DNA of 60,899 nt. It comes from a virus. Taxonomy: Duplodnaviria; Caudoviricetes. Shown piece by piece: positions 1 through 60,899 of this stretch. The stretch lies in the IMG/VR virus record IMGVR_UViG_3300009164_002363, positions 1 to 60,899 of that record. The stretch is one strand, 5' to 3'. The notes under the pieces were generated by a model. It had not been told where the DNA came from, made no database searches, and saw only the letters and a list, made by a program, of their open reading frames with translations. The translations under genes were made by a program, and so were the position numbers. Positions within the stretch are counted from its first letter, which is position 1, and every line of letters begins with the position of its first letter.

Positions 1-336
1 CCCGTGGCTGGCGTTGCTTACATTGGTATTATTGCTGCTAATAAACTCATCGGTCTTAGCAAGTATACCCGCATTGCTCAATGGTGTGCCCGAAGAGGAA
101 CTTTACAAGAAGAACTTTGTAATGATATTGCCCGTGAAATTAGCAAAGCTACTGATTCCAAAAACGTAGCAGTCTATGTGCAGGCAGTGCATGGCTGTTG
201 TGAAAACCGAGGCATTATGGCACACTCTAGTCTAACACAGACTACAGTACTCAAAGGCACATTCAAAGACGATCCTCATACAAAGAAAGAGTTCTTTGAC
301 AACATCAAACTGCAACAAGAGTTTGCACCACGATGA
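1..336 (+). CDS. folE: GTP cyclohydrolase I, C-terminal part (5' end outside window)
   Basis: IGLSKYTRIAQWCARRGTLQEEL and HGCCENRG match the FolE GLSK..R...R..QE and H.C...RG motifs. Confidence 0.92.
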   Translation, partial: PVAGVAYIGIIAANKLIGLSKYTRIAQWCARRGTLQEELCNDIAREISKATDSKNVAVYVQAVHGCCENRGIMAHSSLTQTTVLKGTFKDDPHTKKEFFDNIKLQQEFAPR

Positions 337-446
337 AATACATTACTAACAAGTTTGACAGCGTTCGCTTGCCAGTTGAACCTGGGTTGTTAGAGTGGTT
401 GCAGGAACAATATCCTGCATCAAAATACTTTATTAAGGAAACCTAA
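333..446 (+). CDS. small hypothetical protein (37 aa, MKYITNKFDSVRLPVEPGLLEWLQEQYPASKYFIKET)
   Basis: Not in the ORF track; ATGA overlap with the folE stop; fills the gap up to the next ATG at 448. Confidence 0.65.
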   Translation: MKYITNKFDSVRLPVEPGLLEWLQEQYPASKYFIKET

Positions 447-447
447 T

Positions 448-1959
448 ATGGGGCAAGCACATACTGTAACAAAAGTAGTAATTGTCGGCGGTGGGACTAG
501 TGCATGGTTAACTGCTGCCATGTTGTCTCATCGAAAACCACATTATGAAATTGTTGTAGTTGATAAAGAAATTGGGGCGTCTGTCGGAGTAGGTGAAGGT
601 ACAATATTAGGTTTTGCTAATAATATGCATCACTGCGGATTTAATATTGAAGACTGGTTTTTTGAAATTGATGCAACTTATAAATCGGGAATTTTATTTC
701 CCGGATGGACAACCGATAGATCAGATGTATGGCATCCGTTTTTTTATTCTCAGTATCCAGGAATGCCATTATCATCATTTGACTTGTGGTCTCACTATCA
801 AGAGTTAGATATTAAAACTAATGTTTTAAAATTATACAATATTTCAGTCAATTTTAATAAAATTGATAAAGATAATTTATTGCATTATGCATATCATGTT
901 AACTGCGGGAAATTAGTTTCATTTATACAAGAAAAAATTGTTAATGTAAGAAAAGTAACAAGCATTAAATCAGAAGTTATCGATGTACATCGTACAAATA
1001 ATAATATAACTAATCTAATACTAAAAGATGGGCAAGAAATAACCGCAGATCTATTTGTCGATTGTACAGGGTTTAAAGGCATGTTAAATGAAATGCCAGA
1101 TCGAGTAACCCTTGAAAATCGACTATGGTGCGATACTGCCATTGCTGGGCCTGTTCAATATATCGACAAAGATAAAGAAATGCACCCGTATGTAGTTAAC
1201 GAAGTAGTGGACCACGGGTGGCTATGGAAGATTCCTATCCAATCACGCATAGGATCAGGATTAGTATTCAATCGAAGTATAACTAGCGTAGATGAAGCAA
1301 CGGAGTATTTCTGCAAGTATTGGGGTGATCGAATTTCTAAAGAAAATCTAAAAGTTATCGATTGGACTCCTTTTTATAATAGGAATATGTGGCACGGTAA
1401 TGTTGTTAGTATAGGATTAAGTGCCGGGTTTATTGAACCATTAGAAAGTACAGGCATTGCTCTAATTACAAAAGGCATATACGAAATGCTAGACCGATTA
1501 GAGCAAGACTATTATACAGATCAAGATATTGATTTATTCAATTCAAGATTAATAGTGTCATTTGAAGAATCAATTGACTTTGTTAGTATGCACTATATGG
1601 TTGCTGATAAAAACACACCTTTTTGGAATTGGGTTAAAGATACTAGATTTAAATCTGATGCTCAAAAAATATATGAAGATAAACTAGCTAACTCATATCT
1701 ATTACCTTTTGAAGGTAGAGGATCTATATTTGCTGGCTATAATTGGTTTTGTATATTAATACAACTAGGATATACTGTTGGTAAGAAAAATGTTTCACCG
1801 TTGAATAATCTACAAATTAAACAACTATTATCTCTTCATAAAAATGAAGAATTAAACAAAACAAATTCAGTTCTTCATACAGAATACTTAGAATTATTGC
1901 GTAATAAAATTGAACCTTTCTTTTTATTACCTGAGCATCGAATACACAAAGGAGAATAA
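448..1959 (+). CDS. flavin-dependent tryptophan halogenase-like protein (PrnA/RebH family)
   Basis: GGGTSAW FAD-binding motif, GVGEGT, ATYKSGI (position of the catalytic Lys), WLWKIP (WxWxIP), GFIEPLESTG. Confidence 0.9.
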   Translation: MGQAHTVTKVVIVGGGTSAWLTAAMLSHRKPHYEIVVVDKEIGASVGVGEGTILGFANNMHHCGFNIEDWFFEIDATYKSGILFPGWTTDRSDVWHPFFYSQYPGMPLSSFDLWSHYQELDIKTNVLKLYNISVNFNKIDKDNLLHYAYHVNCGKLVSFIQEKIVNVRKVTSIKSEVIDVHRTNNNITNLILKDGQEITADLFVDCTGFKGMLNEMPDRVTLENRLWCDTAIAGPVQYIDKDKEMHPYVVNEVVDHGWLWKIPIQSRIGSGLVFNRSITSVDEATEYFCKYWGDRISKENLKVIDWTPFYNRNMWHGNVVSIGLSAGFIEPLESTGIALITKGIYEMLDRLEQDYYTDQDIDLFNSRLIVSFEESIDFVSMHYMVADKNTPFWNWVKDTRFKSDAQKIYEDKLANSYLLPFEGRGSIFAGYNWFCILIQLGYTVGKKNVSPLNNLQIKQLLSLHKNEELNKTNSVLHTEYLELLRNKIEPFFLLPEHRIHKGE

Positions 1960-2135
1960 TGATGAATAAATTTATAGAATGGTTCGAACGTAATCGTAAA
2001 TCAATTGGCTATGTAGTTGGTGGTGCTAACTTAGGGTCAGGTATCGGGCAAATTGCCAAGGGTGATGTTGCTAACGGTGTAATGATGTTAATATTAGGAC
2101 TAGCAATAGTAGTAGACACAAGGATGTTCAAATGA
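1959..2135 (+). CDS. small putative membrane protein (58 aa)
   Basis: Not in the ORF track; GGAG upstream, TAATG overlap; hydrophobic stretch VMMLILGLAIVV; ATGA overlap with the next gene. Confidence 0.65.
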   Translation: MMNKFIEWFERNRKSIGYVVGGANLGSGIGQIAKGDVANGVMMLILGLAIVVDTRMFK

Positions 2136-2629
2136 GTGTATATCTAATTAAACCACTTGAAAAGAAAAGCATTATCTATCATGTAGAGATGTTCCGTGAG
2201 AATTCTGATGGTACTACAAGTTGGTTTAACATTGACGAAACATATCGTTGGGGTCAAGGCTTTATTGAAAAAGATATGGACTGCAATCTTCCTTGGGAAG
2301 GTGATACAGTAGCATACACTAAAACTGATGCAGGTTGGGGTTGTGAGTTTGACGACAGCATTAGCGTTGATTGGGAATTCAGCGATGATATTAGTGAACT
2401 TGAACAACAAGAATTAAAAGAAGCATACTACGAAGGTGGTGCCGGATGGCTCTACGATGGCGAGCATGATTGGCAAGAAGAAGATGCCGCAGTACATATC
2501 ATTGCACCATTCCAGGTCAGCTTATGCGAAGACGATGGCACCGTTATTGAAGAAAACGTAGTATTAAAAGATCGTCCTAAGTTTGAAACAACAAGCACTT
2601 GGCCGTTTCCACCAAAGGAAACAGAATGA
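2132..2629 (+). CDS. hypothetical acidic Trp-rich protein
   Basis: 165-aa ORF translationally coupled to both neighbours. Confidence 0.75.
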   Translation: MSVYLIKPLEKKSIIYHVEMFRENSDGTTSWFNIDETYRWGQGFIEKDMDCNLPWEGDTVAYTKTDAGWGCEFDDSISVDWEFSDDISELEQQELKEAYYEGGAGWLYDGEHDWQEEDAAVHIIAPFQVSLCEDDGTVIEENVVLKDRPKFETTSTWPFPPKETE

Positions 2630-2844
2630 CTACTGCTAAAGAAATAACCGATACATTAATTTATCGTGCAAAAAATATACAAGAATTTGTAGTAGAAAGA
2701 CCTATGCTAAATGTACCCAGAGGTGTTGTTAAATTTAGTTTCCAACACACAGCTGGTGAAAAGTACGCCCGTATTTTTGTACCAGCGTTAACACAAGAAG
2801 AGGCTGAACAGATGGTTGACGAATGGTTCCAGGAGAATGTATAA
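2626..2844 (+). CDS. hypothetical protein
   Basis: ATG at 2626 follows AAGGA and overlaps the upstream TGA; preferred over the track start at 2599. Confidence 0.65.
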   Translation: MTTAKEITDTLIYRAKNIQEFVVERPMLNVPRGVVKFSFQHTAGEKYARIFVPALTQEEAEQMVDEWFQENV

Positions 2845-2845
2845 T

Positions 2846-3145
2846 ATGAAATGGTTTAAAAAATTAGTAGCCAGTTGGGCACATCAAGGTAATAACTACG
2901 CCGAAGTAGAAAATATGAAAACTAGTAGAGGACTAGTTAGAGGAAACGATGTTGAAGCTGTATGCGGTGACGATCCTGTATTAAACTTCAAAGTCTATTC
3001 GGCAGTAGGTGGCAAGGTTGTAGAGTTTAGACGATATGATCGAAAAAGTGATCGCAATGATTCTACCACTTACATTATAACTAATGATCAAGACTTTGGT
3101 GATCGAATTGCTAAGATTGCAACAATGGAACAAATTAAATTATGA
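2846..3145 (+). CDS. hypothetical protein
   Basis: AGGAG at 2831-2835 upstream of ATG 2846 (alternative start 2837); stop overlaps the queE start. Confidence 0.65.
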   Translation: MKWFKKLVASWAHQGNNYAEVENMKTSRGLVRGNDVEAVCGDDPVLNFKVYSAVGGKVVEFRRYDRKSDRNDSTTYIITNDQDFGDRIAKIATMEQIKL

Positions 3146-3999
3146 GTAAGATTAAAATTGCAGAGTTATTTTATAGTATACAAGGCGAAGGACGCTATAT
3201 GGGTGTCCCGTCTGTTTTTCTGCGCACATTTGGTTGCAACTTTAAATGTGCCGGCTTTGGTATGCCTCGTGGCGAACTGAGTACAGAAGTTGAAACAATT
3301 TCCTTTGCTCATAGCAATACTCCTTATAAAGACTATAAAGACTTACCACTTGTAAGTACAGGCTGTGATAGCTACGCTAGTTGGCATTCCGACTTTAAAG
3401 ATCTAAGTCCAATGCTTACTACAGAGGCAATTGCAGATCGCATTTGTGAAATTATTCCTTACGGTGAGTGGAAGGATGAACATCTTGTTATTACAGGTGG
3501 TGAGCCATTGTTAGGTTGGCAACGTGCTTATCCCGACTTGTTAGATCATCCTAAAATGGCAGGTCTTAAAGAGATTACGTTTGAAACAAACGGTACTCAG
3601 AAACTTACTCCAGAGTTTAAGCAATATTTAGATACATGGACAGGTTTGCCTAAACAGCGACGTGAGATTACATTTAGTGTTAGTGCCAAACTTCCATGTA
3701 GTGGCGAAAAGTGGGAAGAAGCAATTCTTCCAGAAGTAGTTTGCGAGTACGAAGAAGTCGGTACAGCATACTTGAAGTTTGTCATTGCTACTGAGGATGA
3801 TTTTGATGACGCAGTAACTGCGGTAATTGAGTTCCGCAAGGCAGGGTTTAAAGGACATGTTTATCTAATGCCAGTTGGGGGTGTAGAAAGTGTTTACGCA
3901 CTGAATAATAAGAACGTGGCATTATTGGCAATGAAACATGGATTACGCTATAGTGATCGATTACAAGTGCCGCTATTTAAAAATGAATGGGGTACCTAA
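3142..3999 (+). CDS. queE: 7-carboxy-7-deazaguanine synthase (radical SAM)
   Basis: ELFYSIQGEG, VFLRTFGCNFKC, ITGGEPLL, ETNG, SVSAK and RLQV motifs; close to folE. Confidence 0.9.
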   Translation: MSKIKIAELFYSIQGEGRYMGVPSVFLRTFGCNFKCAGFGMPRGELSTEVETISFAHSNTPYKDYKDLPLVSTGCDSYASWHSDFKDLSPMLTTEAIADRICEIIPYGEWKDEHLVITGGEPLLGWQRAYPDLLDHPKMAGLKEITFETNGTQKLTPEFKQYLDTWTGLPKQRREITFSVSAKLPCSGEKWEEAILPEVVCEYEEVGTAYLKFVIATEDDFDDAVTAVIEFRKAGFKGHVYLMPVGGVESVYALNNKNVALLAMKHGLRYSDRLQVPLFKNEWGT

Positions 4000-4448
4000 T
4001 GAAAAACTTTTTTAAGAAACTTACTGGCTTAGATAAGCTAGAAGAAAAACTTGAGCAAACAAACAATCTTATAGCCGAAACTGAAAAGAAAGCAGAAGAG
4101 GCTGTTAAGGCAGCAGAAGAAGCTAAAGCTGCCGAATTGCTAGCAAAATCAACTCCAAAAGAACGTGCTACTGCCAAAGGCGAACCTTGGGTAAGTGTAT
4201 TGGATACTCACGTTAATAAAGATAATATTCGTAATGGATTTTTTGAGCTTGACTGGAACGACCTGTTTGTGTTACAATTGAAACAAGCAGGATATGGATT
4301 TGACGGAGATCCTGACGAAGAGATTGTAGATCGTTGGTTCAGAGACATAGTCCGAAATATGTTAGCTGAAGAAGGCCAAGATACTACACGAGGTGCAGGT
4401 TATATTAACGTGGTTCCGATCACAAAAGATAAATCAGAGGTTTCATGA
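3999..4448 (+). CDS. hypothetical protein with N-terminal coiled coil
   Basis: TAATG overlap start at 3999; EK/A-rich helix followed by a globular GFFELDWN domain. Confidence 0.75.
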   Translation: MKNFFKKLTGLDKLEEKLEQTNNLIAETEKKAEEAVKAAEEAKAAELLAKSTPKERATAKGEPWVSVLDTHVNKDNIRNGFFELDWNDLFVLQLKQAGYGFDGDPDEEIVDRWFRDIVRNMLAEEGQDTTRGAGYINVVPITKDKSEVS

Positions 4449-5428
4449 CATATATTTTAGTTGATACTGCTAACACGTTTTTTCGTGCTAGACACGTGGT
4501 GCAAGGATCTGCCGATATTAAACTCGGTATGGCATTTCATATTACATTTAACAGTATCAAGAAGGCATGGCAAGACTTTGGTGGTACTCATGTAGTGTTC
4601 TGCCTCGAAGGTAGATCTTGGCGTAAGGACTTTTATAAGCCTTATAAGGCCAATCGTGCTGAAACTCGTAGTGCGATGACTATTAAAGAACAAGAAGAAG
4701 ATAAGTTGTTCTGGGAAGCATTTGATGAGTTTAAAAACTTCATTACTGAAAAAACTAACTGTACAGTATTGCAACATAAACAACTAGAAGCAGACGATTT
4801 AATTGCTGGCTTCATTCAGATGCATCCAGAAGCAAAACATGTTATCATTAGCACAGACGGAGATTTTGCTCAGTTAGTAAGCCCCACTGTTAGTCAGTAT
4901 AACGGTGTAGGTGACCTACACATTACACATGAAGGCATCTTTGATGCAAAAGGTAAACCCGTTAAAGATAAAAAAACAGGAGAACCAAAGCCTGCACAAG
5001 ATCCAGAATGGATGCTGTTCGAAAAATGTATGCGTGGTGATACCAGTGATAATGTCTTCTCGGCGTATCCAGGTGTGCGTACTAAAGGTACAAAAAACAA
5101 AGTTGGTCTTATGGAAGCGTTCGCGGATCGTAACTCCAAAGGATATTCGTGGAACAATCTCATGCTTCAGAGGTGGGTCGACCACAACGGCGATGAACAT
5201 CGTGTACTAGATGACTACCAACGTAACGTACAACTATGCGATCTTACTGCACAGCCGGCAGAGATTAGAAATCTTATTGAAGAAACTATTAATACCAATG
5301 CAGTGCCTAAAACGGTTGACCAAGTTGGTATTCGTATGTTAAAATTTTGTAATACATGGGACATGAAAAAGATTGCTGATAACATTCAGCAATATGCAGT
5401 CCCATTTCAGGCGAGGTATGTAAAATGA
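4445..5428 (+). CDS. rnh: T4 RNase H-like 5'-3' exonuclease / flap endonuclease
   Basis: ILVDTAN, SWRKDFYKPYKANR, EADDLIA, STDGDFAQL and GDTSDNV are FEN/5'-nuclease acidic motifs. Confidence 0.9.
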   Translation: MTYILVDTANTFFRARHVVQGSADIKLGMAFHITFNSIKKAWQDFGGTHVVFCLEGRSWRKDFYKPYKANRAETRSAMTIKEQEEDKLFWEAFDEFKNFITEKTNCTVLQHKQLEADDLIAGFIQMHPEAKHVIISTDGDFAQLVSPTVSQYNGVGDLHITHEGIFDAKGKPVKDKKTGEPKPAQDPEWMLFEKCMRGDTSDNVFSAYPGVRTKGTKNKVGLMEAFADRNSKGYSWNNLMLQRWVDHNGDEHRVLDDYQRNVQLCDLTAQPAEIRNLIEETINTNAVPKTVDQVGIRMLKFCNTWDMKKIADNIQQYAVPFQARYVK

Positions 5429-5901
5429 ATTTAAAAGCAAAACCCATTGTTGATGGAAAATTTTGGATTGTAGAAAACGATGGTGAGAAAGTTGCTATCC
5501 TACATAAGAAAGAAAACAACAAGTTTATGTTGAGCTCAAAAGATGGAGAAATATATTTTTCTAAAAAAGATGAGCTAACTAAAAAGTTTGGTAAAGACTT
5601 TTTTCAAATTAGCGACAAAGTTAACATTACTCATGAAGAAGTCCGTGATGTATATGATTACCCGACTAGCTGTAGACCGTATAACCCAGTCTTTAATGTG
5701 CAAAGAAAATTGCCATTGTTTACTAAGAGTCAAGCTAGTAAAAGTTTGTATTGTGCAGGATATTACACAATTAAATTTGACAAAGGTTGGGTTAAAAGTT
5801 TCTGCCCTAAACTAATTACTGTTGAACGATACCCAACTAGAGGCCCGTTTAAAAGTGAACTTGAAATGAAACAGGTGCTGTCAAATGCCAAGTCCGATTA
5901 A
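5425..5901 (+). CDS. hypothetical protein
   Basis: 158-aa ORF overlapping the rnh stop. Confidence 0.75.
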   Translation: MNLKAKPIVDGKFWIVENDGEKVAILHKKENNKFMLSSKDGEIYFSKKDELTKKFGKDFFQISDKVNITHEEVRDVYDYPTSCRPYNPVFNVQRKLPLFTKSQASKSLYCAGYYTIKFDKGWVKSFCPKLITVERYPTRGPFKSELEMKQVLSNAKSD

Positions 5902-6127
5902 TACAGTTCCTATTCAGCAATTTATACAGCAGGTAAAAGCTGCCGATATGACTCAGCAACGTGAGATTAAAATAGATATAAAAACTGCCAAAGCATTAGC
6001 ATACTGTTTAGGTGAAATTAGTGCTAAATTGCTCGAAGATTACGATACAGTGTTTCGACGATTAGAATCGAGTGCGGGCGGTACTGTTACAGTTCAAATG
6101 GATGGTGGTGGATTTTCTACCAATTAA
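5885..6127 (+). CDS. hypothetical protein
   Basis: 80-aa ORF within the operon. Confidence 0.65.
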   Translation: MPSPINTVPIQQFIQQVKAADMTQQREIKIDIKTAKALAYCLGEISAKLLEDYDTVFRRLESSAGGTVTVQMDGGGFSTN

Positions 6128-6130
6128 TTG

Positions 6131-6168
6131 ATAAATATATGCGTACTTAATTTAAGGGCGCATATATG
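6131..6168 (+). promoter_or_regulatory. late-type promoter (ATAAATA) overlapping an RBS-sequestering hairpin
   Basis: ATAAATA 6131-6137; inverted repeat ATATATGCG (6135-6143) / CGCATATAT (6159-6167) encloses AAGGG and reaches the ATG at 6166. Confidence 0.65.
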
Positions 6169-6450
6169 TCAAGACCTAAACCTACTGTTCTATTAGAATA
6201 CATTAACAAAAAGAACTATAAGAGCGAGCAAGTTCTTAACGCAGAGGCTATCTGGGCAGTATTCTATAAACAAGAGCCGTTTAATTTAAAATCAGCAAGT
6301 AGCATTACTAGCTATCCTGGTCCTAAATACAAGAAAGTCTCGTTTAGCAATCCCGGACATGCACACAATCTTGCAAAAAAACTCAATCAAATGTTTAATT
6401 GCAATGACTTTGAAGTAGTTAAACTGACATCCGGCGAAATCATCAAATGA
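6166..6450 (+). CDS. hypothetical basic protein
   Basis: 94-aa ORF with AAGGG RBS. Confidence 0.75.
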   Translation: MSRPKPTVLLEYINKKNYKSEQVLNAEAIWAVFYKQEPFNLKSASSITSYPGPKYKKVSFSNPGHAHNLAKKLNQMFNCNDFEVVKLTSGEIIK

Positions 6451-6854
6451 TTTCAAAAGAAACTTACACTAAAATTTTCCTGCAACAAAAGGAAAAAAGT
6501 ACAGACAGTGCCAATGTCAAGCATCACATGTACAAATGGTGGCAAAGTCATAGATCAAAAGAATCCGGAGGACTACGATTGAGCGAAGAAGGATTCGAAT
6601 TCTTAACTGAAGAATTGGGTTTGAAAAATTACGAGATTCCGTTTACAGAACCAATCGAACTAAGCCCCCAAACTATTATATTTTTTGATAGATCAATGGA
6701 CGGCCCATATTTTCTCACAAACCAAAGTATTACTGTATTTTCCGAAAAAAAATCTTTTGAGCTGTACATGTTTTCGGACGATATTCGAAAATATGGTCTA
6801 GTAAAAGCAATGAACGCCCAAAACAAAGATAGCCAAACGGACGAAAATTCCTAA
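6447..6854 (+). CDS. hypothetical protein
   Basis: 135-aa ORF, ATGA overlap. Confidence 0.75.
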   Translation: MISKETYTKIFLQQKEKSTDSANVKHHMYKWWQSHRSKESGGLRLSEEGFEFLTEELGLKNYEIPFTEPIELSPQTIIFFDRSMDGPYFLTNQSITVFSEKKSFELYMFSDDIRKYGLVKAMNAQNKDSQTDENS

Positions 6855-6862
6855 AAAATCAG

Positions 6863-6891
6863 TTGACGAGGTAGCTGTTAGGCAGTATAAT
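6863..6891 (+). promoter_or_regulatory. sigma70-type early promoter
   Basis: TTGACG-17 bp-TATAAT upstream of the MoxR gene. Confidence 0.8.
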
Positions 6892-6940
6892 AGATACATA
6901 GACAGTTAAACTTCAACGCTTTTTTAACCCAGGAGTATTT

Positions 6941-8038
6941 ATGAGCGAGATCCTTTCACGTACAGTTGGCCCTAAAGCCGCTAAGAAATCCCTTCGTCGT
7001 GCTTTTAAAGCCAATCGTCCGTTGTTCCTGTGGGGTCCTCCAGGAATTGGTAAGTCCGATATCGTTAAGCAGATGGGCGAAGAGCTCGAAGCTCACGTCA
7101 TTGACATCCGTTTGAGCTTGTGGGATCCTACAGATATTAAAGGTATTCCATTCTTCAATAGCACTACTAACAAAATGGAATGGGCTCCTCCTACTGAATT
7201 GCCCGATGAAACTATGGCAGCTAAGTACAAGAAAATTATCTTGTTCTTGGATGAAATGAACAGTGCGGCACCTGCTGTACAGGCAGCGGCTTATCAATTG
7301 GTGTTAAACCGTAAAGTTGGTACTTATCGTTTGCCCGACAATGTTTTGATTGTTGCCGCTGGTAATCGTGAAACTGACAAGGGTGTTACATTCCGTATGC
7401 CTGCTCCGTTGGCAAACCGTTTTGTTCACTTGGAAATGAAAGTTGACTGGGACGACTACTTTGGGTGGGCTACAGAAAATCGTATCCACCGTGACGTTGT
7501 TGGCTTTTTGACCTTTAGCAAGAAAGACCTGTACGACTTTGATCCTAAGAGTGCATCACGTGCCTTTGCTACTCCACGTAGCTGGACCTTTGTATCCGAA
7601 TTGTTGTTTGATGACGAAGAAGATACTGACACATTAACTGATTTGATCTCGGGTGCAGTTGGTGAGGGCTTGGCAGTTAAGTTTATGGCTCATCGTAAGA
7701 TTAGCTCAAAGTTGCCAGATCCTACAGATATTTTGGCAGGCAAAGTTAAGAAAATGGACACTAAAGAAATCAGTGCTATGTACTCTTTGACTGTGTCATT
7801 GTGCTATGAATTGAAAGATGCTAGCGACAAAGGCGACAAGAAGTTCAACGATAAAGTTAATTACTTCTTTCAGTTCATGATGGATAATTTTGAAACTGAA
7901 TTGGTTGTTATGGGTACTAAACTTGCACTGACGCAATATCAATTGCCATTGGATCCAGATGAGATCACCTGCTTTGATGACTTCCATACCAAATATGGTA
8001 AGTACATTGCGGCGGCTACAGAAAAGCATTCACGCTAA
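6941..8038 (+). CDS. MoxR-like AAA+ ATPase
   Basis: Walker A GPPGIGKS, Walker B ILFLDEMN, AAGNR sensor, PLANRF arginine finger; AGGAG RBS. Confidence 0.9.
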   Translation: MSEILSRTVGPKAAKKSLRRAFKANRPLFLWGPPGIGKSDIVKQMGEELEAHVIDIRLSLWDPTDIKGIPFFNSTTNKMEWAPPTELPDETMAAKYKKIILFLDEMNSAAPAVQAAAYQLVLNRKVGTYRLPDNVLIVAAGNRETDKGVTFRMPAPLANRFVHLEMKVDWDDYFGWATENRIHRDVVGFLTFSKKDLYDFDPKSASRAFATPRSWTFVSELLFDDEEDTDTLTDLISGAVGEGLAVKFMAHRKISSKLPDPTDILAGKVKKMDTKEISAMYSLTVSLCYELKDASDKGDKKFNDKVNYFFQFMMDNFETELVVMGTKLALTQYQLPLDPDEITCFDDFHTKYGKYIAAATEKHSR

Positions 8039-8054
8039 TTTGAGCTAGCGCCAG

Positions 8055-8083
8055 TTGACAGGAGCTTCGGCTCCTGTTATAAT
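8055..8083 (+). promoter_or_regulatory. sigma70 consensus promoter whose spacer is a UUCG hairpin
   Basis: TTGACA-17 bp-TATAAT; ACAGGAGC-TTCG-GCTCCTGT lies inside it. Confidence 0.8.
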
Positions 8084-8114
8084 ATATACATACAGTAAAT
8101 ATTTAGGAGCAGAA

Positions 8115-9290
8115 ATGACAAGTTATTTAGACCCAATTGTTGACAAAATTGTTGTTGCACGAGTTGGATTGCTGTTGCGCCATCCGTTCTTTGGCAACAT
8201 GGCTACTCGTCTTAAAATTGAAGATGCTACAGAATGGTGTGCTACTGCCGCCACAGACGGACGTCACTTGTATTACAATCGAGACTTTTTTGCAGACTTG
8301 ACTACCAAGCAGGTTGAGTTTGTTGTTGCACACGAAATCCTGCATAACGTTTTTGAGCATATGCTCCGTGTAGAAGGACGTGATCGTAAGATATGGAATA
8401 TTGCCGCTGACTACTCAGTTAACGGTACGTTAGTCCGTGATCGTATCGGCGAGTCTCCTCCAAAGATTAAAATCTTCCACGACACTGCTCACTACGGCAA
8501 AAGTTCAGAACAGATCTATGATGAGATCTATGACACTATGGACGATCAAGAACTCGAAGCTCTTGGTCAATTGCTTGACGAACACATTGATTGGGAGAAG
8601 GAAGGCAAAGGTCGCCCTGCTTACTCAAAAGAAGAACTCAAGCAAATCCGTGATGAGATCAAAGAAGCTATGATGACAGCGGCGCAGGCAGCGGGTGCGG
8701 GAAATGTGCCTGCAGAGATTGGTCGTATGATCAAAGAGCTTACTGAACCTAAGATGAATTGGCGTGAAATTTTGCGTCAGCAAATTCAAAGCACTATTAA
8801 GAACGATTATACTTTCATGCGTCCTAACCGCAAGGCATGGCACATGAGTGCAATTTTGCCAGGCACTAACTATGCTGAGACAATCGATATCTGTATTGGT
8901 ATTGACATGAGCGGTTCAATTGGTGATGATCAAGCTAAGGACTTTATTAGCGAGATCAAAGGCATTATGGAAGAATACAAAGACTACAAAATTAAATTGT
9001 GGTGCTTTGATACTAAAGTCTACAATGAAGCAGATTTTGACGGGTACGGTGAAGACATTATGGAATACGAAGTCAAGGGCGGGGGCGGTACCGAGTTTGA
9101 TGTTAACTGGGATTACATGAAAGCTAATGATATTCAACCTAAGAAGTTTATCATGTTCACAGATGGCTATCCTTGGGGCTCATGGGGCGATGAGAATTAC
9201 TGCGATACTGTATTCATCATCCATGGCAATAATACTATTGTTCCACCTTTTGGTGCTCACGCATACTATGAGTCTAGTGATAAAACTTGA
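8115..9290 (+). CDS. VWA-domain protein with N-terminal HExxH metallopeptidase-like domain (MoxR partner)
   Basis: TAATDG, HEILH, MIDAS motif DMSGS, GGGGTEF, FTDG; AGGAG precedes ATG 8115 (the track start at 8055 is the -35 box). Confidence 0.88.
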   Translation: MTSYLDPIVDKIVVARVGLLLRHPFFGNMATRLKIEDATEWCATAATDGRHLYYNRDFFADLTTKQVEFVVAHEILHNVFEHMLRVEGRDRKIWNIAADYSVNGTLVRDRIGESPPKIKIFHDTAHYGKSSEQIYDEIYDTMDDQELEALGQLLDEHIDWEKEGKGRPAYSKEELKQIRDEIKEAMMTAAQAAGAGNVPAEIGRMIKELTEPKMNWREILRQQIQSTIKNDYTFMRPNRKAWHMSAILPGTNYAETIDICIGIDMSGSIGDDQAKDFISEIKGIMEEYKDYKIKLWCFDTKVYNEADFDGYGEDIMEYEVKGGGGTEFDVNWDYMKANDIQPKKFIMFTDGYPWGSWGDENYCDTVFIIHGNNTIVPPFGAHAYYESSDKT

Positions 9291-9837
9291 TCCTGACGCA
9301 TTCAGTGCCGGTCAAATTGAAAGTAAGATTTGGGCGGCACGTGAATTAGAAACAGTAGTGGCTCACCTAAAAATTGAGCCACTTCGTATTGCTATCCTAG
9401 GTGGGTGGTATGCCCTACTGCATTTTATTTTGCAATCTAGAGAACGTGTTAATGTTGAATATTGTAGGTCGTACGATATTGACCCGGGGGTGTGCATGGA
9501 TGCAAATCTTATCAATAACACTTGGGAAATTAAAGACTGGCAATTTAGATCATTTCCTAGAGACGCAAATAACGCTACATACGACGATAATGTGAATTTA
9601 GTTGTTAATACATCAACAGAACATTTTATCAGTAGGGAATGGTATAATCGTATTCCTGCTGGTACCCTATGTTTATTTCAAGGTAATGATCTAATCATCG
9701 ATGATCACGTACAACGTCCAGAAAGTTTAGAACATTTTAAATCTCTCTGGCCGCTTAAAGAACTGTATAGTGGCTCACTACATTTTGATTTTAAAGATGC
9801 ACCCTACACTAGACACATGACAATTGGTTACAAATAA
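9268..9837 (+). CDS. putative class I SAM-dependent methyltransferase-like protein
   Basis: IAILGGWYA (motif I-like), SYDID acidic strand end, LVVNTSTEH; start uncertain (9268 or GTG 9277). Confidence 0.55.
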   Translation: MSLVIKLDPDAFSAGQIESKIWAARELETVVAHLKIEPLRIAILGGWYALLHFILQSRERVNVEYCRSYDIDPGVCMDANLINNTWEIKDWQFRSFPRDANNATYDDNVNLVVNTSTEHFISREWYNRIPAGTLCLFQGNDLIIDDHVQRPESLEHFKSLWPLKELYSGSLHFDFKDAPYTRHMTIGYK

Positions 9838-10115
9838 TGGCATTAAAAAACGGTAAACCTAATGCGCTTAATGCATTGGATTTAAGAAAAGTAACATTTC
9901 CAGCAAAACATTTTCATTACACCCTATTAGAAAAATATACTCCTACATATCATAAAACAATAGATACGTGGATTTATCAAAATCTTAACAGTCGCTACTA
10001 CGTAGGTCAAGCAGTAGATCTAATAGACAATACAATAGTCTTTGTTACTAAAATTGGATTTGAGCAAGAAAAAGAACTTAGCTTTTTCAAACTTGCCTGC
10101 CCACATTTAAGCTAA
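9837..10115 (+). CDS. hypothetical protein
   Basis: 92-aa ORF, TAATG coupling. Confidence 0.7.
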   Translation: MALKNGKPNALNALDLRKVTFPAKHFHYTLLEKYTPTYHKTIDTWIYQNLNSRYYVGQAVDLIDNTIVFVTKIGFEQEKELSFFKLACPHLS

Positions 10116-10158
10116 CTGCTAATTAATAAGCATATATAATTTATACAAGGAGGTCACT

Positions 10159-10380
10159 ATGACTGAAGAAACAAAAGTAGAACAACCAGCCGAAGCCGCT
10201 GCAACTCAAGAATCGAATGATTTAACAATTAATGATTTAAATGCAATGCGAACTATCATTGATATTGCTAGTTCACGAGGAGCATTTAAACCTAATGAAA
10301 TGGTAGCTGTTGGTCAAACTTATAACAAATTATCGGCATTCTTAGACACTGTAGCAAAAACAGCGAAACCAGGAGTTTAA
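10159..10380 (+). CDS. hypothetical protein
   Basis: 73-aa ORF with strong AAGGAGG RBS. Confidence 0.8.
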   Translation: MTEETKVEQPAEAAATQESNDLTINDLNAMRTIIDIASSRGAFKPNEMVAVGQTYNKLSAFLDTVAKTAKPGV

Positions 10381-10381
10381 T

Positions 10382-11035
10382 ATGCAAACCTTAAAACATG
10401 TAGGTCGTATTAAGTCAACAGGACGCAGATGCCTAGTAGTGTTTAGAACACTACCCGGAGATGCATTTAGCTGCCTGATTATTCAAACAGAAAGCCTTGA
10501 TGCAAGTCAACATGACTCTCTTATTAATTTAGTTGAGTCAAACGCTGCCCAATCAGCGAACGAGTTTAGTGAAGTTTTAGCTAGGGCAGTTTTTGGAGAC
10601 GGCAGTACCATGTTGCCTAGTCTACATGCAAGGGGATTGTTATATAAGTTTCCTACTGATCAAATTGAGATGGTGCCTAATACCCAGGCTGTTATTTTAC
10701 TATCAGAATTAAATCAAATAATTGCACAGCAAGCAGGCGTTAGTGTACAAGATCTTGCTATTCGTCCATCTGCTAAAGAAAATGTTGAAGTGCAAGAACT
10801 AGCAAAAGTAAAAGACATTAGTCCTACTACAGGCAATACTGATCCATTAATGGATCAGTATGATGCAGGTAGAACTACATCAGCTAGTGTAAATGAAGAT
10901 GGTATCATAACTGACGATGTGTTAGCTAAAAAATATCGCAGTGATGCGGACCGACTAAGTAAGGAAGCTGCTCAACTTCGCCGTATGGCTGAAGAATTAG
11001 TACCCACTAAGAAAAAAGCCGCTATTGACGAGTGA
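10382..11035 (+). CDS. hypothetical protein
   Basis: 217-aa ORF within the operon. Confidence 0.8.
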   Translation: MQTLKHVGRIKSTGRRCLVVFRTLPGDAFSCLIIQTESLDASQHDSLINLVESNAAQSANEFSEVLARAVFGDGSTMLPSLHARGLLYKFPTDQIEMVPNTQAVILLSELNQIIAQQAGVSVQDLAIRPSAKENVEVQELAKVKDISPTTGNTDPLMDQYDAGRTTSASVNEDGIITDDVLAKKYRSDADRLSKEAAQLRRMAEELVPTKKKAAIDE

Positions 11036-11352
11036 CTAACGGAAAACCATTTCCTAAAGATGTAGTCGAACATTGGCCCGAGGTATTTGGAGAGATTACC
11101 CTAAACGTAGTACCTCTTAAATATCTCGACTCAGTTACAGTTACATTTAAAAATAAAAAAGTTTGGGAAATTAAAATAGCCAGCCAGCAGGCGCAATCCG
11201 ACTGGGATTCGTTTGAAACAAATCTTAAAGAGATGCTTGCTTCATACGAAAGTGAAATAGAAAATGTAGATTTTAAACTCGATACTGAAAGAGTTAAAAA
11301 AGACATGATTAAGAATACAAATAAATTTTTAAAGAAAAGAAAATTAAAATGA
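11032..11352 (+). CDS. hypothetical protein
   Basis: 106-aa ORF, GTGA overlap. Confidence 0.7.
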   Translation: MTNGKPFPKDVVEHWPEVFGEITLNVVPLKYLDSVTVTFKNKKVWEIKIASQQAQSDWDSFETNLKEMLASYESEIENVDFKLDTERVKKDMIKNTNKFLKKRKLK

Positions 11353-12032
11353 ATGTTAAATTGATTAGCTATAGTCAACCCACACAAGAATTTGCAGAGT
11401 TAGGTGTTGATAACGCACAAGAACTAATTGCATACTGTGCCCGTGTTAGCAATCCTGCCAATCAACTCAATACAGAAACAAGCGAAAAACTCATCAAATA
11501 TTTGGTCAAGCACCAACATTGGTCACCACTTGAAATGGTAAGTGCTTGTATTGAAATTACAACTACCCGTGACATTGCTCGTCAAATTTTACGTCACCGT
11601 AGTTTTAGTTTCCAAGAATTTAGCCAACGTTATGCTGATCCTACAAAGGATCTTGATTTTGTAACTCGTGAAGCAAGATTGCAGGATCCTAAAAATAGAC
11701 AAAACAGTGTTGCTACCGAAGATGAACAACTCCAGGCAGAATGGGAACTAATTCAACAGGCAGTAATTGGTGCTGCTAAAGAAGCCTATGGATGGGCTAT
11801 TGAAAATGGCATTGCTAAAGAACAAGCCCGTGCTGTATTACCAGAAGGTCTTACAGAAAGTCGTTTATACATGAATGGCACACTGCGTAGTTGGATTCAC
11901 TTTATTGAATTACGTAGTGCTAACGGTACTCAGAAAGAGCACCAGGAAATAGCCGTTGCCTGTGCAAAAGCAATTGCTGCCATCTTTCCAATGGCTACTG
12001 ATCTAGTTACTCAGGACGCATTGGCAACTTAA
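11349..12032 (+). CDS. thyX: flavin-dependent thymidylate synthase
   Basis: HWSPLEM, RQILRHRSFSFQEFSQRY (RHRX7S), EQARAVLP, LRSWIHFIELR, QKEH. Confidence 0.95.
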   Translation: MNVKLISYSQPTQEFAELGVDNAQELIAYCARVSNPANQLNTETSEKLIKYLVKHQHWSPLEMVSACIEITTTRDIARQILRHRSFSFQEFSQRYADPTKDLDFVTREARLQDPKNRQNSVATEDEQLQAEWELIQQAVIGAAKEAYGWAIENGIAKEQARAVLPEGLTESRLYMNGTLRSWIHFIELRSANGTQKEHQEIAVACAKAIAAIFPMATDLVTQDALAT

Positions 12033-13077
12033 CGTTAAGTTTAAACTGCTCATACAACCAGGTCCAGTCATTAATCTTACTTAATGCTTCCTGGTTGTTT
12101 TTATTTTCCGTTCCATATTTCATACCGGCATTTGCACCGGGTATTACATATTCACCAAACTTCCTATCAAGACCTTTTGTAGTCCATGCATGTAATCGTT
12201 TAGAGGTTTCATCTTGATTGCTTCGTGCAACCAGCCCACTAGATAATTTAGCTGCTTCTCTAAATCCGCTGCGCCAAGCATTCCACGGACTAGATGCAAA
12301 TCGATTAACACTTGCAACTTTTGGTATAATTTTAAGTTTATTACTAAGACTTGTAGTAATATCAACTCCGTCTTTTGTTACATCAAATAGCATTTTAGGT
12401 AATAGTTTAATAGCACCATTACCATACTCTAAATCGTTTATTTCGTTGCGGCTATGCCAAATATGTACTAGATCAAAATCGTAATCTTCTACATAATAAT
12501 CAAAATCAAACGTGTCCAACACTTCATTGTCTGCATCTACTATCCAAAAATAATCACTAGTAGATTTCTTTGCAGCGTCTTTATGACTCTTATATATATT
12601 TTTCTGACCGGCAATACGTTGAGCTTGGGGAAATCTAGAAGATAGTGTAATCCAATTTTCCCAACTGTTAGGTTCTTTATAAGTTAAAAAGAAAATATCA
12701 TATAGCGTATCTGCTTTAATAACAAAATCATTTATGTATTTTAAATTAACAAAAAATTCTTGATAGTAATCTGTTTTAAATTCTCGGGGAACTAGATAAC
12801 ATTGGAATTTATTAGCATACTCCTGAAACAATTTAAACACATGGACATATTCGTCATCCCATTTTTTAGGTTCAAAATTGATCATAGAATCTAAAAATTC
12901 ATAGCTCGAATCTATTAACCAGAAAAATTTTGTGTTAGTTTGTTTAATGGCTAAAGTTGCAGTATACGCTACTGACCGTGAATACTGTACAAACCTTGCA
13001 TAAGGAAATTTATCCTTTAGAAGTTCTTCTTGAGATTTTTCTAATTCACCTCTATTGTAAAACACTATATCGTACAT
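12007..13077 (-). CDS. GT-A fold glycosyltransferase-like protein (tandem domains)
   Basis: FWIVDAD DxD motif; YDIFFLTYKEPN, YGNGAIKL and AWRSGFREAAKL are shared with the neighbouring paralog; N-terminal half is a degenerate copy. Confidence 0.65.
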   Translation of the reverse strand: MYDIVFYNRGELEKSQEELLKDKFPYARFVQYSRSVAYTATLAIKQTNTKFFWLIDSSYEFLDSMINFEPKKWDDEYVHVFKLFQEYANKFQCYLVPREFKTDYYQEFFVNLKYINDFVIKADTLYDIFFLTYKEPNSWENWITLSSRFPQAQRIAGQKNIYKSHKDAAKKSTSDYFWIVDADNEVLDTFDFDYYVEDYDFDLVHIWHSRNEINDLEYGNGAIKLLPKMLFDVTKDGVDITTSLSNKLKIIPKVASVNRFASSPWNAWRSGFREAAKLSSGLVARSNQDETSKRLHAWTTKGLDRKFGEYVIPGANAGMKYGTENKNNQEALSKINDWTWLYEQFKLNVKLPMRPE

Positions 13078-13988
13078 TATTCTTTATCCAAAAATCCACT
13101 ACCCTTACGATACTGGTTAAGATATACTGATTTAAAAAATTTACTAGCATCAGCATCTAATTCTGCTATCTCAAGATCGAGTGCGTTTTTTAAACTATTG
13201 CCATAGGTCTTGATAGAGTCTTCAAGAGTTATATGCTCGACATCACTGTGCCACAACTTGGTCAAATAATCAAAGTCTCTAACCTGTACATAGTCCCAGT
13301 CAGTACAGTTGGTCATATAACATCCGTGACGAGCACCAAGTATTGCCCACAGACCGTTTGTTGAGTCAGCGCCAACATTGAGCCACACACGCAGACGATC
13401 TAAATTTTTCCAGTGTATTTCTTTTTTAAATTCTTTATTAGCAGTCTTAACACCGCGCTCAAGTGACATCTTTACACCTTCACGGAAGCCTGCACGCCAT
13501 GCTTGAAATGGACTAGCATTATTATACACATCACTAAAACAACTATTCATTTGAATGTACTCAGCATCCCAACAAAAATCTACTTGAGCATTAGGATCAT
13601 CAGCAGGTGCGTTTTCATGCGTTTTCATGTCTAATACATACTGCTTAGGCCAAAGTTTTAATCCGCCATTTCCGTACATAAGTCCGTTGACTACATTATA
13701 ACCTGCCCAGCTAATAACACACTTAGACAAGTCTTTGTGTGCATCAAAATCAATTTCTTGATTTAGAAAATCTTCACGTACTGTATTATCACCATCTACT
13801 GTAACAAATCGATCAGTATCACTTAATCGAGCGCAGGCTTTATGTGCTTCATCACTACCTTTAACTCCGTGTACACGTTTTGCCCAAGGCACTTTTTTTA
13901 ACAGATCTGCATAATTTTTTTCAGCGTTCGGTTCATCGTAGCTGAGATAGATAATATCGTAATCTAAAATTTTAACTGTTTGTGTCAT
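13077..13988 (-). CDS. GT-A fold glycosyltransferase-like protein
   Basis: YDIIYLSYDEPN, FVTVDGD, YGNGGLKLW, AWRAGFREGVKM; paralog of 12007-13077. Confidence 0.65.
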   Translation of the reverse strand: MTQTVKILDYDIIYLSYDEPNAEKNYADLLKKVPWAKRVHGVKGSDEAHKACARLSDTDRFVTVDGDNTVREDFLNQEIDFDAHKDLSKCVISWAGYNVVNGLMYGNGGLKLWPKQYVLDMKTHENAPADDPNAQVDFCWDAEYIQMNSCFSDVYNNASPFQAWRAGFREGVKMSLERGVKTANKEFKKEIHWKNLDRLRVWLNVGADSTNGLWAILGARHGCYMTNCTDWDYVQVRDFDYLTKLWHSDVEHITLEDSIKTYGNSLKNALDLEIAELDADASKFFKSVYLNQYRKGSGFLDKE

Positions 13989-14602
13989 GGTATTATATAA
14001 TGTCCAACTGATGAGAAGAATTGTTTAACATACACCACTGTATTATCAATATCACCTTCTTTGTCAGAATGGTAATAAACAATTTCTCTATCTTTTTTAA
14101 TCAATTCATTTATTGAAACTTTAATAGTTCTATAGATAAAATTCATGTTACGTTTGTCGATTACATAAATCTCAAGTGTAGTATTAAGGTTATATTTCTT
14201 TAATATTTCTCGCTGATCGTTACGTATTTGAAATCCCCATTTTTTAAATGTAGGATAATTTTCAATAGTAAACATACTGTCCCAGTTTGTTACTAACGGT
14301 GCTTGAGTTAAAAATACTGCCGTGATATCATCTTCGTACTTAGAAACAATTCTTGGTGTATTTTGATCAATAAAAGTAACTTGAAAATCTTTAAATTGGC
14401 TAACGCCATTTAAAAAGTCTTTAACAATATCAAACTCGAATTCTACAAAGTAGTCATACTGAGTGCTAGCTTCATTTGTAACACTTAAAATATCTCCGGT
14501 ATCTTTATCAAAGTACACTCGATAAGGTGGTACTACAGTACTCAATGCTAACGACTTAGCTATTAGCTCGTAGGGTATAACGTCTTCTTCTGGATTATAC
14601 AT
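13985..14602 (-). CDS. hypothetical protein
   Basis: 205-aa ORF within the GT cluster. Confidence 0.75.
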   Translation of the reverse strand: MYNPEEDVIPYELIAKSLALSTVVPPYRVYFDKDTGDILSVTNEASTQYDYFVEFEFDIVKDFLNGVSQFKDFQVTFIDQNTPRIVSKYEDDITAVFLTQAPLVTNWDSMFTIENYPTFKKWGFQIRNDQREILKKYNLNTTLEIYVIDKRNMNFIYRTIKVSINELIKKDREIVYYHSDKEGDIDNTVVYVKQFFSSVGHYIIP

Positions 14603-15419
14603 TTAATTTCTTAATGATTTCATCAGTAAGGAATGCATCCTCTACATAATGAAATACTCCTCGTTGTCTAAAATTATTTAGATATAATTCTCTAGAGTCT
14701 GTAAAATTTATCAATAGTTGGCTTAGACAAGATTGTGGGATCGGATCCCAACCTTGTAATGCTGGCTTTAGGTGTGTAAAGGTAAACGGACTATTTTTAT
14801 TTGTAATAATGTCATCGATGCCCATTAACTTAGTAGCAATAGCAACAGATACATCAAAACTATAAAAGTTCTGCATGTTCTTAGGAGCAACTTCACGAAA
14901 AACTCTACTCCAATTATTAGTAATAAATTCTAATAATTTAAAAAAGTCTTCCGCAAGTTGAGATTTTTTAAAATAGCACATTCCAGAATATAAGTTTGGT
15001 AAATCGTTAGCCACAAACATTTTTCTATATGTGTCGTCAACAACAGTACGAGATTTATAATCCGTAACTGATGAAGTAAAAAACAAATCTCGTTCGCTGG
15101 CAAATTTCCAAACATGTTCTATATTATCTAATACTAGCATATCTGCATCTAATACAATAGTTTCATCGTATGGACTTGATCTGTAAAGTTTCCATCTGTT
15201 TTCTACTTTCCATGCGCTGTTTGCAGCCGAGTCTCCAAAGTATATTGGAATAACTTTGTCAAATGCTTTAGAAAATCCTGCTGGCAACGTATCATTAGTA
15301 ATAATGCTAACATTATTAATAGTAGGCTGAGTCGCTTTAATACTTAACGCTAGTGCATATGCTTGACGTACATAGTCAACATCACTATTCTGAGCAAGTA
15401 CTAAAAATCCTTTACTCAT
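14595..15419 (-). CDS. GT8-like glycosyltransferase
   Basis: GFLVLAQN, SPYDETIVLDADMLV (DxD), FTHLK. Confidence 0.65.
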   Translation of the reverse strand: MSKGFLVLAQNSDVDYVRQAYALALSIKATQPTINNVSIITNDTLPAGFSKAFDKVIPIYFGDSAANSAWKVENRWKLYRSSPYDETIVLDADMLVLDNIEHVWKFASERDLFFTSSVTDYKSRTVVDDTYRKMFVANDLPNLYSGMCYFKKSQLAEDFFKLLEFITNNWSRVFREVAPKNMQNFYSFDVSVAIATKLMGIDDIITNKNSPFTFTHLKPALQGWDPIPQSCLSQLLINFTDSRELYLNNFRQRGVFHYVEDAFLTDEIIKKLNV

Positions 15420-16251
15420 TTACTACTCCGTCAATACAACGAGTAAGACTATATTTGTTCATAACATGTACATCTAGATTGCTGGTCTTAACTGCTGTGT
15501 ATTCTCCGTTAAAATTTTTCCTTTCAACTAAAAATGTTAATTTAGAATTGTCTATATCTAACAAAATATCTCTATCTAAAATGTAGTTCATCTTTCCGGG
15601 CAGGGGAGTTGCAAAATCTTTGCCCATCATGTGTATAGCAATGCTGAACGCAAAGTCATTTCTAAATACTGTAGAGTCTATATTATATAATAATCTATAG
15701 TAGTTCCAATTTAATTTAATGTTTTTAATTAGATCAAAGAACGCCCACGTAGCTGCGGTCTTTTTAAAATAAAATGCAGTGGCCCAATAAAATGGAATGG
15801 AGTGTTGATTTAAATATCTAAAACTACGGTCATCACGCCAGTTAGCTAGATCAAAACTGTCTTTATATATTAAGAAATCGTTTTGATTATCCCATATATT
15901 TTTTAATGTAGGACTGCTAATAATAAAATCACTGTCAATAACTAGCGTCTCATCATAGGGAGACAAAAAACAACAATCAACACGTGATAAGTTTTTCCAT
16001 GTTAACGTTTTTACAGCCAGCGATCCGTCATAGAATTTTTTAGTCTGATGTGTTTCTGTCCATATTTCTATGATTTGATCAAACACTTGTTCGGCATCTG
16101 GCTGACTTTGTTTAAGCCAGCTTGCGCTATCTGTAACTAGACTAACAGGTACTCCTAGATATTCTTTTACTCGTTTGGCGGCAAACAAAGATATCTTTGC
16201 ATAGTCAATCTCTGCATTATTTTGCGCAAATATTAATACGCCACGTGTCAT
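15412..16251 (-). CDS. GT8-like glycosyltransferase
   Basis: GVLIFAQN, SPYDETLVIDSDFII (DxD), FRND, HVMNK; paralog of 14595-15419. Confidence 0.65.
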   Translation of the reverse strand: MTRGVLIFAQNNAEIDYAKISLFAAKRVKEYLGVPVSLVTDSASWLKQSQPDAEQVFDQIIEIWTETHQTKKFYDGSLAVKTLTWKNLSRVDCCFLSPYDETLVIDSDFIISSPTLKNIWDNQNDFLIYKDSFDLANWRDDRSFRYLNQHSIPFYWATAFYFKKTAATWAFFDLIKNIKLNWNYYRLLYNIDSTVFRNDFAFSIAIHMMGKDFATPLPGKMNYILDRDILLDIDNSKLTFLVERKNFNGEYTAVKTSNLDVHVMNKYSLTRCIDGVVNE

Positions 16252-16595
16252 AGGGCCATTAAATCGCCAACACGGCGTTTGGTTTTAATTTGATTGTACT
16301 TTACCAAATAGTCGTTGGTTGCACTAAAGTAGATAGAAATAATCTCGTCTAAAAATAATTTTAAATCGGGGATTTCTACGGGAATGTTATTATCGTCAAG
16401 TACTACGGCTACTGTAGTTTCACGAGTAACAAGTGTGCCAATAAAGGTAATTAAGTTTCTATCAATTGTGAAACTTGCACCTTGAAAATAATAGATAAGA
16501 CTTTGTTGAAATTCTTCAAAAATAACCTTACGTTGATTGCTCAACGTGGTCATATAATTGGCTGTTTGAAATGCTTTTTCTAATCGTTCGTCCAC
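16248..16595 (-). CDS. hypothetical protein
   Basis: GTG start preceded by GGAGG. Confidence 0.75.
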   Translation of the reverse strand: MDERLEKAFQTANYMTTLSNQRKVIFEEFQQSLIYYFQGASFTIDRNLITFIGTLVTRETTVAVVLDDNNIPVEIPDLKLFLDEIISIYFSATNDYLVKYNQIKTKRRVGDLMAL

Positions 16596-16614
16596 AGTAA
16601 CCTCCAGAGCTTTT

Positions 16615-16643
16615 ACTATACAGTATAGTAATTAGCTTGTCAA
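16615..16643 (-). promoter_or_regulatory. sigma70-type promoter for the GT cluster
   Basis: Minus strand TTGACA (16643-16638)-17 bp-TATAGT (16620-16615). Confidence 0.75.
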
Positions 16644-16654
16644 GAAGTTTGGAG

Positions 16655-17548
16655 TTACGATATTGACTGACTAGCAGTAGGTGCTGTTACTGATACGTTT
16701 GCACCGGACGGACGGTATTGACTGATAACACTGTTTAATGTACCGTCAACATTTTCATCAAAGTTTGGATCGCCAACGTCGTTGTCTTGAAACTGGATTG
16801 TTAAAATCAACTGAGTTGATCCTGCATCTCGACGAGCATAGATGTAGTATCTATTTTCTGCATAAGAACCTGACGGAGCACTTTTTTGTCCAACTAGCTG
16901 ATTTGATGTAGTAAGATCAAACCAACCTATTGCAGAACCCGTTGCTGCACCAGTAAATGTTGTCTGGGTATAATCCATCTGGAATTCGCCCATCTGACTA
17001 AACATAGTGTCCCATGTTGTATTTTTCTGACTTGATGAGCCGCCAGAACGGTTAGCAGATACACGAATCTTGCCGCCAGCATTGAAAAAATATCGCATGT
17101 TATCAGCGGTACTTGAAACTGTAACTGTATGTGTTAATGTACCGTTCCATGCTGAAGAATAAGTTCCAGTAATCAATCCCTCACCAGAATATTGTCCAGC
17201 ACCAATTGAGAATTTATCTGAGGTGATTGTATTTGAAAATAGATTAAATTGATTACGTAATGCTTCTGTAATTGAAGCTCCGCTTGATGGTACTAATAAG
17301 TTTGCTCCATCTGTTGCACTACCTGTACCTACAGATGCACCAGTTTGGTGTTGGCGACACTTTACCATATCATCTCTTAAATAAAGCCATTGTTGGGCGT
17401 ATATTACAGCACCGGCAGTAACTGCTGGCGAAGTAATAGTTTGTCCGTATCCTGTCTGACCTGATCCTGTACCTAAAACTAAATCAACTTTAGCTTTAAT
17501 AGTATCGTAATCAGCTTTTTCAATTATTTGACCTTGCCCTGCTGACAT
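16655..17548 (-). CDS. putative virion structural (tail/fibre-associated) protein
   Basis: Gly/Ser/Thr-rich 297-aa ORF at the end of the fibre cluster. Confidence 0.6.
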   Translation of the reverse strand: MSAGQGQIIEKADYDTIKAKVDLVLGTGSGQTGYGQTITSPAVTAGAVIYAQQWLYLRDDMVKCRQHQTGASVGTGSATDGANLLVPSSGASITEALRNQFNLFSNTITSDKFSIGAGQYSGEGLITGTYSSAWNGTLTHTVTVSSTADNMRYFFNAGGKIRVSANRSGGSSSQKNTTWDTMFSQMGEFQMDYTQTTFTGAATGSAIGWFDLTTSNQLVGQKSAPSGSYAENRYYIYARRDAGSTQLILTIQFQDNDVGDPNFDENVDGTLNSVISQYRPSGANVSVTAPTASQSIS

Positions 17549-17557
17549 GTTTTATCC

Positions 17558-19063
17558 TTATAATACTAGTGCTTCGACTAGTTTAATACCAGTGTCGTCA
17601 CTGCTTTCTAATGCAATTGCAAACACATCTGCAGTATTTCCCATGGCTGCTTGAGCAGTGCCGTTTGGGCCAGCAACTAAACGTTGACCTTTAATAACTG
17701 ATCCTGTTACTTTAACTGGGACTCGGCCTTTTAATGCAACTGCTGTGCCGCCTTCTAATTCGCTATTCATTAAATGTGCAGGATTAGCAGATACTGCACC
17801 AATTGCACGGAATCCAACTTGTGCTGCGGTAACTTCTGTTTCGCCGCCTATCATTACAACTGTACCAACTTCATATTCAGCATCAGCTAAGTATTTTTCT
17901 GCCAAGTCAGCATAACGAGCTGCGGTAGCTGTACCATTAAACACATTAGCTGTTAAGTTTCCAGAATTGTCTCGAGCAGCAATTGTGTTAACTCCTGCTG
18001 TAGTTTGGGCTGTATAATAACTTCCTCCGGCAACTTGAAGAGAATCTGCTTGAGTTGCTGGGCCGTTAAAAGATGTTGCATACACTGTTGCATATTTAAA
18101 ACTAGCAGAACCAATATTAGATACACTATCTGCACCTGGCAAAATATTATTAGCAGACAACGTTAGCGGAGTCTTAACCGATCCTGATGTTGTCTGGAAA
18201 GACATCAATGAAGTTGCTGATTTAAATACTGGATTACTCGAAGTAATATTAACTGTTAGAGTATTAACGCCGGCACCACTTGTGCCACCAACGGTAAATC
18301 CGTCACCATTAAATAATACAGGATCAGCTGCTGGTGTAAAATCGTAATTTAAAATAGCAAGAAAATCGTTAGCAGTAACACCGCCAAGTGCCAATGCATT
18401 AGTAGCAGTTCCATGGAAAACTTCAGTTGCTGAAGTGGTTACACCTTCTGCATTGTTAGTATCTTTTAATGTAATACCAGCTTTAATAATTCCAAAACCT
18501 GCAATACTATTTCCAGGAATAGCATCATCAATTACAAACGAAGTTTTAGAAATAATGTATAATGTAGAGTCGTCAACAATAGCTTGGATAATTGGAACAT
18601 ATGCACCACCTGTGCCCACTGTAGCTTTAACACTACGAGATTTCATTTGAGTAGTCCCGCTACCTGAAACTCCTTGAGGACCAACTAGAATAAATTCTGT
18701 TCCGCTCCATGAAAACAGCTGATCGTTGGCAGTATTCCACCAAAAGTCACCTACTGTAGGGCTTGTTGGAGGAGTATCTCCAGTCTCAGCACCACCTGTG
18801 GTTTTCCACCCAGTGGCACCTGTAGCTGTATAATACTGCAATTTCTTAGTTAAATTATTATAGTAAAGTTGTCCAGTAATAGGTCTTGCTGGGAAAGATG
18901 GGCCGGCGAAATTTTCTAGTAAATGTACAAAATTTTCGTTTTGAACTTCACCATAACCAGCATAGTTTTTGCCGATAAGTTTAATATCAAGCGTATTATC
19001 GATGGTACCGTCTTCAACGACGGCAACTGTTGTTCCATTATATCTATCAATGCTGTACGACAT
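17558..19063 (-). CDS. tail fibre-like protein with C-terminal intramolecular chaperone-like domain
   Basis: Shared N-terminal fibre domain (IGKNYAGYG..ENFVHLLENFA); C-terminal ADLAEKY..GTVVMIGG..ALKGRVPVKV. Confidence 0.7.
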   Translation of the reverse strand: MSYSIDRYNGTTVAVVEDGTIDNTLDIKLIGKNYAGYGEVQNENFVHLLENFAGPSFPARPITGQLYYNNLTKKLQYYTATGATGWKTTGGAETGDTPPTSPTVGDFWWNTANDQLFSWSGTEFILVGPQGVSGSGTTQMKSRSVKATVGTGGAYVPIIQAIVDDSTLYIISKTSFVIDDAIPGNSIAGFGIIKAGITLKDTNNAEGVTTSATEVFHGTATNALALGGVTANDFLAILNYDFTPAADPVLFNGDGFTVGGTSGAGVNTLTVNITSSNPVFKSATSLMSFQTTSGSVKTPLTLSANNILPGADSVSNIGSASFKYATVYATSFNGPATQADSLQVAGGSYYTAQTTAGVNTIAARDNSGNLTANVFNGTATAARYADLAEKYLADAEYEVGTVVMIGGETEVTAAQVGFRAIGAVSANPAHLMNSELEGGTAVALKGRVPVKVTGSVIKGQRLVAGPNGTAQAAMGNTADVFAIALESSDDTGIKLVEALVL

Positions 19064-19086
19064 TCGTTCTACCCCTTAACTATTAG

Positions 19087-19093
19087 TATTTAG
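19087..19093 (-). promoter_or_regulatory. late promoter-like CTAAATA
   Basis: Intergenic, upstream of 19063; resembles the T4 gp55 TATAAATA box. Confidence 0.6.
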
Positions 19094-19101
19094 TTTAAAA
19101 T

Positions 19102-20208
19102 TCAATTTAGATCTACCCATGTGCCTGCTGCGTATGCTTGAATTTTATCTGTTGTTGTGTTATAAATTAACTCACCATTGTTTTCGCTAGTCATAACTCT
19201 TTCATCACGGTCAAAAGTTGTATATTTTGGAAGCTGAAGTTGTGTAGATGCTCTAAATCCGCCCGTTACATCTAGGGTATACTCTGGGGAAGTGTTAAAA
19301 ATACCAACTTTACTGTCTTGACTGTCTACGTAGATTGCATCTACAAGGCCTCCAGAATTCTTAACTTTAAGTAAAAAATCTTGGAAAGTAGCAGCACACA
19401 CTATTTGAAATGAACTATTATCTACCCTAATCTCTGTTTGAGATCCTGCCCCTAGTATCAGCGGAGTGCTATTTAAAATTGATAATGTGCCAGCGTTATC
19501 ATTAGTTGGATCTGAGGCAATTGTTGAATTACCCAGCGTTGATACAAAGTTTGCGGGTGTTTTACCCATCAATGCATCAGCGTTAGTAGCAGTAACACGA
19601 AATTTCATACCTGCCAATGTGCTTTGATTAAATCCTGGGCCAATTTCGCCAGTAAATCCTCCGAGGCCAGTACTATCCTCACGAGGAGTAAACGCTACGG
19701 GATCTTTACTGAATATACCAAGTAATGCTTGCCCAACATATAGTTTAACAATTACTCTAGGAGCATTGTTAGTATCATATATAGTGTCAACTTCAAATCC
19801 TGATTTCTTCTGACTGTCTTTCCAAATTTTACTAGCAGGGTATTTGTTAGTGCCAGTATAAAAATACAGTTGATTTTCTGCGCTGTCAATCCAAAAATCT
19901 CCCTGGATTGCTGTAGTTGGGGGGATTGTTGATACTATGGGGCCACTGCCGTTTTTAAATCCAAGGCCGTCATATACTTTTAATCTATTCTCACTAGTGT
20001 CAAACCAGATTTGACCCGGTAATGGGTTATTAGGTTGGCTTGTATTTGCAAAGTTTTCAAGAATCTTTACAAAGTTTTCATTGATAAACTCACCGTAACC
20101 TGATACATTCTTACCAATGAGTGTAATATCTGTAGTTGTTTGATCTATTGCACTGTCGATAACTTCAGCAATTAGCGACCCATCTGTTTTATTAATCTTA
20201 TAAGTCAT
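19102..20208 (-). CDS. short tail fibre / baseplate-associated protein
   Basis: Same N-terminal domain as its neighbours; KVGIFNTSPEYTLDVTG fibre motif. Confidence 0.65.
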   Translation of the reverse strand: MTYKINKTDGSLIAEVIDSAIDQTTTDITLIGKNVSGYGEFINENFVKILENFANTSQPNNPLPGQIWFDTSENRLKVYDGLGFKNGSGPIVSTIPPTTAIQGDFWIDSAENQLYFYTGTNKYPASKIWKDSQKKSGFEVDTIYDTNNAPRVIVKLYVGQALLGIFSKDPVAFTPREDSTGLGGFTGEIGPGFNQSTLAGMKFRVTATNADALMGKTPANFVSTLGNSTIASDPTNDNAGTLSILNSTPLILGAGSQTEIRVDNSSFQIVCAATFQDFLLKVKNSGGLVDAIYVDSQDSKVGIFNTSPEYTLDVTGGFRASTQLQLPKYTTFDRDERVMTSENNGELIYNTTTDKIQAYAAGTWVDLN

Positions 20209-22313
20209 TATATAATCCTACCAGTAAAGATGATGTAGTTAATTGTCAAGTACGGATTCATTGTATTAAATGGAACTGATTGTGCGCCGGTAGCGTCAAT
20301 TGGGCCACTGTTAGTTAAGTACTGGCCAGCATTAGTAGCTGTAGCTCCCAGACCGCTTGTTGCATCAGTATCGTCAGGGGCGCCAGGTGCATTTCTAAAT
20401 GCATAGTATTGACCGCCAGCATTTCCTTGTAGATTATGTCTGTGTTCTGGAAGATTGTTCACTGTTAATGTCTTATCTTCAGCACCGTTATACATACCAA
20501 CAGTATCTGCAGTTACAGCAGTTACTCTATCTGCTGCTGGAGCAATTGTTGTATTTGACGTTTCACCAGTTGGTAGCAGTGGGACAATAGTACCATTGTT
20601 CATACTGTCTTTTCCTAGAGGAAATCTACCTCTAAGATCAGGAATGCCAAACGTTGATACTCCTAGTATATCCACTAGTGGTTTGTATGTATAGCCGATT
20701 ACAGCAAATAATTCAGGATATGAAGAAATTAGTTGTTCGCTACCATCACATAACAAATAACCGTTAGGAACAGTTGTTCCTGCAAAAGGAAGAATAGTAC
20801 CTGCTGGTATTGTTGCAACATTTGCTAAAAAAGTTTGTTTATTAGTTTTTCTTAACCCTGTACCAATTCTATTAATAATTAATTCGTCGGAACTATTTGA
20901 ATCAAGAACCGCAGTTTTAGTATTGATAAAGTCTGAAGAGATAACTGTAGTAAATGTTGCAACGCCACCTACTTGGGCGCCTGTAAAGCTAATTGGATTG
21001 CTAGTTATATCTCCCTGTAACTGAAATACTGTAGGACTAGTTAGTCTTGTTGCAGTACCAGTAACTGAACCAGATAATTGGCCAACAAATGTTCCGTTAA
21101 ATGTAGTTGCATTAATTGTAGGTGCTGTTATTGCTCCTGATGCAGCAATTGCTCCTGTTACCGTTAATGCACCGGTTGCCGCAGTGCCTACTACAGTTAA
21201 ATTTTGTCCAACTTGTAAATTTTTTGTAACGGCTGCTCCGCCTGCTGTTTGTAAACTACCAGTAATTAAATTAGTTGCATTAGTAGTTCCAGTAATTAAT
21301 ATACTGTCACTGGCTGCAATTGATCCTGTTACATCTAATGCTTGCGCAGGATTAGTTTTATTAACTCCAACACGTGGTCCAGTAACCGTGATAACATCTT
21401 TATCAACGCCACTTTGTTTAATTCTAATAAAAATACTAGAGCCGTCAATCTTATTATATAAAACTGATTCCCCTACTTGACTAGCTGTTAATGATGTTGC
21501 TAAATCTGAACCTACTGTGATACCCAAATTGTTTCTAATTCCTAATCCGTAGTTAGTAACACTGGCAATATCACTTCTTAAAAAGTTTGTTGAAGCAACT
21601 GCTGTATTTCCTACTAATAAATTAGATGCAGTTTCTGCAGTTCCCCATAGTTTGTTAAGAGCAGTACCGTTGCCGTCAAAGTCTTTGGTGGAAATATTAA
21701 TACCTTGCTTGATTGTTGCAAACCCGTCAATTGTTACTTTAGGAGTAAATGCATCCTTGCTGATAATTGCAACAATTTCATCAGCTACAACTAATTTAAT
21801 TACATTATGATTAATAGCGATTGGAGCTGTTGTATCGGGTATTGGATCTCCAACATATGGCCCTGTTTGTGCGCCTGCACTAAACTGTGGGCCTACAAGG
21901 ATCCATTGAGATCCTGACCATAAAGATAATTGTTGGTTTGAAGTATCTACCCATAAATCGCCAAGTGTTGAATTAGTTGGTCGACTAGTTCCTCTGTGAA
22001 CATTACCTGCAGGTACCCAATTTAAAGATTCGTCACATACTAATAATTGCGGCTGCGCCGGGTTAGATGTACGTCCAGTATTATACCATAACTGTCCAGG
22101 AATTGGGGAGCCAGTGTCTGTAGGCTGGCTTCCTGGTGGTGTAGCCCTGGCAAAATTTTCCAGTAGATGTAAAAAGTTTTCTGCAATAAATTGCGAATAT
22201 CCAGTGTAATTCTTTCCTACAAATGTTAAATTTGTTGTCTGATTGAGTTGCTGGTCGTCAACTACTAGTGGAGGGTAATTTACTGAATCTTGGTGATCAA
22301 TATTATATGACAT
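20208..22313 (-). CDS. tail fibre protein with phage tail collar domain
   Basis: IPAGTILPFAGTTVPNGYLLCDG..YPELFAVIG..PDLRGRFPLG collar motif; C-terminal PYLTINYII. Confidence 0.85.
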   Translation of the reverse strand: MSYNIDHQDSVNYPPLVVDDQQLNQTTNLTFVGKNYTGYSQFIAENFLHLLENFARATPPGSQPTDTGSPIPGQLWYNTGRTSNPAQPQLLVCDESLNWVPAGNVHRGTSRPTNSTLGDLWVDTSNQQLSLWSGSQWILVGPQFSAGAQTGPYVGDPIPDTTAPIAINHNVIKLVVADEIVAIISKDAFTPKVTIDGFATIKQGINISTKDFDGNGTALNKLWGTAETASNLLVGNTAVASTNFLRSDIASVTNYGLGIRNNLGITVGSDLATSLTASQVGESVLYNKIDGSSIFIRIKQSGVDKDVITVTGPRVGVNKTNPAQALDVTGSIAASDSILITGTTNATNLITGSLQTAGGAAVTKNLQVGQNLTVVGTAATGALTVTGAIAASGAITAPTINATTFNGTFVGQLSGSVTGTATRLTSPTVFQLQGDITSNPISFTGAQVGGVATFTTVISSDFINTKTAVLDSNSSDELIINRIGTGLRKTNKQTFLANVATIPAGTILPFAGTTVPNGYLLCDGSEQLISSYPELFAVIGYTYKPLVDILGVSTFGIPDLRGRFPLGKDSMNNGTIVPLLPTGETSNTTIAPAADRVTAVTADTVGMYNGAEDKTLTVNNLPEHRHNLQGNAGGQYYAFRNAPGAPDDTDATSGLGATATNAGQYLTNSGPIDATGAQSVPFNTMNPYLTINYIIFTGRII

Positions 22314-22924
22314 TATGCAACCTCACTTAATCCAGTTAAACTCTGGATACGTACAGTATAATCAACTTGAATTAAACGGTTTAAACTTTTCTGTACTGGG
22401 TGAAAAATGACATGTGTTAACAACTTGCCGGTGCCGCTAGTACTGTATGATCGTAGTCCTAACTCATCAAAAACAAAGTCTGCATTGTTGTTAGTAGTAT
22501 TGTCAAATGCATCTTGGCCTTGTGGCTCGCCATAATCTAGCAAACAAGTAACAAAAACGTCAGTATAGTTAGTACCAGTTACGTGACGTGTTTCAATTTT
22601 GTTACGCACAGGATCTAAGTTAGTTACTGATCTATCATCTATAACTTTACTGTAGGTTTCACTGTACAATGTGGCGCTGGTGCCGGTTGAGTTTGGCGTT
22701 AAGTAGGTGATAATACCTGTAGGATCTACAGTTGTACCACCGTTGCCAAACGCAATTTCATAGATAAATCCTTGCCCGGCGTTGGCAATACTTTCTGCCA
22801 ACGCAACGCTCATATTTTCGTAGTGTATAGCATTACGTTTATTAATGAAAACCTCTTGGGTTTTAGGGTCATATATTTTAATATGACCTTCTATATGAAT
22901 TCCTGATAAGTCTTTACCTTGCAT
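22313..22924 (-). CDS. putative baseplate structural protein
   Basis: 203-aa beta-rich ORF between the giant protein and the fibres; GATAAATA late box upstream (22945-22952). Confidence 0.6.
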   Translation of the reverse strand: MQGKDLSGIHIEGHIKIYDPKTQEVFINKRNAIHYENMSVALAESIANAGQGFIYEIAFGNGGTTVDPTGIITYLTPNSTGTSATLYSETYSKVIDDRSVTNLDPVRNKIETRHVTGTNYTDVFVTCLLDYGEPQGQDAFDNTTNNNADFVFDELGLRSYSTSGTGKLLTHVIFHPVQKSLNRLIQVDYTVRIQSLTGLSEVA

Positions 22925-22947
22925 ATTGATCTCTCATTGTTTATTAT

Positions 22948-25900
22948 TTATCGTGGCCAAACAGTTGCGTTTTCTTTCAAAAAATTAGCAATCTTATTGT
23001 TAGAATTTGCCAAACTCTTGCCTTCATCTTCCCATAATTTCAACTCTTTCTTAACAATAACTACCTTTGTTTTCTCAGCGGCAGCAGTTGTCAGTGTGAT
23101 TCCGTTAGTAGTTCCATCTACAGAAAATTCTGCAGGGAATGTACTATCACCCTCTGGACTGTACGGATAAGGACTATTAGGATAATTGTTTGATTCTACA
23201 AACAGATTGTACTCTGCTTTTTTCAACCTGTATCCGTTGACAAATACGTCAACTTCATTTACATCAGTAGGTGTGTACGCTAAGTTACCTAAGTTTGTAG
23301 TCACTCCGTCGCTGACAAATGTATTAACAATAATTGTGTCAGTGTACGGAATAGTTTCAGTTGGTCCAATATCTTGCACAGATTCTCCAGCTGCATGAAC
23401 TACTGGAGTACCTGTACCTAATGTTCCTCGGCGTAACTGACCTAATACATTACCTATTTTAGTAAAATATTCGATACGCTCTCCGTTAATTTCAATAATT
23501 CCCGGTAAGTTAAGAGCTGGGTTAGGTAAAGAAAATACTGCGCCATCTGTTACCGTAATCTCAATATCAGATTGAATTAAATCAACGGCTAATGTAGAAG
23601 CTTTATCTTCACGTAAACGTTTATAATGTACACGATTTAGCATATCTTTAAACTGCATAAATCCAAAGCTAGTAGTTATTGTCTCATCAGAGAACAACAT
23701 TACTTGAACTACATCAGTATTAACTAACCAGTCCTTTAATTTAACAGTTACTCGATCATCTTCTACCACATAGTCAACGCTATGAGTCAATAATGTTCCA
23801 TTTTTAATAACCCAAACAAAATCATCTGACACTGCCGGGCGGCGTAGACTAAATTGTCCACCTAATTTATTAGTAAATTCATAATAGTCAGTTGTACCAG
23901 GAGTTAATATAGTAGATGGAACAAATACATCTGTAGTTCTATCAATATCTAGTAACATATGATTATAGAATGTAATTATTTCTATATCAGTGTTATCTGG
24001 ATACACCGTAGCAAACTCTATAGTTCCATTATTAGTCACTGAATAATCCGAATCTAGATTAACCACTACTGCTAGTTTAGCATTTTCTACATATGATGAT
24101 TGCGCAAGTTCTATTGTGATTCCTAATAAATCAACAATATATTCTACACCTGGTGTTAGCTTATTAGAATCAGAGTATACTTGAATATCTGTAGCATTAA
24201 TGGTATATGTTGCAAATTTATGTGCAGGAATACTATAAGATAATTTGTTATCTAACATTGAAAAGTACATAACTGTAGGCGGACGAAGTATCTCTTGCCC
24301 TTTTCGTACAATAATGTTAGTTTCGTAAGGTTGTAATCTATTTCCTGGCAACAAAGATGAATTTAAATTATCTAAGTTATAACTTGTATCAACTCCGTTA
24401 GTAGTAATAATTTGACTTTTTACAACACTAGAAGTTTGTATAGAAGTGCTAGTATCTATCATGTAATTGATGAGAGTATTTTCTTCCACTGCTTCGCCAA
24501 ATCGTATAGCTACTCTGTTAGGGCTATCGTATGTTGAATCAGTTTTGAATAATTCATAATCGGCTACTACCCCATTAACTAGGACTGTAGAATTTAATGC
24601 TCCTTCAAGCCACGGAGCACGAGTTACATATTCCGTAGTGCTGCCATCAGCTATAAAGTAGTCTAAGTCTAATATATCTTCACCGTTAAATCCTATACTA
24701 ATTACACTAACAACTGAATCAGTAATTGGTGCAGTATCAAATTTTATCAAATTTGACGACCAGTCAATAGTATAGTCTAGCTGATCAATTATTTCATTAC
24801 CAACTTTTACAATTACTGAACGATCAGTAGCAAAGTATTGACCTATAATAAATTCAGTAGTTGTGCCGTTGCCTTTGTAATTCTTAAACAGAATATTCGG
24901 AGCTCCGCCTGCTGGTCTATGATATACTTTAATAGCTACTGCATCTGTTATGTGACCTGGAACGATTTCTTCAGGAGCATGACTAGTTGTTGGTGTTACA
25001 AAATCGTCTCCGTCAATATTAATATCAGCTGGAGCATATCCAGTTGCTGTAGTCAGCGTTGATCCATCAAATGCGCCGCCTTGTAATTGTGTATCATATT
25101 CATTAGGTTGAGGAAGGATACTTCCATCGCTTGTACTCTTACGGAGTATAATTTTATCTTTATTATTAATAGTTAAGTGTGCATCAGGTATAGTAACTAA
25201 ATCAGTTATACCATCGGCTATGATAGATGCCATTACTACAGTTGGTTTGTCAAGCATCGGGTATGTGGTAAAATTTGGATCGTCGAGTCTAATAGGAGCA
25301 CTATACGTATACGCAAATACAGTTCCGGCAGAACCCAAGTCAACTGTTGTATCTAAATTAATTGAAAATACATTTTCAGAAATTACCTGACGAATTCGAT
25401 ATGTACCGTTGTAATTTCCAGCAGTTACTCCTGCTATAGTAACAAACATGTTGGCTGTAAATCCGTGAGGAGCAGATGTAGTAATCCACACAGATTTATC
25501 GCTTAATGCAGATTCAGTTGCTGAGATAATATTAAAGGTTGGGGTTGGAGTATATCTAGAAATATATACATTAATAATTTCACCTGCAGCAGGAACATAC
25601 CCCAATGTATGATCATAGTCACCTGCGGTGTTAACTGTAATAATTCTATCATCGTACTTGGGATCAAATCCGTCCCACTCGTCAGTAAACCACGGAAGGG
25701 CATCCCATCCGCCAGTTGCTCCAAAGCCCATTCCTTGTAATTGAACTCCGTCATAGTCAATGCCGTGCATTAACTGTGATAGATCAACTCCCAACATGCC
25801 AGCAGTGGGTTTGTAGAAAAACTTAATTCTATCAGCAGCTGATAAATGTTCAAAGTTTCTTTCGTAAATAATTCTAATTTTTTCGCCTATAGCCGGAGCT

Positions 25901-28900
25901 GTATCTAATGTTAACAATCCTGAATAGCTAGTATAACCTTTACTGGTAGATTTTTTAGTTGATAGTTTGTATTCACCTCGTAAAATATCAATGCCGGTAA
26001 CTCCCGCTGTGTCAGGATTTATTCCTGCTGGGTAAAGTTTTATAGAAACAGATCCTATTTCTATTCTAGGACTCCACTTTAGTGCAAACTGGACTCGTGA
26101 GCCTGTTCCTAAAAGGTCTTCGGAAACTTTATTAAGTTCCCCGCTTGTGTAATAATCTCGTGTTATTCTATCAAACTTAATAGCAACTTTATTAGCTCTA
26201 ACAACTTCGCTTTCGATAATAGCAACTACTGTTGCAGCAGTGCCTGTCTCTGAAAGACCACCATCAATAATAACTGTCGGCGCTTTAAGATAGCCAGTAC
26301 CGCCAGATATTAAATCAATACGATTAACTTTACCATTTGAAATATATGCTTTTGCTTGGGCGCCTGATCCGAAGCCGCCTTCAATTTTAACTATAGGTTG
26401 AGTAATATAACCACTGCCACCGTCAAAAATTTCTATAGACTGAACAGTAAACCCTACATGATCATACCAATGTTTCCACGGATATGAAAGTATATTATTT
26501 GACCCTGCTGCAATACTGCCGTCGGCCTGCACTGTTACGCTCATAGGAGTAACAGTTAAGTTATCATTAACTAACGGAATTAAATCAAAATCAGTTGTTG
26601 ATTGTCTAGCATAGTCTGTCTTGTTATAAGAGCTAACATATTCTCTAATTTTTGTTCTATAAGGTTTTACTTCATTGATATAATCTTCAAAGTTAGATAA
26701 GTTATCATTGTTATAAGTAACTTTTTCTTTTAACTCGCCAACATTATGAGTTGCTTTTACAAAACTAGTTTTAAATGCCCAGTCAACAAAAATTTGTTCG
26801 TGTAGAACATAACGCAAACTTGCAAAGAATAATTTTAAATAATCTACTCGTAAGTCATCAACTAAGATTTTGTCTTTGATTGTACTAATAATTATTCGTA
26901 ATTCTGCTGCGGCAAAATTATCATATAAAGAAGCATCAAAGAGTTGGTTATCAAATCCCACTGAAGAATTAATAAAGGTGTAAATGCTGCTTGAAAACTG
27001 TATAGTTCCGTCTTGTCTACCTACAACTTTATAATTTTGTGTATAGTCAATAGTTGTTAAATTATTGTATTTCTCTAATAATAACCAACCGCCTGTGCCA
27101 ATATTTTTTACCTTAACTATACTGCCGATGTTTGCAGACAACGTTACAAGATAATAGGTATTATCAACAAGATAGTCAATTTTTGTAAATTGTGTGTAGC
27201 CAGTAGCATACCAATCAGCGTAGTTCCAGAATTTTGTTACATCGTATGATTGGCTTCTTGCTCTATCCCAAACTTTATCTTTACTGTTCCAAGCATAAAT
27301 GCTCCATTTGTCAAAAGAATTAGTATCACTTAGTACTAGAACAGAATAAGATCTTGTTGTTAAAATCGTATCATCAAAATAATTGCGGCCTGCATTTTCT
27401 ATGTGTACATTAATAATCCTGCCAACGGCATCTAAAACTGGTGTTAGTACTGCTCCACTACCAGAGCTTGAAATTTTGATAATAGGAGGATTCTTATAAC
27501 CGTATCCTGGATTATCTATAAGCACGTCTGTTATGACTCCGTTTTCTGTCACGGCCCGTAGTTTTGCATCAACTAATGTTGATGTTCCAACAAATTTTAA
27601 TTCAGTTTCAAAGTCGATTGTAGTATCCCATAGACCCGAAACTGTTGATGGTGCAGGCTCGGACAGCATTAGATCACTTATGTCAAAATCATCGACAATT
27701 AAATGGTCCATTAAAATAGAATTTACATGCTCAATATATTGCTTTAGTGCCTCAACCCTGTTAACAAACATACCCTGACGTGGTCTAAATTCAATACCGT
27801 ATCGATTCTTCAGCGGAAGATTAGTGTCAGGCACAACTCGATCATTGCTGTCTTTACCAATTAAACTGTCTATCCATTTGTTTTCAATATTTTTAGGTAT
27901 AGTAGTATTGACATACTCGCTTATGATTTTCCATTGACTGTGCATGTTAATATCATGATTGTCAATTAACCATGTTTGGAAGTTTAAAACTATGTCATTA
28001 CCTTCTAATAGGTTATTAAAATTAACCAAACTAAAACTACTCGTACCAGTAGGCGCAACACAAGTATAACCATATCCGATTGGGTCAGAAATTAAACTAG
28101 AAATACTTTCAGCTGATAATGTTCGACCAGGAACATTTGGAGTTATTTTTTTATGCTTAACCCAGAAATAATATGTAGGAATTAATTTTTGTCCCACAGT
28201 ATCATACTTGTTTTTAACACTATAAATTGCATCTCCGTAGCGGCTTTGACCGCTGATGCCGGCTGCTAGGCCTTTAGTAGTATCGGCTAACTTGTCCCAT
28301 TCACTTGGTAAGTATTTGGTTTCAACCCACTCATAGATATCAATGCTTGCGGTTTTGTATAACTTATTCCAAGTAGTTGATCTGTAAACTACTTCGCCGC
28401 CTTGGTTATCTAAAAACTTAGCACGAGTTAGGTCCCACCACAACATTCCCACCTGACTCTTTGTCCAGTTTAACCCGCTATCAACATTAACTGCGCTAGT
28501 GCCCGTTGAATAAGTTGCTGGGTCAAAATAAGTTTTGTATCGAATTTCTTGTTCAGCAGGGCCAGGAATTTTACCTTGTATAGGATCAACTACATCAAGA
28601 TATGTTACAATCTTGTTAGTTATTTTATTATACAAGTATGCCTTTTTAACATTAGAAATATTTGGTCTTGGCTGCTCTTGAACTCGCAAAGTCCATGAAC
28701 GTTGTTCTGGATACTTAACGTAAGAGAATACTGCGCCTGCTGATGCTGCTGCATCAGGTGCACCAACTATAATTGTGTTGTTGCCGGCTGCAATAGAAGC
28801 TCCGTAACTAACTGTGGTTGAGCTAACGCTCTCCCCGTATAAAAATTCAGTACCATAAAGATCATAAATGTCTATACGACTAGCACCAGTAGCAAATACT

Positions 28901-31900
28901 ATTAATGTAGAATCATTATTTGCAAATTGCACATATGTTCCAAATTGATCGCCGCTATCTTTTGTTATGCTTGCAATTGTTTGGTATGGCGTACTGGTAT
29001 TATCAGTTTCGTATATGTATACATTGCCGTTGTTATTTCCAACAGCAATATACTGCGACGATTGTGATAAAGAAATACTTTCACCAGCAATGCTAGTAAT
29101 TGTATTTGACAACACGTAGCTAGTTGATATTAATGTATATACTTGTACTTCGTCGTCAGTTGGCACTGCTGCGGCAAACACGCTACCGTCTGCAGATATT
29201 GTAATATTTTCAACATTAGATATTGATAGAGGATCTACATAGTCTGCCCACGGACTACTTGCAGTAGTTTGATAAAAATAAACTGTATCAGCAGCTGACA
29301 CTGCTAGTATATAAGTATTACCTAATTTAGCAAATGCTAGTTTAGATCCAAATAGTTCGGCGGCGGCTGCATCCTGACTTGTAATATAGTTAACAAATGT
29401 ATACCCAATACCTAGTGTTTTATAATATAGAGATACATAACCTTGATTATCATATCCGCTACTATTAACATTACTTGCAGATGGGGCTGCGATTGCTAGC
29501 CACATGCCGTCTGCAGATAATACAGTTTCTACGCCAAATTCTTGACCTGCAATATCGGCAATTGTCGTATCTAATACTATTGATTGATTCTGAATCCAAT
29601 TGTATGTTGGAGCTACATCATACGTTGAAATTGTATTTTTTCTATCTAAGATAATTATCTGATCTGCATCTGTTACAACAGCCGTTGTTCCGTTTTGTGA
29701 TAGTGTAACTTTCTTTCCAAAATTTATTCCAGTAAGATCAGGAATAGTAGCAAGATCAATATTAAAAGAATTGTATACTTTATTATTTTCGTAAACTCCC
29801 CAAGTACCATTACCAGAATCTTTAGTCCACACTAATTCGCTAGGTTTAATACTAGTTGGCAAATTGTCATTTACATCATCAACTGTACTAAACAAACAGG
29901 GAATGAATTGATATAATATTATACCTGGAGGCTCAGGTAACGGCTCCCAACCTGTTGCTACTGCACGAATAACAATCTTACGAGGCGTCGAAGCACTTGG
30001 CGTTCCACCAACACGTTCTACACCAACTGAGTATACTGTGTAAAAACCATCTTTTGGAACAGGAACATTAGTAAGTCCTACTATATCTCCAGCAACTACA
30101 TCAGGAACTATATTGCAAGTAAGAACTATTTCTCCAAGTTTACTAGTAGAGTTATAAAAATATTCTGCCTTAGTTACGTTAAATGCACTTTGCGTAAATC
30201 TGTAGATATTCCATCTTTCTTTAAAACTGTTCAACGTATTTTCAAATGCACACCATACATAGTCGCCTTCGACGAAAGTGCTGATATCATTCTGTAGGGC
30301 ATCGCTTAATACGTCAACGCTTAAATTTACATCGTCATATCTAACAAATCCCGGAGTACGTAGATATTGTTTAGTCCCAGTTACAGTCCATATATTGTTA
30401 TTATATCCTAATGGTTTAATATAGACATCTGAAGGACGTTGTCTATATACAAAATCTACAACAGTAGCATCAATAGTCGATACTAATTCTATAGGTTGTG
30501 GATTGATTTTAAATTGTGATTCGTCTAAAATAAATTCTGTTTCATTAAACGAAGTAACTGCACCGTAATCGCCAACACGAACTGCCCATTCTTCATCAAA
30601 TGTTAAACTTTCCATGCCGTCAGCACTGAGTACATCAAACAATTTGTTAAGCACATTTTGTGTGCCTTTTTCAATGATCATTCCTTGATAAAATTTGTAT
30701 TGACTTACATCGTCTTTGATAATATTTTCAAGGTACTGGCGCTTCTGATAACCAATTAAGTGTTGTGCAAATTTTTGTTGCTCAGCATCAAAGTTATCTG
30801 TATCTAAATCATAGAAGTCAGTAAATTGCTCAGATCGATAATCCCAGTTAGCAACCATTTTTGCTGTGGGCTTGCTATCAAGCATTGCCCAATCAGCAGC
30901 ATTAAATTCTTGGACTCCGGGAAGGGTTGATAATGCAGAATAATAAAATTCTTTGTATTTTACAATATCACCTAACTTGTAATCAGTCCACATAGACCAA
31001 TCATTTATTCTAGCTTGATCAAAAATAAATCCAGGAATATTAAATCCGCCGTTCCAATTTTGACTAACATAGCCGATAACTTTAATACGTTCTTGACGGT
31101 ATCCAGGTTCAAGATCATAAATTACATCATTAAACAATGTTCGATTATCTAAAATCAATACATGTTCTTTCTGTATCATATAAAATACTGCACCATATAT
31201 TCCGTGGGTAGTACTTTTAGGTGTTATTGAAAATTGACTCGTAGCATCATTTCTATAGGTATTAGTAAATTCAGGATCTAATTTTTGACCATCTACTCTA
31301 AATATTTTATAACCAAAGAATGGATCTAATAAATCATTTACTACACTCTTACTAGTTTGTAGTGTTATTCTATTAGCAGCGGGACTTAAAGACAATACTG
31401 CGCCGGCGCCCCAGTTTTGTGTCGTCCAGAACATAAATTCTTTTACAGCAGTTTCCCAGTTGGTAATAGACTTTAATGTAGTATTAAAGTCGTCGAATAT
31501 AAAACCTTGAGCAGTTAAGTAAGATCCGTACCCTTGTAGGAAATCTACTACTTCTTGTACAGTAGCTAGTTTTGTACCGTAACCTAAAGTTAGTGCTACA
31601 GTAGTATCCCATGATTTTCTAATATCAGCATCACGACCGCCCGTAACTGGGAGACTAGCGAGTCTAGAAAATAATGCATTATCAAATGTATCAGTTGCTG
31701 TATGAGTAACATTTACTCTGTAATATCGATTACCATAAAATACAATGCCGCCTGCTACATATTTTTTTCCTGCAGACCAAACTATATAACTTTCAGAAAT
31801 GCCGCCAACATTAATTGTCCTAGCAGATTCTAACCATGGATGATAATTAAAATACGGCTGCTCGTTATAATACCCGCTTATTTCAAAGCCGTCAGCATGT

Positions 31901-34900
31901 TTAGTAATAACTACACCACTATAGGCTACTTTTTTAACTGCTGATGAAGTATTTAAGAAAACAGTATAGTTTTCTTCAGGAATAAAAATGCTGCCGGTAC
32001 TGGTTGGATTCTTACTATCTAATAACAATTTAAATTTATTCTTTGCAGTAAATCCACCTAACTTAATTCCAAGATTATTAGTTAATGTGTCTAAGTCAGT
32101 TTGATATTGATTAATTAAAAACGTTGTATCATTAGTTAGATAGTCAATAATATAATTAATTAGACCAGATGTTAATACTCTTGATGCGCTTGCTGCGGTG
32201 GACGGCAATACAATATCAGTAAGGCGAATACGTAGTCCACTAGTAGAGTATACTAATTGTCCACTAAGATTACGCACAATTCGACTTCTATCTAAACAAG
32301 TACCCAACACTTTATTAGGTTGCATTAACAATGCTGCTTGAATAATTGCAAAAGGATAATGCCCCGAACGTCTCCATGCAGACTCAACTGGGCCAACGTC
32401 ACCAAATGAATAATATCCCTCAGCTGTTGGTTTGATCAAACCGCTTACAAAATTAGAGTTCAGCGGGTCTTGTAACTCACCAGTCTCCGTTACAGGAGTT
32501 CCTTTAGCCAATATTGATTTTGCAAATTTTTCTAATCGTCTAATGGGCTTACTTGGTTCTCTGACTATTCCCTGACGAATATCATCCCACATGATTAAGT
32601 TATTGCTAGTATATGGTGCTGGTCCATAGACTTCTTGCCACCAATGAGGAGGTAAGCTAAATCCCAAACATTCCCATGGATGAGTATGCGGACGATCTGT
32701 ATCTAATAACCAGCGGTATACACCTCTCCAGTATGCAGGAACAGACGAACCATCAGGTGCATAATTACCACGGTAATTAAAAGTAAATGGATTTAGTCTA
32801 TCCCACCATTCGACATTTTGTTTAGTAAAATCTTGTCCAACATAGCTAGTCCATTGATAAAAGAACGTACTTAGTATAGTTTCGTATTCTTCTTTTGAAT
32901 AGACTGTTGCTCTATCATACCCAGGAATATAATCATGGATATTAAAAATGTCAGGATTATATTGTACTTTGATATTATTAAAGATACGTTTTTCTAATTC
33001 TAAAATTAAATCATCTCGGTAATCACCAAAAGCAATTGTTATACTACCGTCGTGCCCTTGTATAACTTCAGTTGGCTCTGTATAGGTAGTATCTAAAAAT
33101 TTTGAAGGAATAAATTTAGGATACAATCCTAATTTAGTAGGAGTAGCTGGGCAAAACGATCCGTCAGTACTTTCGTATTCCACAGCAGTAAGCATGTCTC
33201 CTTCTGCTAGATCAGTTAATATTTCAAAGAATACATCTGTACCAAATATATAATCACGTCCCTCTACAAGTTGTACATCATTAAGATAGATATTGACAGA
33301 TTTGTTTGACAACACTGTTAGATTAAATCCTACCGTTAATGGATATATTTTAGTACGAGGATCTAGTACTGTATATTCAGATATATTTGATGCTGCATAT
33401 CCGTACATGTCTGATAGGTAATACGGACGAGAAGTTGATTTATCTTTTGCTAGCTCTGCTAATACCATATCAACATGACGACGTGCGTCTGTATCAATTC
33501 CAGAACTTGTTGCTGCTACAATAAATGCTCGTTTAAATTTACTGTAGTCATCTCGAGCTTGTTCGAGTGCTTTAAAAACATTAGCAGTCGTTGACCCAAA
33601 ATGGTATAAACTTAAATTTACTGGACCCGAGTGCTGAATAAAACGTGTGCCGTAAGGTGTTACATTTCCAATATCTCGTAAATTACCAGTTCCGGGATAT
33701 GTACCAATAAATGTATCAATGTTATCAATAATAGTATCGACATGATCAATTACTTGACCTAACGTAAATTCTGATAAGTTATTATTCAGCGGATTATTTT
33801 GCAGATTAACCGGGACTTCATAATATCCGTTATCATTTTTTTGCTGCGCTGAAAAACACTTTAATGTAACTACATCCGTTAAAGAAACATTGGTTGTTAA
33901 TACTACATATTTTCTAACAACGTTAGTAGCAATTGTATACTTAGATCTTGCTAGACGTTTACCGTTAATATATACCCTAACTTCCAAATCATCTAAATTA
34001 TCTACCTGAGAATATACGTCTATAGGAAAATTGTTAATTAATCCACTTTCTTTAAAATTTCTAACAATAGGTTGTATATTTTGTATTTGTGTTGTTTTCC
34101 AACCATTAACATAATTAACCGTAGTTAATCCTACAATTAATTTTAAGAATCCAGAATCAGTAGTTGAGGTAATAATGTCAACTACTTTCTTATAGGTAAA
34201 CTTGTCTGCTATTAAATTAAATTCAAAACTAATATCACCAATGTTGTTTATATTTTGATATGCTAATGGAAATCCTAACTCGCTATCAGTAGTTCCTGTG
34301 CCTATCTTATATGAAAATAACTTGTTACCTGCAAAGGTTGTACCATCATATACTAATGCATTTCCATAACTTATTCCATTAGAATCAAATACGTCAAATA
34401 ATGGTGGCTGGTTAACTAGTGTTTTTTTCTGTCCAATTTTCCATGTGGTTCCGTTGTACCAATACATTACGCCTTGATTTACTGAACCCTCTTCAACTAG
34501 AACTGTTTCGTTTTCTAAGGGAAGACTATCATCAGCTTCAACTAAATTAATTTGTCTACGTAGACCAGAGAACACTTCTAATTTATGAACGTCCGAACCT
34601 GTATCAAAAATATTTGCAACAACTGTTAGATTTTTATCATTGTATAATTGTATCTGTGTAGAATTAAGTACTCGTACATAATAGGCTTTTCTGTTAGTCA
34701 ATCCAGCAATACTATCATTTCCGTTATTAAGATATAAAACTTGATTCCCCGTTGTTAGTCCGTGACCAATTGCATTAGTTAACACATTAGTTTCAATAGT
34801 TATAGTATTTGTTTCTGGATCAATTCCGGGCAATGCATAGAAACCTATCTGGCGGCCGGGCACTGTTACATTTACAAAATTGATATTAAAGATTCTGCCT

Positions 34901-36360
34901 TTGACTAATAAGTCGGTATCTGCTGTAAATAATACCCTCATGCCTTCTGCAAGATCTACGCCATCAATATTATACCCCAGCGTGCCTTCAATTGTTGAGA
35001 ATACATCTGTAGTAAATGTATCAATTAATGTAACATTTGTTTTTGCTTGATGGCCAAAATTAAATAATTTTAAGCCAGCATCAAATTCAATAATAGGACG
35101 AATTGCTCGAGCAGATTGATCTAAGGACGGTACTTGGCCAGCGGCTGTAGCTGCTGCAATAATTACATCTTGGTGGAACCAACGGTTATATCGGCTCCAC
35201 GGATTTCTATCTATACTGCCACGGGCAACTAGAATGTAATCTTTTCTCTGCGGGAAAGAAGTTGCTGTACTAAAAGGACTTTGATCAAATGCATCATCAT
35301 CAAACAACAGTGCTTTTTCTTGAGAATAAGAACTAATAATCTCTAAGTCAACTTCGGAAACTAAACGAATAGCAGTGCCAACTCCTTCAACATACCAGTA
35401 TCCAATAGAATAATTTAGAGGGTATATGTTACCTGTAAACTTTACTTTCATACCGTTTGATAGCGGGATTCCACTATTCATAGTATAAGTTTTTTTGCCT
35501 AACACATCAGCTTCAACATTTAAGTAAGTGTTATCGTCAATATCTAATACATGAAATGCGCCGCCGGTATCAGCACCGTTTTCGCTAACATAGTATAATA
35601 CATCAGGGGCATTAACACCAACAGTAAATGTTACTGTACCAAATTCAACTGCTGATGCAGATACCCCAACGGTATATCTTTCAAGATCACCAGCTACTCT
35701 AGAAGTCTTAATACTAAAAGGATTACCTAAGCTATTAATTACAAAAGTATAAGTTTGACCTCTATATAACGTCAACGTAGGATTACGGGTTAGACCGTCA
35801 GGAGAGAATAAAAATGCATAGTTGTCTGACTCGTCAACTGCTTCAACGGTATATGTACTTTCTATAGCTAATTGTTGCCCGGCTATTTCAATAGGAGCTG
35901 GTCCATACGGTAACCAATAGTATTGTTGATAATTAACAAACTTGTCCCAATTAATATGAGGGTTCCACGAATATGATTCTTGGCGGTTTACCCTTTCATG
36001 ATTTTGCACATTGCCGCCAGATACATCAATATGGTTAATATGGTCAATATAATCTTTATAAAAGTTAGTATTACCAAGGTAATCTTGAATAACTGCTGCT
36101 GGTTCTAATTGATAATTTTGGCGAGTAGTATCTGCGGCTGTTACAAAAATATCACTCGAAGTTACTGCCTTTGCATTTTGACGACCAATATATCCGTTAA
36201 CTTTTTTAACCGTGCCCGGTTGAGTTAACTGATCTAAAGTTGCTTGTAAAAACTTTTTATTACTGTCTGTTCTAAAAATTCTTGGCAATAAATTAGCAGA
36301 TTCTCTGCCTTCTGAACTTGTCAAAGGAATGCCTGATTCGTTTTGATCGTTATTTGCCAT
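22948..36360 (-). CDS. giant virion structural protein (4470 aa), probably baseplate wedge gp7-like
   Basis: Uninterrupted 13.4-kb ORF directly after gp6; GxGY...P...GxGA repeats, FG-GAP-like blades, many short beta repeats. Confidence 0.75.
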   Translation of the reverse strand: MANNDQNESGIPLTSSEGRESANLLPRIFRTDSNKKFLQATLDQLTQPGTVKKVNGYIGRQNAKAVTSSDIFVTAADTTRQNYQLEPAAVIQDYLGNTNFYKDYIDHINHIDVSGGNVQNHERVNRQESYSWNPHINWDKFVNYQQYYWLPYGPAPIEIAGQQLAIESTYTVEAVDESDNYAFLFSPDGLTRNPTLTLYRGQTYTFVINSLGNPFSIKTSRVAGDLERYTVGVSASAVEFGTVTFTVGVNAPDVLYYVSENGADTGGAFHVLDIDDNTYLNVEADVLGKKTYTMNSGIPLSNGMKVKFTGNIYPLNYSIGYWYVEGVGTAIRLVSEVDLEIISSYSQEKALLFDDDAFDQSPFSTATSFPQRKDYILVARGSIDRNPWSRYNRWFHQDVIIAAATAAGQVPSLDQSARAIRPIIEFDAGLKLFNFGHQAKTNVTLIDTFTTDVFSTIEGTLGYNIDGVDLAEGMRVLFTADTDLLVKGRIFNINFVNVTVPGRQIGFYALPGIDPETNTITIETNVLTNAIGHGLTTGNQVLYLNNGNDSIAGLTNRKAYYVRVLNSTQIQLYNDKNLTVVANIFDTGSDVHKLEVFSGLRRQINLVEADDSLPLENETVLVEEGSVNQGVMYWYNGTTWKIGQKKTLVNQPPLFDVFDSNGISYGNALVYDGTTFAGNKLFSYKIGTGTTDSELGFPLAYQNINNIGDISFEFNLIADKFTYKKVVDIITSTTDSGFLKLIVGLTTVNYVNGWKTTQIQNIQPIVRNFKESGLINNFPIDVYSQVDNLDDLEVRVYINGKRLARSKYTIATNVVRKYVVLTTNVSLTDVVTLKCFSAQQKNDNGYYEVPVNLQNNPLNNNLSEFTLGQVIDHVDTIIDNIDTFIGTYPGTGNLRDIGNVTPYGTRFIQHSGPVNLSLYHFGSTTANVFKALEQARDDYSKFKRAFIVAATSSGIDTDARRHVDMVLAELAKDKSTSRPYYLSDMYGYAASNISEYTVLDPRTKIYPLTVGFNLTVLSNKSVNIYLNDVQLVEGRDYIFGTDVFFEILTDLAEGDMLTAVEYESTDGSFCPATPTKLGLYPKFIPSKFLDTTYTEPTEVIQGHDGSITIAFGDYRDDLILELEKRIFNNIKVQYNPDIFNIHDYIPGYDRATVYSKEEYETILSTFFYQWTSYVGQDFTKQNVEWWDRLNPFTFNYRGNYAPDGSSVPAYWRGVYRWLLDTDRPHTHPWECLGFSLPPHWWQEVYGPAPYTSNNLIMWDDIRQGIVREPSKPIRRLEKFAKSILAKGTPVTETGELQDPLNSNFVSGLIKPTAEGYYSFGDVGPVESAWRRSGHYPFAIIQAALLMQPNKVLGTCLDRSRIVRNLSGQLVYSTSGLRIRLTDIVLPSTAASASRVLTSGLINYIIDYLTNDTTFLINQYQTDLDTLTNNLGIKLGGFTAKNKFKLLLDSKNPTSTGSIFIPEENYTVFLNTSSAVKKVAYSGVVITKHADGFEISGYYNEQPYFNYHPWLESARTINVGGISESYIVWSAGKKYVAGGIVFYGNRYYRVNVTHTATDTFDNALFSRLASLPVTGGRDADIRKSWDTTVALTLGYGTKLATVQEVVDFLQGYGSYLTAQGFIFDDFNTTLKSITNWETAVKEFMFWTTQNWGAGAVLSLSPAANRITLQTSKSVVNDLLDPFFGYKIFRVDGQKLDPEFTNTYRNDATSQFSITPKSTTHGIYGAVFYMIQKEHVLILDNRTLFNDVIYDLEPGYRQERIKVIGYVSQNWNGGFNIPGFIFDQARINDWSMWTDYKLGDIVKYKEFYYSALSTLPGVQEFNAADWAMLDSKPTAKMVANWDYRSEQFTDFYDLDTDNFDAEQQKFAQHLIGYQKRQYLENIIKDDVSQYKFYQGMIIEKGTQNVLNKLFDVLSADGMESLTFDEEWAVRVGDYGAVTSFNETEFILDESQFKINPQPIELVSTIDATVVDFVYRQRPSDVYIKPLGYNNNIWTVTGTKQYLRTPGFVRYDDVNLSVDVLSDALQNDISTFVEGDYVWCAFENTLNSFKERWNIYRFTQSAFNVTKAEYFYNSTSKLGEIVLTCNIVPDVVAGDIVGLTNVPVPKDGFYTVYSVGVERVGGTPSASTPRKIVIRAVATGWEPLPEPPGIILYQFIPCLFSTVDDVNDNLPTSIKPSELVWTKDSGNGTWGVYENNKVYNSFNIDLATIPDLTGINFGKKVTLSQNGTTAVVTDADQIIILDRKNTISTYDVAPTYNWIQNQSIVLDTTIADIAGQEFGVETVLSADGMWLAIAAPSASNVNSSGYDNQGYVSLYYKTLGIGYTFVNYITSQDAAAAELFGSKLAFAKLGNTYILAVSAADTVYFYQTTASSPWADYVDPLSISNVENITISADGSVFAAAVPTDDEVQVYTLISTSYVLSNTITSIAGESISLSQSSQYIAVGNNNGNVYIYETDNTSTPYQTIASITKDSGDQFGTYVQFANNDSTLIVFATGASRIDIYDLYGTEFLYGESVSSTTVSYGASIAAGNNTIIVGAPDAAASAGAVFSYVKYPEQRSWTLRVQEQPRPNISNVKKAYLYNKITNKIVTYLDVVDPIQGKIPGPAEQEIRYKTYFDPATYSTGTSAVNVDSGLNWTKSQVGMLWWDLTRAKFLDNQGGEVVYRSTTWNKLYKTASIDIYEWVETKYLPSEWDKLADTTKGLAAGISGQSRYGDAIYSVKNKYDTVGQKLIPTYYFWVKHKKITPNVPGRTLSAESISSLISDPIGYGYTCVAPTGTSSFSLVNFNNLLEGNDIVLNFQTWLIDNHDINMHSQWKIISEYVNTTIPKNIENKWIDSLIGKDSNDRVVPDTNLPLKNRYGIEFRPRQGMFVNRVEALKQYIEHVNSILMDHLIVDDFDISDLMLSEPAPSTVSGLWDTTIDFETELKFVGTSTLVDAKLRAVTENGVITDVLIDNPGYGYKNPPIIKISSSGSGAVLTPVLDAVGRIINVHIENAGRNYFDDTILTTRSYSVLVLSDTNSFDKWSIYAWNSKDKVWDRARSQSYDVTKFWNYADWYATGYTQFTKIDYLVDNTYYLVTLSANIGSIVKVKNIGTGGWLLLEKYNNLTTIDYTQNYKVVGRQDGTIQFSSSIYTFINSSVGFDNQLFDASLYDNFAAAELRIIISTIKDKILVDDLRVDYLKLFFASLRYVLHEQIFVDWAFKTSFVKATHNVGELKEKVTYNNDNLSNFEDYINEVKPYRTKIREYVSSYNKTDYARQSTTDFDLIPLVNDNLTVTPMSVTVQADGSIAAGSNNILSYPWKHWYDHVGFTVQSIEIFDGGSGYITQPIVKIEGGFGSGAQAKAYISNGKVNRIDLISGGTGYLKAPTVIIDGGLSETGTAATVVAIIESEVVRANKVAIKFDRITRDYYTSGELNKVSEDLLGTGSRVQFALKWSPRIEIGSVSIKLYPAGINPDTAGVTGIDILRGEYKLSTKKSTSKGYTSYSGLLTLDTAPAIGEKIRIIYERNFEHLSAADRIKFFYKPTAGMLGVDLSQLMHGIDYDGVQLQGMGFGATGGWDALPWFTDEWDGFDPKYDDRIITVNTAGDYDHTLGYVPAAGEIINVYISRYTPTPTFNIISATESALSDKSVWITTSAPHGFTANMFVTIAGVTAGNYNGTYRIRQVISENVFSINLDTTVDLGSAGTVFAYTYSAPIRLDDPNFTTYPMLDKPTVVMASIIADGITDLVTIPDAHLTINNKDKIILRKSTSDGSILPQPNEYDTQLQGGAFDGSTLTTATGYAPADINIDGDDFVTPTTSHAPEEIVPGHITDAVAIKVYHRPAGGAPNILFKNYKGNGTTTEFIIGQYFATDRSVIVKVGNEIIDQLDYTIDWSSNLIKFDTAPITDSVVSVISIGFNGEDILDLDYFIADGSTTEYVTRAPWLEGALNSTVLVNGVVADYELFKTDSTYDSPNRVAIRFGEAVEENTLINYMIDTSTSIQTSSVVKSQIITTNGVDTSYNLDNLNSSLLPGNRLQPYETNIIVRKGQEILRPPTVMYFSMLDNKLSYSIPAHKFATYTINATDIQVYSDSNKLTPGVEYIVDLLGITIELAQSSYVENAKLAVVVNLDSDYSVTNNGTIEFATVYPDNTDIEIITFYNHMLLDIDRTTDVFVPSTILTPGTTDYYEFTNKLGGQFSLRRPAVSDDFVWVIKNGTLLTHSVDYVVEDDRVTVKLKDWLVNTDVVQVMLFSDETITTSFGFMQFKDMLNRVHYKRLREDKASTLAVDLIQSDIEITVTDGAVFSLPNPALNLPGIIEINGERIEYFTKIGNVLGQLRRGTLGTGTPVVHAAGESVQDIGPTETIPYTDTIIVNTFVSDGVTTNLGNLAYTPTDVNEVDVFVNGYRLKKAEYNLFVESNNYPNSPYPYSPEGDSTFPAEFSVDGTTNGITLTTAAAEKTKVVIVKKELKLWEDEGKSLANSNNKIANFLKENATVWPR

Positions 36361-39300
36361 TAGTAACTCCCACTAGTAATAGACTGTGTACTTAATGTAG
36401 ATGATGTCATAGTTATTGTTCCGCTACTGTTAATCTTACTAGCAGTTACAGCTGATATAATTTCAAGGTTGTCAATGGTTGCACCATTAATAAAAATTTG
36501 ATCTTTTTCTGATCGTATTTCATATAGGCCACCAAACGATAATGTAGTGTCTTTAGGTACTATTAAAAAGTTTACAATGTTAGGAGTTAGTCGACTCATT
36601 ACATAAGATGACAGTTCACTAAAATAAAAACTGTCACCAAAGTCCCAATTTTCAAGTGCAAAAAACTCGTTAATTGCTGATAGTACTCTTGACTTAACAT
36701 CATTATCACTAATAACAATTTCTGAATTTTTTACAATTTTAAAAGTTGCTTGTACATCTAATGATGCTTTTTCTCCAAATAATACTTTATATTTTACTGG
36801 GTGATAAATTAGTTCGTCGCTGATTGATTTAATCTTATTAAGATCAGTAGACAATAATGTATACAAATAGTCAGTACTAGGTGCTAGTGGTTCAGTAGTA
36901 CGAGAACCGGCTAACCACTGACGATATGTTTTATCATACTGTTTGGTTAAAATAAATGTATCTATAATATTTGTTAATCCTGGATCTATACGAGATTCAT
37001 AATCTGCATTATGAATATATTGGAATTTAACATCTTTGCGGCCATTATATACTTTGTAATTTAATGATAGTGTAAAAGATGAATTGCTGTTAAGTTGTTT
37101 AACCACATCTACATCTTTAAAATAAAAATATTGACCATTGTTAAAATTTTGTAGCCCTTCATTAACAGTAGCCAATTCTGAATCTTTAATTAGTACCGTA
37201 CCGTTACTGTTATCAAACAATTTATAATCTTCTTGTCCTTGAGCAATAATATATCTTTCAAGTATTACATATTTTCTATCGTCTGCAACAGGATTTAATA
37301 TATCCATTTGATCAACAATTTCTTCAAACAGCTCAGGATTATCAACTACGCTATCATCATCGGTATCACTAAACGTAATTTGAATTTTCTTTGTGTCAAC
37401 ATATCCGTCTAACCCGGTAAATTCTTCAGTAATCTCCCACTCACGATCGTAGGTAAATGAACTAATAAACGCTGGTGGTGCAGTGTTAATTCCTAATACT
37501 TTAATTTTATCTTTCACAATAGTATTAGTACGTGTATCATAAATCTTATCGCTTGCATCAAAGAAGAATCGAATTTGCTTATCGCTTTCAAAAATATATC
37601 TAATTAATCTCGATTTAACTGTATAAAATTCAGTATTAGTAGTAAACAATATTAACCAACTAGAATCTCTTTGCTGGTTAGAATTATTACCTTGATTAGC
37701 TGTACTAAAATTTTCTAAGGTATTTAAGTTAACTTCAAATACAATTTTCCAAGTGGCTGTTTCAGTATCGTATCGCAGGCCAAATGGCTTATTTGAAAAT
37801 ATCAAATCTACCATTGTGGCAATTACTGTTGGGCTAATAGCTGCCTTCCATGCTGGAATAATTGCAGATAATATTGAAGTCTCTGGGATGATATCGTTTA
37901 GAATTACTGTTCCGGATCCGTCAATAAGTGTACCAGATCCTGCATTCGTACCATCACCTACAACAGATATTACTTTTACCCATAACGAATCTGTTGAGTT
38001 TGCAGCTGGATTTGCAGGGTCAATAGTTTCTAATTTATTGTCATTAGATTTATTAAAATATTTGTTAGCTGGTGCCGTAAATTTTAATAGTGAACCAGCT
38101 GTAACAAATCGTAAATTAGTACTGGTATATGAGCCAAGCATAACGGGAACTCCGGACGTTCTAAGAGATCCAGTTGACTGATTAGTGTCCACAGTGTTAC
38201 TATACCATGTGACATTCTCAATTGTAACTCTAGAAAATTTCGAATAGTAGAAATCACGCAGTTGAGCTGTCTTTAATGTTTCATAAACTTGGTTGTAAAT
38301 TACTGCTTCAATGTCAGTACGAGTAGTATAGTTAAATCTAAAACTACTTGTATATTCTTCTTTATATAAGGCACCGTCATCACCAAACAAATTAGTTTTA
38401 CTATATTTGCCGGTAGGGTCAACTAGGTCAAAGTATCGGCTAATGCCGCTGGCACTTCTATTAACTGCTTTGACTTTTATAACTTCTTGATTAATTCCAA
38501 GCGGACTTAGATTATAATCTTCAGCAGTAATCATCCTATTTTGTGTATAATAGGTAGAAGGTGCATTATTTTTAATGCTAGTGTTAGATTCAGCTTCTGT
38601 AGAATTACTAACTGATGATTGTAAACTTAATGTTAGTGTTAAAGTTTCAGCTTGTCCAAAATTAGACACGTATGGAACTTCAATAACTACGTTTTTAACA
38701 TCACGAGGATTAATTGTATAGCTAATGCCGTTGCTTGCACGATAGTAAACTCTAAATGTGCCTCTTGGTAGGTTACCAAATGTGCCGTCACTAAATGTTA
38801 AACTGATACGATCATTTGAACGAGTAGTAACATTATAGATGTTTTTAATAGACTTGTTTAAGCTATTATAGATGATATTATTACCTTCAAGACTTGGTAC
38901 TTTAGCCCAATATTCTGACTCAACGCCTGTTTGATTTAAGCGATATAACCATACGTCAGTGTTGTTAACATTAACTGCATCAAGGTCAACTGTTTCATTA
39001 GTTGCAGGTTGATCAATTGTAAATGTGCCTTGATTTAAGATTCCTTGTCTAAAATGTAGAAAGAATCCGCTATTGGTACTTCCGGCGCCACGACCGTCAT
39101 TTCTATAGACAAATCCTAATCGATTACCAATTGCAGGTGGCTCTTCGTAAATTTCTTCTGCGCCCTTAAATGTAGTAGATACTACTTCAAAACTCATGTT
39201 TCGTCCGTCAATAGCTTTTGTAAATGCGTAAACTGGTACACTGACATTAGCAGCTTGGAAGCGGTATTGTTCTGTGGGGATGTTGTATATGTCGGCTTTA

Positions 39301-39824
39301 TCGTCAGGATTTCCAAACTGGCGAGTTGCAGGAAGGGCTGCATTTATTATTTTAATAAACTGATCATACCAGTTAGCATTAGCTGGATCGTTCCACCCAA
39401 TTACTTGATTAACTAGGTTTCGACCGTTAGAATCAACCACTGTTTGAGTAGTCTGTACTGCTGTAAATTTTAATAGACCGCTACCGGCTATGTTACGTTT
39501 TGGGTTATAACTAAGCAAGCGGGCAAGGCGTAATACGCTGTCACGACGTTCTGCTAGCTCTAAAAAGTTCTCACGAGCGTTTAAATCTGTGCGGAAACTA
39601 ATGCTTTGGCCAAGGAATGCAATTAGGTCAATAAGGGCTAAGTATTCTGAACTTTCAATGTAATCGTTAAAATCTTCCGGATAGTTTTCACGGATATAAT
39701 TAATCATTACTCTGCGAAGATTTTCAAAGTCGTAGCTTTGGAAATCCGCATTACGAAACGTCTGGTATATACGTTTCCAATCTTCTGCTACCAGTAATCT
39801 ATTTTGTCGATCAGTTGCTGACAT
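36360..39824 (-). CDS. gp6: baseplate wedge protein
   Basis: YDFENLR..IRENYPEDFNDYIESS, ENFLELAERRDSVLRLARLLSYNPKR, FSDGTFG, QNRMITAEDY. Confidence 0.85.
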   Translation of the reverse strand: MSATDRQNRLLVAEDWKRIYQTFRNADFQSYDFENLRRVMINYIRENYPEDFNDYIESSEYLALIDLIAFLGQSISFRTDLNARENFLELAERRDSVLRLARLLSYNPKRNIAGSGLLKFTAVQTTQTVVDSNGRNLVNQVIGWNDPANANWYDQFIKIINAALPATRQFGNPDDKADIYNIPTEQYRFQAANVSVPVYAFTKAIDGRNMSFEVVSTTFKGAEEIYEEPPAIGNRLGFVYRNDGRGAGSTNSGFFLHFRQGILNQGTFTIDQPATNETVDLDAVNVNNTDVWLYRLNQTGVESEYWAKVPSLEGNNIIYNSLNKSIKNIYNVTTRSNDRISLTFSDGTFGNLPRGTFRVYYRASNGISYTINPRDVKNVVIEVPYVSNFGQAETLTLTLSLQSSVSNSTEAESNTSIKNNAPSTYYTQNRMITAEDYNLSPLGINQEVIKVKAVNRSASGISRYFDLVDPTGKYSKTNLFGDDGALYKEEYTSSFRFNYTTRTDIEAVIYNQVYETLKTAQLRDFYYSKFSRVTIENVTWYSNTVDTNQSTGSLRTSGVPVMLGSYTSTNLRFVTAGSLLKFTAPANKYFNKSNDNKLETIDPANPAANSTDSLWVKVISVVGDGTNAGSGTLIDGSGTVILNDIIPETSILSAIIPAWKAAISPTVIATMVDLIFSNKPFGLRYDTETATWKIVFEVNLNTLENFSTANQGNNSNQQRDSSWLILFTTNTEFYTVKSRLIRYIFESDKQIRFFFDASDKIYDTRTNTIVKDKIKVLGINTAPPAFISSFTYDREWEITEEFTGLDGYVDTKKIQITFSDTDDDSVVDNPELFEEIVDQMDILNPVADDRKYVILERYIIAQGQEDYKLFDNSNGTVLIKDSELATVNEGLQNFNNGQYFYFKDVDVVKQLNSNSSFTLSLNYKVYNGRKDVKFQYIHNADYESRIDPGLTNIIDTFILTKQYDKTYRQWLAGSRTTEPLAPSTDYLYTLLSTDLNKIKSISDELIYHPVKYKVLFGEKASLDVQATFKIVKNSEIVISDNDVKSRVLSAINEFFALENWDFGDSFYFSELSSYVMSRLTPNIVNFLIVPKDTTLSFGGLYEIRSEKDQIFINGATIDNLEIISAVTASKINSSGTITMTSSTLSTQSITSGSY

Positions 39825-39845
39825 ACGCCCTTCCCAATTATTGAG

Positions 39846-39852
39846 TATTTAG
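39846..39852 (-). promoter_or_regulatory. late promoter-like CTAAATA
   Basis: Intergenic, upstream of the gp6 start. Confidence 0.6.
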
Positions 39853-39873
39853 CGTAGTTTATTATGTAGGAGT

Positions 39874-40317
39874 TTAATTCATTAGTCCATTAGCTTGATC
39901 AAATTTCAGCTGTATAGACTCCTGTATGTAGTATGGAAGGTAAGTTAATCTACATTCAATCTGAAGACCACTGTCATACTGTGTAATGATAACTTGGTCA
40001 GCACGGACACGTGGATCATAATTAATTATGTCTTCGACATTCTTTGCCACCAACTGCTTTAGTTCTTCAGTTAGCGGTTCAAATAAAATATCCCAGATCA
40101 CTGTGCCAAATGTTGGATCGTTTAACTTCTCTCCTTGACGTATATGAAAATGATTAAGTATATCCTGTTTGATTAATGCTAGATCGTATAGTGCAAAACT
40201 AGCAGCATCAGGGGAAATCGTGCTGAATCCTTTGTAAGTTTTTGTGCCAGGAACATTCTGTTGTGTCTTAACACCTGGTAAAACAATTTTATCATATAGT
40301 TTAGGATTAGCTGACAT
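39874..40317 (-). CDS. gp25: baseplate wedge subunit (gp25/GPW family)
   Basis: IKQDILNHFHIRQGEKLNDPTFGT..LFEP, INYDPRV. Confidence 0.9.
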   Translation of the reverse strand: MSANPKLYDKIVLPGVKTQQNVPGTKTYKGFSTISPDAASFALYDLALIKQDILNHFHIRQGEKLNDPTFGTVIWDILFEPLTEELKQLVAKNVEDIINYDPRVRADQVIITQYDSGLQIECRLTYLPYYIQESIQLKFDQANGLMN

Positions 40318-40325
40318 AGTAATAT

Positions 40326-42110
40326 TTATTCGCCTGTATTATCATCTTCGGGATCTGCCGGGGTAGCAAGCCTAACAAACGTATCTTCAGCTGTAGAATA
40401 CTGTTTCCATGCGTCTGCAGGAGCAATCATTGTTTCTGAAAAATCTGATTGGTCAGCGGTTTGTTCACCGTCTGTATCTTCATATCTGTCGTCTAGATCT
40501 CTGTCGGTTTCTTCTGGTTTAACTTTTAATGGATCTAAGTTTTCATGGTATGGGTACGGTTCAAACGTTGGCACACGACGCATAATGCTTGGAGGTATGA
40601 CATCTTCTACAAACTCACCAGATTCATCTGACAGCTTGTGCAATTTTAAACGTTGTGGTAATTCTGCTTCACTAGCTTCACTAGCTTCACTTGCTGTAGA
40701 TGCAGTGGGTCCGTTAAAATTAATGTTACCCCCAGATATAGTAGTATTAGCTGCGTTAACTTCTGTATTATCTCCGGAGGTTTGAAAGTTATGACCCCCA
40801 ATATTAAAATCAAAATTTCCACCAACTTTATGTTGGTAGTTGCCGTCAAACACTTTATCTACATTTTCTAATACATGGTGTAGATAGTTTTGATCATACA
40901 ATTTATTAACATCTTGCTTAACATGATGTGTATAATTTTGTTCGTACGTTTTATCAACATCCATCTTTACATGAATTTTTTGATTGCCGTCAACTATTAA
41001 GATTTGGTCTTCTATTACATGTGTGTGTTTTTCACCGCGTACTTTTGTATTAAAATTACGGCCACATTCGATGTTAATATCACGGTCTGCATAGAAATTT
41101 AAATCATTTTGTGTACGTACACTAATGCTGTCTTGCGCATAGATATCTATTTTGCCGTCACTGGTCATTTCAATCCAAGTAGTACCTCGTGCATTGCCAA
41201 TGTAGATCAAATCCTCGGTATTATGCATTAAGATTTGGTGGCCTGTACGGGTTCTAAATCTCATCAACTCATTGTGCAACAGTGTAGGATCGCCATCATC
41301 TTCTTGATTTTCTACTCGCGCATAATCTGGCGGGCCTTCGCTAGCGTTAGTTTTTCTTAACCACTTGTCATCGCCGTCGTCCATGACAAAGCTACTGCCA
41401 CCTAGACGACTAACAAATGTATTTTGATTCCTATATTCTCGTTTACCTACCGCACCTGTCTTAGAACCATCTTGTTTATCAAGTGGGCCAGGTGTTGAAA
41501 TTCCAAAGACCATTGACGGTGTTTCCCTGCGAGCACTGCTTGAGGTAATTCCTCGGATATCATCTTCTAGCAATCCTTGATCATTAAGGACAACTTCTTG
41601 AGGTGTTGCAGGTTTAGTAATAGTAGTTGAGTCAAGAGTTTCAGCACCAATAATTTTATTATATTCTGCAACCGGAACTCTTTCTTTATCTGTAGTCTTA
41701 GATTCATCTACATTGTAGTATGTTGATGCATAACCAGGAGTCATAAAATTCATTTTATCGTCCAGTACACATCCCATCCAGAACCATCCTTGTCCTTCAA
41801 CAAAGATGATCATTACCGTAGATCCTACGTCGGGCGGGATCATCCACATACCATAACTTTTTTGTGTGTTATTATAAGTGTCTTCGGCATCACTTACATA
41901 ATCAACGCTAGTAACTCCGTAAAATGGGCTTAGATACCTTGCTTGAAGAAGTTGCCCTTCTGCCGCATCATCGTTACCAACTTCCCTATATAATTGCACC
42001 TCAAGGATGCCCATATAATTTTTATCATGGTGGCTAATAACTTTGGCCAAGAACGGGCCTGGGTCTGTTTTCCTACCTTCGGATGCGGGGTTTCTTGTAT
42101 CTTCTGCCAT
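40326..42110 (-). CDS. baseplate hub / central spike, gp5/VgrG-like (no lysozyme domain seen)
   Basis: OB-fold motif PPDVGSTVMIIF..G..FWMG, RTRTGHQILM, 8-residue beta-helix periodicity; adjacent to gp25. Confidence 0.75.
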   Translation of the reverse strand: MAEDTRNPASEGRKTDPGPFLAKVISHHDKNYMGILEVQLYREVGNDDAAEGQLLQARYLSPFYGVTSVDYVSDAEDTYNNTQKSYGMWMIPPDVGSTVMIIFVEGQGWFWMGCVLDDKMNFMTPGYASTYYNVDESKTTDKERVPVAEYNKIIGAETLDSTTITKPATPQEVVLNDQGLLEDDIRGITSSSARRETPSMVFGISTPGPLDKQDGSKTGAVGKREYRNQNTFVSRLGGSSFVMDDGDDKWLRKTNASEGPPDYARVENQEDDGDPTLLHNELMRFRTRTGHQILMHNTEDLIYIGNARGTTWIEMTSDGKIDIYAQDSISVRTQNDLNFYADRDINIECGRNFNTKVRGEKHTHVIEDQILIVDGNQKIHVKMDVDKTYEQNYTHHVKQDVNKLYDQNYLHHVLENVDKVFDGNYQHKVGGNFDFNIGGHNFQTSGDNTEVNAANTTISGGNINFNGPTASTASEASEASEAELPQRLKLHKLSDESGEFVEDVIPPSIMRRVPTFEPYPYHENLDPLKVKPEETDRDLDDRYEDTDGEQTADQSDFSETMIAPADAWKQYSTAEDTFVRLATPADPEDDNTGE

Positions 42111-42112
42111 AA

Positions 42113-44572
42113 TTATCCGTCAAATCCTGCAAGATTGTTACTTGCTTGTATTTCTTCTTGTGTTCTTAATTCACCCTCGCCAGTTGCACCATCTGCAACT
42201 GCTGGCTTAACATCTTGTGTATCTTTAATAAGTTTAATTGTGCCACTAGTGTCTGCAGAAGGGTCACTGGTCTGGCCTGCACGTCTAATCAACGTTAATA
42301 CTTGCGTAAATCTTCCTCGATTAAACGTACTTTCAACTCTAGTAACTTGATACAATCCGCTAAACTGATTTACTAATTTTGTTGGGCCAAATTCATACGC
42401 ACCTTTACTCATGTCAAGGTCAATAGGAGTTCTAAAATCTACAGTAATATCAACTTCTCCAGTTTGGTAGTCAATGCTGTAGTCAGCCGTCATATTTTCA
42501 TATTGTGACTTAGGTGCGGTATAATTGCCCATTCCGCTGTCTCCTAGATAATACGGATCGCCTAAAATAGTCAGTGTAGTATTAACCATGTCAAAAGGAT
42601 TGTTTAATACATTATTTTGAAATTCTCTTGCGGCTCTAGTCTCAGGAGTTTCACGGCCACTAGTTCCAGTACCAGTATCTGTTTTAATTACATCACTGCG
42701 TATTTCTTTTGTTGCTTCACCAGCAAGTGGTGCTTTATTTCCAGATTCTGGTGCTACTGATTCTGCATCTTGAGCAGCATTTGCACCAGACGATTCTTTT
42801 GCTCTCTGGGCGCCTTCGTTATTTTTTCCTGCATCTGCAGACATTGCAGAATAGAAGGCCGCTTTAAATTTAATATCAAAATTTATAATATCTAAATTTT
42901 TAGCTGTGTAGATATAGTTGTATGCTTTAACTGCTTGTTTTTTTGCTTGCTTAACTTTAGGGTTAGCAGTGTTTGTTGGCATGAAGCTTGATGCATCAAT
43001 ACCAAATGGTACTACACGATACACAATAAGTTTTGGTTGAACTCCAGTTTTATCTAAATTGTCATCTGATGGAATGGTATATACCTGCGCTTCAATGCGC
43101 CACCATGGAATTTTTCCAGTGTCAGATGTTTGTGTGCTAGTCAGTGCTTGGCGGCCATAGTCGCTCATTAACATGACTTGATTTATAGCATTAGGAATAT
43201 CTGTACCTTGCGAGAATTTAAATGTTCCTTCAGTTGGGTCTATTGCGATGTTTCCTCGGGTGTATACTTTAGCTTTTTCATCGTAGACTAATCCATCTTT
43301 AGCAAAAGATGCATCGCCAATCCTCTCGGGATTAAATCCCATGCTAGCTCGTCCTAACGAATTCATGTCTCCATCTTCTTGTATTAAGGTTCCGTTCCCG
43401 CCTTCGTCTTTAGCCTTTAAGGCTATTTTTAATTTAGTTTGCAGGTCACCGCCTTGTACTGCGCCTGTGCTTGGAGATTGTGTTGCTGACCCACCGTCAT
43501 CTTCATTGTCAGCGGCCGCACCGGACGTTAAGTCACTAGGAAACATAATCAATATTTGATCAGGTACTTTAACAATTCCTTTTTTCTTAGCTGCATCGTT
43601 GAGACGTTCATTTAATACAACTTGTAAACTTCTTTCGCCAGTTTGTAACATCTGTCCAACTGTCTTACCTCTAATTGTGATGTCTGTTTTAAGTTCTAAG
43701 TAACTGCTGGCAAAACCTTTTTCATTCCAAGGAAATGCTGATACATCATATTCAGCACCACGACCGGTTACTTTCATTTCAATAGTGCTTAATTTTAAAG
43801 GAAAGTGCTTTGTTGTTTTTTCTATAGATAATGTATCTGCTGCAATCCCTTGTTGCGCAGAATTTAGATGGCCTTTGAATTCGATTGTTAGCAATAATGG
43901 AACATCCATATAATTCTTATAGCCAGAGGCTTCGGCAGCAATTTGTAAGGATTCAAAAAACAATCCCATGCTATAAATTTCAGTAACTTTAAAATTTATT
44001 TTAGTAGCATTGGTGTTGCCAGTGTCCTTATCTAGGTTGATAACACTTCCGACAGTTAAATTATCCATAAAGAAATCAAATTTACCATATTCAGTCTTTA
44101 CTCGATTATCAGGAGAACCGCTGGCACTTTTAAAAATAATTTGACCCAGTTGTCCTTTCTTGTATGTTTCGTTTGGGAAATTTATGCTTGCGGCATCAAG
44201 TACGCTTAATGTAAAAATATAATTATAACTAGCATAACTGTGTAATATATTTGCCATTGGCAACTCAGTCCTAAGATTTACTGAGGTTGCAGACGAATTA
44301 ATTGACTTACTAAGGTTGCCCAGGTCGACAATGTTTGATATCTGTTGTTGTATTTGCCCAAGTGCGCCGGCGAGGCCTGCAATCTGTCCAGGTATTGCCG
44401 AGGACAGGGCTGTGCCAAGATTACTTATTCCATTGGCTGCTGCTTTTTGTATTCCGCTGATAGCACCGTTGACTGAGCCTAATGCACTGGCCAAGCCAGT
44501 ATTAGATACAATTTTGGTTGCCTGACTAACTGCAGATGTTGCAGAATTAAGTGCCGAATCAAACAATCCCAT
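42113..44572 (-). CDS. baseplate hub-like protein (gp27/late control D-like)
   Basis: C-terminal LTILGDPYY..FSGLYQVTRVESTFNRGRFTQVL is typical of hub proteins; lies immediately upstream of the spike gene. Confidence 0.55.
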   Translation of the reverse strand: MGLFDSALNSATSAVSQATKIVSNTGLASALGSVNGAISGIQKAAANGISNLGTALSSAIPGQIAGLAGALGQIQQQISNIVDLGNLSKSINSSATSVNLRTELPMANILHSYASYNYIFTLSVLDAASINFPNETYKKGQLGQIIFKSASGSPDNRVKTEYGKFDFFMDNLTVGSVINLDKDTGNTNATKINFKVTEIYSMGLFFESLQIAAEASGYKNYMDVPLLLTIEFKGHLNSAQQGIAADTLSIEKTTKHFPLKLSTIEMKVTGRGAEYDVSAFPWNEKGFASSYLELKTDITIRGKTVGQMLQTGERSLQVVLNERLNDAAKKKGIVKVPDQILIMFPSDLTSGAAADNEDDGGSATQSPSTGAVQGGDLQTKLKIALKAKDEGGNGTLIQEDGDMNSLGRASMGFNPERIGDASFAKDGLVYDEKAKVYTRGNIAIDPTEGTFKFSQGTDIPNAINQVMLMSDYGRQALTSTQTSDTGKIPWWRIEAQVYTIPSDDNLDKTGVQPKLIVYRVVPFGIDASSFMPTNTANPKVKQAKKQAVKAYNYIYTAKNLDIINFDIKFKAAFYSAMSADAGKNNEGAQRAKESSGANAAQDAESVAPESGNKAPLAGEATKEIRSDVIKTDTGTGTSGRETPETRAAREFQNNVLNNPFDMVNTTLTILGDPYYLGDSGMGNYTAPKSQYENMTADYSIDYQTGEVDITVDFRTPIDLDMSKGAYEFGPTKLVNQFSGLYQVTRVESTFNRGRFTQVLTLIRRAGQTSDPSADTSGTIKLIKDTQDVKPAVADGATGEGELRTQEEIQASNNLAGFDG

Positions 44573-44573
44573 A

Positions 44574-44873
44574 TTATAATCCCAATATATCTATTAAACT
44601 TGATTTCTTAGGAAGATAAATTTGAGTCCCGGGGATAAAATCAAAGATAGGATCTTGTAAAATATCTAAATTGCGTTGTATAAAAACCCACCACAACTTG
44701 TTAGTGCCATAAAGGTCGTGTGCCAGTAGATCAGGACGATGGCTATACTGTGGTTCTATTGTGTATATTGCATCATCAGCTTCTGCACTTACTGGTCTTA
44801 TTTTTAAAATATTCAAATAATTATTTGATATAGTAGTGTTTGCCCACGGGCTTGTATTGGAATATGTTGCCAT
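44574..44873 (-). CDS. gp53-like LysM-type baseplate wedge protein
   Basis: RPDLLAHDLYGTNKLWWVF..N..PGTQIYLP. Confidence 0.75.
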   Translation of the reverse strand: MATYSNTSPWANTTISNNYLNILKIRPVSAEADDAIYTIEPQYSHRPDLLAHDLYGTNKLWWVFIQRNLDILQDPIFDFIPGTQIYLPKKSSLIDILGL

Positions 44874-45943
44874 TAGATAAATCCGCCTGTGCCGTTAACG
44901 TATCCACCGGTTACAAATTTTTGTAAACTAAATTGTCGAACTGCTTCTCTGCTATAAACTGGTTGTAGAGTAACCGTTAATGTACTCTTATTTGGCACAT
45001 GGGTGTTGCCGCTAGCTGTTGGAAAAGCGCCACCAAGCCCTTGACCTGAACCGCCACTTAATAAGCTAGCAACTCCCCCAATGGCGCCGCCCACAGCTCC
45101 AACTTTACCTAAACTAGTTGCTAGCTTGCCGGCACCTAATGCTCCTGCAACTCCTGCAAGTCCTGAACTTAGTGCTGCAATACCAGAGATGGTTGATGCT
45201 GCGCCGCCTGATGCTGCTCCAAAGCCGCTGAATCCAGCAGTCCCCATTGTTGTAGCAATATAGTTTGCATCAGCTGGAAGGTCAATACTAAAACTAGTAA
45301 TTACTACAGGAACATTTTTAAAAACAAAATCGCCGTAACCGTTTAACGATAGGATAGGAGGAGGACTACCTGCCGAGTCCCCGTCACCTGTGTACATTTT
45401 TGTAGCCGATCTTAAAAAGTGTACGGCAGCAATCCAATACTGTGCTTGGACAGCATCTTCAACGTTAAATGGTCCCGATACAGATATTGCATTTGCTTTA
45501 CTGTTCTGATAAGCCATGAATTGATAATTTTGATGTGTAATTGCAACATCATCGTAACTAGCACTATGAGAAATACTAATTGTTGGAGTGTATGGAAATA
45601 CTAATCCACCTGCACGTTGTAGAGGTGCTAGCACATCACTTGATGCGAAGAAATTTGGAGGGATTGACAAACGTACACGCCAGTCATCTGAATTACCAGG
45701 TCCTGAAAATTGAACTCTTGTTGCTGCGGCTGCTGCGCCCGTGCCTCCACTACCCGGTAAATTGATGCTTCGTAATGCAGAGATCAATCCCGAAGGGTTG
45801 GATAAATTATTAAGGGCACCTGCCAGTTTGCTAGCAGTACCTAACGCACCTTGGATTCCTCCCATTGCGCCGCTGATTGAAGAACCAATAGATTGTGCTT
45901 GGCTAACAACCGACCCAATACTTGAACCTAAGTCAAATCCCAT
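44873..45943 (-). CDS. tail tube initiator / baseplate cap-like protein (gp48/gp54-like)
   Basis: LVFPYTP, GSPPPILSLNGYG..VPVVITSFSIDLP tube-fold motifs; Gly/Ala-rich inserts. Confidence 0.6.
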   Translation of the reverse strand: MGFDLGSSIGSVVSQAQSIGSSISGAMGGIQGALGTASKLAGALNNLSNPSGLISALRSINLPGSGGTGAAAAATRVQFSGPGNSDDWRVRLSIPPNFFASSDVLAPLQRAGGLVFPYTPTISISHSASYDDVAITHQNYQFMAYQNSKANAISVSGPFNVEDAVQAQYWIAAVHFLRSATKMYTGDGDSAGSPPPILSLNGYGDFVFKNVPVVITSFSIDLPADANYIATTMGTAGFSGFGAASGGAASTISGIAALSSGLAGVAGALGAGKLATSLGKVGAVGGAIGGVASLLSGGSGQGLGGAFPTASGNTHVPNKSTLTVTLQPVYSREAVRQFSLQKFVTGGYVNGTGGFI

Positions 45944-45963
45944 TATGGACTCCTTTGTTACTC

Positions 45964-45970
45964 TATTTAG
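45964..45970 (-). promoter_or_regulatory. late promoter-like CTAAATA heading the baseplate operon
   Basis: 20 nt upstream of ATG 45943, which has an AAGGAG RBS. Confidence 0.65.
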
Positions 45971-45999
45971 TTGACAAAATTAAGTACATAGTTTATAAT
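45971..45999 (+). promoter_or_regulatory. sigma70 consensus promoter for gp55
   Basis: TTGACA (45971-45976)-17 bp-TATAAT (45994-45999). Confidence 0.85.
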
Positions 46000-46018
46000 A
46001 TTATAAAATAGGACTACA

Positions 46019-46840
46019 ATGAAAGTTAATTATCTCAACAACAAAGATCTACTAGAAGAAATACATAAAAGTAAAAATACATTTTGCAGTTTTACTGATC
46101 CTGCTTTTCATCGATATGATCTCATTTTACCCAATATTGATAAAATAAACATTAGAACTGTTGCCGAAGCTAAACGTGCGCGGGCCAAGCGCATCGGGCA
46201 AGAAGAATATCAGCGGCGCAAGGCCCTTGGAGAAAAGGTCAAGCAAGCAGACACCGAAGTTGATTATAAAAAAATTGCCAAGACTGATGTGATTTTTCGC
46301 ATAATGTCCTTTGATCATATTCCGTTGAACGGCACACGCAAGAAAAATCCTAAAACTCTAGCAGATCATAGAGATAAAGTAAATTTTCCCCCGTTCCAGC
46401 ATTGGAAGTTTGATGAAAATGATATTCTAGTGTGTGTTGGCAAAAGCCATTGGAAGGGTGATTTAGAAAAGGGCAAATTTAATAAAGATCACGGGCAGAT
46501 TACTAACACACTAGCCCGTATGTACATTAAATTGTGCGAACGCTATGCTACTCGTGGTAATGTCCGTGGCTATACTTACAATGATGAGATGCGAGGGCAG
46601 GCTATTCTGCAACTTACACAAATTGGGTTACAGTTTGATGAAAGTAAATCAGATAATCCGTTTGCTTACTTTACAGCCGCAGTTACTAACAGTTTTGTAA
46701 GAATTATTAATTTAGAAAAACGTAATCAAAACATCCGCGATGATCTATTAGAAATTAATGGCATGAATCCTAGCTATAGTAGGACTGGCTCAGGTGAACA
46801 TGCAGCCGCTGTCAAACGATTCGACGAAACTACCGATTGA
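46019..46840 (+). CDS. gp55: late-transcription sigma factor
   Basis: NYLNNKDLL, RGYTYNDEM, FDESKSDNPFAYFT..NSFVRIINLEK; upstream of gp47/gp46 as in T4-like phages. Confidence 0.85.
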   Translation: MKVNYLNNKDLLEEIHKSKNTFCSFTDPAFHRYDLILPNIDKINIRTVAEAKRARAKRIGQEEYQRRKALGEKVKQADTEVDYKKIAKTDVIFRIMSFDHIPLNGTRKKNPKTLADHRDKVNFPPFQHWKFDENDILVCVGKSHWKGDLEKGKFNKDHGQITNTLARMYIKLCERYATRGNVRGYTYNDEMRGQAILQLTQIGLQFDESKSDNPFAYFTAAVTNSFVRIINLEKRNQNIRDDLLEINGMNPSYSRTGSGEHAAAVKRFDETTD

Positions 46841-46865
46841 CCTGTTGTTCTAGAACAGCTATAAT
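46837..46865 (+). promoter_or_regulatory. sigma70-type promoter for gp47/gp46
   Basis: TTGACC-17 bp-TATAAT; spacer contains the palindrome TGTTCTAGAACA. Confidence 0.75.
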
Positions 46866-46885
46866 GTAATGATGGAGAACGCACA

Positions 46886-47899
46886 TTGAGTAATCTTTTT
46901 AAAAAAGTAGCCTGTTTTACAGACATCCACTTTGGATTAAAGTCTAACAGCCAAGTACATAACCAAGACTGCGAGGATTTCGTAGATTGGTATATTGCCA
47001 AAGCCAAGGAGGAAGGGTGTGATGTTGGAATTTTTATGGGTGATTGGCATCACAATCGCAACAGTCTTAATATCACTACTATGGACTATAGTCTTAGGGC
47101 CCTGGAAAAGCTCGGTAAGGCGTTTGATCAATTTTATTTCTTTCCTGGCAATCATGATCTTTATTACAAAGACAAACGAGATATACACTCTGTCGAGTTC
47201 GGCAAGTATATTCCTGGAATTACTGTTGTTCATGAGCCTACTACCATTGGCGATGTTACACTTTGCCCGTGGCTCGTCGGAGAAGAATGGAAAGCTGTAG
47301 GTAAAAAAGGCGGCAAATATATATTTGGACACTTTGAGTTGCCCAGCTTCTTTATGAATGCTATGATACAGATGCCGGATCACGGTGAGATTCAGCTAGA
47401 TAGCTTTAAAGGATACGAACTAGGATTTAGTGGGCACTTCCACAAACGCCAACAGCAACGTAATATGATCTATATTGGCAATGCATTTCCTCATAACTAT
47501 GCAGATACATGGGATGACGAGCGCGGCATGATGATCCTTGAGTGGGGTGGTCAGCCAGAGTATCACACATGGCCCATGCAACCAACATTCCGCACGGTTA
47601 AACTAAGTCAACTTATTGACGAAGCTGATACAATTATTAAACCTAATCAGCATCTGCGTGTTAGTCTTGATATTGATATCACTTATGAAGAGGCAAGTTT
47701 TGTCAAAGAAGACTTCATGAACAAGTACGACATTCGAGAATTAACACTTATTCCCGAAAAGAAAGAATTAGAAATTAATACTGACATTGACATACAGGCA
47801 TTTGAGAGTGTAGATCAAATTGTTAGTAATCAACTAATCAATATCGAAAGCGATACATTTGATAAAAAAATATTGTTGGAAATTTATAATAGCCTATGA
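46886..47899 (+). CDS. gp47: Mre11/SbcD-like recombination endonuclease
   Basis: DIHFG, GDWHH, GNHD, GHFE and SGHFH phosphoesterase motifs; TTG start after GGAG. Confidence 0.93.
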   Translation: MSNLFKKVACFTDIHFGLKSNSQVHNQDCEDFVDWYIAKAKEEGCDVGIFMGDWHHNRNSLNITTMDYSLRALEKLGKAFDQFYFFPGNHDLYYKDKRDIHSVEFGKYIPGITVVHEPTTIGDVTLCPWLVGEEWKAVGKKGGKYIFGHFELPSFFMNAMIQMPDHGEIQLDSFKGYELGFSGHFHKRQQQRNMIYIGNAFPHNYADTWDDERGMMILEWGGQPEYHTWPMQPTFRTVKLSQLIDEADTIIKPNQHLRVSLDIDITYEEASFVKEDFMNKYDIRELTLIPEKKELEINTDIDIQAFESVDQIVSNQLINIESDTFDKKILLEIYNSL

Positions 47900-49674
47900 T
47901 CAAAATTAAGGATTTAACCGTAAAAAACTTTATGAGTGTGGGTAATCAAACCCAAGCTGTAAATTTTGGACGTGAACAATTAACTCTTGTGCTAGGAGAA
48001 AACTTAGATCAAGGTGGAGATGACAGCGGATCACGCAATGGTACAGGTAAAACTACTATTGTTAATGCATTAAGTTTTGCATTATTTGGTACTGCACTGA
48101 CTAACATCAAGAAAGATAACTTAATCAATAAGATTAATAACAAGAACATGTTAGTTACTTTATCGTTTGAGAAAGACGGTAATAAGTATAAGATTGAACG
48201 TGGTCGTAAACCTACGATTATGAAGTTCTATGTTAATAGTCAAGAGCAAAGTGCAGAGTCTAATGACGACAGTCAGGGCGATATGCGAGAAACGCAGAAA
48301 GATATTGACGAGTTGTTAGGTATGAGCCACGATATGTTCAAGCATATTGTTGCTCTTAATACCTATACAGAACCGTTTCTCAGCTTAAAAGCTAATGAAC
48401 AACGTGAAATTATTGAACAGTTGTTAGGTATTACATTATTAAGTGAAAAAGCTGACTTGCTGAAAGAGCAAATTAGAATTACTAAAGAATCAATCTTTCA
48501 AGAAACTGCTGATATAGAAGCTTCTAAAAAATCTAACGATAAAATACAAGTAAGTATAACTGGTTTAGAAACTAGACAATCAGCTTGGTATGCGCAACAA
48601 AAAACAGATTTCGAAAAAATTGCAAATAGTATTACAGAGCTGCAAAACGTTGATATTGAGCGTGAATTAGAACAACATGCCAAGCTAAAACAATATAATG
48701 AACATGCAGCTAAGATTAAAAGTCTCAATAAAGAGAAAGCAACCTTAGAAACAGCAGTCATACAAGCTGATAAGAGCGTTACTAAGTATACTAAAGAGTT
48801 AGAACAGTTAAAAAATAAGACATGTCCTGCTTGCGAACAGGGATTACATAGTCACAAGCATGAAGAAATGACTTCTAGTGCCGAGAAAAATCTAGCAGAT
48901 GCTATGCTGTATTTGCAAGGTGTTAGTGATAGCTATACTAGCGTATTACAAGAATTAGAAACTATTGGTGACATCAATGGCAGGCCTAACACTTACTATG
49001 ACACTGTAGAAGAAGCATTAAAGCATCAAAACAATCTTACTAGTTTAGAATCTGCTCTAGTAAAAAGAACAGATGAAGTTGACCCGTATCAAGAACAAAT
49101 TGACGATTTAAGGCACACTGCTATCCAAGAAATATCATGGGATAACATTAATCTACTGAATAGTATGAAGGATCATCAAGAGTTTTTGCTCAAACTGCTG
49201 ACTAATAAAGATTCGTTTATTCGTAAGAAGATCATTGATCAAAACCTTGCCTATTTGAATAACAGGCTTACCTACTATCTTGACAAGATGGGATTACCTC
49301 ACCAAGTAAGTTTCCTAAACGATTTAAACGTTGAGATTACTCAGTTAGGACAAGATCTAGACTTTGACAACTTGTCTCGTGGCGAGCGTAATCGTTTAAT
49401 CCTTGGATTGTCGTGGGCATTCCGTGATGTATGGGAAAGTCTGTATCAAAGCATTAATTTATTGTTTGTTGATGAACTTATTGACAACGGATTAGATGCG
49501 AACGGTGTAGAAAATGCTTTAGGCGTACTTAAGAAGATGGCACGTGAACGTAAGAAGAACATTTTCTTAATCTCACACAAAGACGAATTGATAGGTCGTG
49601 TTAATAATGTGCTTAAAGTTATTAAAGAAAACGGCTTTACCAGCTATGCAAACGATATTGAAATAGAAGAATGA
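47896..49674 (+). CDS. gp46: Rad50/SbcC-like ATPase
   Basis: NGTGKTT Walker A, CPAC zinc hook, LSRGE signature, LFVDE Walker B, ISHK. Confidence 0.93.
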   Translation: MIKIKDLTVKNFMSVGNQTQAVNFGREQLTLVLGENLDQGGDDSGSRNGTGKTTIVNALSFALFGTALTNIKKDNLINKINNKNMLVTLSFEKDGNKYKIERGRKPTIMKFYVNSQEQSAESNDDSQGDMRETQKDIDELLGMSHDMFKHIVALNTYTEPFLSLKANEQREIIEQLLGITLLSEKADLLKEQIRITKESIFQETADIEASKKSNDKIQVSITGLETRQSAWYAQQKTDFEKIANSITELQNVDIERELEQHAKLKQYNEHAAKIKSLNKEKATLETAVIQADKSVTKYTKELEQLKNKTCPACEQGLHSHKHEEMTSSAEKNLADAMLYLQGVSDSYTSVLQELETIGDINGRPNTYYDTVEEALKHQNNLTSLESALVKRTDEVDPYQEQIDDLRHTAIQEISWDNINLLNSMKDHQEFLLKLLTNKDSFIRKKIIDQNLAYLNNRLTYYLDKMGLPHQVSFLNDLNVEITQLGQDLDFDNLSRGERNRLILGLSWAFRDVWESLYQSINLLFVDELIDNGLDANGVENALGVLKKMARERKKNIFLISHKDELIGRVNNVLKVIKENGFTSYANDIEIEE

Positions 49675-49946
49675 ACTACGAAGAGTTGCACGATCAACTA
49701 ATGAAAGAATTCAGAGCCTACTTTGAAGACTATCAAAATTGGGCAACTACAGAGTCGCATGCCAGTGGTATGCGTACTCGCGCACACTTGTCAGAAATTA
49801 GACGATTTGCCAGCGCATTACGAGTAGAAATACTAGAAACACGTAGAACTAAACCAAAAATTAAATCTCCTGCATATAGGGCTGCAAAGCTCGCAGAACA
49901 ACAGGCTCAGAACCAACAGGCTCACGGGAATGATGATGCTAACTAA
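49671..49946 (+). CDS. small basic helical protein (possible nucleic-acid binding)
   Basis: 91 aa; ASGMRTRAHLSEIRRFASALRVEI helix and Lys/Arg-rich tail. Confidence 0.6.
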   Translation: MNYEELHDQLMKEFRAYFEDYQNWATTESHASGMRTRAHLSEIRRFASALRVEILETRRTKPKIKSPAYRAAKLAEQQAQNQQAHGNDDAN

Positions 49947-49949
49947 AGC

Positions 49950-50378
49950 ATGTCATGGACTTATCAGAATGAAATTATCGAAACACTCCCCGAAGAGTGC
50001 ATCGGATTTGTATATCTTATAACCAATGTCATCTCTGGCAGAAAATATATAGGCAAAAAACTTGCTAAATTCTCTAAGACTACAACTAAAACTGTAAAAT
50101 TAAAGAACGGTACCAAGAAAAAAAAGAAAATTCGCAGTAAGATCGATTCTGACTGGCGCGACTATTATGGTAGTAGCGTAGAATTAACTAAAGACATAGA
50201 CTCACTAGGCAAAGAAAATTTCACAAGAGAAATCTTATATTACTGCAACTCAAAAGCGCAATGCTCTTACATCGAGGCCAGAGAACAATTCTCCCGTAAA
50301 GTATTAGAATCAAACGAGTATTACAACGGACACATACAAGTTCGTGTACACGGCTCACACATTATATTAAAATCTTAG
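49950..50378 (+). CDS. stand-alone GIY-YIG endonuclease
   Basis: GFVYLITN..GRKYIGKK, DYYGSS, FTREIL, EAREQF, YYN; no C-terminal DNA-binding domain. Confidence 0.85.
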   Translation: MSWTYQNEIIETLPEECIGFVYLITNVISGRKYIGKKLAKFSKTTTKTVKLKNGTKKKKKIRSKIDSDWRDYYGSSVELTKDIDSLGKENFTREILYYCNSKAQCSYIEAREQFSRKVLESNEYYNGHIQVRVHGSHIILKS

Positions 50379-50830
50379 GCTCATCAAGCAGTAATAGCAA
50401 GCGCAAGCTAACATCGTGCGCCCGTATACCTGGATCTCGGATCGCAGGGAAGGAAACTCTAGCTGCTAAGAGTACTTAACCACCATCCTTAACAGGACGA
50501 GGATCGCAAAGCTGCCGCGGTTTGGTTATTTAAAGGAATTAAAGGCAAAAAGAGGGAGAAATACCCACGTTTGCATGTATGTTAGCGTATGCATGTAGGC
50601 CGCCGTCATATAAAGACACAGCTCGAGGTACCGGATGACCGCCTCTGTAATGCTGTAACGCTAGGTGATAAATGTGCAACTCAGATAATGTTGAATTTAT
50701 TTCTTTGCCCGCAAGGGCAAAGTGTGACTGAACAATCTAGATAATATTTAAACTGCTTCGCAGCAGTAATATTAAATACAAAAAGAAAATAGTTCGAGCG
50801 CAAGCGATGAACAGATGTACGCAGTACATC
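50379..50830 (+). ncRNA. candidate large structured non-coding RNA (family unassigned)
   Basis: Longest intergenic gap in the window; about 10 stem-loops including GCAA tetraloops and a G-U-rich helix; no credible ORF. Confidence 0.55.
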
Positions 50831-50849
50831 ATTAACTAAATACAATATC

Positions 50850-51806
50850 ATGAAAGTATACGACATTATCAGTGAGGCAACACCTCAATATACACCAGGA
50901 GCTCTGGCAAGAAGAAATGCTGCAAGAACACAGACACGTGTTGCACCATCTCAAACAGCGACTCCTACTGCTACACCTGCAAAAACTAGTGGCCCGTCTG
51001 ATCTTCGTAATCAAAGAACTGCTCAGGCTGCGGAACTACGTAGGCAGGGTGGACCTAAATCGTTTCGAAAAGCTGGTGATATAATAAAAAAACATCATGA
51101 GATATGGAAAACAGGTAACGGTGAGGCAGCAAAAGCAGTAGAAAAATCTTTCTACGCTAAACTTGGTACTAGTACTGTATGGTTTCTTAAAGCCTTAGGT
51201 TTTGTATCTGCAGCTGGTGAGTTATGGGTCGACCTCGGCGGCTTAGAAGAACTTTATAATAATAAAGAAATTACTAAAGAAGACTACGAAGCAGAGAGAG
51301 AGTTTGCATTTGGTGTATTTGAAGCGCAAATACTTGTACCAATGATAGCTAGAGCACTAGCAAATAGTCGAATAGTATTAATGATAATTCGCGGTATTAA
51401 AAACATAGTACTTGGTGCCGGCGCAATTGCAGGTGTTACAACTGGGGGAGTAGTATCAGCCGCATCAATTGCTGCTATGATTGCTACTGAAGCTGGCATC
51501 ACTGCATTACAGATGTGGATAGGTAGTGATCAAGGTAAAGATTATATTGCCAGCGGAATAGGCAAATGGTTAAGATACCCCGGTGCAGTTGGTGAAAGCA
51601 TTTGGAACTGGTTAATGAATGGATTTAAAATAAGTACATTCTATGCAGATGCAGAAAAGAAACAAGGCAAGTTTCAAAATCAGAAAGCTCTTAAAGCTGC
51701 CACAACACCTCAAGAAAAACAAGCGGCACAACAGGCAATTGCCGCTGCTGACGCAGACGCAGACGATGAAGCATCTCGAGCCCGTGGCAGAAAAGATTTA
51801 AAGTAA
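50850..51806 (+). CDS. hypothetical late protein, possibly internal head/ejection protein
   Basis: CTAAATA at 50836-50842; N-terminus MKVYDIISEA resembles T4 capsid-targeting leaders; hydrophobic Ala/Gly-rich segments. Confidence 0.6.
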   Translation: MKVYDIISEATPQYTPGALARRNAARTQTRVAPSQTATPTATPAKTSGPSDLRNQRTAQAAELRRQGGPKSFRKAGDIIKKHHEIWKTGNGEAAKAVEKSFYAKLGTSTVWFLKALGFVSAAGELWVDLGGLEELYNNKEITKEDYEAEREFAFGVFEAQILVPMIARALANSRIVLMIIRGIKNIVLGAGAIAGVTTGGVVSAASIAAMIATEAGITALQMWIGSDQGKDYIASGIGKWLRYPGAVGESIWNWLMNGFKISTFYADAEKKQGKFQNQKALKAATTPQEKQAAQQAIAAADADADDEASRARGRKDLK

Positions 51807-52031
51807 CGGCATACCACTTTTCTTAGTGGCTTCTATGTTTTCTTTGATAAGAGAGCTCATAATATTCCTATCTTCATAGGAATACAAATGAAATAAGTCT
51901 TGACTGGTCACTCCGCCACGCATGTACCAACTTATTTTAAATATCTCTTCCTTAACCTCAGCTGCCTGACGATCAAATGTCTTTAAAAAGTCTTCAAGGT
52001 CAGAGTGTTCGACATAGCCTAGGCGGTTACG
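51798..52031 (-). CDS. gp51-like / tail chaperone C-terminal extension, probably reached by -1 frameshift
   Basis: 77 open codons (RNRLGYVEHSDLEDFLK...SWYMRGG...YSYEDR...GMPLL) in the -1 frame of the upstream gene; first ATG only at 51923. Confidence 0.7.
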   Translation of the reverse strand, partial: RNRLGYVEHSDLEDFLKTFDRQAAEVKEEIFKISWYMRGGVTSQDLFHLYSYEDRNIMSSLIKENIEATKKSGMPLL

Positions 52032-52849
52032 AAAAAATTTGATTGGTCCAAATTAACAGTCACAGCATCTTCAGTACCACACGTAGCACATTTGATCTGA
52101 GATTTAGGCATAGTCCATTTTTCTTTATTTTCTTCTAGCTTTTTCTTAATAGCAGCATACAACTCTCTATCGCTATTTTTAACCCATTCAACAATAAATT
52201 CTTTTTCATTAACAATTCCGTCTGGAACTTGAACACTGTCAATGCTGTTGATAAACAGTTGAGTTTGTACATCTGCTAGATTTTTATACACTAGATCAAC
52301 TTGCACTTGTTGATCTTGCTCGTTTTCCATAGTGCTAACTTGTGCCAACATCTTTTGTAATTTAAAATTTTCTATGTTAATTTCTGTAAGTTCTTTATAA
52401 CTTAGTGGACGCAGAGTAACTATTAGTTCACCTACTTGAATTTTATTATCAAATGTTAAACTGCTGTAGTATTCTAAGAATGTTCGCAAGTCAATATCAA
52501 ATTCATTTTCTGTTCCGCAGTTATTACACGTATGTCTAATACCTAGCAATTCACCAAACGTAGCAATTCTAATAGCAGTAACAATACTATCTACGTCTAG
52601 AGTGGGCATCTTACTAGCGTCTTTGATAAACGGACAACAACTTTCAATAACTTTAACTGTTGCTTCACCAGTAAACAATGCGTCTGGAGTCTTGTACATG
52701 ATTTCATCCATGCCGTTCATACCAAAGATTGGTACATTGTTATAGTCACCGTGAAACGCACCTTCTTCATAGTGTAATCCTTTGCTGGGCAAAGAGATGT
52801 AGATTTTAGGCTGGCGATAGTACTTCTGTAGAGGGTTTAGTGGGTTCAT
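52019..52849 (-). CDS. gp26-like baseplate hub assembly / tail assembly chaperone
   Basis: RQPKIYISLPSKG, LDVDSIVTAIRIATFGE, two CxxC pairs (CNNC, CATC), C-terminal NFF; next to the tape measure gene. Confidence 0.75.
   Translation of the reverse strand: MNPLNPLQKYYRQPKIYISLPSKGLHYEEGAFHGDYNNVPIFGMNGMDEIMYKTPDALFTGEATVKVIESCCPFIKDASKMPTLDVDSIVTAIRIATFGELLGIRHTCNNCGTENEFDIDLRTFLEYYSSLTFDNKIQVGELIVTLRPLSYKELTEINIENFKLQKMLAQVSTMENEQDQQVQVDLVYKNLADVQTQLFINSIDSVQVPDGIVNEKEFIVEWVKNSDRELYAAIKKKLEENKEKWTMPKSQIKCATCGTEDAVTVNLDQSNFFVTA
52031..52040 (-). promoter_or_regulatory. -1 ribosomal frameshift slippery site (A AAU UUU UUC)
   Basis: Two overlapping in-frame X XXY YYZ heptamers three codons before the stop. 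Confidence 0.7.
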
Positions 52850-52859
52850 TTTTACTCCC

Positions 52860-52886
52860 GATAAATATAATGTATCCTTATTTATA
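52860..52886. promoter_or_regulatory. divergent overlapping late promoters
   Basis: GATAAATA on + (52860-52867) and a perfect TATAAATA on - (52886-52879). Confidence 0.7.
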
Positions 52887-52912
52887 TACGCAGTTTTCCG
52901 GGAAAAAATAAT

Positions 52913-55900
52913 ATGTCAATGTCTAAACAAGAACTAGTAGATGCCCTTAAAGAAGCAAGCCGAGCCGGCTATTTTGGAGGCATGGGCGGCGGTGGCGGTG
53001 GCTCTGGTGGCGGCGGTGGCTCTGGTGGCGGTGGAGGCAGTTCAGGCGCCGGACAGTTTGGTAAAGAATTAGGTGCTGCTGGAGATGCCGTTAAAGGATT
53101 AGGCAATGCAGCTCTAGGAGTTGGATCAAAAATTGCTGAGGGTGGTGCAAAATTAGGAGATGTAACTCAGGCATTGTCAGCTGGGTTTTCTGGACTAGGA
53201 GCAAGTGGGTCTGTTCTTGGAGCGTCTCTTGACAAAGGCGCCAAAGCCTTAAACTCACTTGGTCAAAATATTGATCAAAATATTGATACTTGGAGAAAAC
53301 TATCCGACACTGGTTTATCGTTTGGTAACGATATAATGGCTATGAAGGATCAAGCAAGTGCTGCTAGGATGAGCATTGCTGAGATGTCCGAAGTAATGCA
53401 GAAGAATAATTCTTCTATGTTAGGGTTTGGGGCAACTAGTGCTGAAGGCGCTAAAAAGTTCTCTAAAATGGCCGATACGTTTTTTACTAGCGGACTAGGT
53501 GAACAACTACGTGGTATGGGATATACTACAAAAGAACTTAATGATGTTCTAGCAGTTAGTATATCAGGATCAAAACTTAAAGACTTAAAAGACAAAGACG
53601 GACAAGACCGATCTCTTAAAGCCGCAGCAAGCCTAGCTACTGAAATGGATGCAGTAGCTAAGATAACAGGACAAAGTAAACAAGAACAACTTGATGAGTT
53701 AAGACGTAAAGCAACCGACGGACAACGTATGGCTGCTATTGATGAAGCTATAGCCAAAGGTGGCGTTGGCGCAAAAGAAGCGTTTGATGCAATCAGTGCT
53801 AATGGTAAGTTGATGGGTCCGCAGTTTCAGAAACTTGCAGAAGATATGGCTTCTATGGGACGCCCGTCAGAAGGTATGGAAGCAGCCTACGGACTACTAA
53901 GTTCTGATGCTAAGAAATTAATGAGTGAAGCAGGCGAAGCTGCTCGTAGCGGTGACAGAGAACGTGCTGCAATGCTGACAAAACAAGCGGCTGCTGAGCA
54001 AGCCGCTTTTCAAAACACTAGTCAATATCGAACAATGGCTGCTCAAGCAGGCATTAAAGAAACACAAGAAAGTTATGCACAAGGTGCTAAGTTTAGAAAT
54101 GCTCTTGCAGATGCAGGAGGCAATATTAAAAATGTAGAAGCTTCAATGAAAAAACTTGACGATCAAGTTAAATCAGAACAACAAGCTGGAGGCAAAGATG
54201 ATCCAAATGCAACTGCAGGTGCCGGCATTACTAGATTTGCAGTTGATCTTGAAAGCCGAGGACGTGACTTAACCAAAGTACTAAACGATCAAGTTATTCA
54301 ACCGTTAGCAAAAGATATTGCACCATCAATTGTTAAAATGAGTAAAGATCTAAAATTAGGTTCATCGACAGTTGTGCAAACTGAAATTGGTGACCCAATG
54401 AAAAAAGGATACGATAAATCTAGAATTGATCGTACTGTAAAAGAAGAAGCAGATAAATCAGGCGGTGCAATGTCTGATAAATCGCCATTGCATAAAGATC
54501 TAGTTGAATTTAATAAGTTAATTAACGGAAATCAAAAGCAATCTGACACAACTCTCAAAGTGCTTGAAAAGATGGCAGCTGATCAATCTAAGGCAACTGG
54601 TAAAACTGTAACTGCTGAAGATGTAGCTAAGAACGCTACTAACACACCCGGTGCAATGGCGGATATTGTTAAACAAATTAAAGCAGCATTGCCGGCAGAT
54701 GCACAGCTTGATAAAACAGAAGCTGAGAAAACAAAGAAAGATAAGATAACTCATGTATCTGGAGATAAAGCAAAACCGGCTGGCGAATCATTAGGAGCTA
54801 TGGTTGAATTTGCAGGAGGATTGTTTAGGGGAACTCCGGGCAAGGTTGAAATAGTTAACGGTGGTGCTGCTGCACCAGTACCTAAACGTGAAAGCGGTAG
54901 TTTAGATAAAGCCGGTAAAATGTTTGAAGATTGGGGTAAAGGTACTATGGTAGAATTACACGGTATGGAAAGTGTAATGCGACCACAAGACGTATCTAAA
55001 GTCATTGAATCTGCAATGGCCGGTGTAAGAAAAACTATGCCAAAAGTAGATATGGCAGGTGCTGGTGCCAAGTTAGAAATGCCCAAGTTAGAAATGCCCA
55101 AGTTAGAAATGCCCAAGTTAGAAATGCCCAAGTTAGAAATGCCCAAGTTAGAAATGCCTAAATTAGATACTGCTATGGGTAAAGATAAAGAGTTTGCAGC
55201 TCTAGCAGCTGAAATAAGCAAAATGGGCAAAGCAGATATGTCCAAGTTAGATTTGTCTAGTATGACTAAATCAATTAGCACTAGTATTAGTTCAGTAAGT
55301 GGCGGCGGATCTACTACCACTAAACAAGTTCAAAATGACAGCAGTAAGGCTGCTGAAAAAGAATTAGCTTCTGTTAGAGAACAGATGCAAGCTGAAAAGA
55401 TGGCTCTTAGAGAAAAGTTAAAAGCTCAAATAGGTGACGGCAGCAAACTAGGTGGCAATGCAGTTGCTAAAGAAATGCGAGTTGGAGAAGAAGGTAAAGG
55501 AATAGCTGAAAAGTATAAAGCTATAATGGAGCCTTTACAAAAACAAATTGATGCTGGAATTAGTTGGGAAACTACTAAGAAAGCAGCCGCCATTGAAGAA
55601 ACTACTAAGATGGTTAGTGAACAGGTATCTATTACTAAAACTAGTAACAGTACGCTTGCTGACATGTATAAAGATGACAGCAAATCTAAACTAGATCTTG
55701 CTAAGAAAACTAATGCTGATGCATTTAAAGAAGCAGAACTAGCAAAGAGTGTTATTGGTACTTCAGTAAAAGGTATGAGCGACAATATGATTGAATCTAT
55801 GATACCAAAAGGTGCAAAGATTGAAGATTATTACATCGACATGAATGACAAGATACAGAGTAATTCAGCTGACTTTGTTGCAAACATGGAGAAAAATGCC

Positions 55901-57427
55901 AAAGCGTCTACCAGTGTAATTGAAACATATTCAACTACTATATCATCATCTAGTAAAAAAATGGCAGGTGATATTGCTGGCGCATTACCTGGCGCTACAA
56001 CTAAAACACCGGCAGCACCGGCAACCACTCCTGCGCCAATGAGTATGGCATCAATGTCTGTAGGTATGGATAGAGCCATGCTTAAAACAGACGATCAAAA
56101 GAAAGTATTTGATGAGATAATGACTCTCAACGACACAGCTTCAAAGGCAAAAAAATTATCGTTGCAAGAAGAAATGATGGCAGCAACTGCAACAAATAGA
56201 GCCACATCTGAAGCTATTGATCTAATGGAAGAAAAATTAGATGCTGAGGGTAAAGGGTTTAAAGACCTTACAGGCAAACAAAAAGAAGAATACGAAGCTC
56301 TTAGAAAACAACAAAATGAATCTTTTAATGCATCTGACAAAGCAAGAGAAGCAATCAAAGCTGTTGACCGTGCAGAACAAGCTAAACAAAACTTGCAAAA
56401 AATGGGCTACGATGTAGTAGTCAAACAAGAAGAAGATAAAACAAAGATTATTGAAGCTTCTAGTGAAAAGATTAAATCAGATATAGCTGATGCACTGCCT
56501 GTAAAAGAAGTAGCGGCACAACAACAAGAATTTAAATCACAGTTTACAGAGAGCCAACAAAAGATTATTGATGACTATAAAGGCTACAGCGAAGAAAATC
56601 GTTCCTTCCATGCACAAGCAATGGAATCGGGTATTAAAGAAGATACTAAAACTGCAGAGAAAATTGGCAATCGAATTGCCAAAATGAAGGCAGATATTGG
56701 TGATAGACAAGCTACTAAAGAAGAAGAAGCTGCACTTGAAAATGAAACATTGAATAAAGCAATGTTTGAAAAGCAAGTAGAAAAGAAAAAAGAAATGCTA
56801 GATGTTATGCAAAATCTAGGCGAATACAGTGCTAAACGTGAATTAGAACTTAAACAAAAAGCAGCAGACGAAGCAAAAACAGTAGCAATTGAAGATAAAA
56901 AAACTGATGCAATTACTGCAGAACTACCAGTTAATGGTGTAGCAATGGGTCCTCAACCCGAAGTAAGTGACCAAGAGGCAAAACAGAAAGTAGCAGACGA
57001 AGCTAAATCAGAATTAGCAAGAGAAAGTCGAAGAAGCACCCCACAGGATGCACCAAAAAGCAAAGCTATGAGCATATCAGATATGATGTCTGGCGGCATG
57101 ACCATGGGCGCAAATGGTATGCCAATTATGAAGAAAATTGATACTGCTAAAAATAGTATACCAGCTAAACCTGCAGATGCAGATGCAGATAGAGAAAATG
57201 CAAAATTCAAAAGACAAGCAGAAGAGAAAAAAGCAGAAGCTGCTAAAATAGCTGAGAAAAAGCCCGATGCCAAAGCAGCAACTAAAGAATCTACTCTCTC
57301 TGACGTGGTATCGGCGCTGAATACGTTAAATAAACAGATGGGCCAACTAATAGCAGTTAGTGAAGAAGGCCACAAATCTACAACCAAAGCTGCGAAGAGT
57401 GGTGCTAGTAACATATACGCGAGATAA
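52913..57427 (+). CDS. tape measure-like protein (1504 aa)
   Basis: Long Ala/Lys/Glu/Gly-rich helical ORF next to the chaperone; GTMVELHGMESVM motif. Confidence 0.75.
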   Translation: MSMSKQELVDALKEASRAGYFGGMGGGGGGSGGGGGSGGGGGSSGAGQFGKELGAAGDAVKGLGNAALGVGSKIAEGGAKLGDVTQALSAGFSGLGASGSVLGASLDKGAKALNSLGQNIDQNIDTWRKLSDTGLSFGNDIMAMKDQASAARMSIAEMSEVMQKNNSSMLGFGATSAEGAKKFSKMADTFFTSGLGEQLRGMGYTTKELNDVLAVSISGSKLKDLKDKDGQDRSLKAAASLATEMDAVAKITGQSKQEQLDELRRKATDGQRMAAIDEAIAKGGVGAKEAFDAISANGKLMGPQFQKLAEDMASMGRPSEGMEAAYGLLSSDAKKLMSEAGEAARSGDRERAAMLTKQAAAEQAAFQNTSQYRTMAAQAGIKETQESYAQGAKFRNALADAGGNIKNVEASMKKLDDQVKSEQQAGGKDDPNATAGAGITRFAVDLESRGRDLTKVLNDQVIQPLAKDIAPSIVKMSKDLKLGSSTVVQTEIGDPMKKGYDKSRIDRTVKEEADKSGGAMSDKSPLHKDLVEFNKLINGNQKQSDTTLKVLEKMAADQSKATGKTVTAEDVAKNATNTPGAMADIVKQIKAALPADAQLDKTEAEKTKKDKITHVSGDKAKPAGESLGAMVEFAGGLFRGTPGKVEIVNGGAAAPVPKRESGSLDKAGKMFEDWGKGTMVELHGMESVMRPQDVSKVIESAMAGVRKTMPKVDMAGAGAKLEMPKLEMPKLEMPKLEMPKLEMPKLEMPKLDTAMGKDKEFAALAAEISKMGKADMSKLDLSSMTKSISTSISSVSGGGSTTTKQVQNDSSKAAEKELASVREQMQAEKMALREKLKAQIGDGSKLGGNAVAKEMRVGEEGKGIAEKYKAIMEPLQKQIDAGISWETTKKAAAIEETTKMVSEQVSITKTSNSTLADMYKDDSKSKLDLAKKTNADAFKEAELAKSVIGTSVKGMSDNMIESMIPKGAKIEDYYIDMNDKIQSNSADFVANMEKNAKASTSVIETYSTTISSSSKKMAGDIAGALPGATTKTPAAPATTPAPMSMASMSVGMDRAMLKTDDQKKVFDEIMTLNDTASKAKKLSLQEEMMAATATNRATSEAIDLMEEKLDAEGKGFKDLTGKQKEEYEALRKQQNESFNASDKAREAIKAVDRAEQAKQNLQKMGYDVVVKQEEDKTKIIEASSEKIKSDIADALPVKEVAAQQQEFKSQFTESQQKIIDDYKGYSEENRSFHAQAMESGIKEDTKTAEKIGNRIAKMKADIGDRQATKEEEAALENETLNKAMFEKQVEKKKEMLDVMQNLGEYSAKRELELKQKAADEAKTVAIEDKKTDAITAELPVNGVAMGPQPEVSDQEAKQKVADEAKSELARESRRSTPQDAPKSKAMSISDMMSGGMTMGANGMPIMKKIDTAKNSIPAKPADADADRENAKFKRQAEEKKAEAAKIAEKKPDAKAATKESTLSDVVSALNTLNKQMGQLIAVSEEGHKSTTKAAKSGASNIYAR
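55068..55157 (+). repeat. perfect 15-bp tandem repeat x6 (CCAAGTTAGAAATGC; KLEMP)
   Basis: Six identical copies read directly, plus degenerate flanking copies. Confidence 0.95.
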
Positions 57428-57432
57428 CAAAC

Positions 57433-59160
57433 ATGTCATGGAAGAAATACTTTACCCCAGCATCAGTAAATTCTGAATCTGGAAACTATAGTCCAATTGG
57501 AAACGGTTCGTCTCGCCCAGGCCCGGCTCAAGCAAACTACTCTAGTTTCTTGCCAGATGTGTATACCGGCGCCCCAAATCGTATTGATCGTTATTTGCAA
57601 TATGATACAATGGACATGGACAACGAAGTTAACGCAGCATTAGATATTCTAGCAGAATTCTGTAGTCAAAAGAACAGAGAAAATCAAACTCCATTTAGTT
57701 TATTCTATAGAAATAAAGCAACTAACAGCGAAATAGCTATCCTTCGCGAGTACTTACAACAGTGGTGTAAACTACAAAAATTTGAAACTAGAATCTTCCG
57801 TATCGTGCGTAACGTGTTCAAATATGGTGATGCGTTCTTTGTTCGTGATCCAGAAAACAAAAAATGGACCTACATTGATACCGGTAAGATTACTAAGATT
57901 ATTGTTAACGAAAGTGACGGCAAAGCGCCGGAGCAGTATGTTATTCGTGACTTAAATCCTAATTTCCAGCATTTGGTTGTTACACAGATCAATCCTAATT
58001 CTAACAACACTAACAATCGCGGAACATCGTTTGTTGCAGGCGGAGCAGCCGCTCGAGGCCAGCCAGGAGCATTTCCAACTTCGGCTGGCACACGCTTTAG
58101 TAACAGTCAAAATGAAGTTGCAGTGGATGCAAAACATGTTATACATTTAAGTTTATCAGAAGGCCTTGACAACAACTATCCGTTTGGTAACAGTTTGTTA
58201 GAAAGCATTTTTAAAGTTTATAAACAGAAAGAATTGCTCGAAGATGCTATCATTATCTATCGTATACAACGTGCTCCGGAACGTAGAATCTTCTATATTG
58301 ACGTGGGTAACATGCCAAGTCACTTGGCTATGAGCTTCGTTGAGCGTGTTAAAAACGAAATTCATCAACGTCGTATTCCTAGTGCTACAGGTGGCGGAAA
58401 TAATGTTGTTGACAGTGCTTATAATCCGTTAAGTATCAACGAAGACTACTTTTTCCCGCAGACGGCAGAAGGTCGCGGAAGTAAAGTTGAAACACTTCCA
58501 GGCGGTACAAATCTTGGTGAGATTGATGACTTAAAGTATTTTACTAACAAGTTATTCCGTGGATTGCGTATTCCAAGTAGCTATTTGCCAACTGGTGCAG
58601 ACGACAGTCAAGCACAATATAATGACGGTCGCGTTGGTACTGCATACATTCAAGAACTACGTTTTAACAACTATTGCCAACGCTTGCAAAGCCTAATGCA
58701 GGACATTTTTGATCAAGAATTTAAACTATATCTAAACGATCGCGGAGTTAATATTGACAGCAGTTTGTTTGAAGTGCAGTTCCAAGCACCACAGAACTTT
58801 GCCACGTACCGTCAAGCAGAGCTAGATGGACAGCGTGTGCCGCAGTTCCAAACTATGAGTCAGATTCCGTTTATGAGCAAGCGATTTGCTATGAAACGCT
58901 TCTTAGGTATGAGTGATGAAGAGATGGCAGAAAATGAACGCATGTGGGCCGAAGAGAATGGTAAGGGCAAGGCTATTCCTACTGACAGCTCAGGCGAACT
59001 ACGTGGAGCAGGTATTAGTTCAGCAGGTATTGAAAGCGATCTAAGTGACTTGTCTGATGATACTGCTCCTCCTGAAGTTGGGGGAGCTGATATGGCAGGT
59101 GGTGCAATACCTGCTGCAGGTGGAACTCCAGCACCAGTTGCAACTCCGCCGGCAGCATAA
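57433..59160 (+). CDS. gp20: portal vertex protein
   Basis: LLEDAIIIYRIQRAPERRIFYIDVGNMP, EDYFFP, ETLPGGTNLGEIDDLKYF. Confidence 0.95.
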   Translation: MSWKKYFTPASVNSESGNYSPIGNGSSRPGPAQANYSSFLPDVYTGAPNRIDRYLQYDTMDMDNEVNAALDILAEFCSQKNRENQTPFSLFYRNKATNSEIAILREYLQQWCKLQKFETRIFRIVRNVFKYGDAFFVRDPENKKWTYIDTGKITKIIVNESDGKAPEQYVIRDLNPNFQHLVVTQINPNSNNTNNRGTSFVAGGAAARGQPGAFPTSAGTRFSNSQNEVAVDAKHVIHLSLSEGLDNNYPFGNSLLESIFKVYKQKELLEDAIIIYRIQRAPERRIFYIDVGNMPSHLAMSFVERVKNEIHQRRIPSATGGGNNVVDSAYNPLSINEDYFFPQTAEGRGSKVETLPGGTNLGEIDDLKYFTNKLFRGLRIPSSYLPTGADDSQAQYNDGRVGTAYIQELRFNNYCQRLQSLMQDIFDQEFKLYLNDRGVNIDSSLFEVQFQAPQNFATYRQAELDGQRVPQFQTMSQIPFMSKRFAMKRFLGMSDEEMAENERMWAEENGKGKAIPTDSSGELRGAGISSAGIESDLSDLSDDTAPPEVGGADMAGGAIPAAGGTPAPVATPPAA

Positions 59161-59168
59161 ATACTAGT

Positions 59169-59408
59169 ATGATACTTAGAGAATTGTTTTATGCTGATAA
59201 AGATATGCAGGCCATTTCAAATGACCTGCAATATTCTGCTAGCCACGACGATAGTCCGTTAACACGAAAAGATACTCGCAAGACTAGACTGACTCTAAGA
59301 CAAATTAATGAGCTTAGAAAAGCATCAGAGAGCCACATCTTAGAACAAGAAAAAGATTTAGAATTAGTACATCAAATGTACACGACACCGGCAGCACCTG
59401 CCGCGTAA
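59169..59408 (+). CDS. small head-associated hypothetical protein
   Basis: CATAAATA at 59156-59163; lies between the portal and scaffold genes. Confidence 0.7.
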   Translation: MILRELFYADKDMQAISNDLQYSASHDDSPLTRKDTRKTRLTLRQINELRKASESHILEQEKDLELVHQMYTTPAAPAA

Positions 59409-59524
59409 TAAATAACTTATCGGGCATTTTATTAAAAATGCCTTAAAAAACCACCATTATAACGTTTATATTACATTTAAGTGTAAATATATCGACAGCC
59501 TTACAATCTAATTAGGAGACAAAC

Positions 59525-60382
59525 ATGACTGATCGTTCAAAGTTCGAACAGATGCTAGAGCATCTTGTTAATGAAGAAACTGACAAAGCCAAAGAGCTTT
59601 TCCACCAACTAGTAGTTGAAAAATCTCGCGAAATCTATGAAACTATTTTAGCAGAAGACTTCACAACCGAAGAAGAAGCTGAAGAAGATGAAGAAGATCT
59701 TGACGAAGCTAAAGACGAAGATGAAGAAATGGACGAGAGTTTTGGCTTTGCCGAAGCTGGCGACGAAATGGACAGCGATGAAGGCGACATTGGCGGTGAC
59801 GCTAGTGACGACTTTGTAAGCGACATTGATGCTGGCGGTGACGAAGGTGATGAAGAAGGCATGGGCGGCGAAGGCGATATTGAAGATCGCGTAGTTGACC
59901 TAGAAGATGCACTTGACGACCTACGTGCAGAGTTTGAAGCACTAATGGGCGACGAAGCTGGTGAAGGACACGACGACATGGGCGGTGACGACATGGGCGG
60001 AATGGACGACATGGGCGGTGAAGAAGAAGAATTAGAAGACAGCTTTATGCGTGAATACGTAGAGAAAGTTGGCAATCCAAAGCATGGTGACAACGGTGCA
60101 AACACCAAGTCAGTTATGGCAAAAGCAAACAATATGGGCGGTACAACTGCTAATATCGTAAAAGGTGGAGAAAGCACAACAGGCGGCACAAAAGGCGGTT
60201 TGTTAAATCCATCTACTAAAGAAGAAAACTTTGGTAACGTTAATGTCCCAGGCGGTAACGCAGGTAAGACAGCGTTTAAAAAGAAAGAACCAGGACACGG
60301 CGCTGAGAAAAAAGCATCTGGCGACAATGGCGACAGAAGTGCTGATAGCCCGTTAAATGGCGCTCCTAAAAGAGCAAAATAA
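59525..60382 (+). CDS. acidic prohead core / scaffold-like protein
   Basis: Very Asp/Glu-rich; coiled coil EDRVVDLEDALDDLRAEFEALM; upstream of the protease; AGGAG RBS. Confidence 0.65.
   Translation: MTDRSKFEQMLEHLVNEETDKAKELFHQLVVEKSREIYETILAEDFTTEEEAEEDEEDLDEAKDEDEEMDESFGFAEAGDEMDSDEGDIGGDASDDFVSDIDAGGDEGDEEGMGGEGDIEDRVVDLEDALDDLRAEFEALMGDEAGEGHDDMGGDDMGGMDDMGGEEEELEDSFMREYVEKVGNPKHGDNGANTKSVMAKANNMGGTTANIVKGGESTTGGTKGGLLNPSTKEENFGNVNVPGGNAGKTAFKKKEPGHGAEKKASGDNGDRSADSPLNGAPKRAK
59972..60019 (+). repeat. GACGACATGGGCGG x3 (DDMGG)
   Basis: Copies at 59972, 59987 and 60005. Confidence 0.85.
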
Positions 60383-60392
60383 GTAGATAACG

Positions 60393-60899
60393 ATGAACTA
60401 TCTTCGAGAAAACCTGAGTTTCGACCAAGCGAGAGTGGTCGTTGAATCCGATGGCGAGAATGGAAAGAACCTTTATATGAAAGGTATTTTCATTCAAGGC
60501 GACAAGAGGAATCAGAATCAGCGTGTTTATCCTGGAAGAGAGATTGCCAGGGCTGTCAAAACCCTGAACGATCAAATTGCAGGTGGGTACTCAGTACTTG
60601 GCGAAGTAGATCATCCAGATGACTTAAGAATCAACCTTGACCGTGTGAGCCATATGATCACAGAAATGTGGATGGATGGCGCAGACGGTTATGGAAAATT
60701 AAAAATCCTTCCAACACCCATGGGACAACTAGTGAAAACTATGTTAGAAGCTGGTGTGAAGTTAGGAGTATCAAGCCGCGGATCCGGGAATGTCAGCGAT
60801 GGCAGTTCCGGTGAAGTATCAGATTTTGAGATTATCACAGTTGATGTGGTAGCTCAACCTAGTGCCCCTGGCGCATACCCTACACCAATTTATGAACAC
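60393..60899 (+). CDS. gp21: prohead protease (3' end outside window)
   Basis: LYMKGIFIQG..NQNQRVYP, LGEVDHP, DRVSH, PTPMG, LGVSSRGSG, DVVAQPSAPGAYP. Confidence 0.95.
   Translation, partial: MNYLRENLSFDQARVVVESDGENGKNLYMKGIFIQGDKRNQNQRVYPGREIARAVKTLNDQIAGGYSVLGEVDHPDDLRINLDRVSHMITEMWMDGADGYGKLKILPTPMGQLVKTMLEAGVKLGVSSRGSGNVSDGSSGEVSDFEIITVDVVAQPSAPGAYPTPIYEH

Follow-up and report, generated by a model that had tools for sequence, protein, structure and literature searches.

What is kept in a gap of 471 nt, placed between two genes of a virus (Duplodnaviria; Caudoviricetes)? The gap covers exactly positions 50379-50849 of the window, by which we mean the whole analysed stretch of 60,899 nt (IMG/VR record IMGVR_UViG_3300009164_002363), and it extends from the stop codon of an ORF at 50378 to the ATG of the next ORF at 50850. 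The original prediction for it was a novel, hairpin-dense non-coding RNA of ~450 nt. A conserved, non-coding and highly structured RNA of ~455 nt was indeed found at 50379-50833 on the + strand, where it could be aligned in 60 non-redundant copies, and the length given for the gap proved exact. The RNA has about 9-10 stop codons in each + frame and no frame that is open throughout, and the two ORFs inside the gap had no Pfam or PHROG match. A mini-ORF of 18 codons, running from an ATG in the first to a TAA in the second of the two repeats described below (R1 and R2), was rejected as coding; several copies carry ATA for its ATG.

A known motif within a larger RNA

The 5' part of the RNA belongs to a catalogued family. 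Positions 50396-50531 (+) match the covariance model of Rfam family RF01718, Polynucleobacter-1 RNA, over its full length (model positions 1-141 of 141) with 103.8 bits against a gathering score of 37 (E 2.1e-21). Because of this match over the 5' 136 nt, the RNA is not wholly novel as had been predicted. The helices P1, P2, P3, P4 and P6 are kept by compensatory changes in the 60 copies (95.6-100% paired, 2-4 compensatory pairs each), and the occurrence in Burkholderiales and freshwater sequences agrees with the table of the 2010 survey (Weinberg et al. 2010, PMC2864571). In that table, Polynucleobacter-1 is rated a probable RNA and probably cis-regulatory and has a "?" under "switch"; T4-like phages are not listed for it there.

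Novelty holds for the rest of the element. None of the Rfam families reached its cut-off in the remaining ~300 nt after domain 1, and the ~320 nt downstream of the motif (50532-50849) were matched in 77 of the 77 viral loci that have at least 430 nt after it, with 69.5-85.7% identity. As these ~300 nt have no Rfam family and are kept together with the motif in all of these loci, a known motif within a much larger undescribed whole is an accurate description. The whole RNA measures ~455-560 nt and contains three pseudoknots; its 5' domain, a third of it, is the catalogued Polynucleobacter-1 motif, and the rest, including the pseudoknots and the matched repeats, appears undescribed. That the RNA is not a tRNA, tmRNA, RNase P RNA or group I/II intron, as was originally judged by eye, agrees with the Rfam scan of 50300-50900, in which none of these families occurred even at E up to 10, and with ARAGORN, which found no tRNA or tmRNA gene in the window. 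A blastn search (words of 11) with the whole gap gave no match in 50,697 cultured-phage records.

Conserved structure

The structure model consists of 98 pairs in 16 helices, including three pseudoknots, in an alignment (A1) of 60 copies less than 93% identical to each other. In the model 96.0% of the cells are paired, compared to 83.1% in shuffles (0/500 reach 96.0%) and 35-42% when the partners are slid; 65 of the 98 pairs show two-sided changes (44.8 in shuffles, 28-32 slid) and 744 cells are doubly changed (194 in shuffles, 56-92 slid), a comparison in which the model is favoured over the slid controls, as it was derived from the same 60 sequences. Each of the pseudoknots has compensatory pairs of its own (PK1 3/5, PK2 6/7, P9 3/5). 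The strand is +, since near-invariant G-U pairs (UG in 60/60 copies at columns 322/334 and GU in 59/60 at columns 144/174) would be A-C on the opposite strand. Folding of the single sequence was only modestly better than that of shuffles (z = -2.12 and 2/100 shuffles as good on the + strand, z = -1.66 and 8/100 on the - strand), and it is the comparison of aligned sequences that makes the predicted structure certain. The large + strand RNA that had been proposed, with several domains, G-U pairs and long-range helices, is supported by this covariation, and 50379-50833 (+) encodes a single large RNA that is folded compactly into three domains.

Domain 1 is made up of the Polynucleobacter-1 motif and PK1, a pseudoknot that reaches 5' of the Rfam model. 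The 5' strand of PK1, GCAGT (50388-50392), pairs with the loop of P3 (50462-50466; A1 columns 16-20 with 102-106; 97.9% paired, 3/5 two-sided). In the P1 hairpin (50401-50421), GCGCA at 50401-05 pairs with TGCGC at 50417-21 (100% paired, 4/5 compensatory); the covariation supports this helix, and the pairing AGC-GCAA-GCT (50400-09) proposed for the same place is not conserved. The P2 hairpin (50429-50448), CCTGGATC with GATC(G)CAGG, is 95.6% paired with five of its eight pairs invariant and two compensatory, and P3 (50457-50472; ACTCT/AGAGT) is 99.1% paired (3/4 compensatory). The long-range helix P4 (50477-50528; TAACCA at 50477-82 with TGGTTA at 50523-28; 100% paired, 4/6 compensatory) encloses both P5 (TCC/GGA; 50487-88 with 50495-96, plus 50483 with 50499) and P6 (50502-07 with 50517-22; 99.7% paired, 4/6 compensatory).

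Domain 2 is a doubly pseudoknotted core made of P7-P11, with PK2 and P9 as the pseudoknots. It begins with the P7 hairpin (50554-50566), which has GGG/CCC around a purine-rich loop (87.7% paired, 4/4 compensatory). P8, a G-U-rich hairpin of 12 bp at 50569-50600 (95.5% paired, 12/12 compensatory), corresponds to the predicted G-U-rich helix (50570-50599), and its loop TTAGCGT (50582-50588) is the 5' strand of PK2, pairing with 50658-50664 (A1 columns 260-266 with 382-389; 99.3% paired). In P9 (50605-50639), GTCAT at 50605-09 pairs with ATGAC at 50635-39 inside the loop of P11 (95.0% paired). P10 (ACAGC/GCTGT; 50618-22 with 50652-56) and P11 (GAGG/CCTC; 50625-29 with 50641-45) are 94.3% and 97.0% paired, with 3/5 and 2/5 compensatory pairs, respectively.

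Domain 3 consists of the matched, single-stranded repeats R1 and R2 around the hairpin P12, followed by P13-P15. R1 (CAACTCAGATAAT, 50677-50689, +) and R2 (CAATCTAGATAAT, 50733-50745, +) are both single-stranded in the model, and P12 (50703-50722; CTTTGCCC/GGGCAAAG; 93.1% paired, 2/8 compensatory) lies between them. The small hairpin P13 (50753-50763; CTGC-TTC-GCAG) was left out of the pair counts because it is misaligned in A1; it occurs as a hairpin of at least 4 bp in 60/60 copies, with the loop TTC in 40 and TAC in nine. An AT-rich stretch (50765-50790) lies between P13 and P14 (50792-50812), in which GTTC/GAAC and an inner CG/CG surround the loop CAAG (outer stem 82.6% paired, 4/4 compensatory). 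The terminal hairpin P15 (50813-50831; GATGTAC/GTACATC) is 95.5% paired with 7/8 compensatory pairs. There were no terminator-like sites in 49600-51200, and at least four T within 8 nt after P15 were found in only 5/60 copies; P15 is thus not a canonical terminator, and read-through into the next gene is therefore possible.

Seven of the nine stem-loops listed in the original prediction (those at P2, P3, P4 enclosing P5, P8, P10/P11, P12 and P15) coincide with helices that covary across the 60 homologues. The other two needed correction: the hairpin at P1 was replaced as described above, and of ACTGCT/AGCAGT the shorter hairpin P13 is conserved while the outer part is an extension specific to the window. 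That list did not include P1, P6, P7, P9 or P14, nor any of the three pseudoknots.

Twin repeats with matching changes

In the four variable columns of the repeats, R1 equals R2 in 60/60 copies each, whereas the fixed flanks differ, being CTC (CUC in the RNA) in R1 and TCT (UCU) in R2 in all 60 copies. Divergent viral copies and bacterial copies have quite different repeat cores, yet the cores match within each RNA. In the bacterial copies the match is looser, as the 8-mer cores of R1 and R2 are identical in only 8/14 copies and within one mismatch in 11/14.

Mutual information gave no complementary covarying column for R1/R2 inside the element, and extra copies of the repeats in the window did not exceed the expectation (17 matches at up to two mismatches, 21.8 expected). 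Within 3 kb of the RNA in 60 viral loci, no 8-mer complementary to R1/R2 had a consistent position, and there was no consistent site identical or complementary to the cores within 8 kb in 14 bacterial loci; inspection by eye of the bacterial cargo junctions revealed no core sites either. The conserved GUUGUUU linker, too, was rejected as a pairing partner of R1/R2 for lack of covariation. The repeats were also rejected as promoters, having by eye no usable -35 at proper spacing.

Genes around the RNA in phages and bacteria

The RNA is common to many freshwater phages and is found in some bacterial genomic islands. In the window it directly follows a stand-alone GIY-YIG (SegE-type) gene of 142 aa (49950-50378, +; Pfam PF19835, E 1.8e-32). 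A GIY-YIG homologue is immediately upstream in 77/83 viral loci, the RNA starting right after its stop codon or overlapping it, and the protein has the domain only, with no DNA-binding domain. Homologues of this gene occur in 515 cultured-phage records, and the RNA was absent from the three nearest cultured phages checked that have them (0/3).

Downstream of the RNA is an ORF of 318 aa (50850-51806, +) with no family match, which is poorly conserved among the loci (blastp matches in only 5/83 viral loci). The gp26 gene had been named as the downstream neighbour, but the gp26-like baseplate hub gene lies further on at 52019-52849 on the - strand. The element is at the border between replication/recombination genes and baseplate genes. 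Between the RNA and the next ORF there is a motif, CTAAATAC (50836-50843, +), and ATAAAT or TAAATA is found at most 70 nt after P15 in 57/60 copies; these we take to be late-promoter-like according to the T4 late-promoter consensus. A single sigma-70-like site was reported (50345-50373), and such sites were not above shuffles (4 found, 3.4 expected). Two lake metatranscriptomes each contain 0.07 of the sampled words and gave only short contigs, which lack ends and strand, may come from DNA carry-over and do not prove transcription: one run contains a 151-nt contig over 50755-50905 with one mismatch, and the other contains relatives over 50392-50463 and 50613-50692.

Among bacteria, RF01718 was above the cut-off in 17/151 genomes of one Burkholderiales genus and in 3/151 genomes across the order Burkholderiales. 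There the RNA lies between a DUF6641 gene (upstream in 15/15 loci) and a gene for a small tyrosine recombinase (downstream in 14/15 loci, on the same strand as the RNA in 14/15). Variable cargo ORFs in either orientation are inserted directly after the terminal hairpin, and the recombinase has a conserved leader of its own (~330 nt). Defence genes are also near the RNA in these islands, and PADLOC found nothing in the bacterial neighbours. Neither DUF6641 nor a tyrosine recombinase (PF00589, 0 matches) occurs in the window, which is ~17% of a genome; the 91-aa ORF of the window was considered as a DUF6641 relative and found to be unrelated. A literature search for DUF6641 returned no papers.

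A model of domain 2 finds the window and four divergent viral copies and none of the four bacterial copies, even with filters off, and the homology of domain 2 in bacteria thus rests on reading by eye. A sequence profile of domain 3 detects 2/4 bacterial copies. In a pattern scan of bacterial genomes, none of the 120 matches listed was a real copy according to our own filter.

Role of the RNA

As a whole, the observations are best explained, with a probability that we place slightly above even, by a three-domain RNA that is a self-contained gene of mobile elements and serves as a scaffold presenting R1 and R2. The neighbours differ between phages and bacteria and the downstream phage gene has its own late-promoter-like motif, which argues for a stand-alone RNA gene of mobile genetic elements instead of a leader for a particular protein gene. 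Such a gene would probably be co-transcribed with the GIY-YIG gene or transcribed directly after it, and its transcript would end at P15, before the late-promoter-like motif that belongs to the next ORF. Our best guess is that the folded core would act as the scaffold on which R1 and R2 are presented as two copies of one recognition segment, each keeping its own fixed flank (CUC in R1, UCU in R2). The partner of the repeats may differ between lineages, and could be either a nucleic acid that is read by base pairing or a co-evolving protein.

A role in cis would likewise agree with the constant place behind the GIY-YIG gene in phages and before the recombinase in bacteria. As the 3' UTR of the GIY-YIG/gp46 transcript, or as a riboswitch-like sensor or long 5' leader of the downstream gene or genes, the RNA could control stability, termination or translation. 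This we regard as unlikely. The cis-regulatory label of the 2010 table (PMC2864571), the position at the GIY-YIG stop codon in 77/83 viral loci and upstream of a same-strand recombinase in 14/15 bacterial loci, and a P15 that is not a canonical terminator all speak for it. However, no constant place upstream of one gene family was found: the downstream ORF of the phages is kept in 5/83 loci only and has its own late-promoter-like motif in 57/60 copies, and in bacteria unrelated cargo ORFs on either strand, also the opposite one, come between the RNA and a recombinase that has its own leader. On the upstream side, GIY-YIG homologues were present and the RNA absent in the three nearest cultured phages checked. 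In addition, a ~455-nt fold with three pseudoknots is, to our knowledge, far larger than known bacterial cis-regulators, which counts against a UTR.

By analogy with IS110 bridge RNAs, the RNA might be the partner of an enzyme that cuts or recombines DNA, with R1 and R2 as twin guide-like segments that would read the same core in two DNA sites. As this enzyme, one could think of the small tyrosine recombinase in the islands or of the GIY-YIG nuclease in the phages. In favour of this, the recombinase adjoins in 14/15 bacterial loci with the variable cargo slot directly after the RNA, and in phages the neighbour is a GIY-YIG domain protein with no DNA-binding domain. A variable core common to R1 and R2 with different fixed flanks is also what would be expected of two sites with a common crossover core. 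Still, we consider this partnership quite unlikely, as there is no recombinase in the window (0 PF00589 matches), the two candidate proteins are unrelated and each is widespread without the RNA, and no core-like DNA site was detected within 3 kb (60 viral loci), within 8 kb (14 bacterial loci) or at the cargo junctions. We know of no precedent for an RNA-guided tyrosine recombinase or GIY-YIG nuclease. A function of the folds and repeats in DNA, single- or double-stranded, such as that of an origin of replication with iteron-like repeats or of a single-strand initiation site, is hardly credible. Direct repeats that change together do resemble iterons bound by one protein, and the AT-rich stretch downstream and the border between replication/recombination and baseplate genes would suit it, but pseudoknots (here three) and strand-specific G-U pairs (here many) are typical of a folded RNA, the repeats are only two, 56 nt apart and fixed relative to the RNA helices in 60/60 copies, and domain 1 is a curated RNA family.

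The reading as a stand-alone RNA gene with twin recognition segments can be extended, very doubtfully, to a programmable recognition RNA of mobile elements. The core of such an RNA would dock the small tyrosine recombinase in islands and, in phages, possibly the GIY-YIG nuclease that has the domain only. Each of the repeats R1 and R2 would pair with a DNA or RNA site of shared core, and a change of the core in both would retarget recombination or cleavage. If true, DNA enzymes directed by such an RNA would form a new class, distinct from the IS110, IscB/TnpB and Cas families.

Rfam has listed RF01718 since 2010, as a motif of 141 nt without known function that is tentatively taken as cis-regulatory, and this picture has now changed. 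That one RNA occurs both in freshwater T4-like phages and in islands of bacteria suggests that it serves the biology of mobile elements, not metabolism. For experiments, the co-varying twin repeats are a concrete and mutable handle. Should they be recognition segments, the RNA may prove to be a new programmable system; otherwise it remains worth a structure determination and a correction of the Rfam model.

Comparison with known RNAs

In the c4 antisense immunity RNA of phages P1/P7 and the CI RNA of P4, two direct repeats covary identically and both pair with the same short RNA segment. The likeness to R1 and R2 is an analogy in the way of working only: unlike in c4 and CI, no segment complementary to the repeats is found inside the element or nearby, the RNA here is far larger, and there was no Rfam c4 match.

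Cow-rumen-2 RNA (RF02947) gave matches on domain 2, at a homologous place, in two of the 17 sources scanned (the window with 20.2 bits and source L069 with 22.2 bits), both sub-threshold and far below the gathering score of 66; the other 15 gave no match at E up to 10. The unpaired blocks UUAGC, GCCGCC, GGAUGACC and GUAA are common to cow-rumen-2 RNA and domain 2, whereas the outer helices do not correspond. We take this as a hint at a possible distant relationship, not as membership in RF02947.

GOLLD, ROOL and HEARO/IscB omega RNA are RNAs of several hundred nt from phages and mobile DNA. The element resembles them in this and in its many helices and pseudoknots, and their function, too, was unknown at discovery. 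Unlike these, it has no Rfam match to GOLLD, ROOL or HEARO at the gathering score or at E up to 10, and no IscB/TnpB-like gene adjoins it. With ~455-560 nt and three pseudoknots, it can be placed in the small class of very large, intricate RNAs of bacteria and phages, which are mostly without an established role.

The closest comparison is Polynucleobacter-1 itself (RF01718; Weinberg et al. 2010, PMC2864571), with which the element has the same helices P1-P6 and an agreeing freshwater and Burkholderiales habitat. To that motif the element adds the 5' strand of PK1, the doubly pseudoknotted domain 2 and the twin-repeat domain 3, and it sits in T4-like phages.

Results

The structured RNA at window 50379-50833 (+), about 455 nt long in the 471-nt gap 50379-50849, belongs to a known Rfam family through its first domain. 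When the whole window was compared with Rfam 15, the sole match at gathering thresholds was RF01718, the Polynucleobacter-1 RNA, at 50396-50531 (+), with 103.8 bits against a cut-off of 37 (E 2.1e-21) and model positions 1-141 of 141 spanned. A second, permissive scan restricted to 50300-50900 brought no other family near its cut-off, the next best being cow-rumen-2 at 50569-50673 (20.2 bits, cut-off 66), and ARAGORN found neither tRNA nor tmRNA, in agreement with the reading by eye in the original prediction. The novelty claimed there has to be divided: the first 136 nt, being the RF01718 match, are real but not novel, and the claim appears to stand for the extended architecture.

The catalogued motif forms one domain of a conserved unit that is far larger. 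Searching with a degenerate pattern based on the motif core gave at least 119 viral-contig loci, of which filters left, among the matches listed, 83 true copies and five divergent ones, the remainder being chance matches; Rfam confirms four divergent viral copies at 83.8-94.7 bits. Window 50532-50849 was matched in all 77 loci whose sequence continues for 430 nt or more beyond the motif (69.5-85.7% identity, median aligned length 225 nt), and the order gp46, small ORF, GIY-YIG homologue, element and downstream gene is constant, both among the matches listed. The GIY-YIG homologue (141-151 aa, ending 32-89 nt ahead of the CCTGG block) is present in 77/83 viral loci among the matches listed, and five of the other six are without upstream sequence. 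On the 3' side the element is followed either by a + strand ORF (189-719 aa) or immediately by the minus-strand baseplate gene. Across many uncultured T4-like phages the element is conserved in its entirety.

The window itself, 60.9 kb from the record of an uncultured virus, is a fragment with an estimated completeness of 17%, and a T4-like gene order surrounds the gap: SbcD-like gp47 (46886-47899), SbcC-like gp46 (47896-49674), a 91-aa ORF (49671-49946), a stand-alone SegE-type GIY-YIG protein of 142 aa (49950-50378; Pfam PF19835, E 1.8e-32), and then, directly after the gap, a 318-aa ORF without family match (50850-51806) and a gp26-like baseplate hub gene (52019-52849, minus strand). The 91-aa ORF has homologues in 41 related viral loci among the matches listed and no Pfam, PHROG or PADLOC match, and the 318-aa ORF has relatives in only 5/83 loci among the matches listed. 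A 1504-aa ORF at 52913-57427, whose N-terminus is rich in glycine and in which the pentapeptide PKLEM is repeated six times in tandem, resembles a tail tape-measure or baseplate hub (gp29-like) protein. The GIY-YIG protein carries the label 'NAD synthetase' in PHROG 447, as well as in numerous cyanophage records. This name is made doubtful by Pfam, where the protein matches the SegE GIY-YIG domain, which suggests a spread annotation error. At the nucleotide level the gap matched no cultured phage record; homologues of the GIY-YIG protein occur in 515 phage records, mostly cyanomyoviruses, the best being in Methylophilales phage Melnitz (50.4% identity). RF01718 was found in 0/3 of the GIY-YIG loci of the three nearest cultured relatives, indicating that this protein does not need the RNA.

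The stem-loops listed in the original prediction are present in the sequence. The single-sequence fold of the + strand (-126.2 kcal/mol) is better than that of shuffles, but modestly so (z = -2.12, 2/100 shuffles as good); for the minus strand z was -1.66, with 8/100 as good. From 60 viral copies (among the matches listed, pairwise identity below 93%), 98 base pairs were defined by mutual information and helix extension, comprising helices P1-P12, P14 and P15 and three pseudoknots: PK1 (50388-92, 5' of the Rfam model, with the P3 loop), PK2 (P8 loop 50582-88 with 50658-64) and P9 (50605-09 with 50635-39, crossing P10/P11). Standard pairs fill 96.0% of cells, against 83.1 ± 0.3% in 500 shuffles, none of which reaches the observed value, and 35.0-41.6% when pairing partners are slid by 1-3 columns. 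Changes on both sides were seen in 65/98 pairs (shuffles 44.8, slid 28-32), and doubly changed cells numbered 744 (shuffles 194, slid 56-92), with compensatory pairs in every helix (P8 12/12, PK2 6/7, P15 7/8, PK1 3/5). The comparison is biased against the slid versions since the structure was derived from the same 60 sequences, but that bias could not account for so large an excess of compensatory change. Near-invariant G-U pairs (UG 60/60 at columns 322/334, GU 59/60 at 144/174, UG 56/60 at 20/102) fix the + strand as the folded one, as had been argued from the G-U pairs of the window. P13 was left out of the pair count because it is misaligned; its site holds a hairpin of at least 4 bp in 60/60 copies, with the loop TTC in 40 and TAC in 9. 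Each + frame has about 9-10 stops and none is open across the element, which is non-coding as predicted. An 18-codon frame (50688-50744) runs from an ATG within R1 to a TAA within R2; relatives do not conserve this ATG, some having ATA in its place, and the frame is probably accidental. The element is a triply pseudoknotted + strand RNA of about 455 nt with three domains: the RF01718 part with PK1, then P7-P11 with PK2, and finally P12-P15 with the twin repeats R1 and R2.

R1 (50677-89, CAACTCAGATAAT) and R2 (50733-45, CAATCTAGATAAT) are 13-nt single-stranded segments either side of P12. Their four variable columns (G/A; G/C/A; A/G; T/A) are equal between R1 and R2 in 60/60 copies, and the three adjoining columns are invariant, CTC in R1 and TCT in R2 (60/60 each). 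In divergent viral copies the cores are unrelated, yet R1 and R2 of one RNA still agree, as with TCTGAGTCAAG and TCTAAGTCAAG in locus L105, and bacterial copies show at least six cores (AGCGAAAG, ATCAAAAG, AGAGAAAG, AACAAAAG, GGAGAAAG, GGCGAAAG), R1 and R2 being identical in 8/14 and within one mismatch in 11/14. The two segments shift in the same direction, unlike the strands of a helix, which implies one reader for both. No column within the element is complementary to them, their copies in the window are not in excess, and no consistently placed partner was found within 3 kb in 60 viral loci or within 8 kb in 14 bacterial loci.

The RNA is also present in bacterial islands. RF01718 scored above cut-off in 3/151 sampled Burkholderiales genomes and in 17/151 genomes (1.1-2.8 Mb) of one large genus, four of which have two copies; in the genus of another carrier the RNA was in only 1/4 genomes, and in its family in 1/33. 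Such patchy occurrence is what mobile DNA typically shows. In 15/15 bacterial loci the RNA is preceded by a DUF6641 gene in divergent orientation, and in 14/15 a small tyrosine recombinase (188-212 aa, same strand; PF00589 confirmed in two loci) follows, with unrelated cargo ORFs in either orientation inserted straight after the terminal hairpin; a fragment of a tRNA gene is found some 1.4 kb from one copy. The genes beyond DUF6641 vary. In locus L248 the RNA is adjoined, at 10262-17947 on the minus strand of contig C4 of genome G052, by a Zorya-like defence operon of four genes: a 493-aa ORF lacks a firm match, and the others encode a MotB_plug/OmpA protein, an EH_Signature protein and an SNF2 helicase that carries an Mrr_cat nuclease domain. 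The same position is occupied by a type III restriction-modification pair in L249 and a patatin in L276. Bacterial RNAs retain domain 1 at 67-104 bits and, by eye, the R1-P12-R2-P14-P15 layout; a domain 3 sequence profile found 2/4 bacterial copies and 0/120 background loci. The phage domain 2 covariance model matched the window and four divergent viral copies, and 0/4 bacterial ones. In L271-L283 a stretch of roughly 330 nt ahead of the 188-aa recombinase gene is conserved and hairpin-rich (e.g. CGTGGCGAAAATGCCACG and GGTTGCTCTAACC), and this leader could be either another regulatory RNA or the site of the recombinase itself.

Discussion

We lean, with moderate confidence, towards the RNA being a self-contained gene of mobile elements and not a leader for one gene, because its protein neighbours in phages are entirely different from those in bacteria, because the ORF that follows in phages lacks conservation and is preceded by a promoter-like motif of its own, and because bacterial cargo sits between the RNA and the recombinase. 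That motif, ATAAAT or TAAATA, lies at most 70 nt after P15 in 57/60 copies, and 41/60 agree with the T4 late-promoter consensus at 7 of 8 positions, which suggests a late promoter for the next ORF. P15 is not a canonical terminator. We consider a cis-acting UTR unlikely. The GIY-YIG frame of some relatives extends into the element's first bases, so that co-transcription with the GIY-YIG gene is plausible. A sigma-70-like site (TGTACA-17-TAAAAT) ends at 50373, in a region where such sites are no more numerous than in shuffles, and two lake-water metatranscriptome runs hold short contigs over parts of the element, lacking strand and ends and open to DNA carry-over.

The steady company of a recombinase in bacteria and of a GIY-YIG nuclease in phages could point to a guide-like partner of either enzyme, but we consider this improbable: the GIY-YIG protein occurs without the RNA in the three nearest cultured relatives, and no tyrosine recombinase was found in the 60.9-kb window, about 17% of the genome. 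DUF6641 is likewise absent from the window. A DNA-level element is highly improbable next to the three pseudoknots and the strand-specific G-U pairs. For the self-contained RNA gene, the most likely mode of action would be a folded scaffold on which a single recognition segment is presented twice, as R1 and as R2.

Within the literature searched, Polynucleobacter-1 is named only in the 2010 survey (PMC2864571), whose main-text table gives it as a probable RNA, probably cis-regulatory, with '?' for switch and 'Burkholderiales, fresh water/estuary' as source. The main texts of a survey of structured RNAs in viruses and of a 2026 preprint on coevolutionary mining mention neither Polynucleobacter nor GIY-YIG. 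The window RNA is a member of a known family, and its larger architecture, pseudoknots, twin repeats and phage and island contexts are new within the main texts searched, although supplementary tables might include the region; we see it as of moderate to high interest for RNA and phage specialists. Among known RNAs, cow-rumen-2, named only in the Rfam 15 paper within the literature searched, shows a sub-threshold similarity to domain 2 that recurs in viral locus L069 (161-256, 22.2 bits, cut-off 66). Unpaired blocks are common to cow-rumen-2 and to domain 2 of the window and L069, and judged from these sequences domain 2 may be its distant relative.
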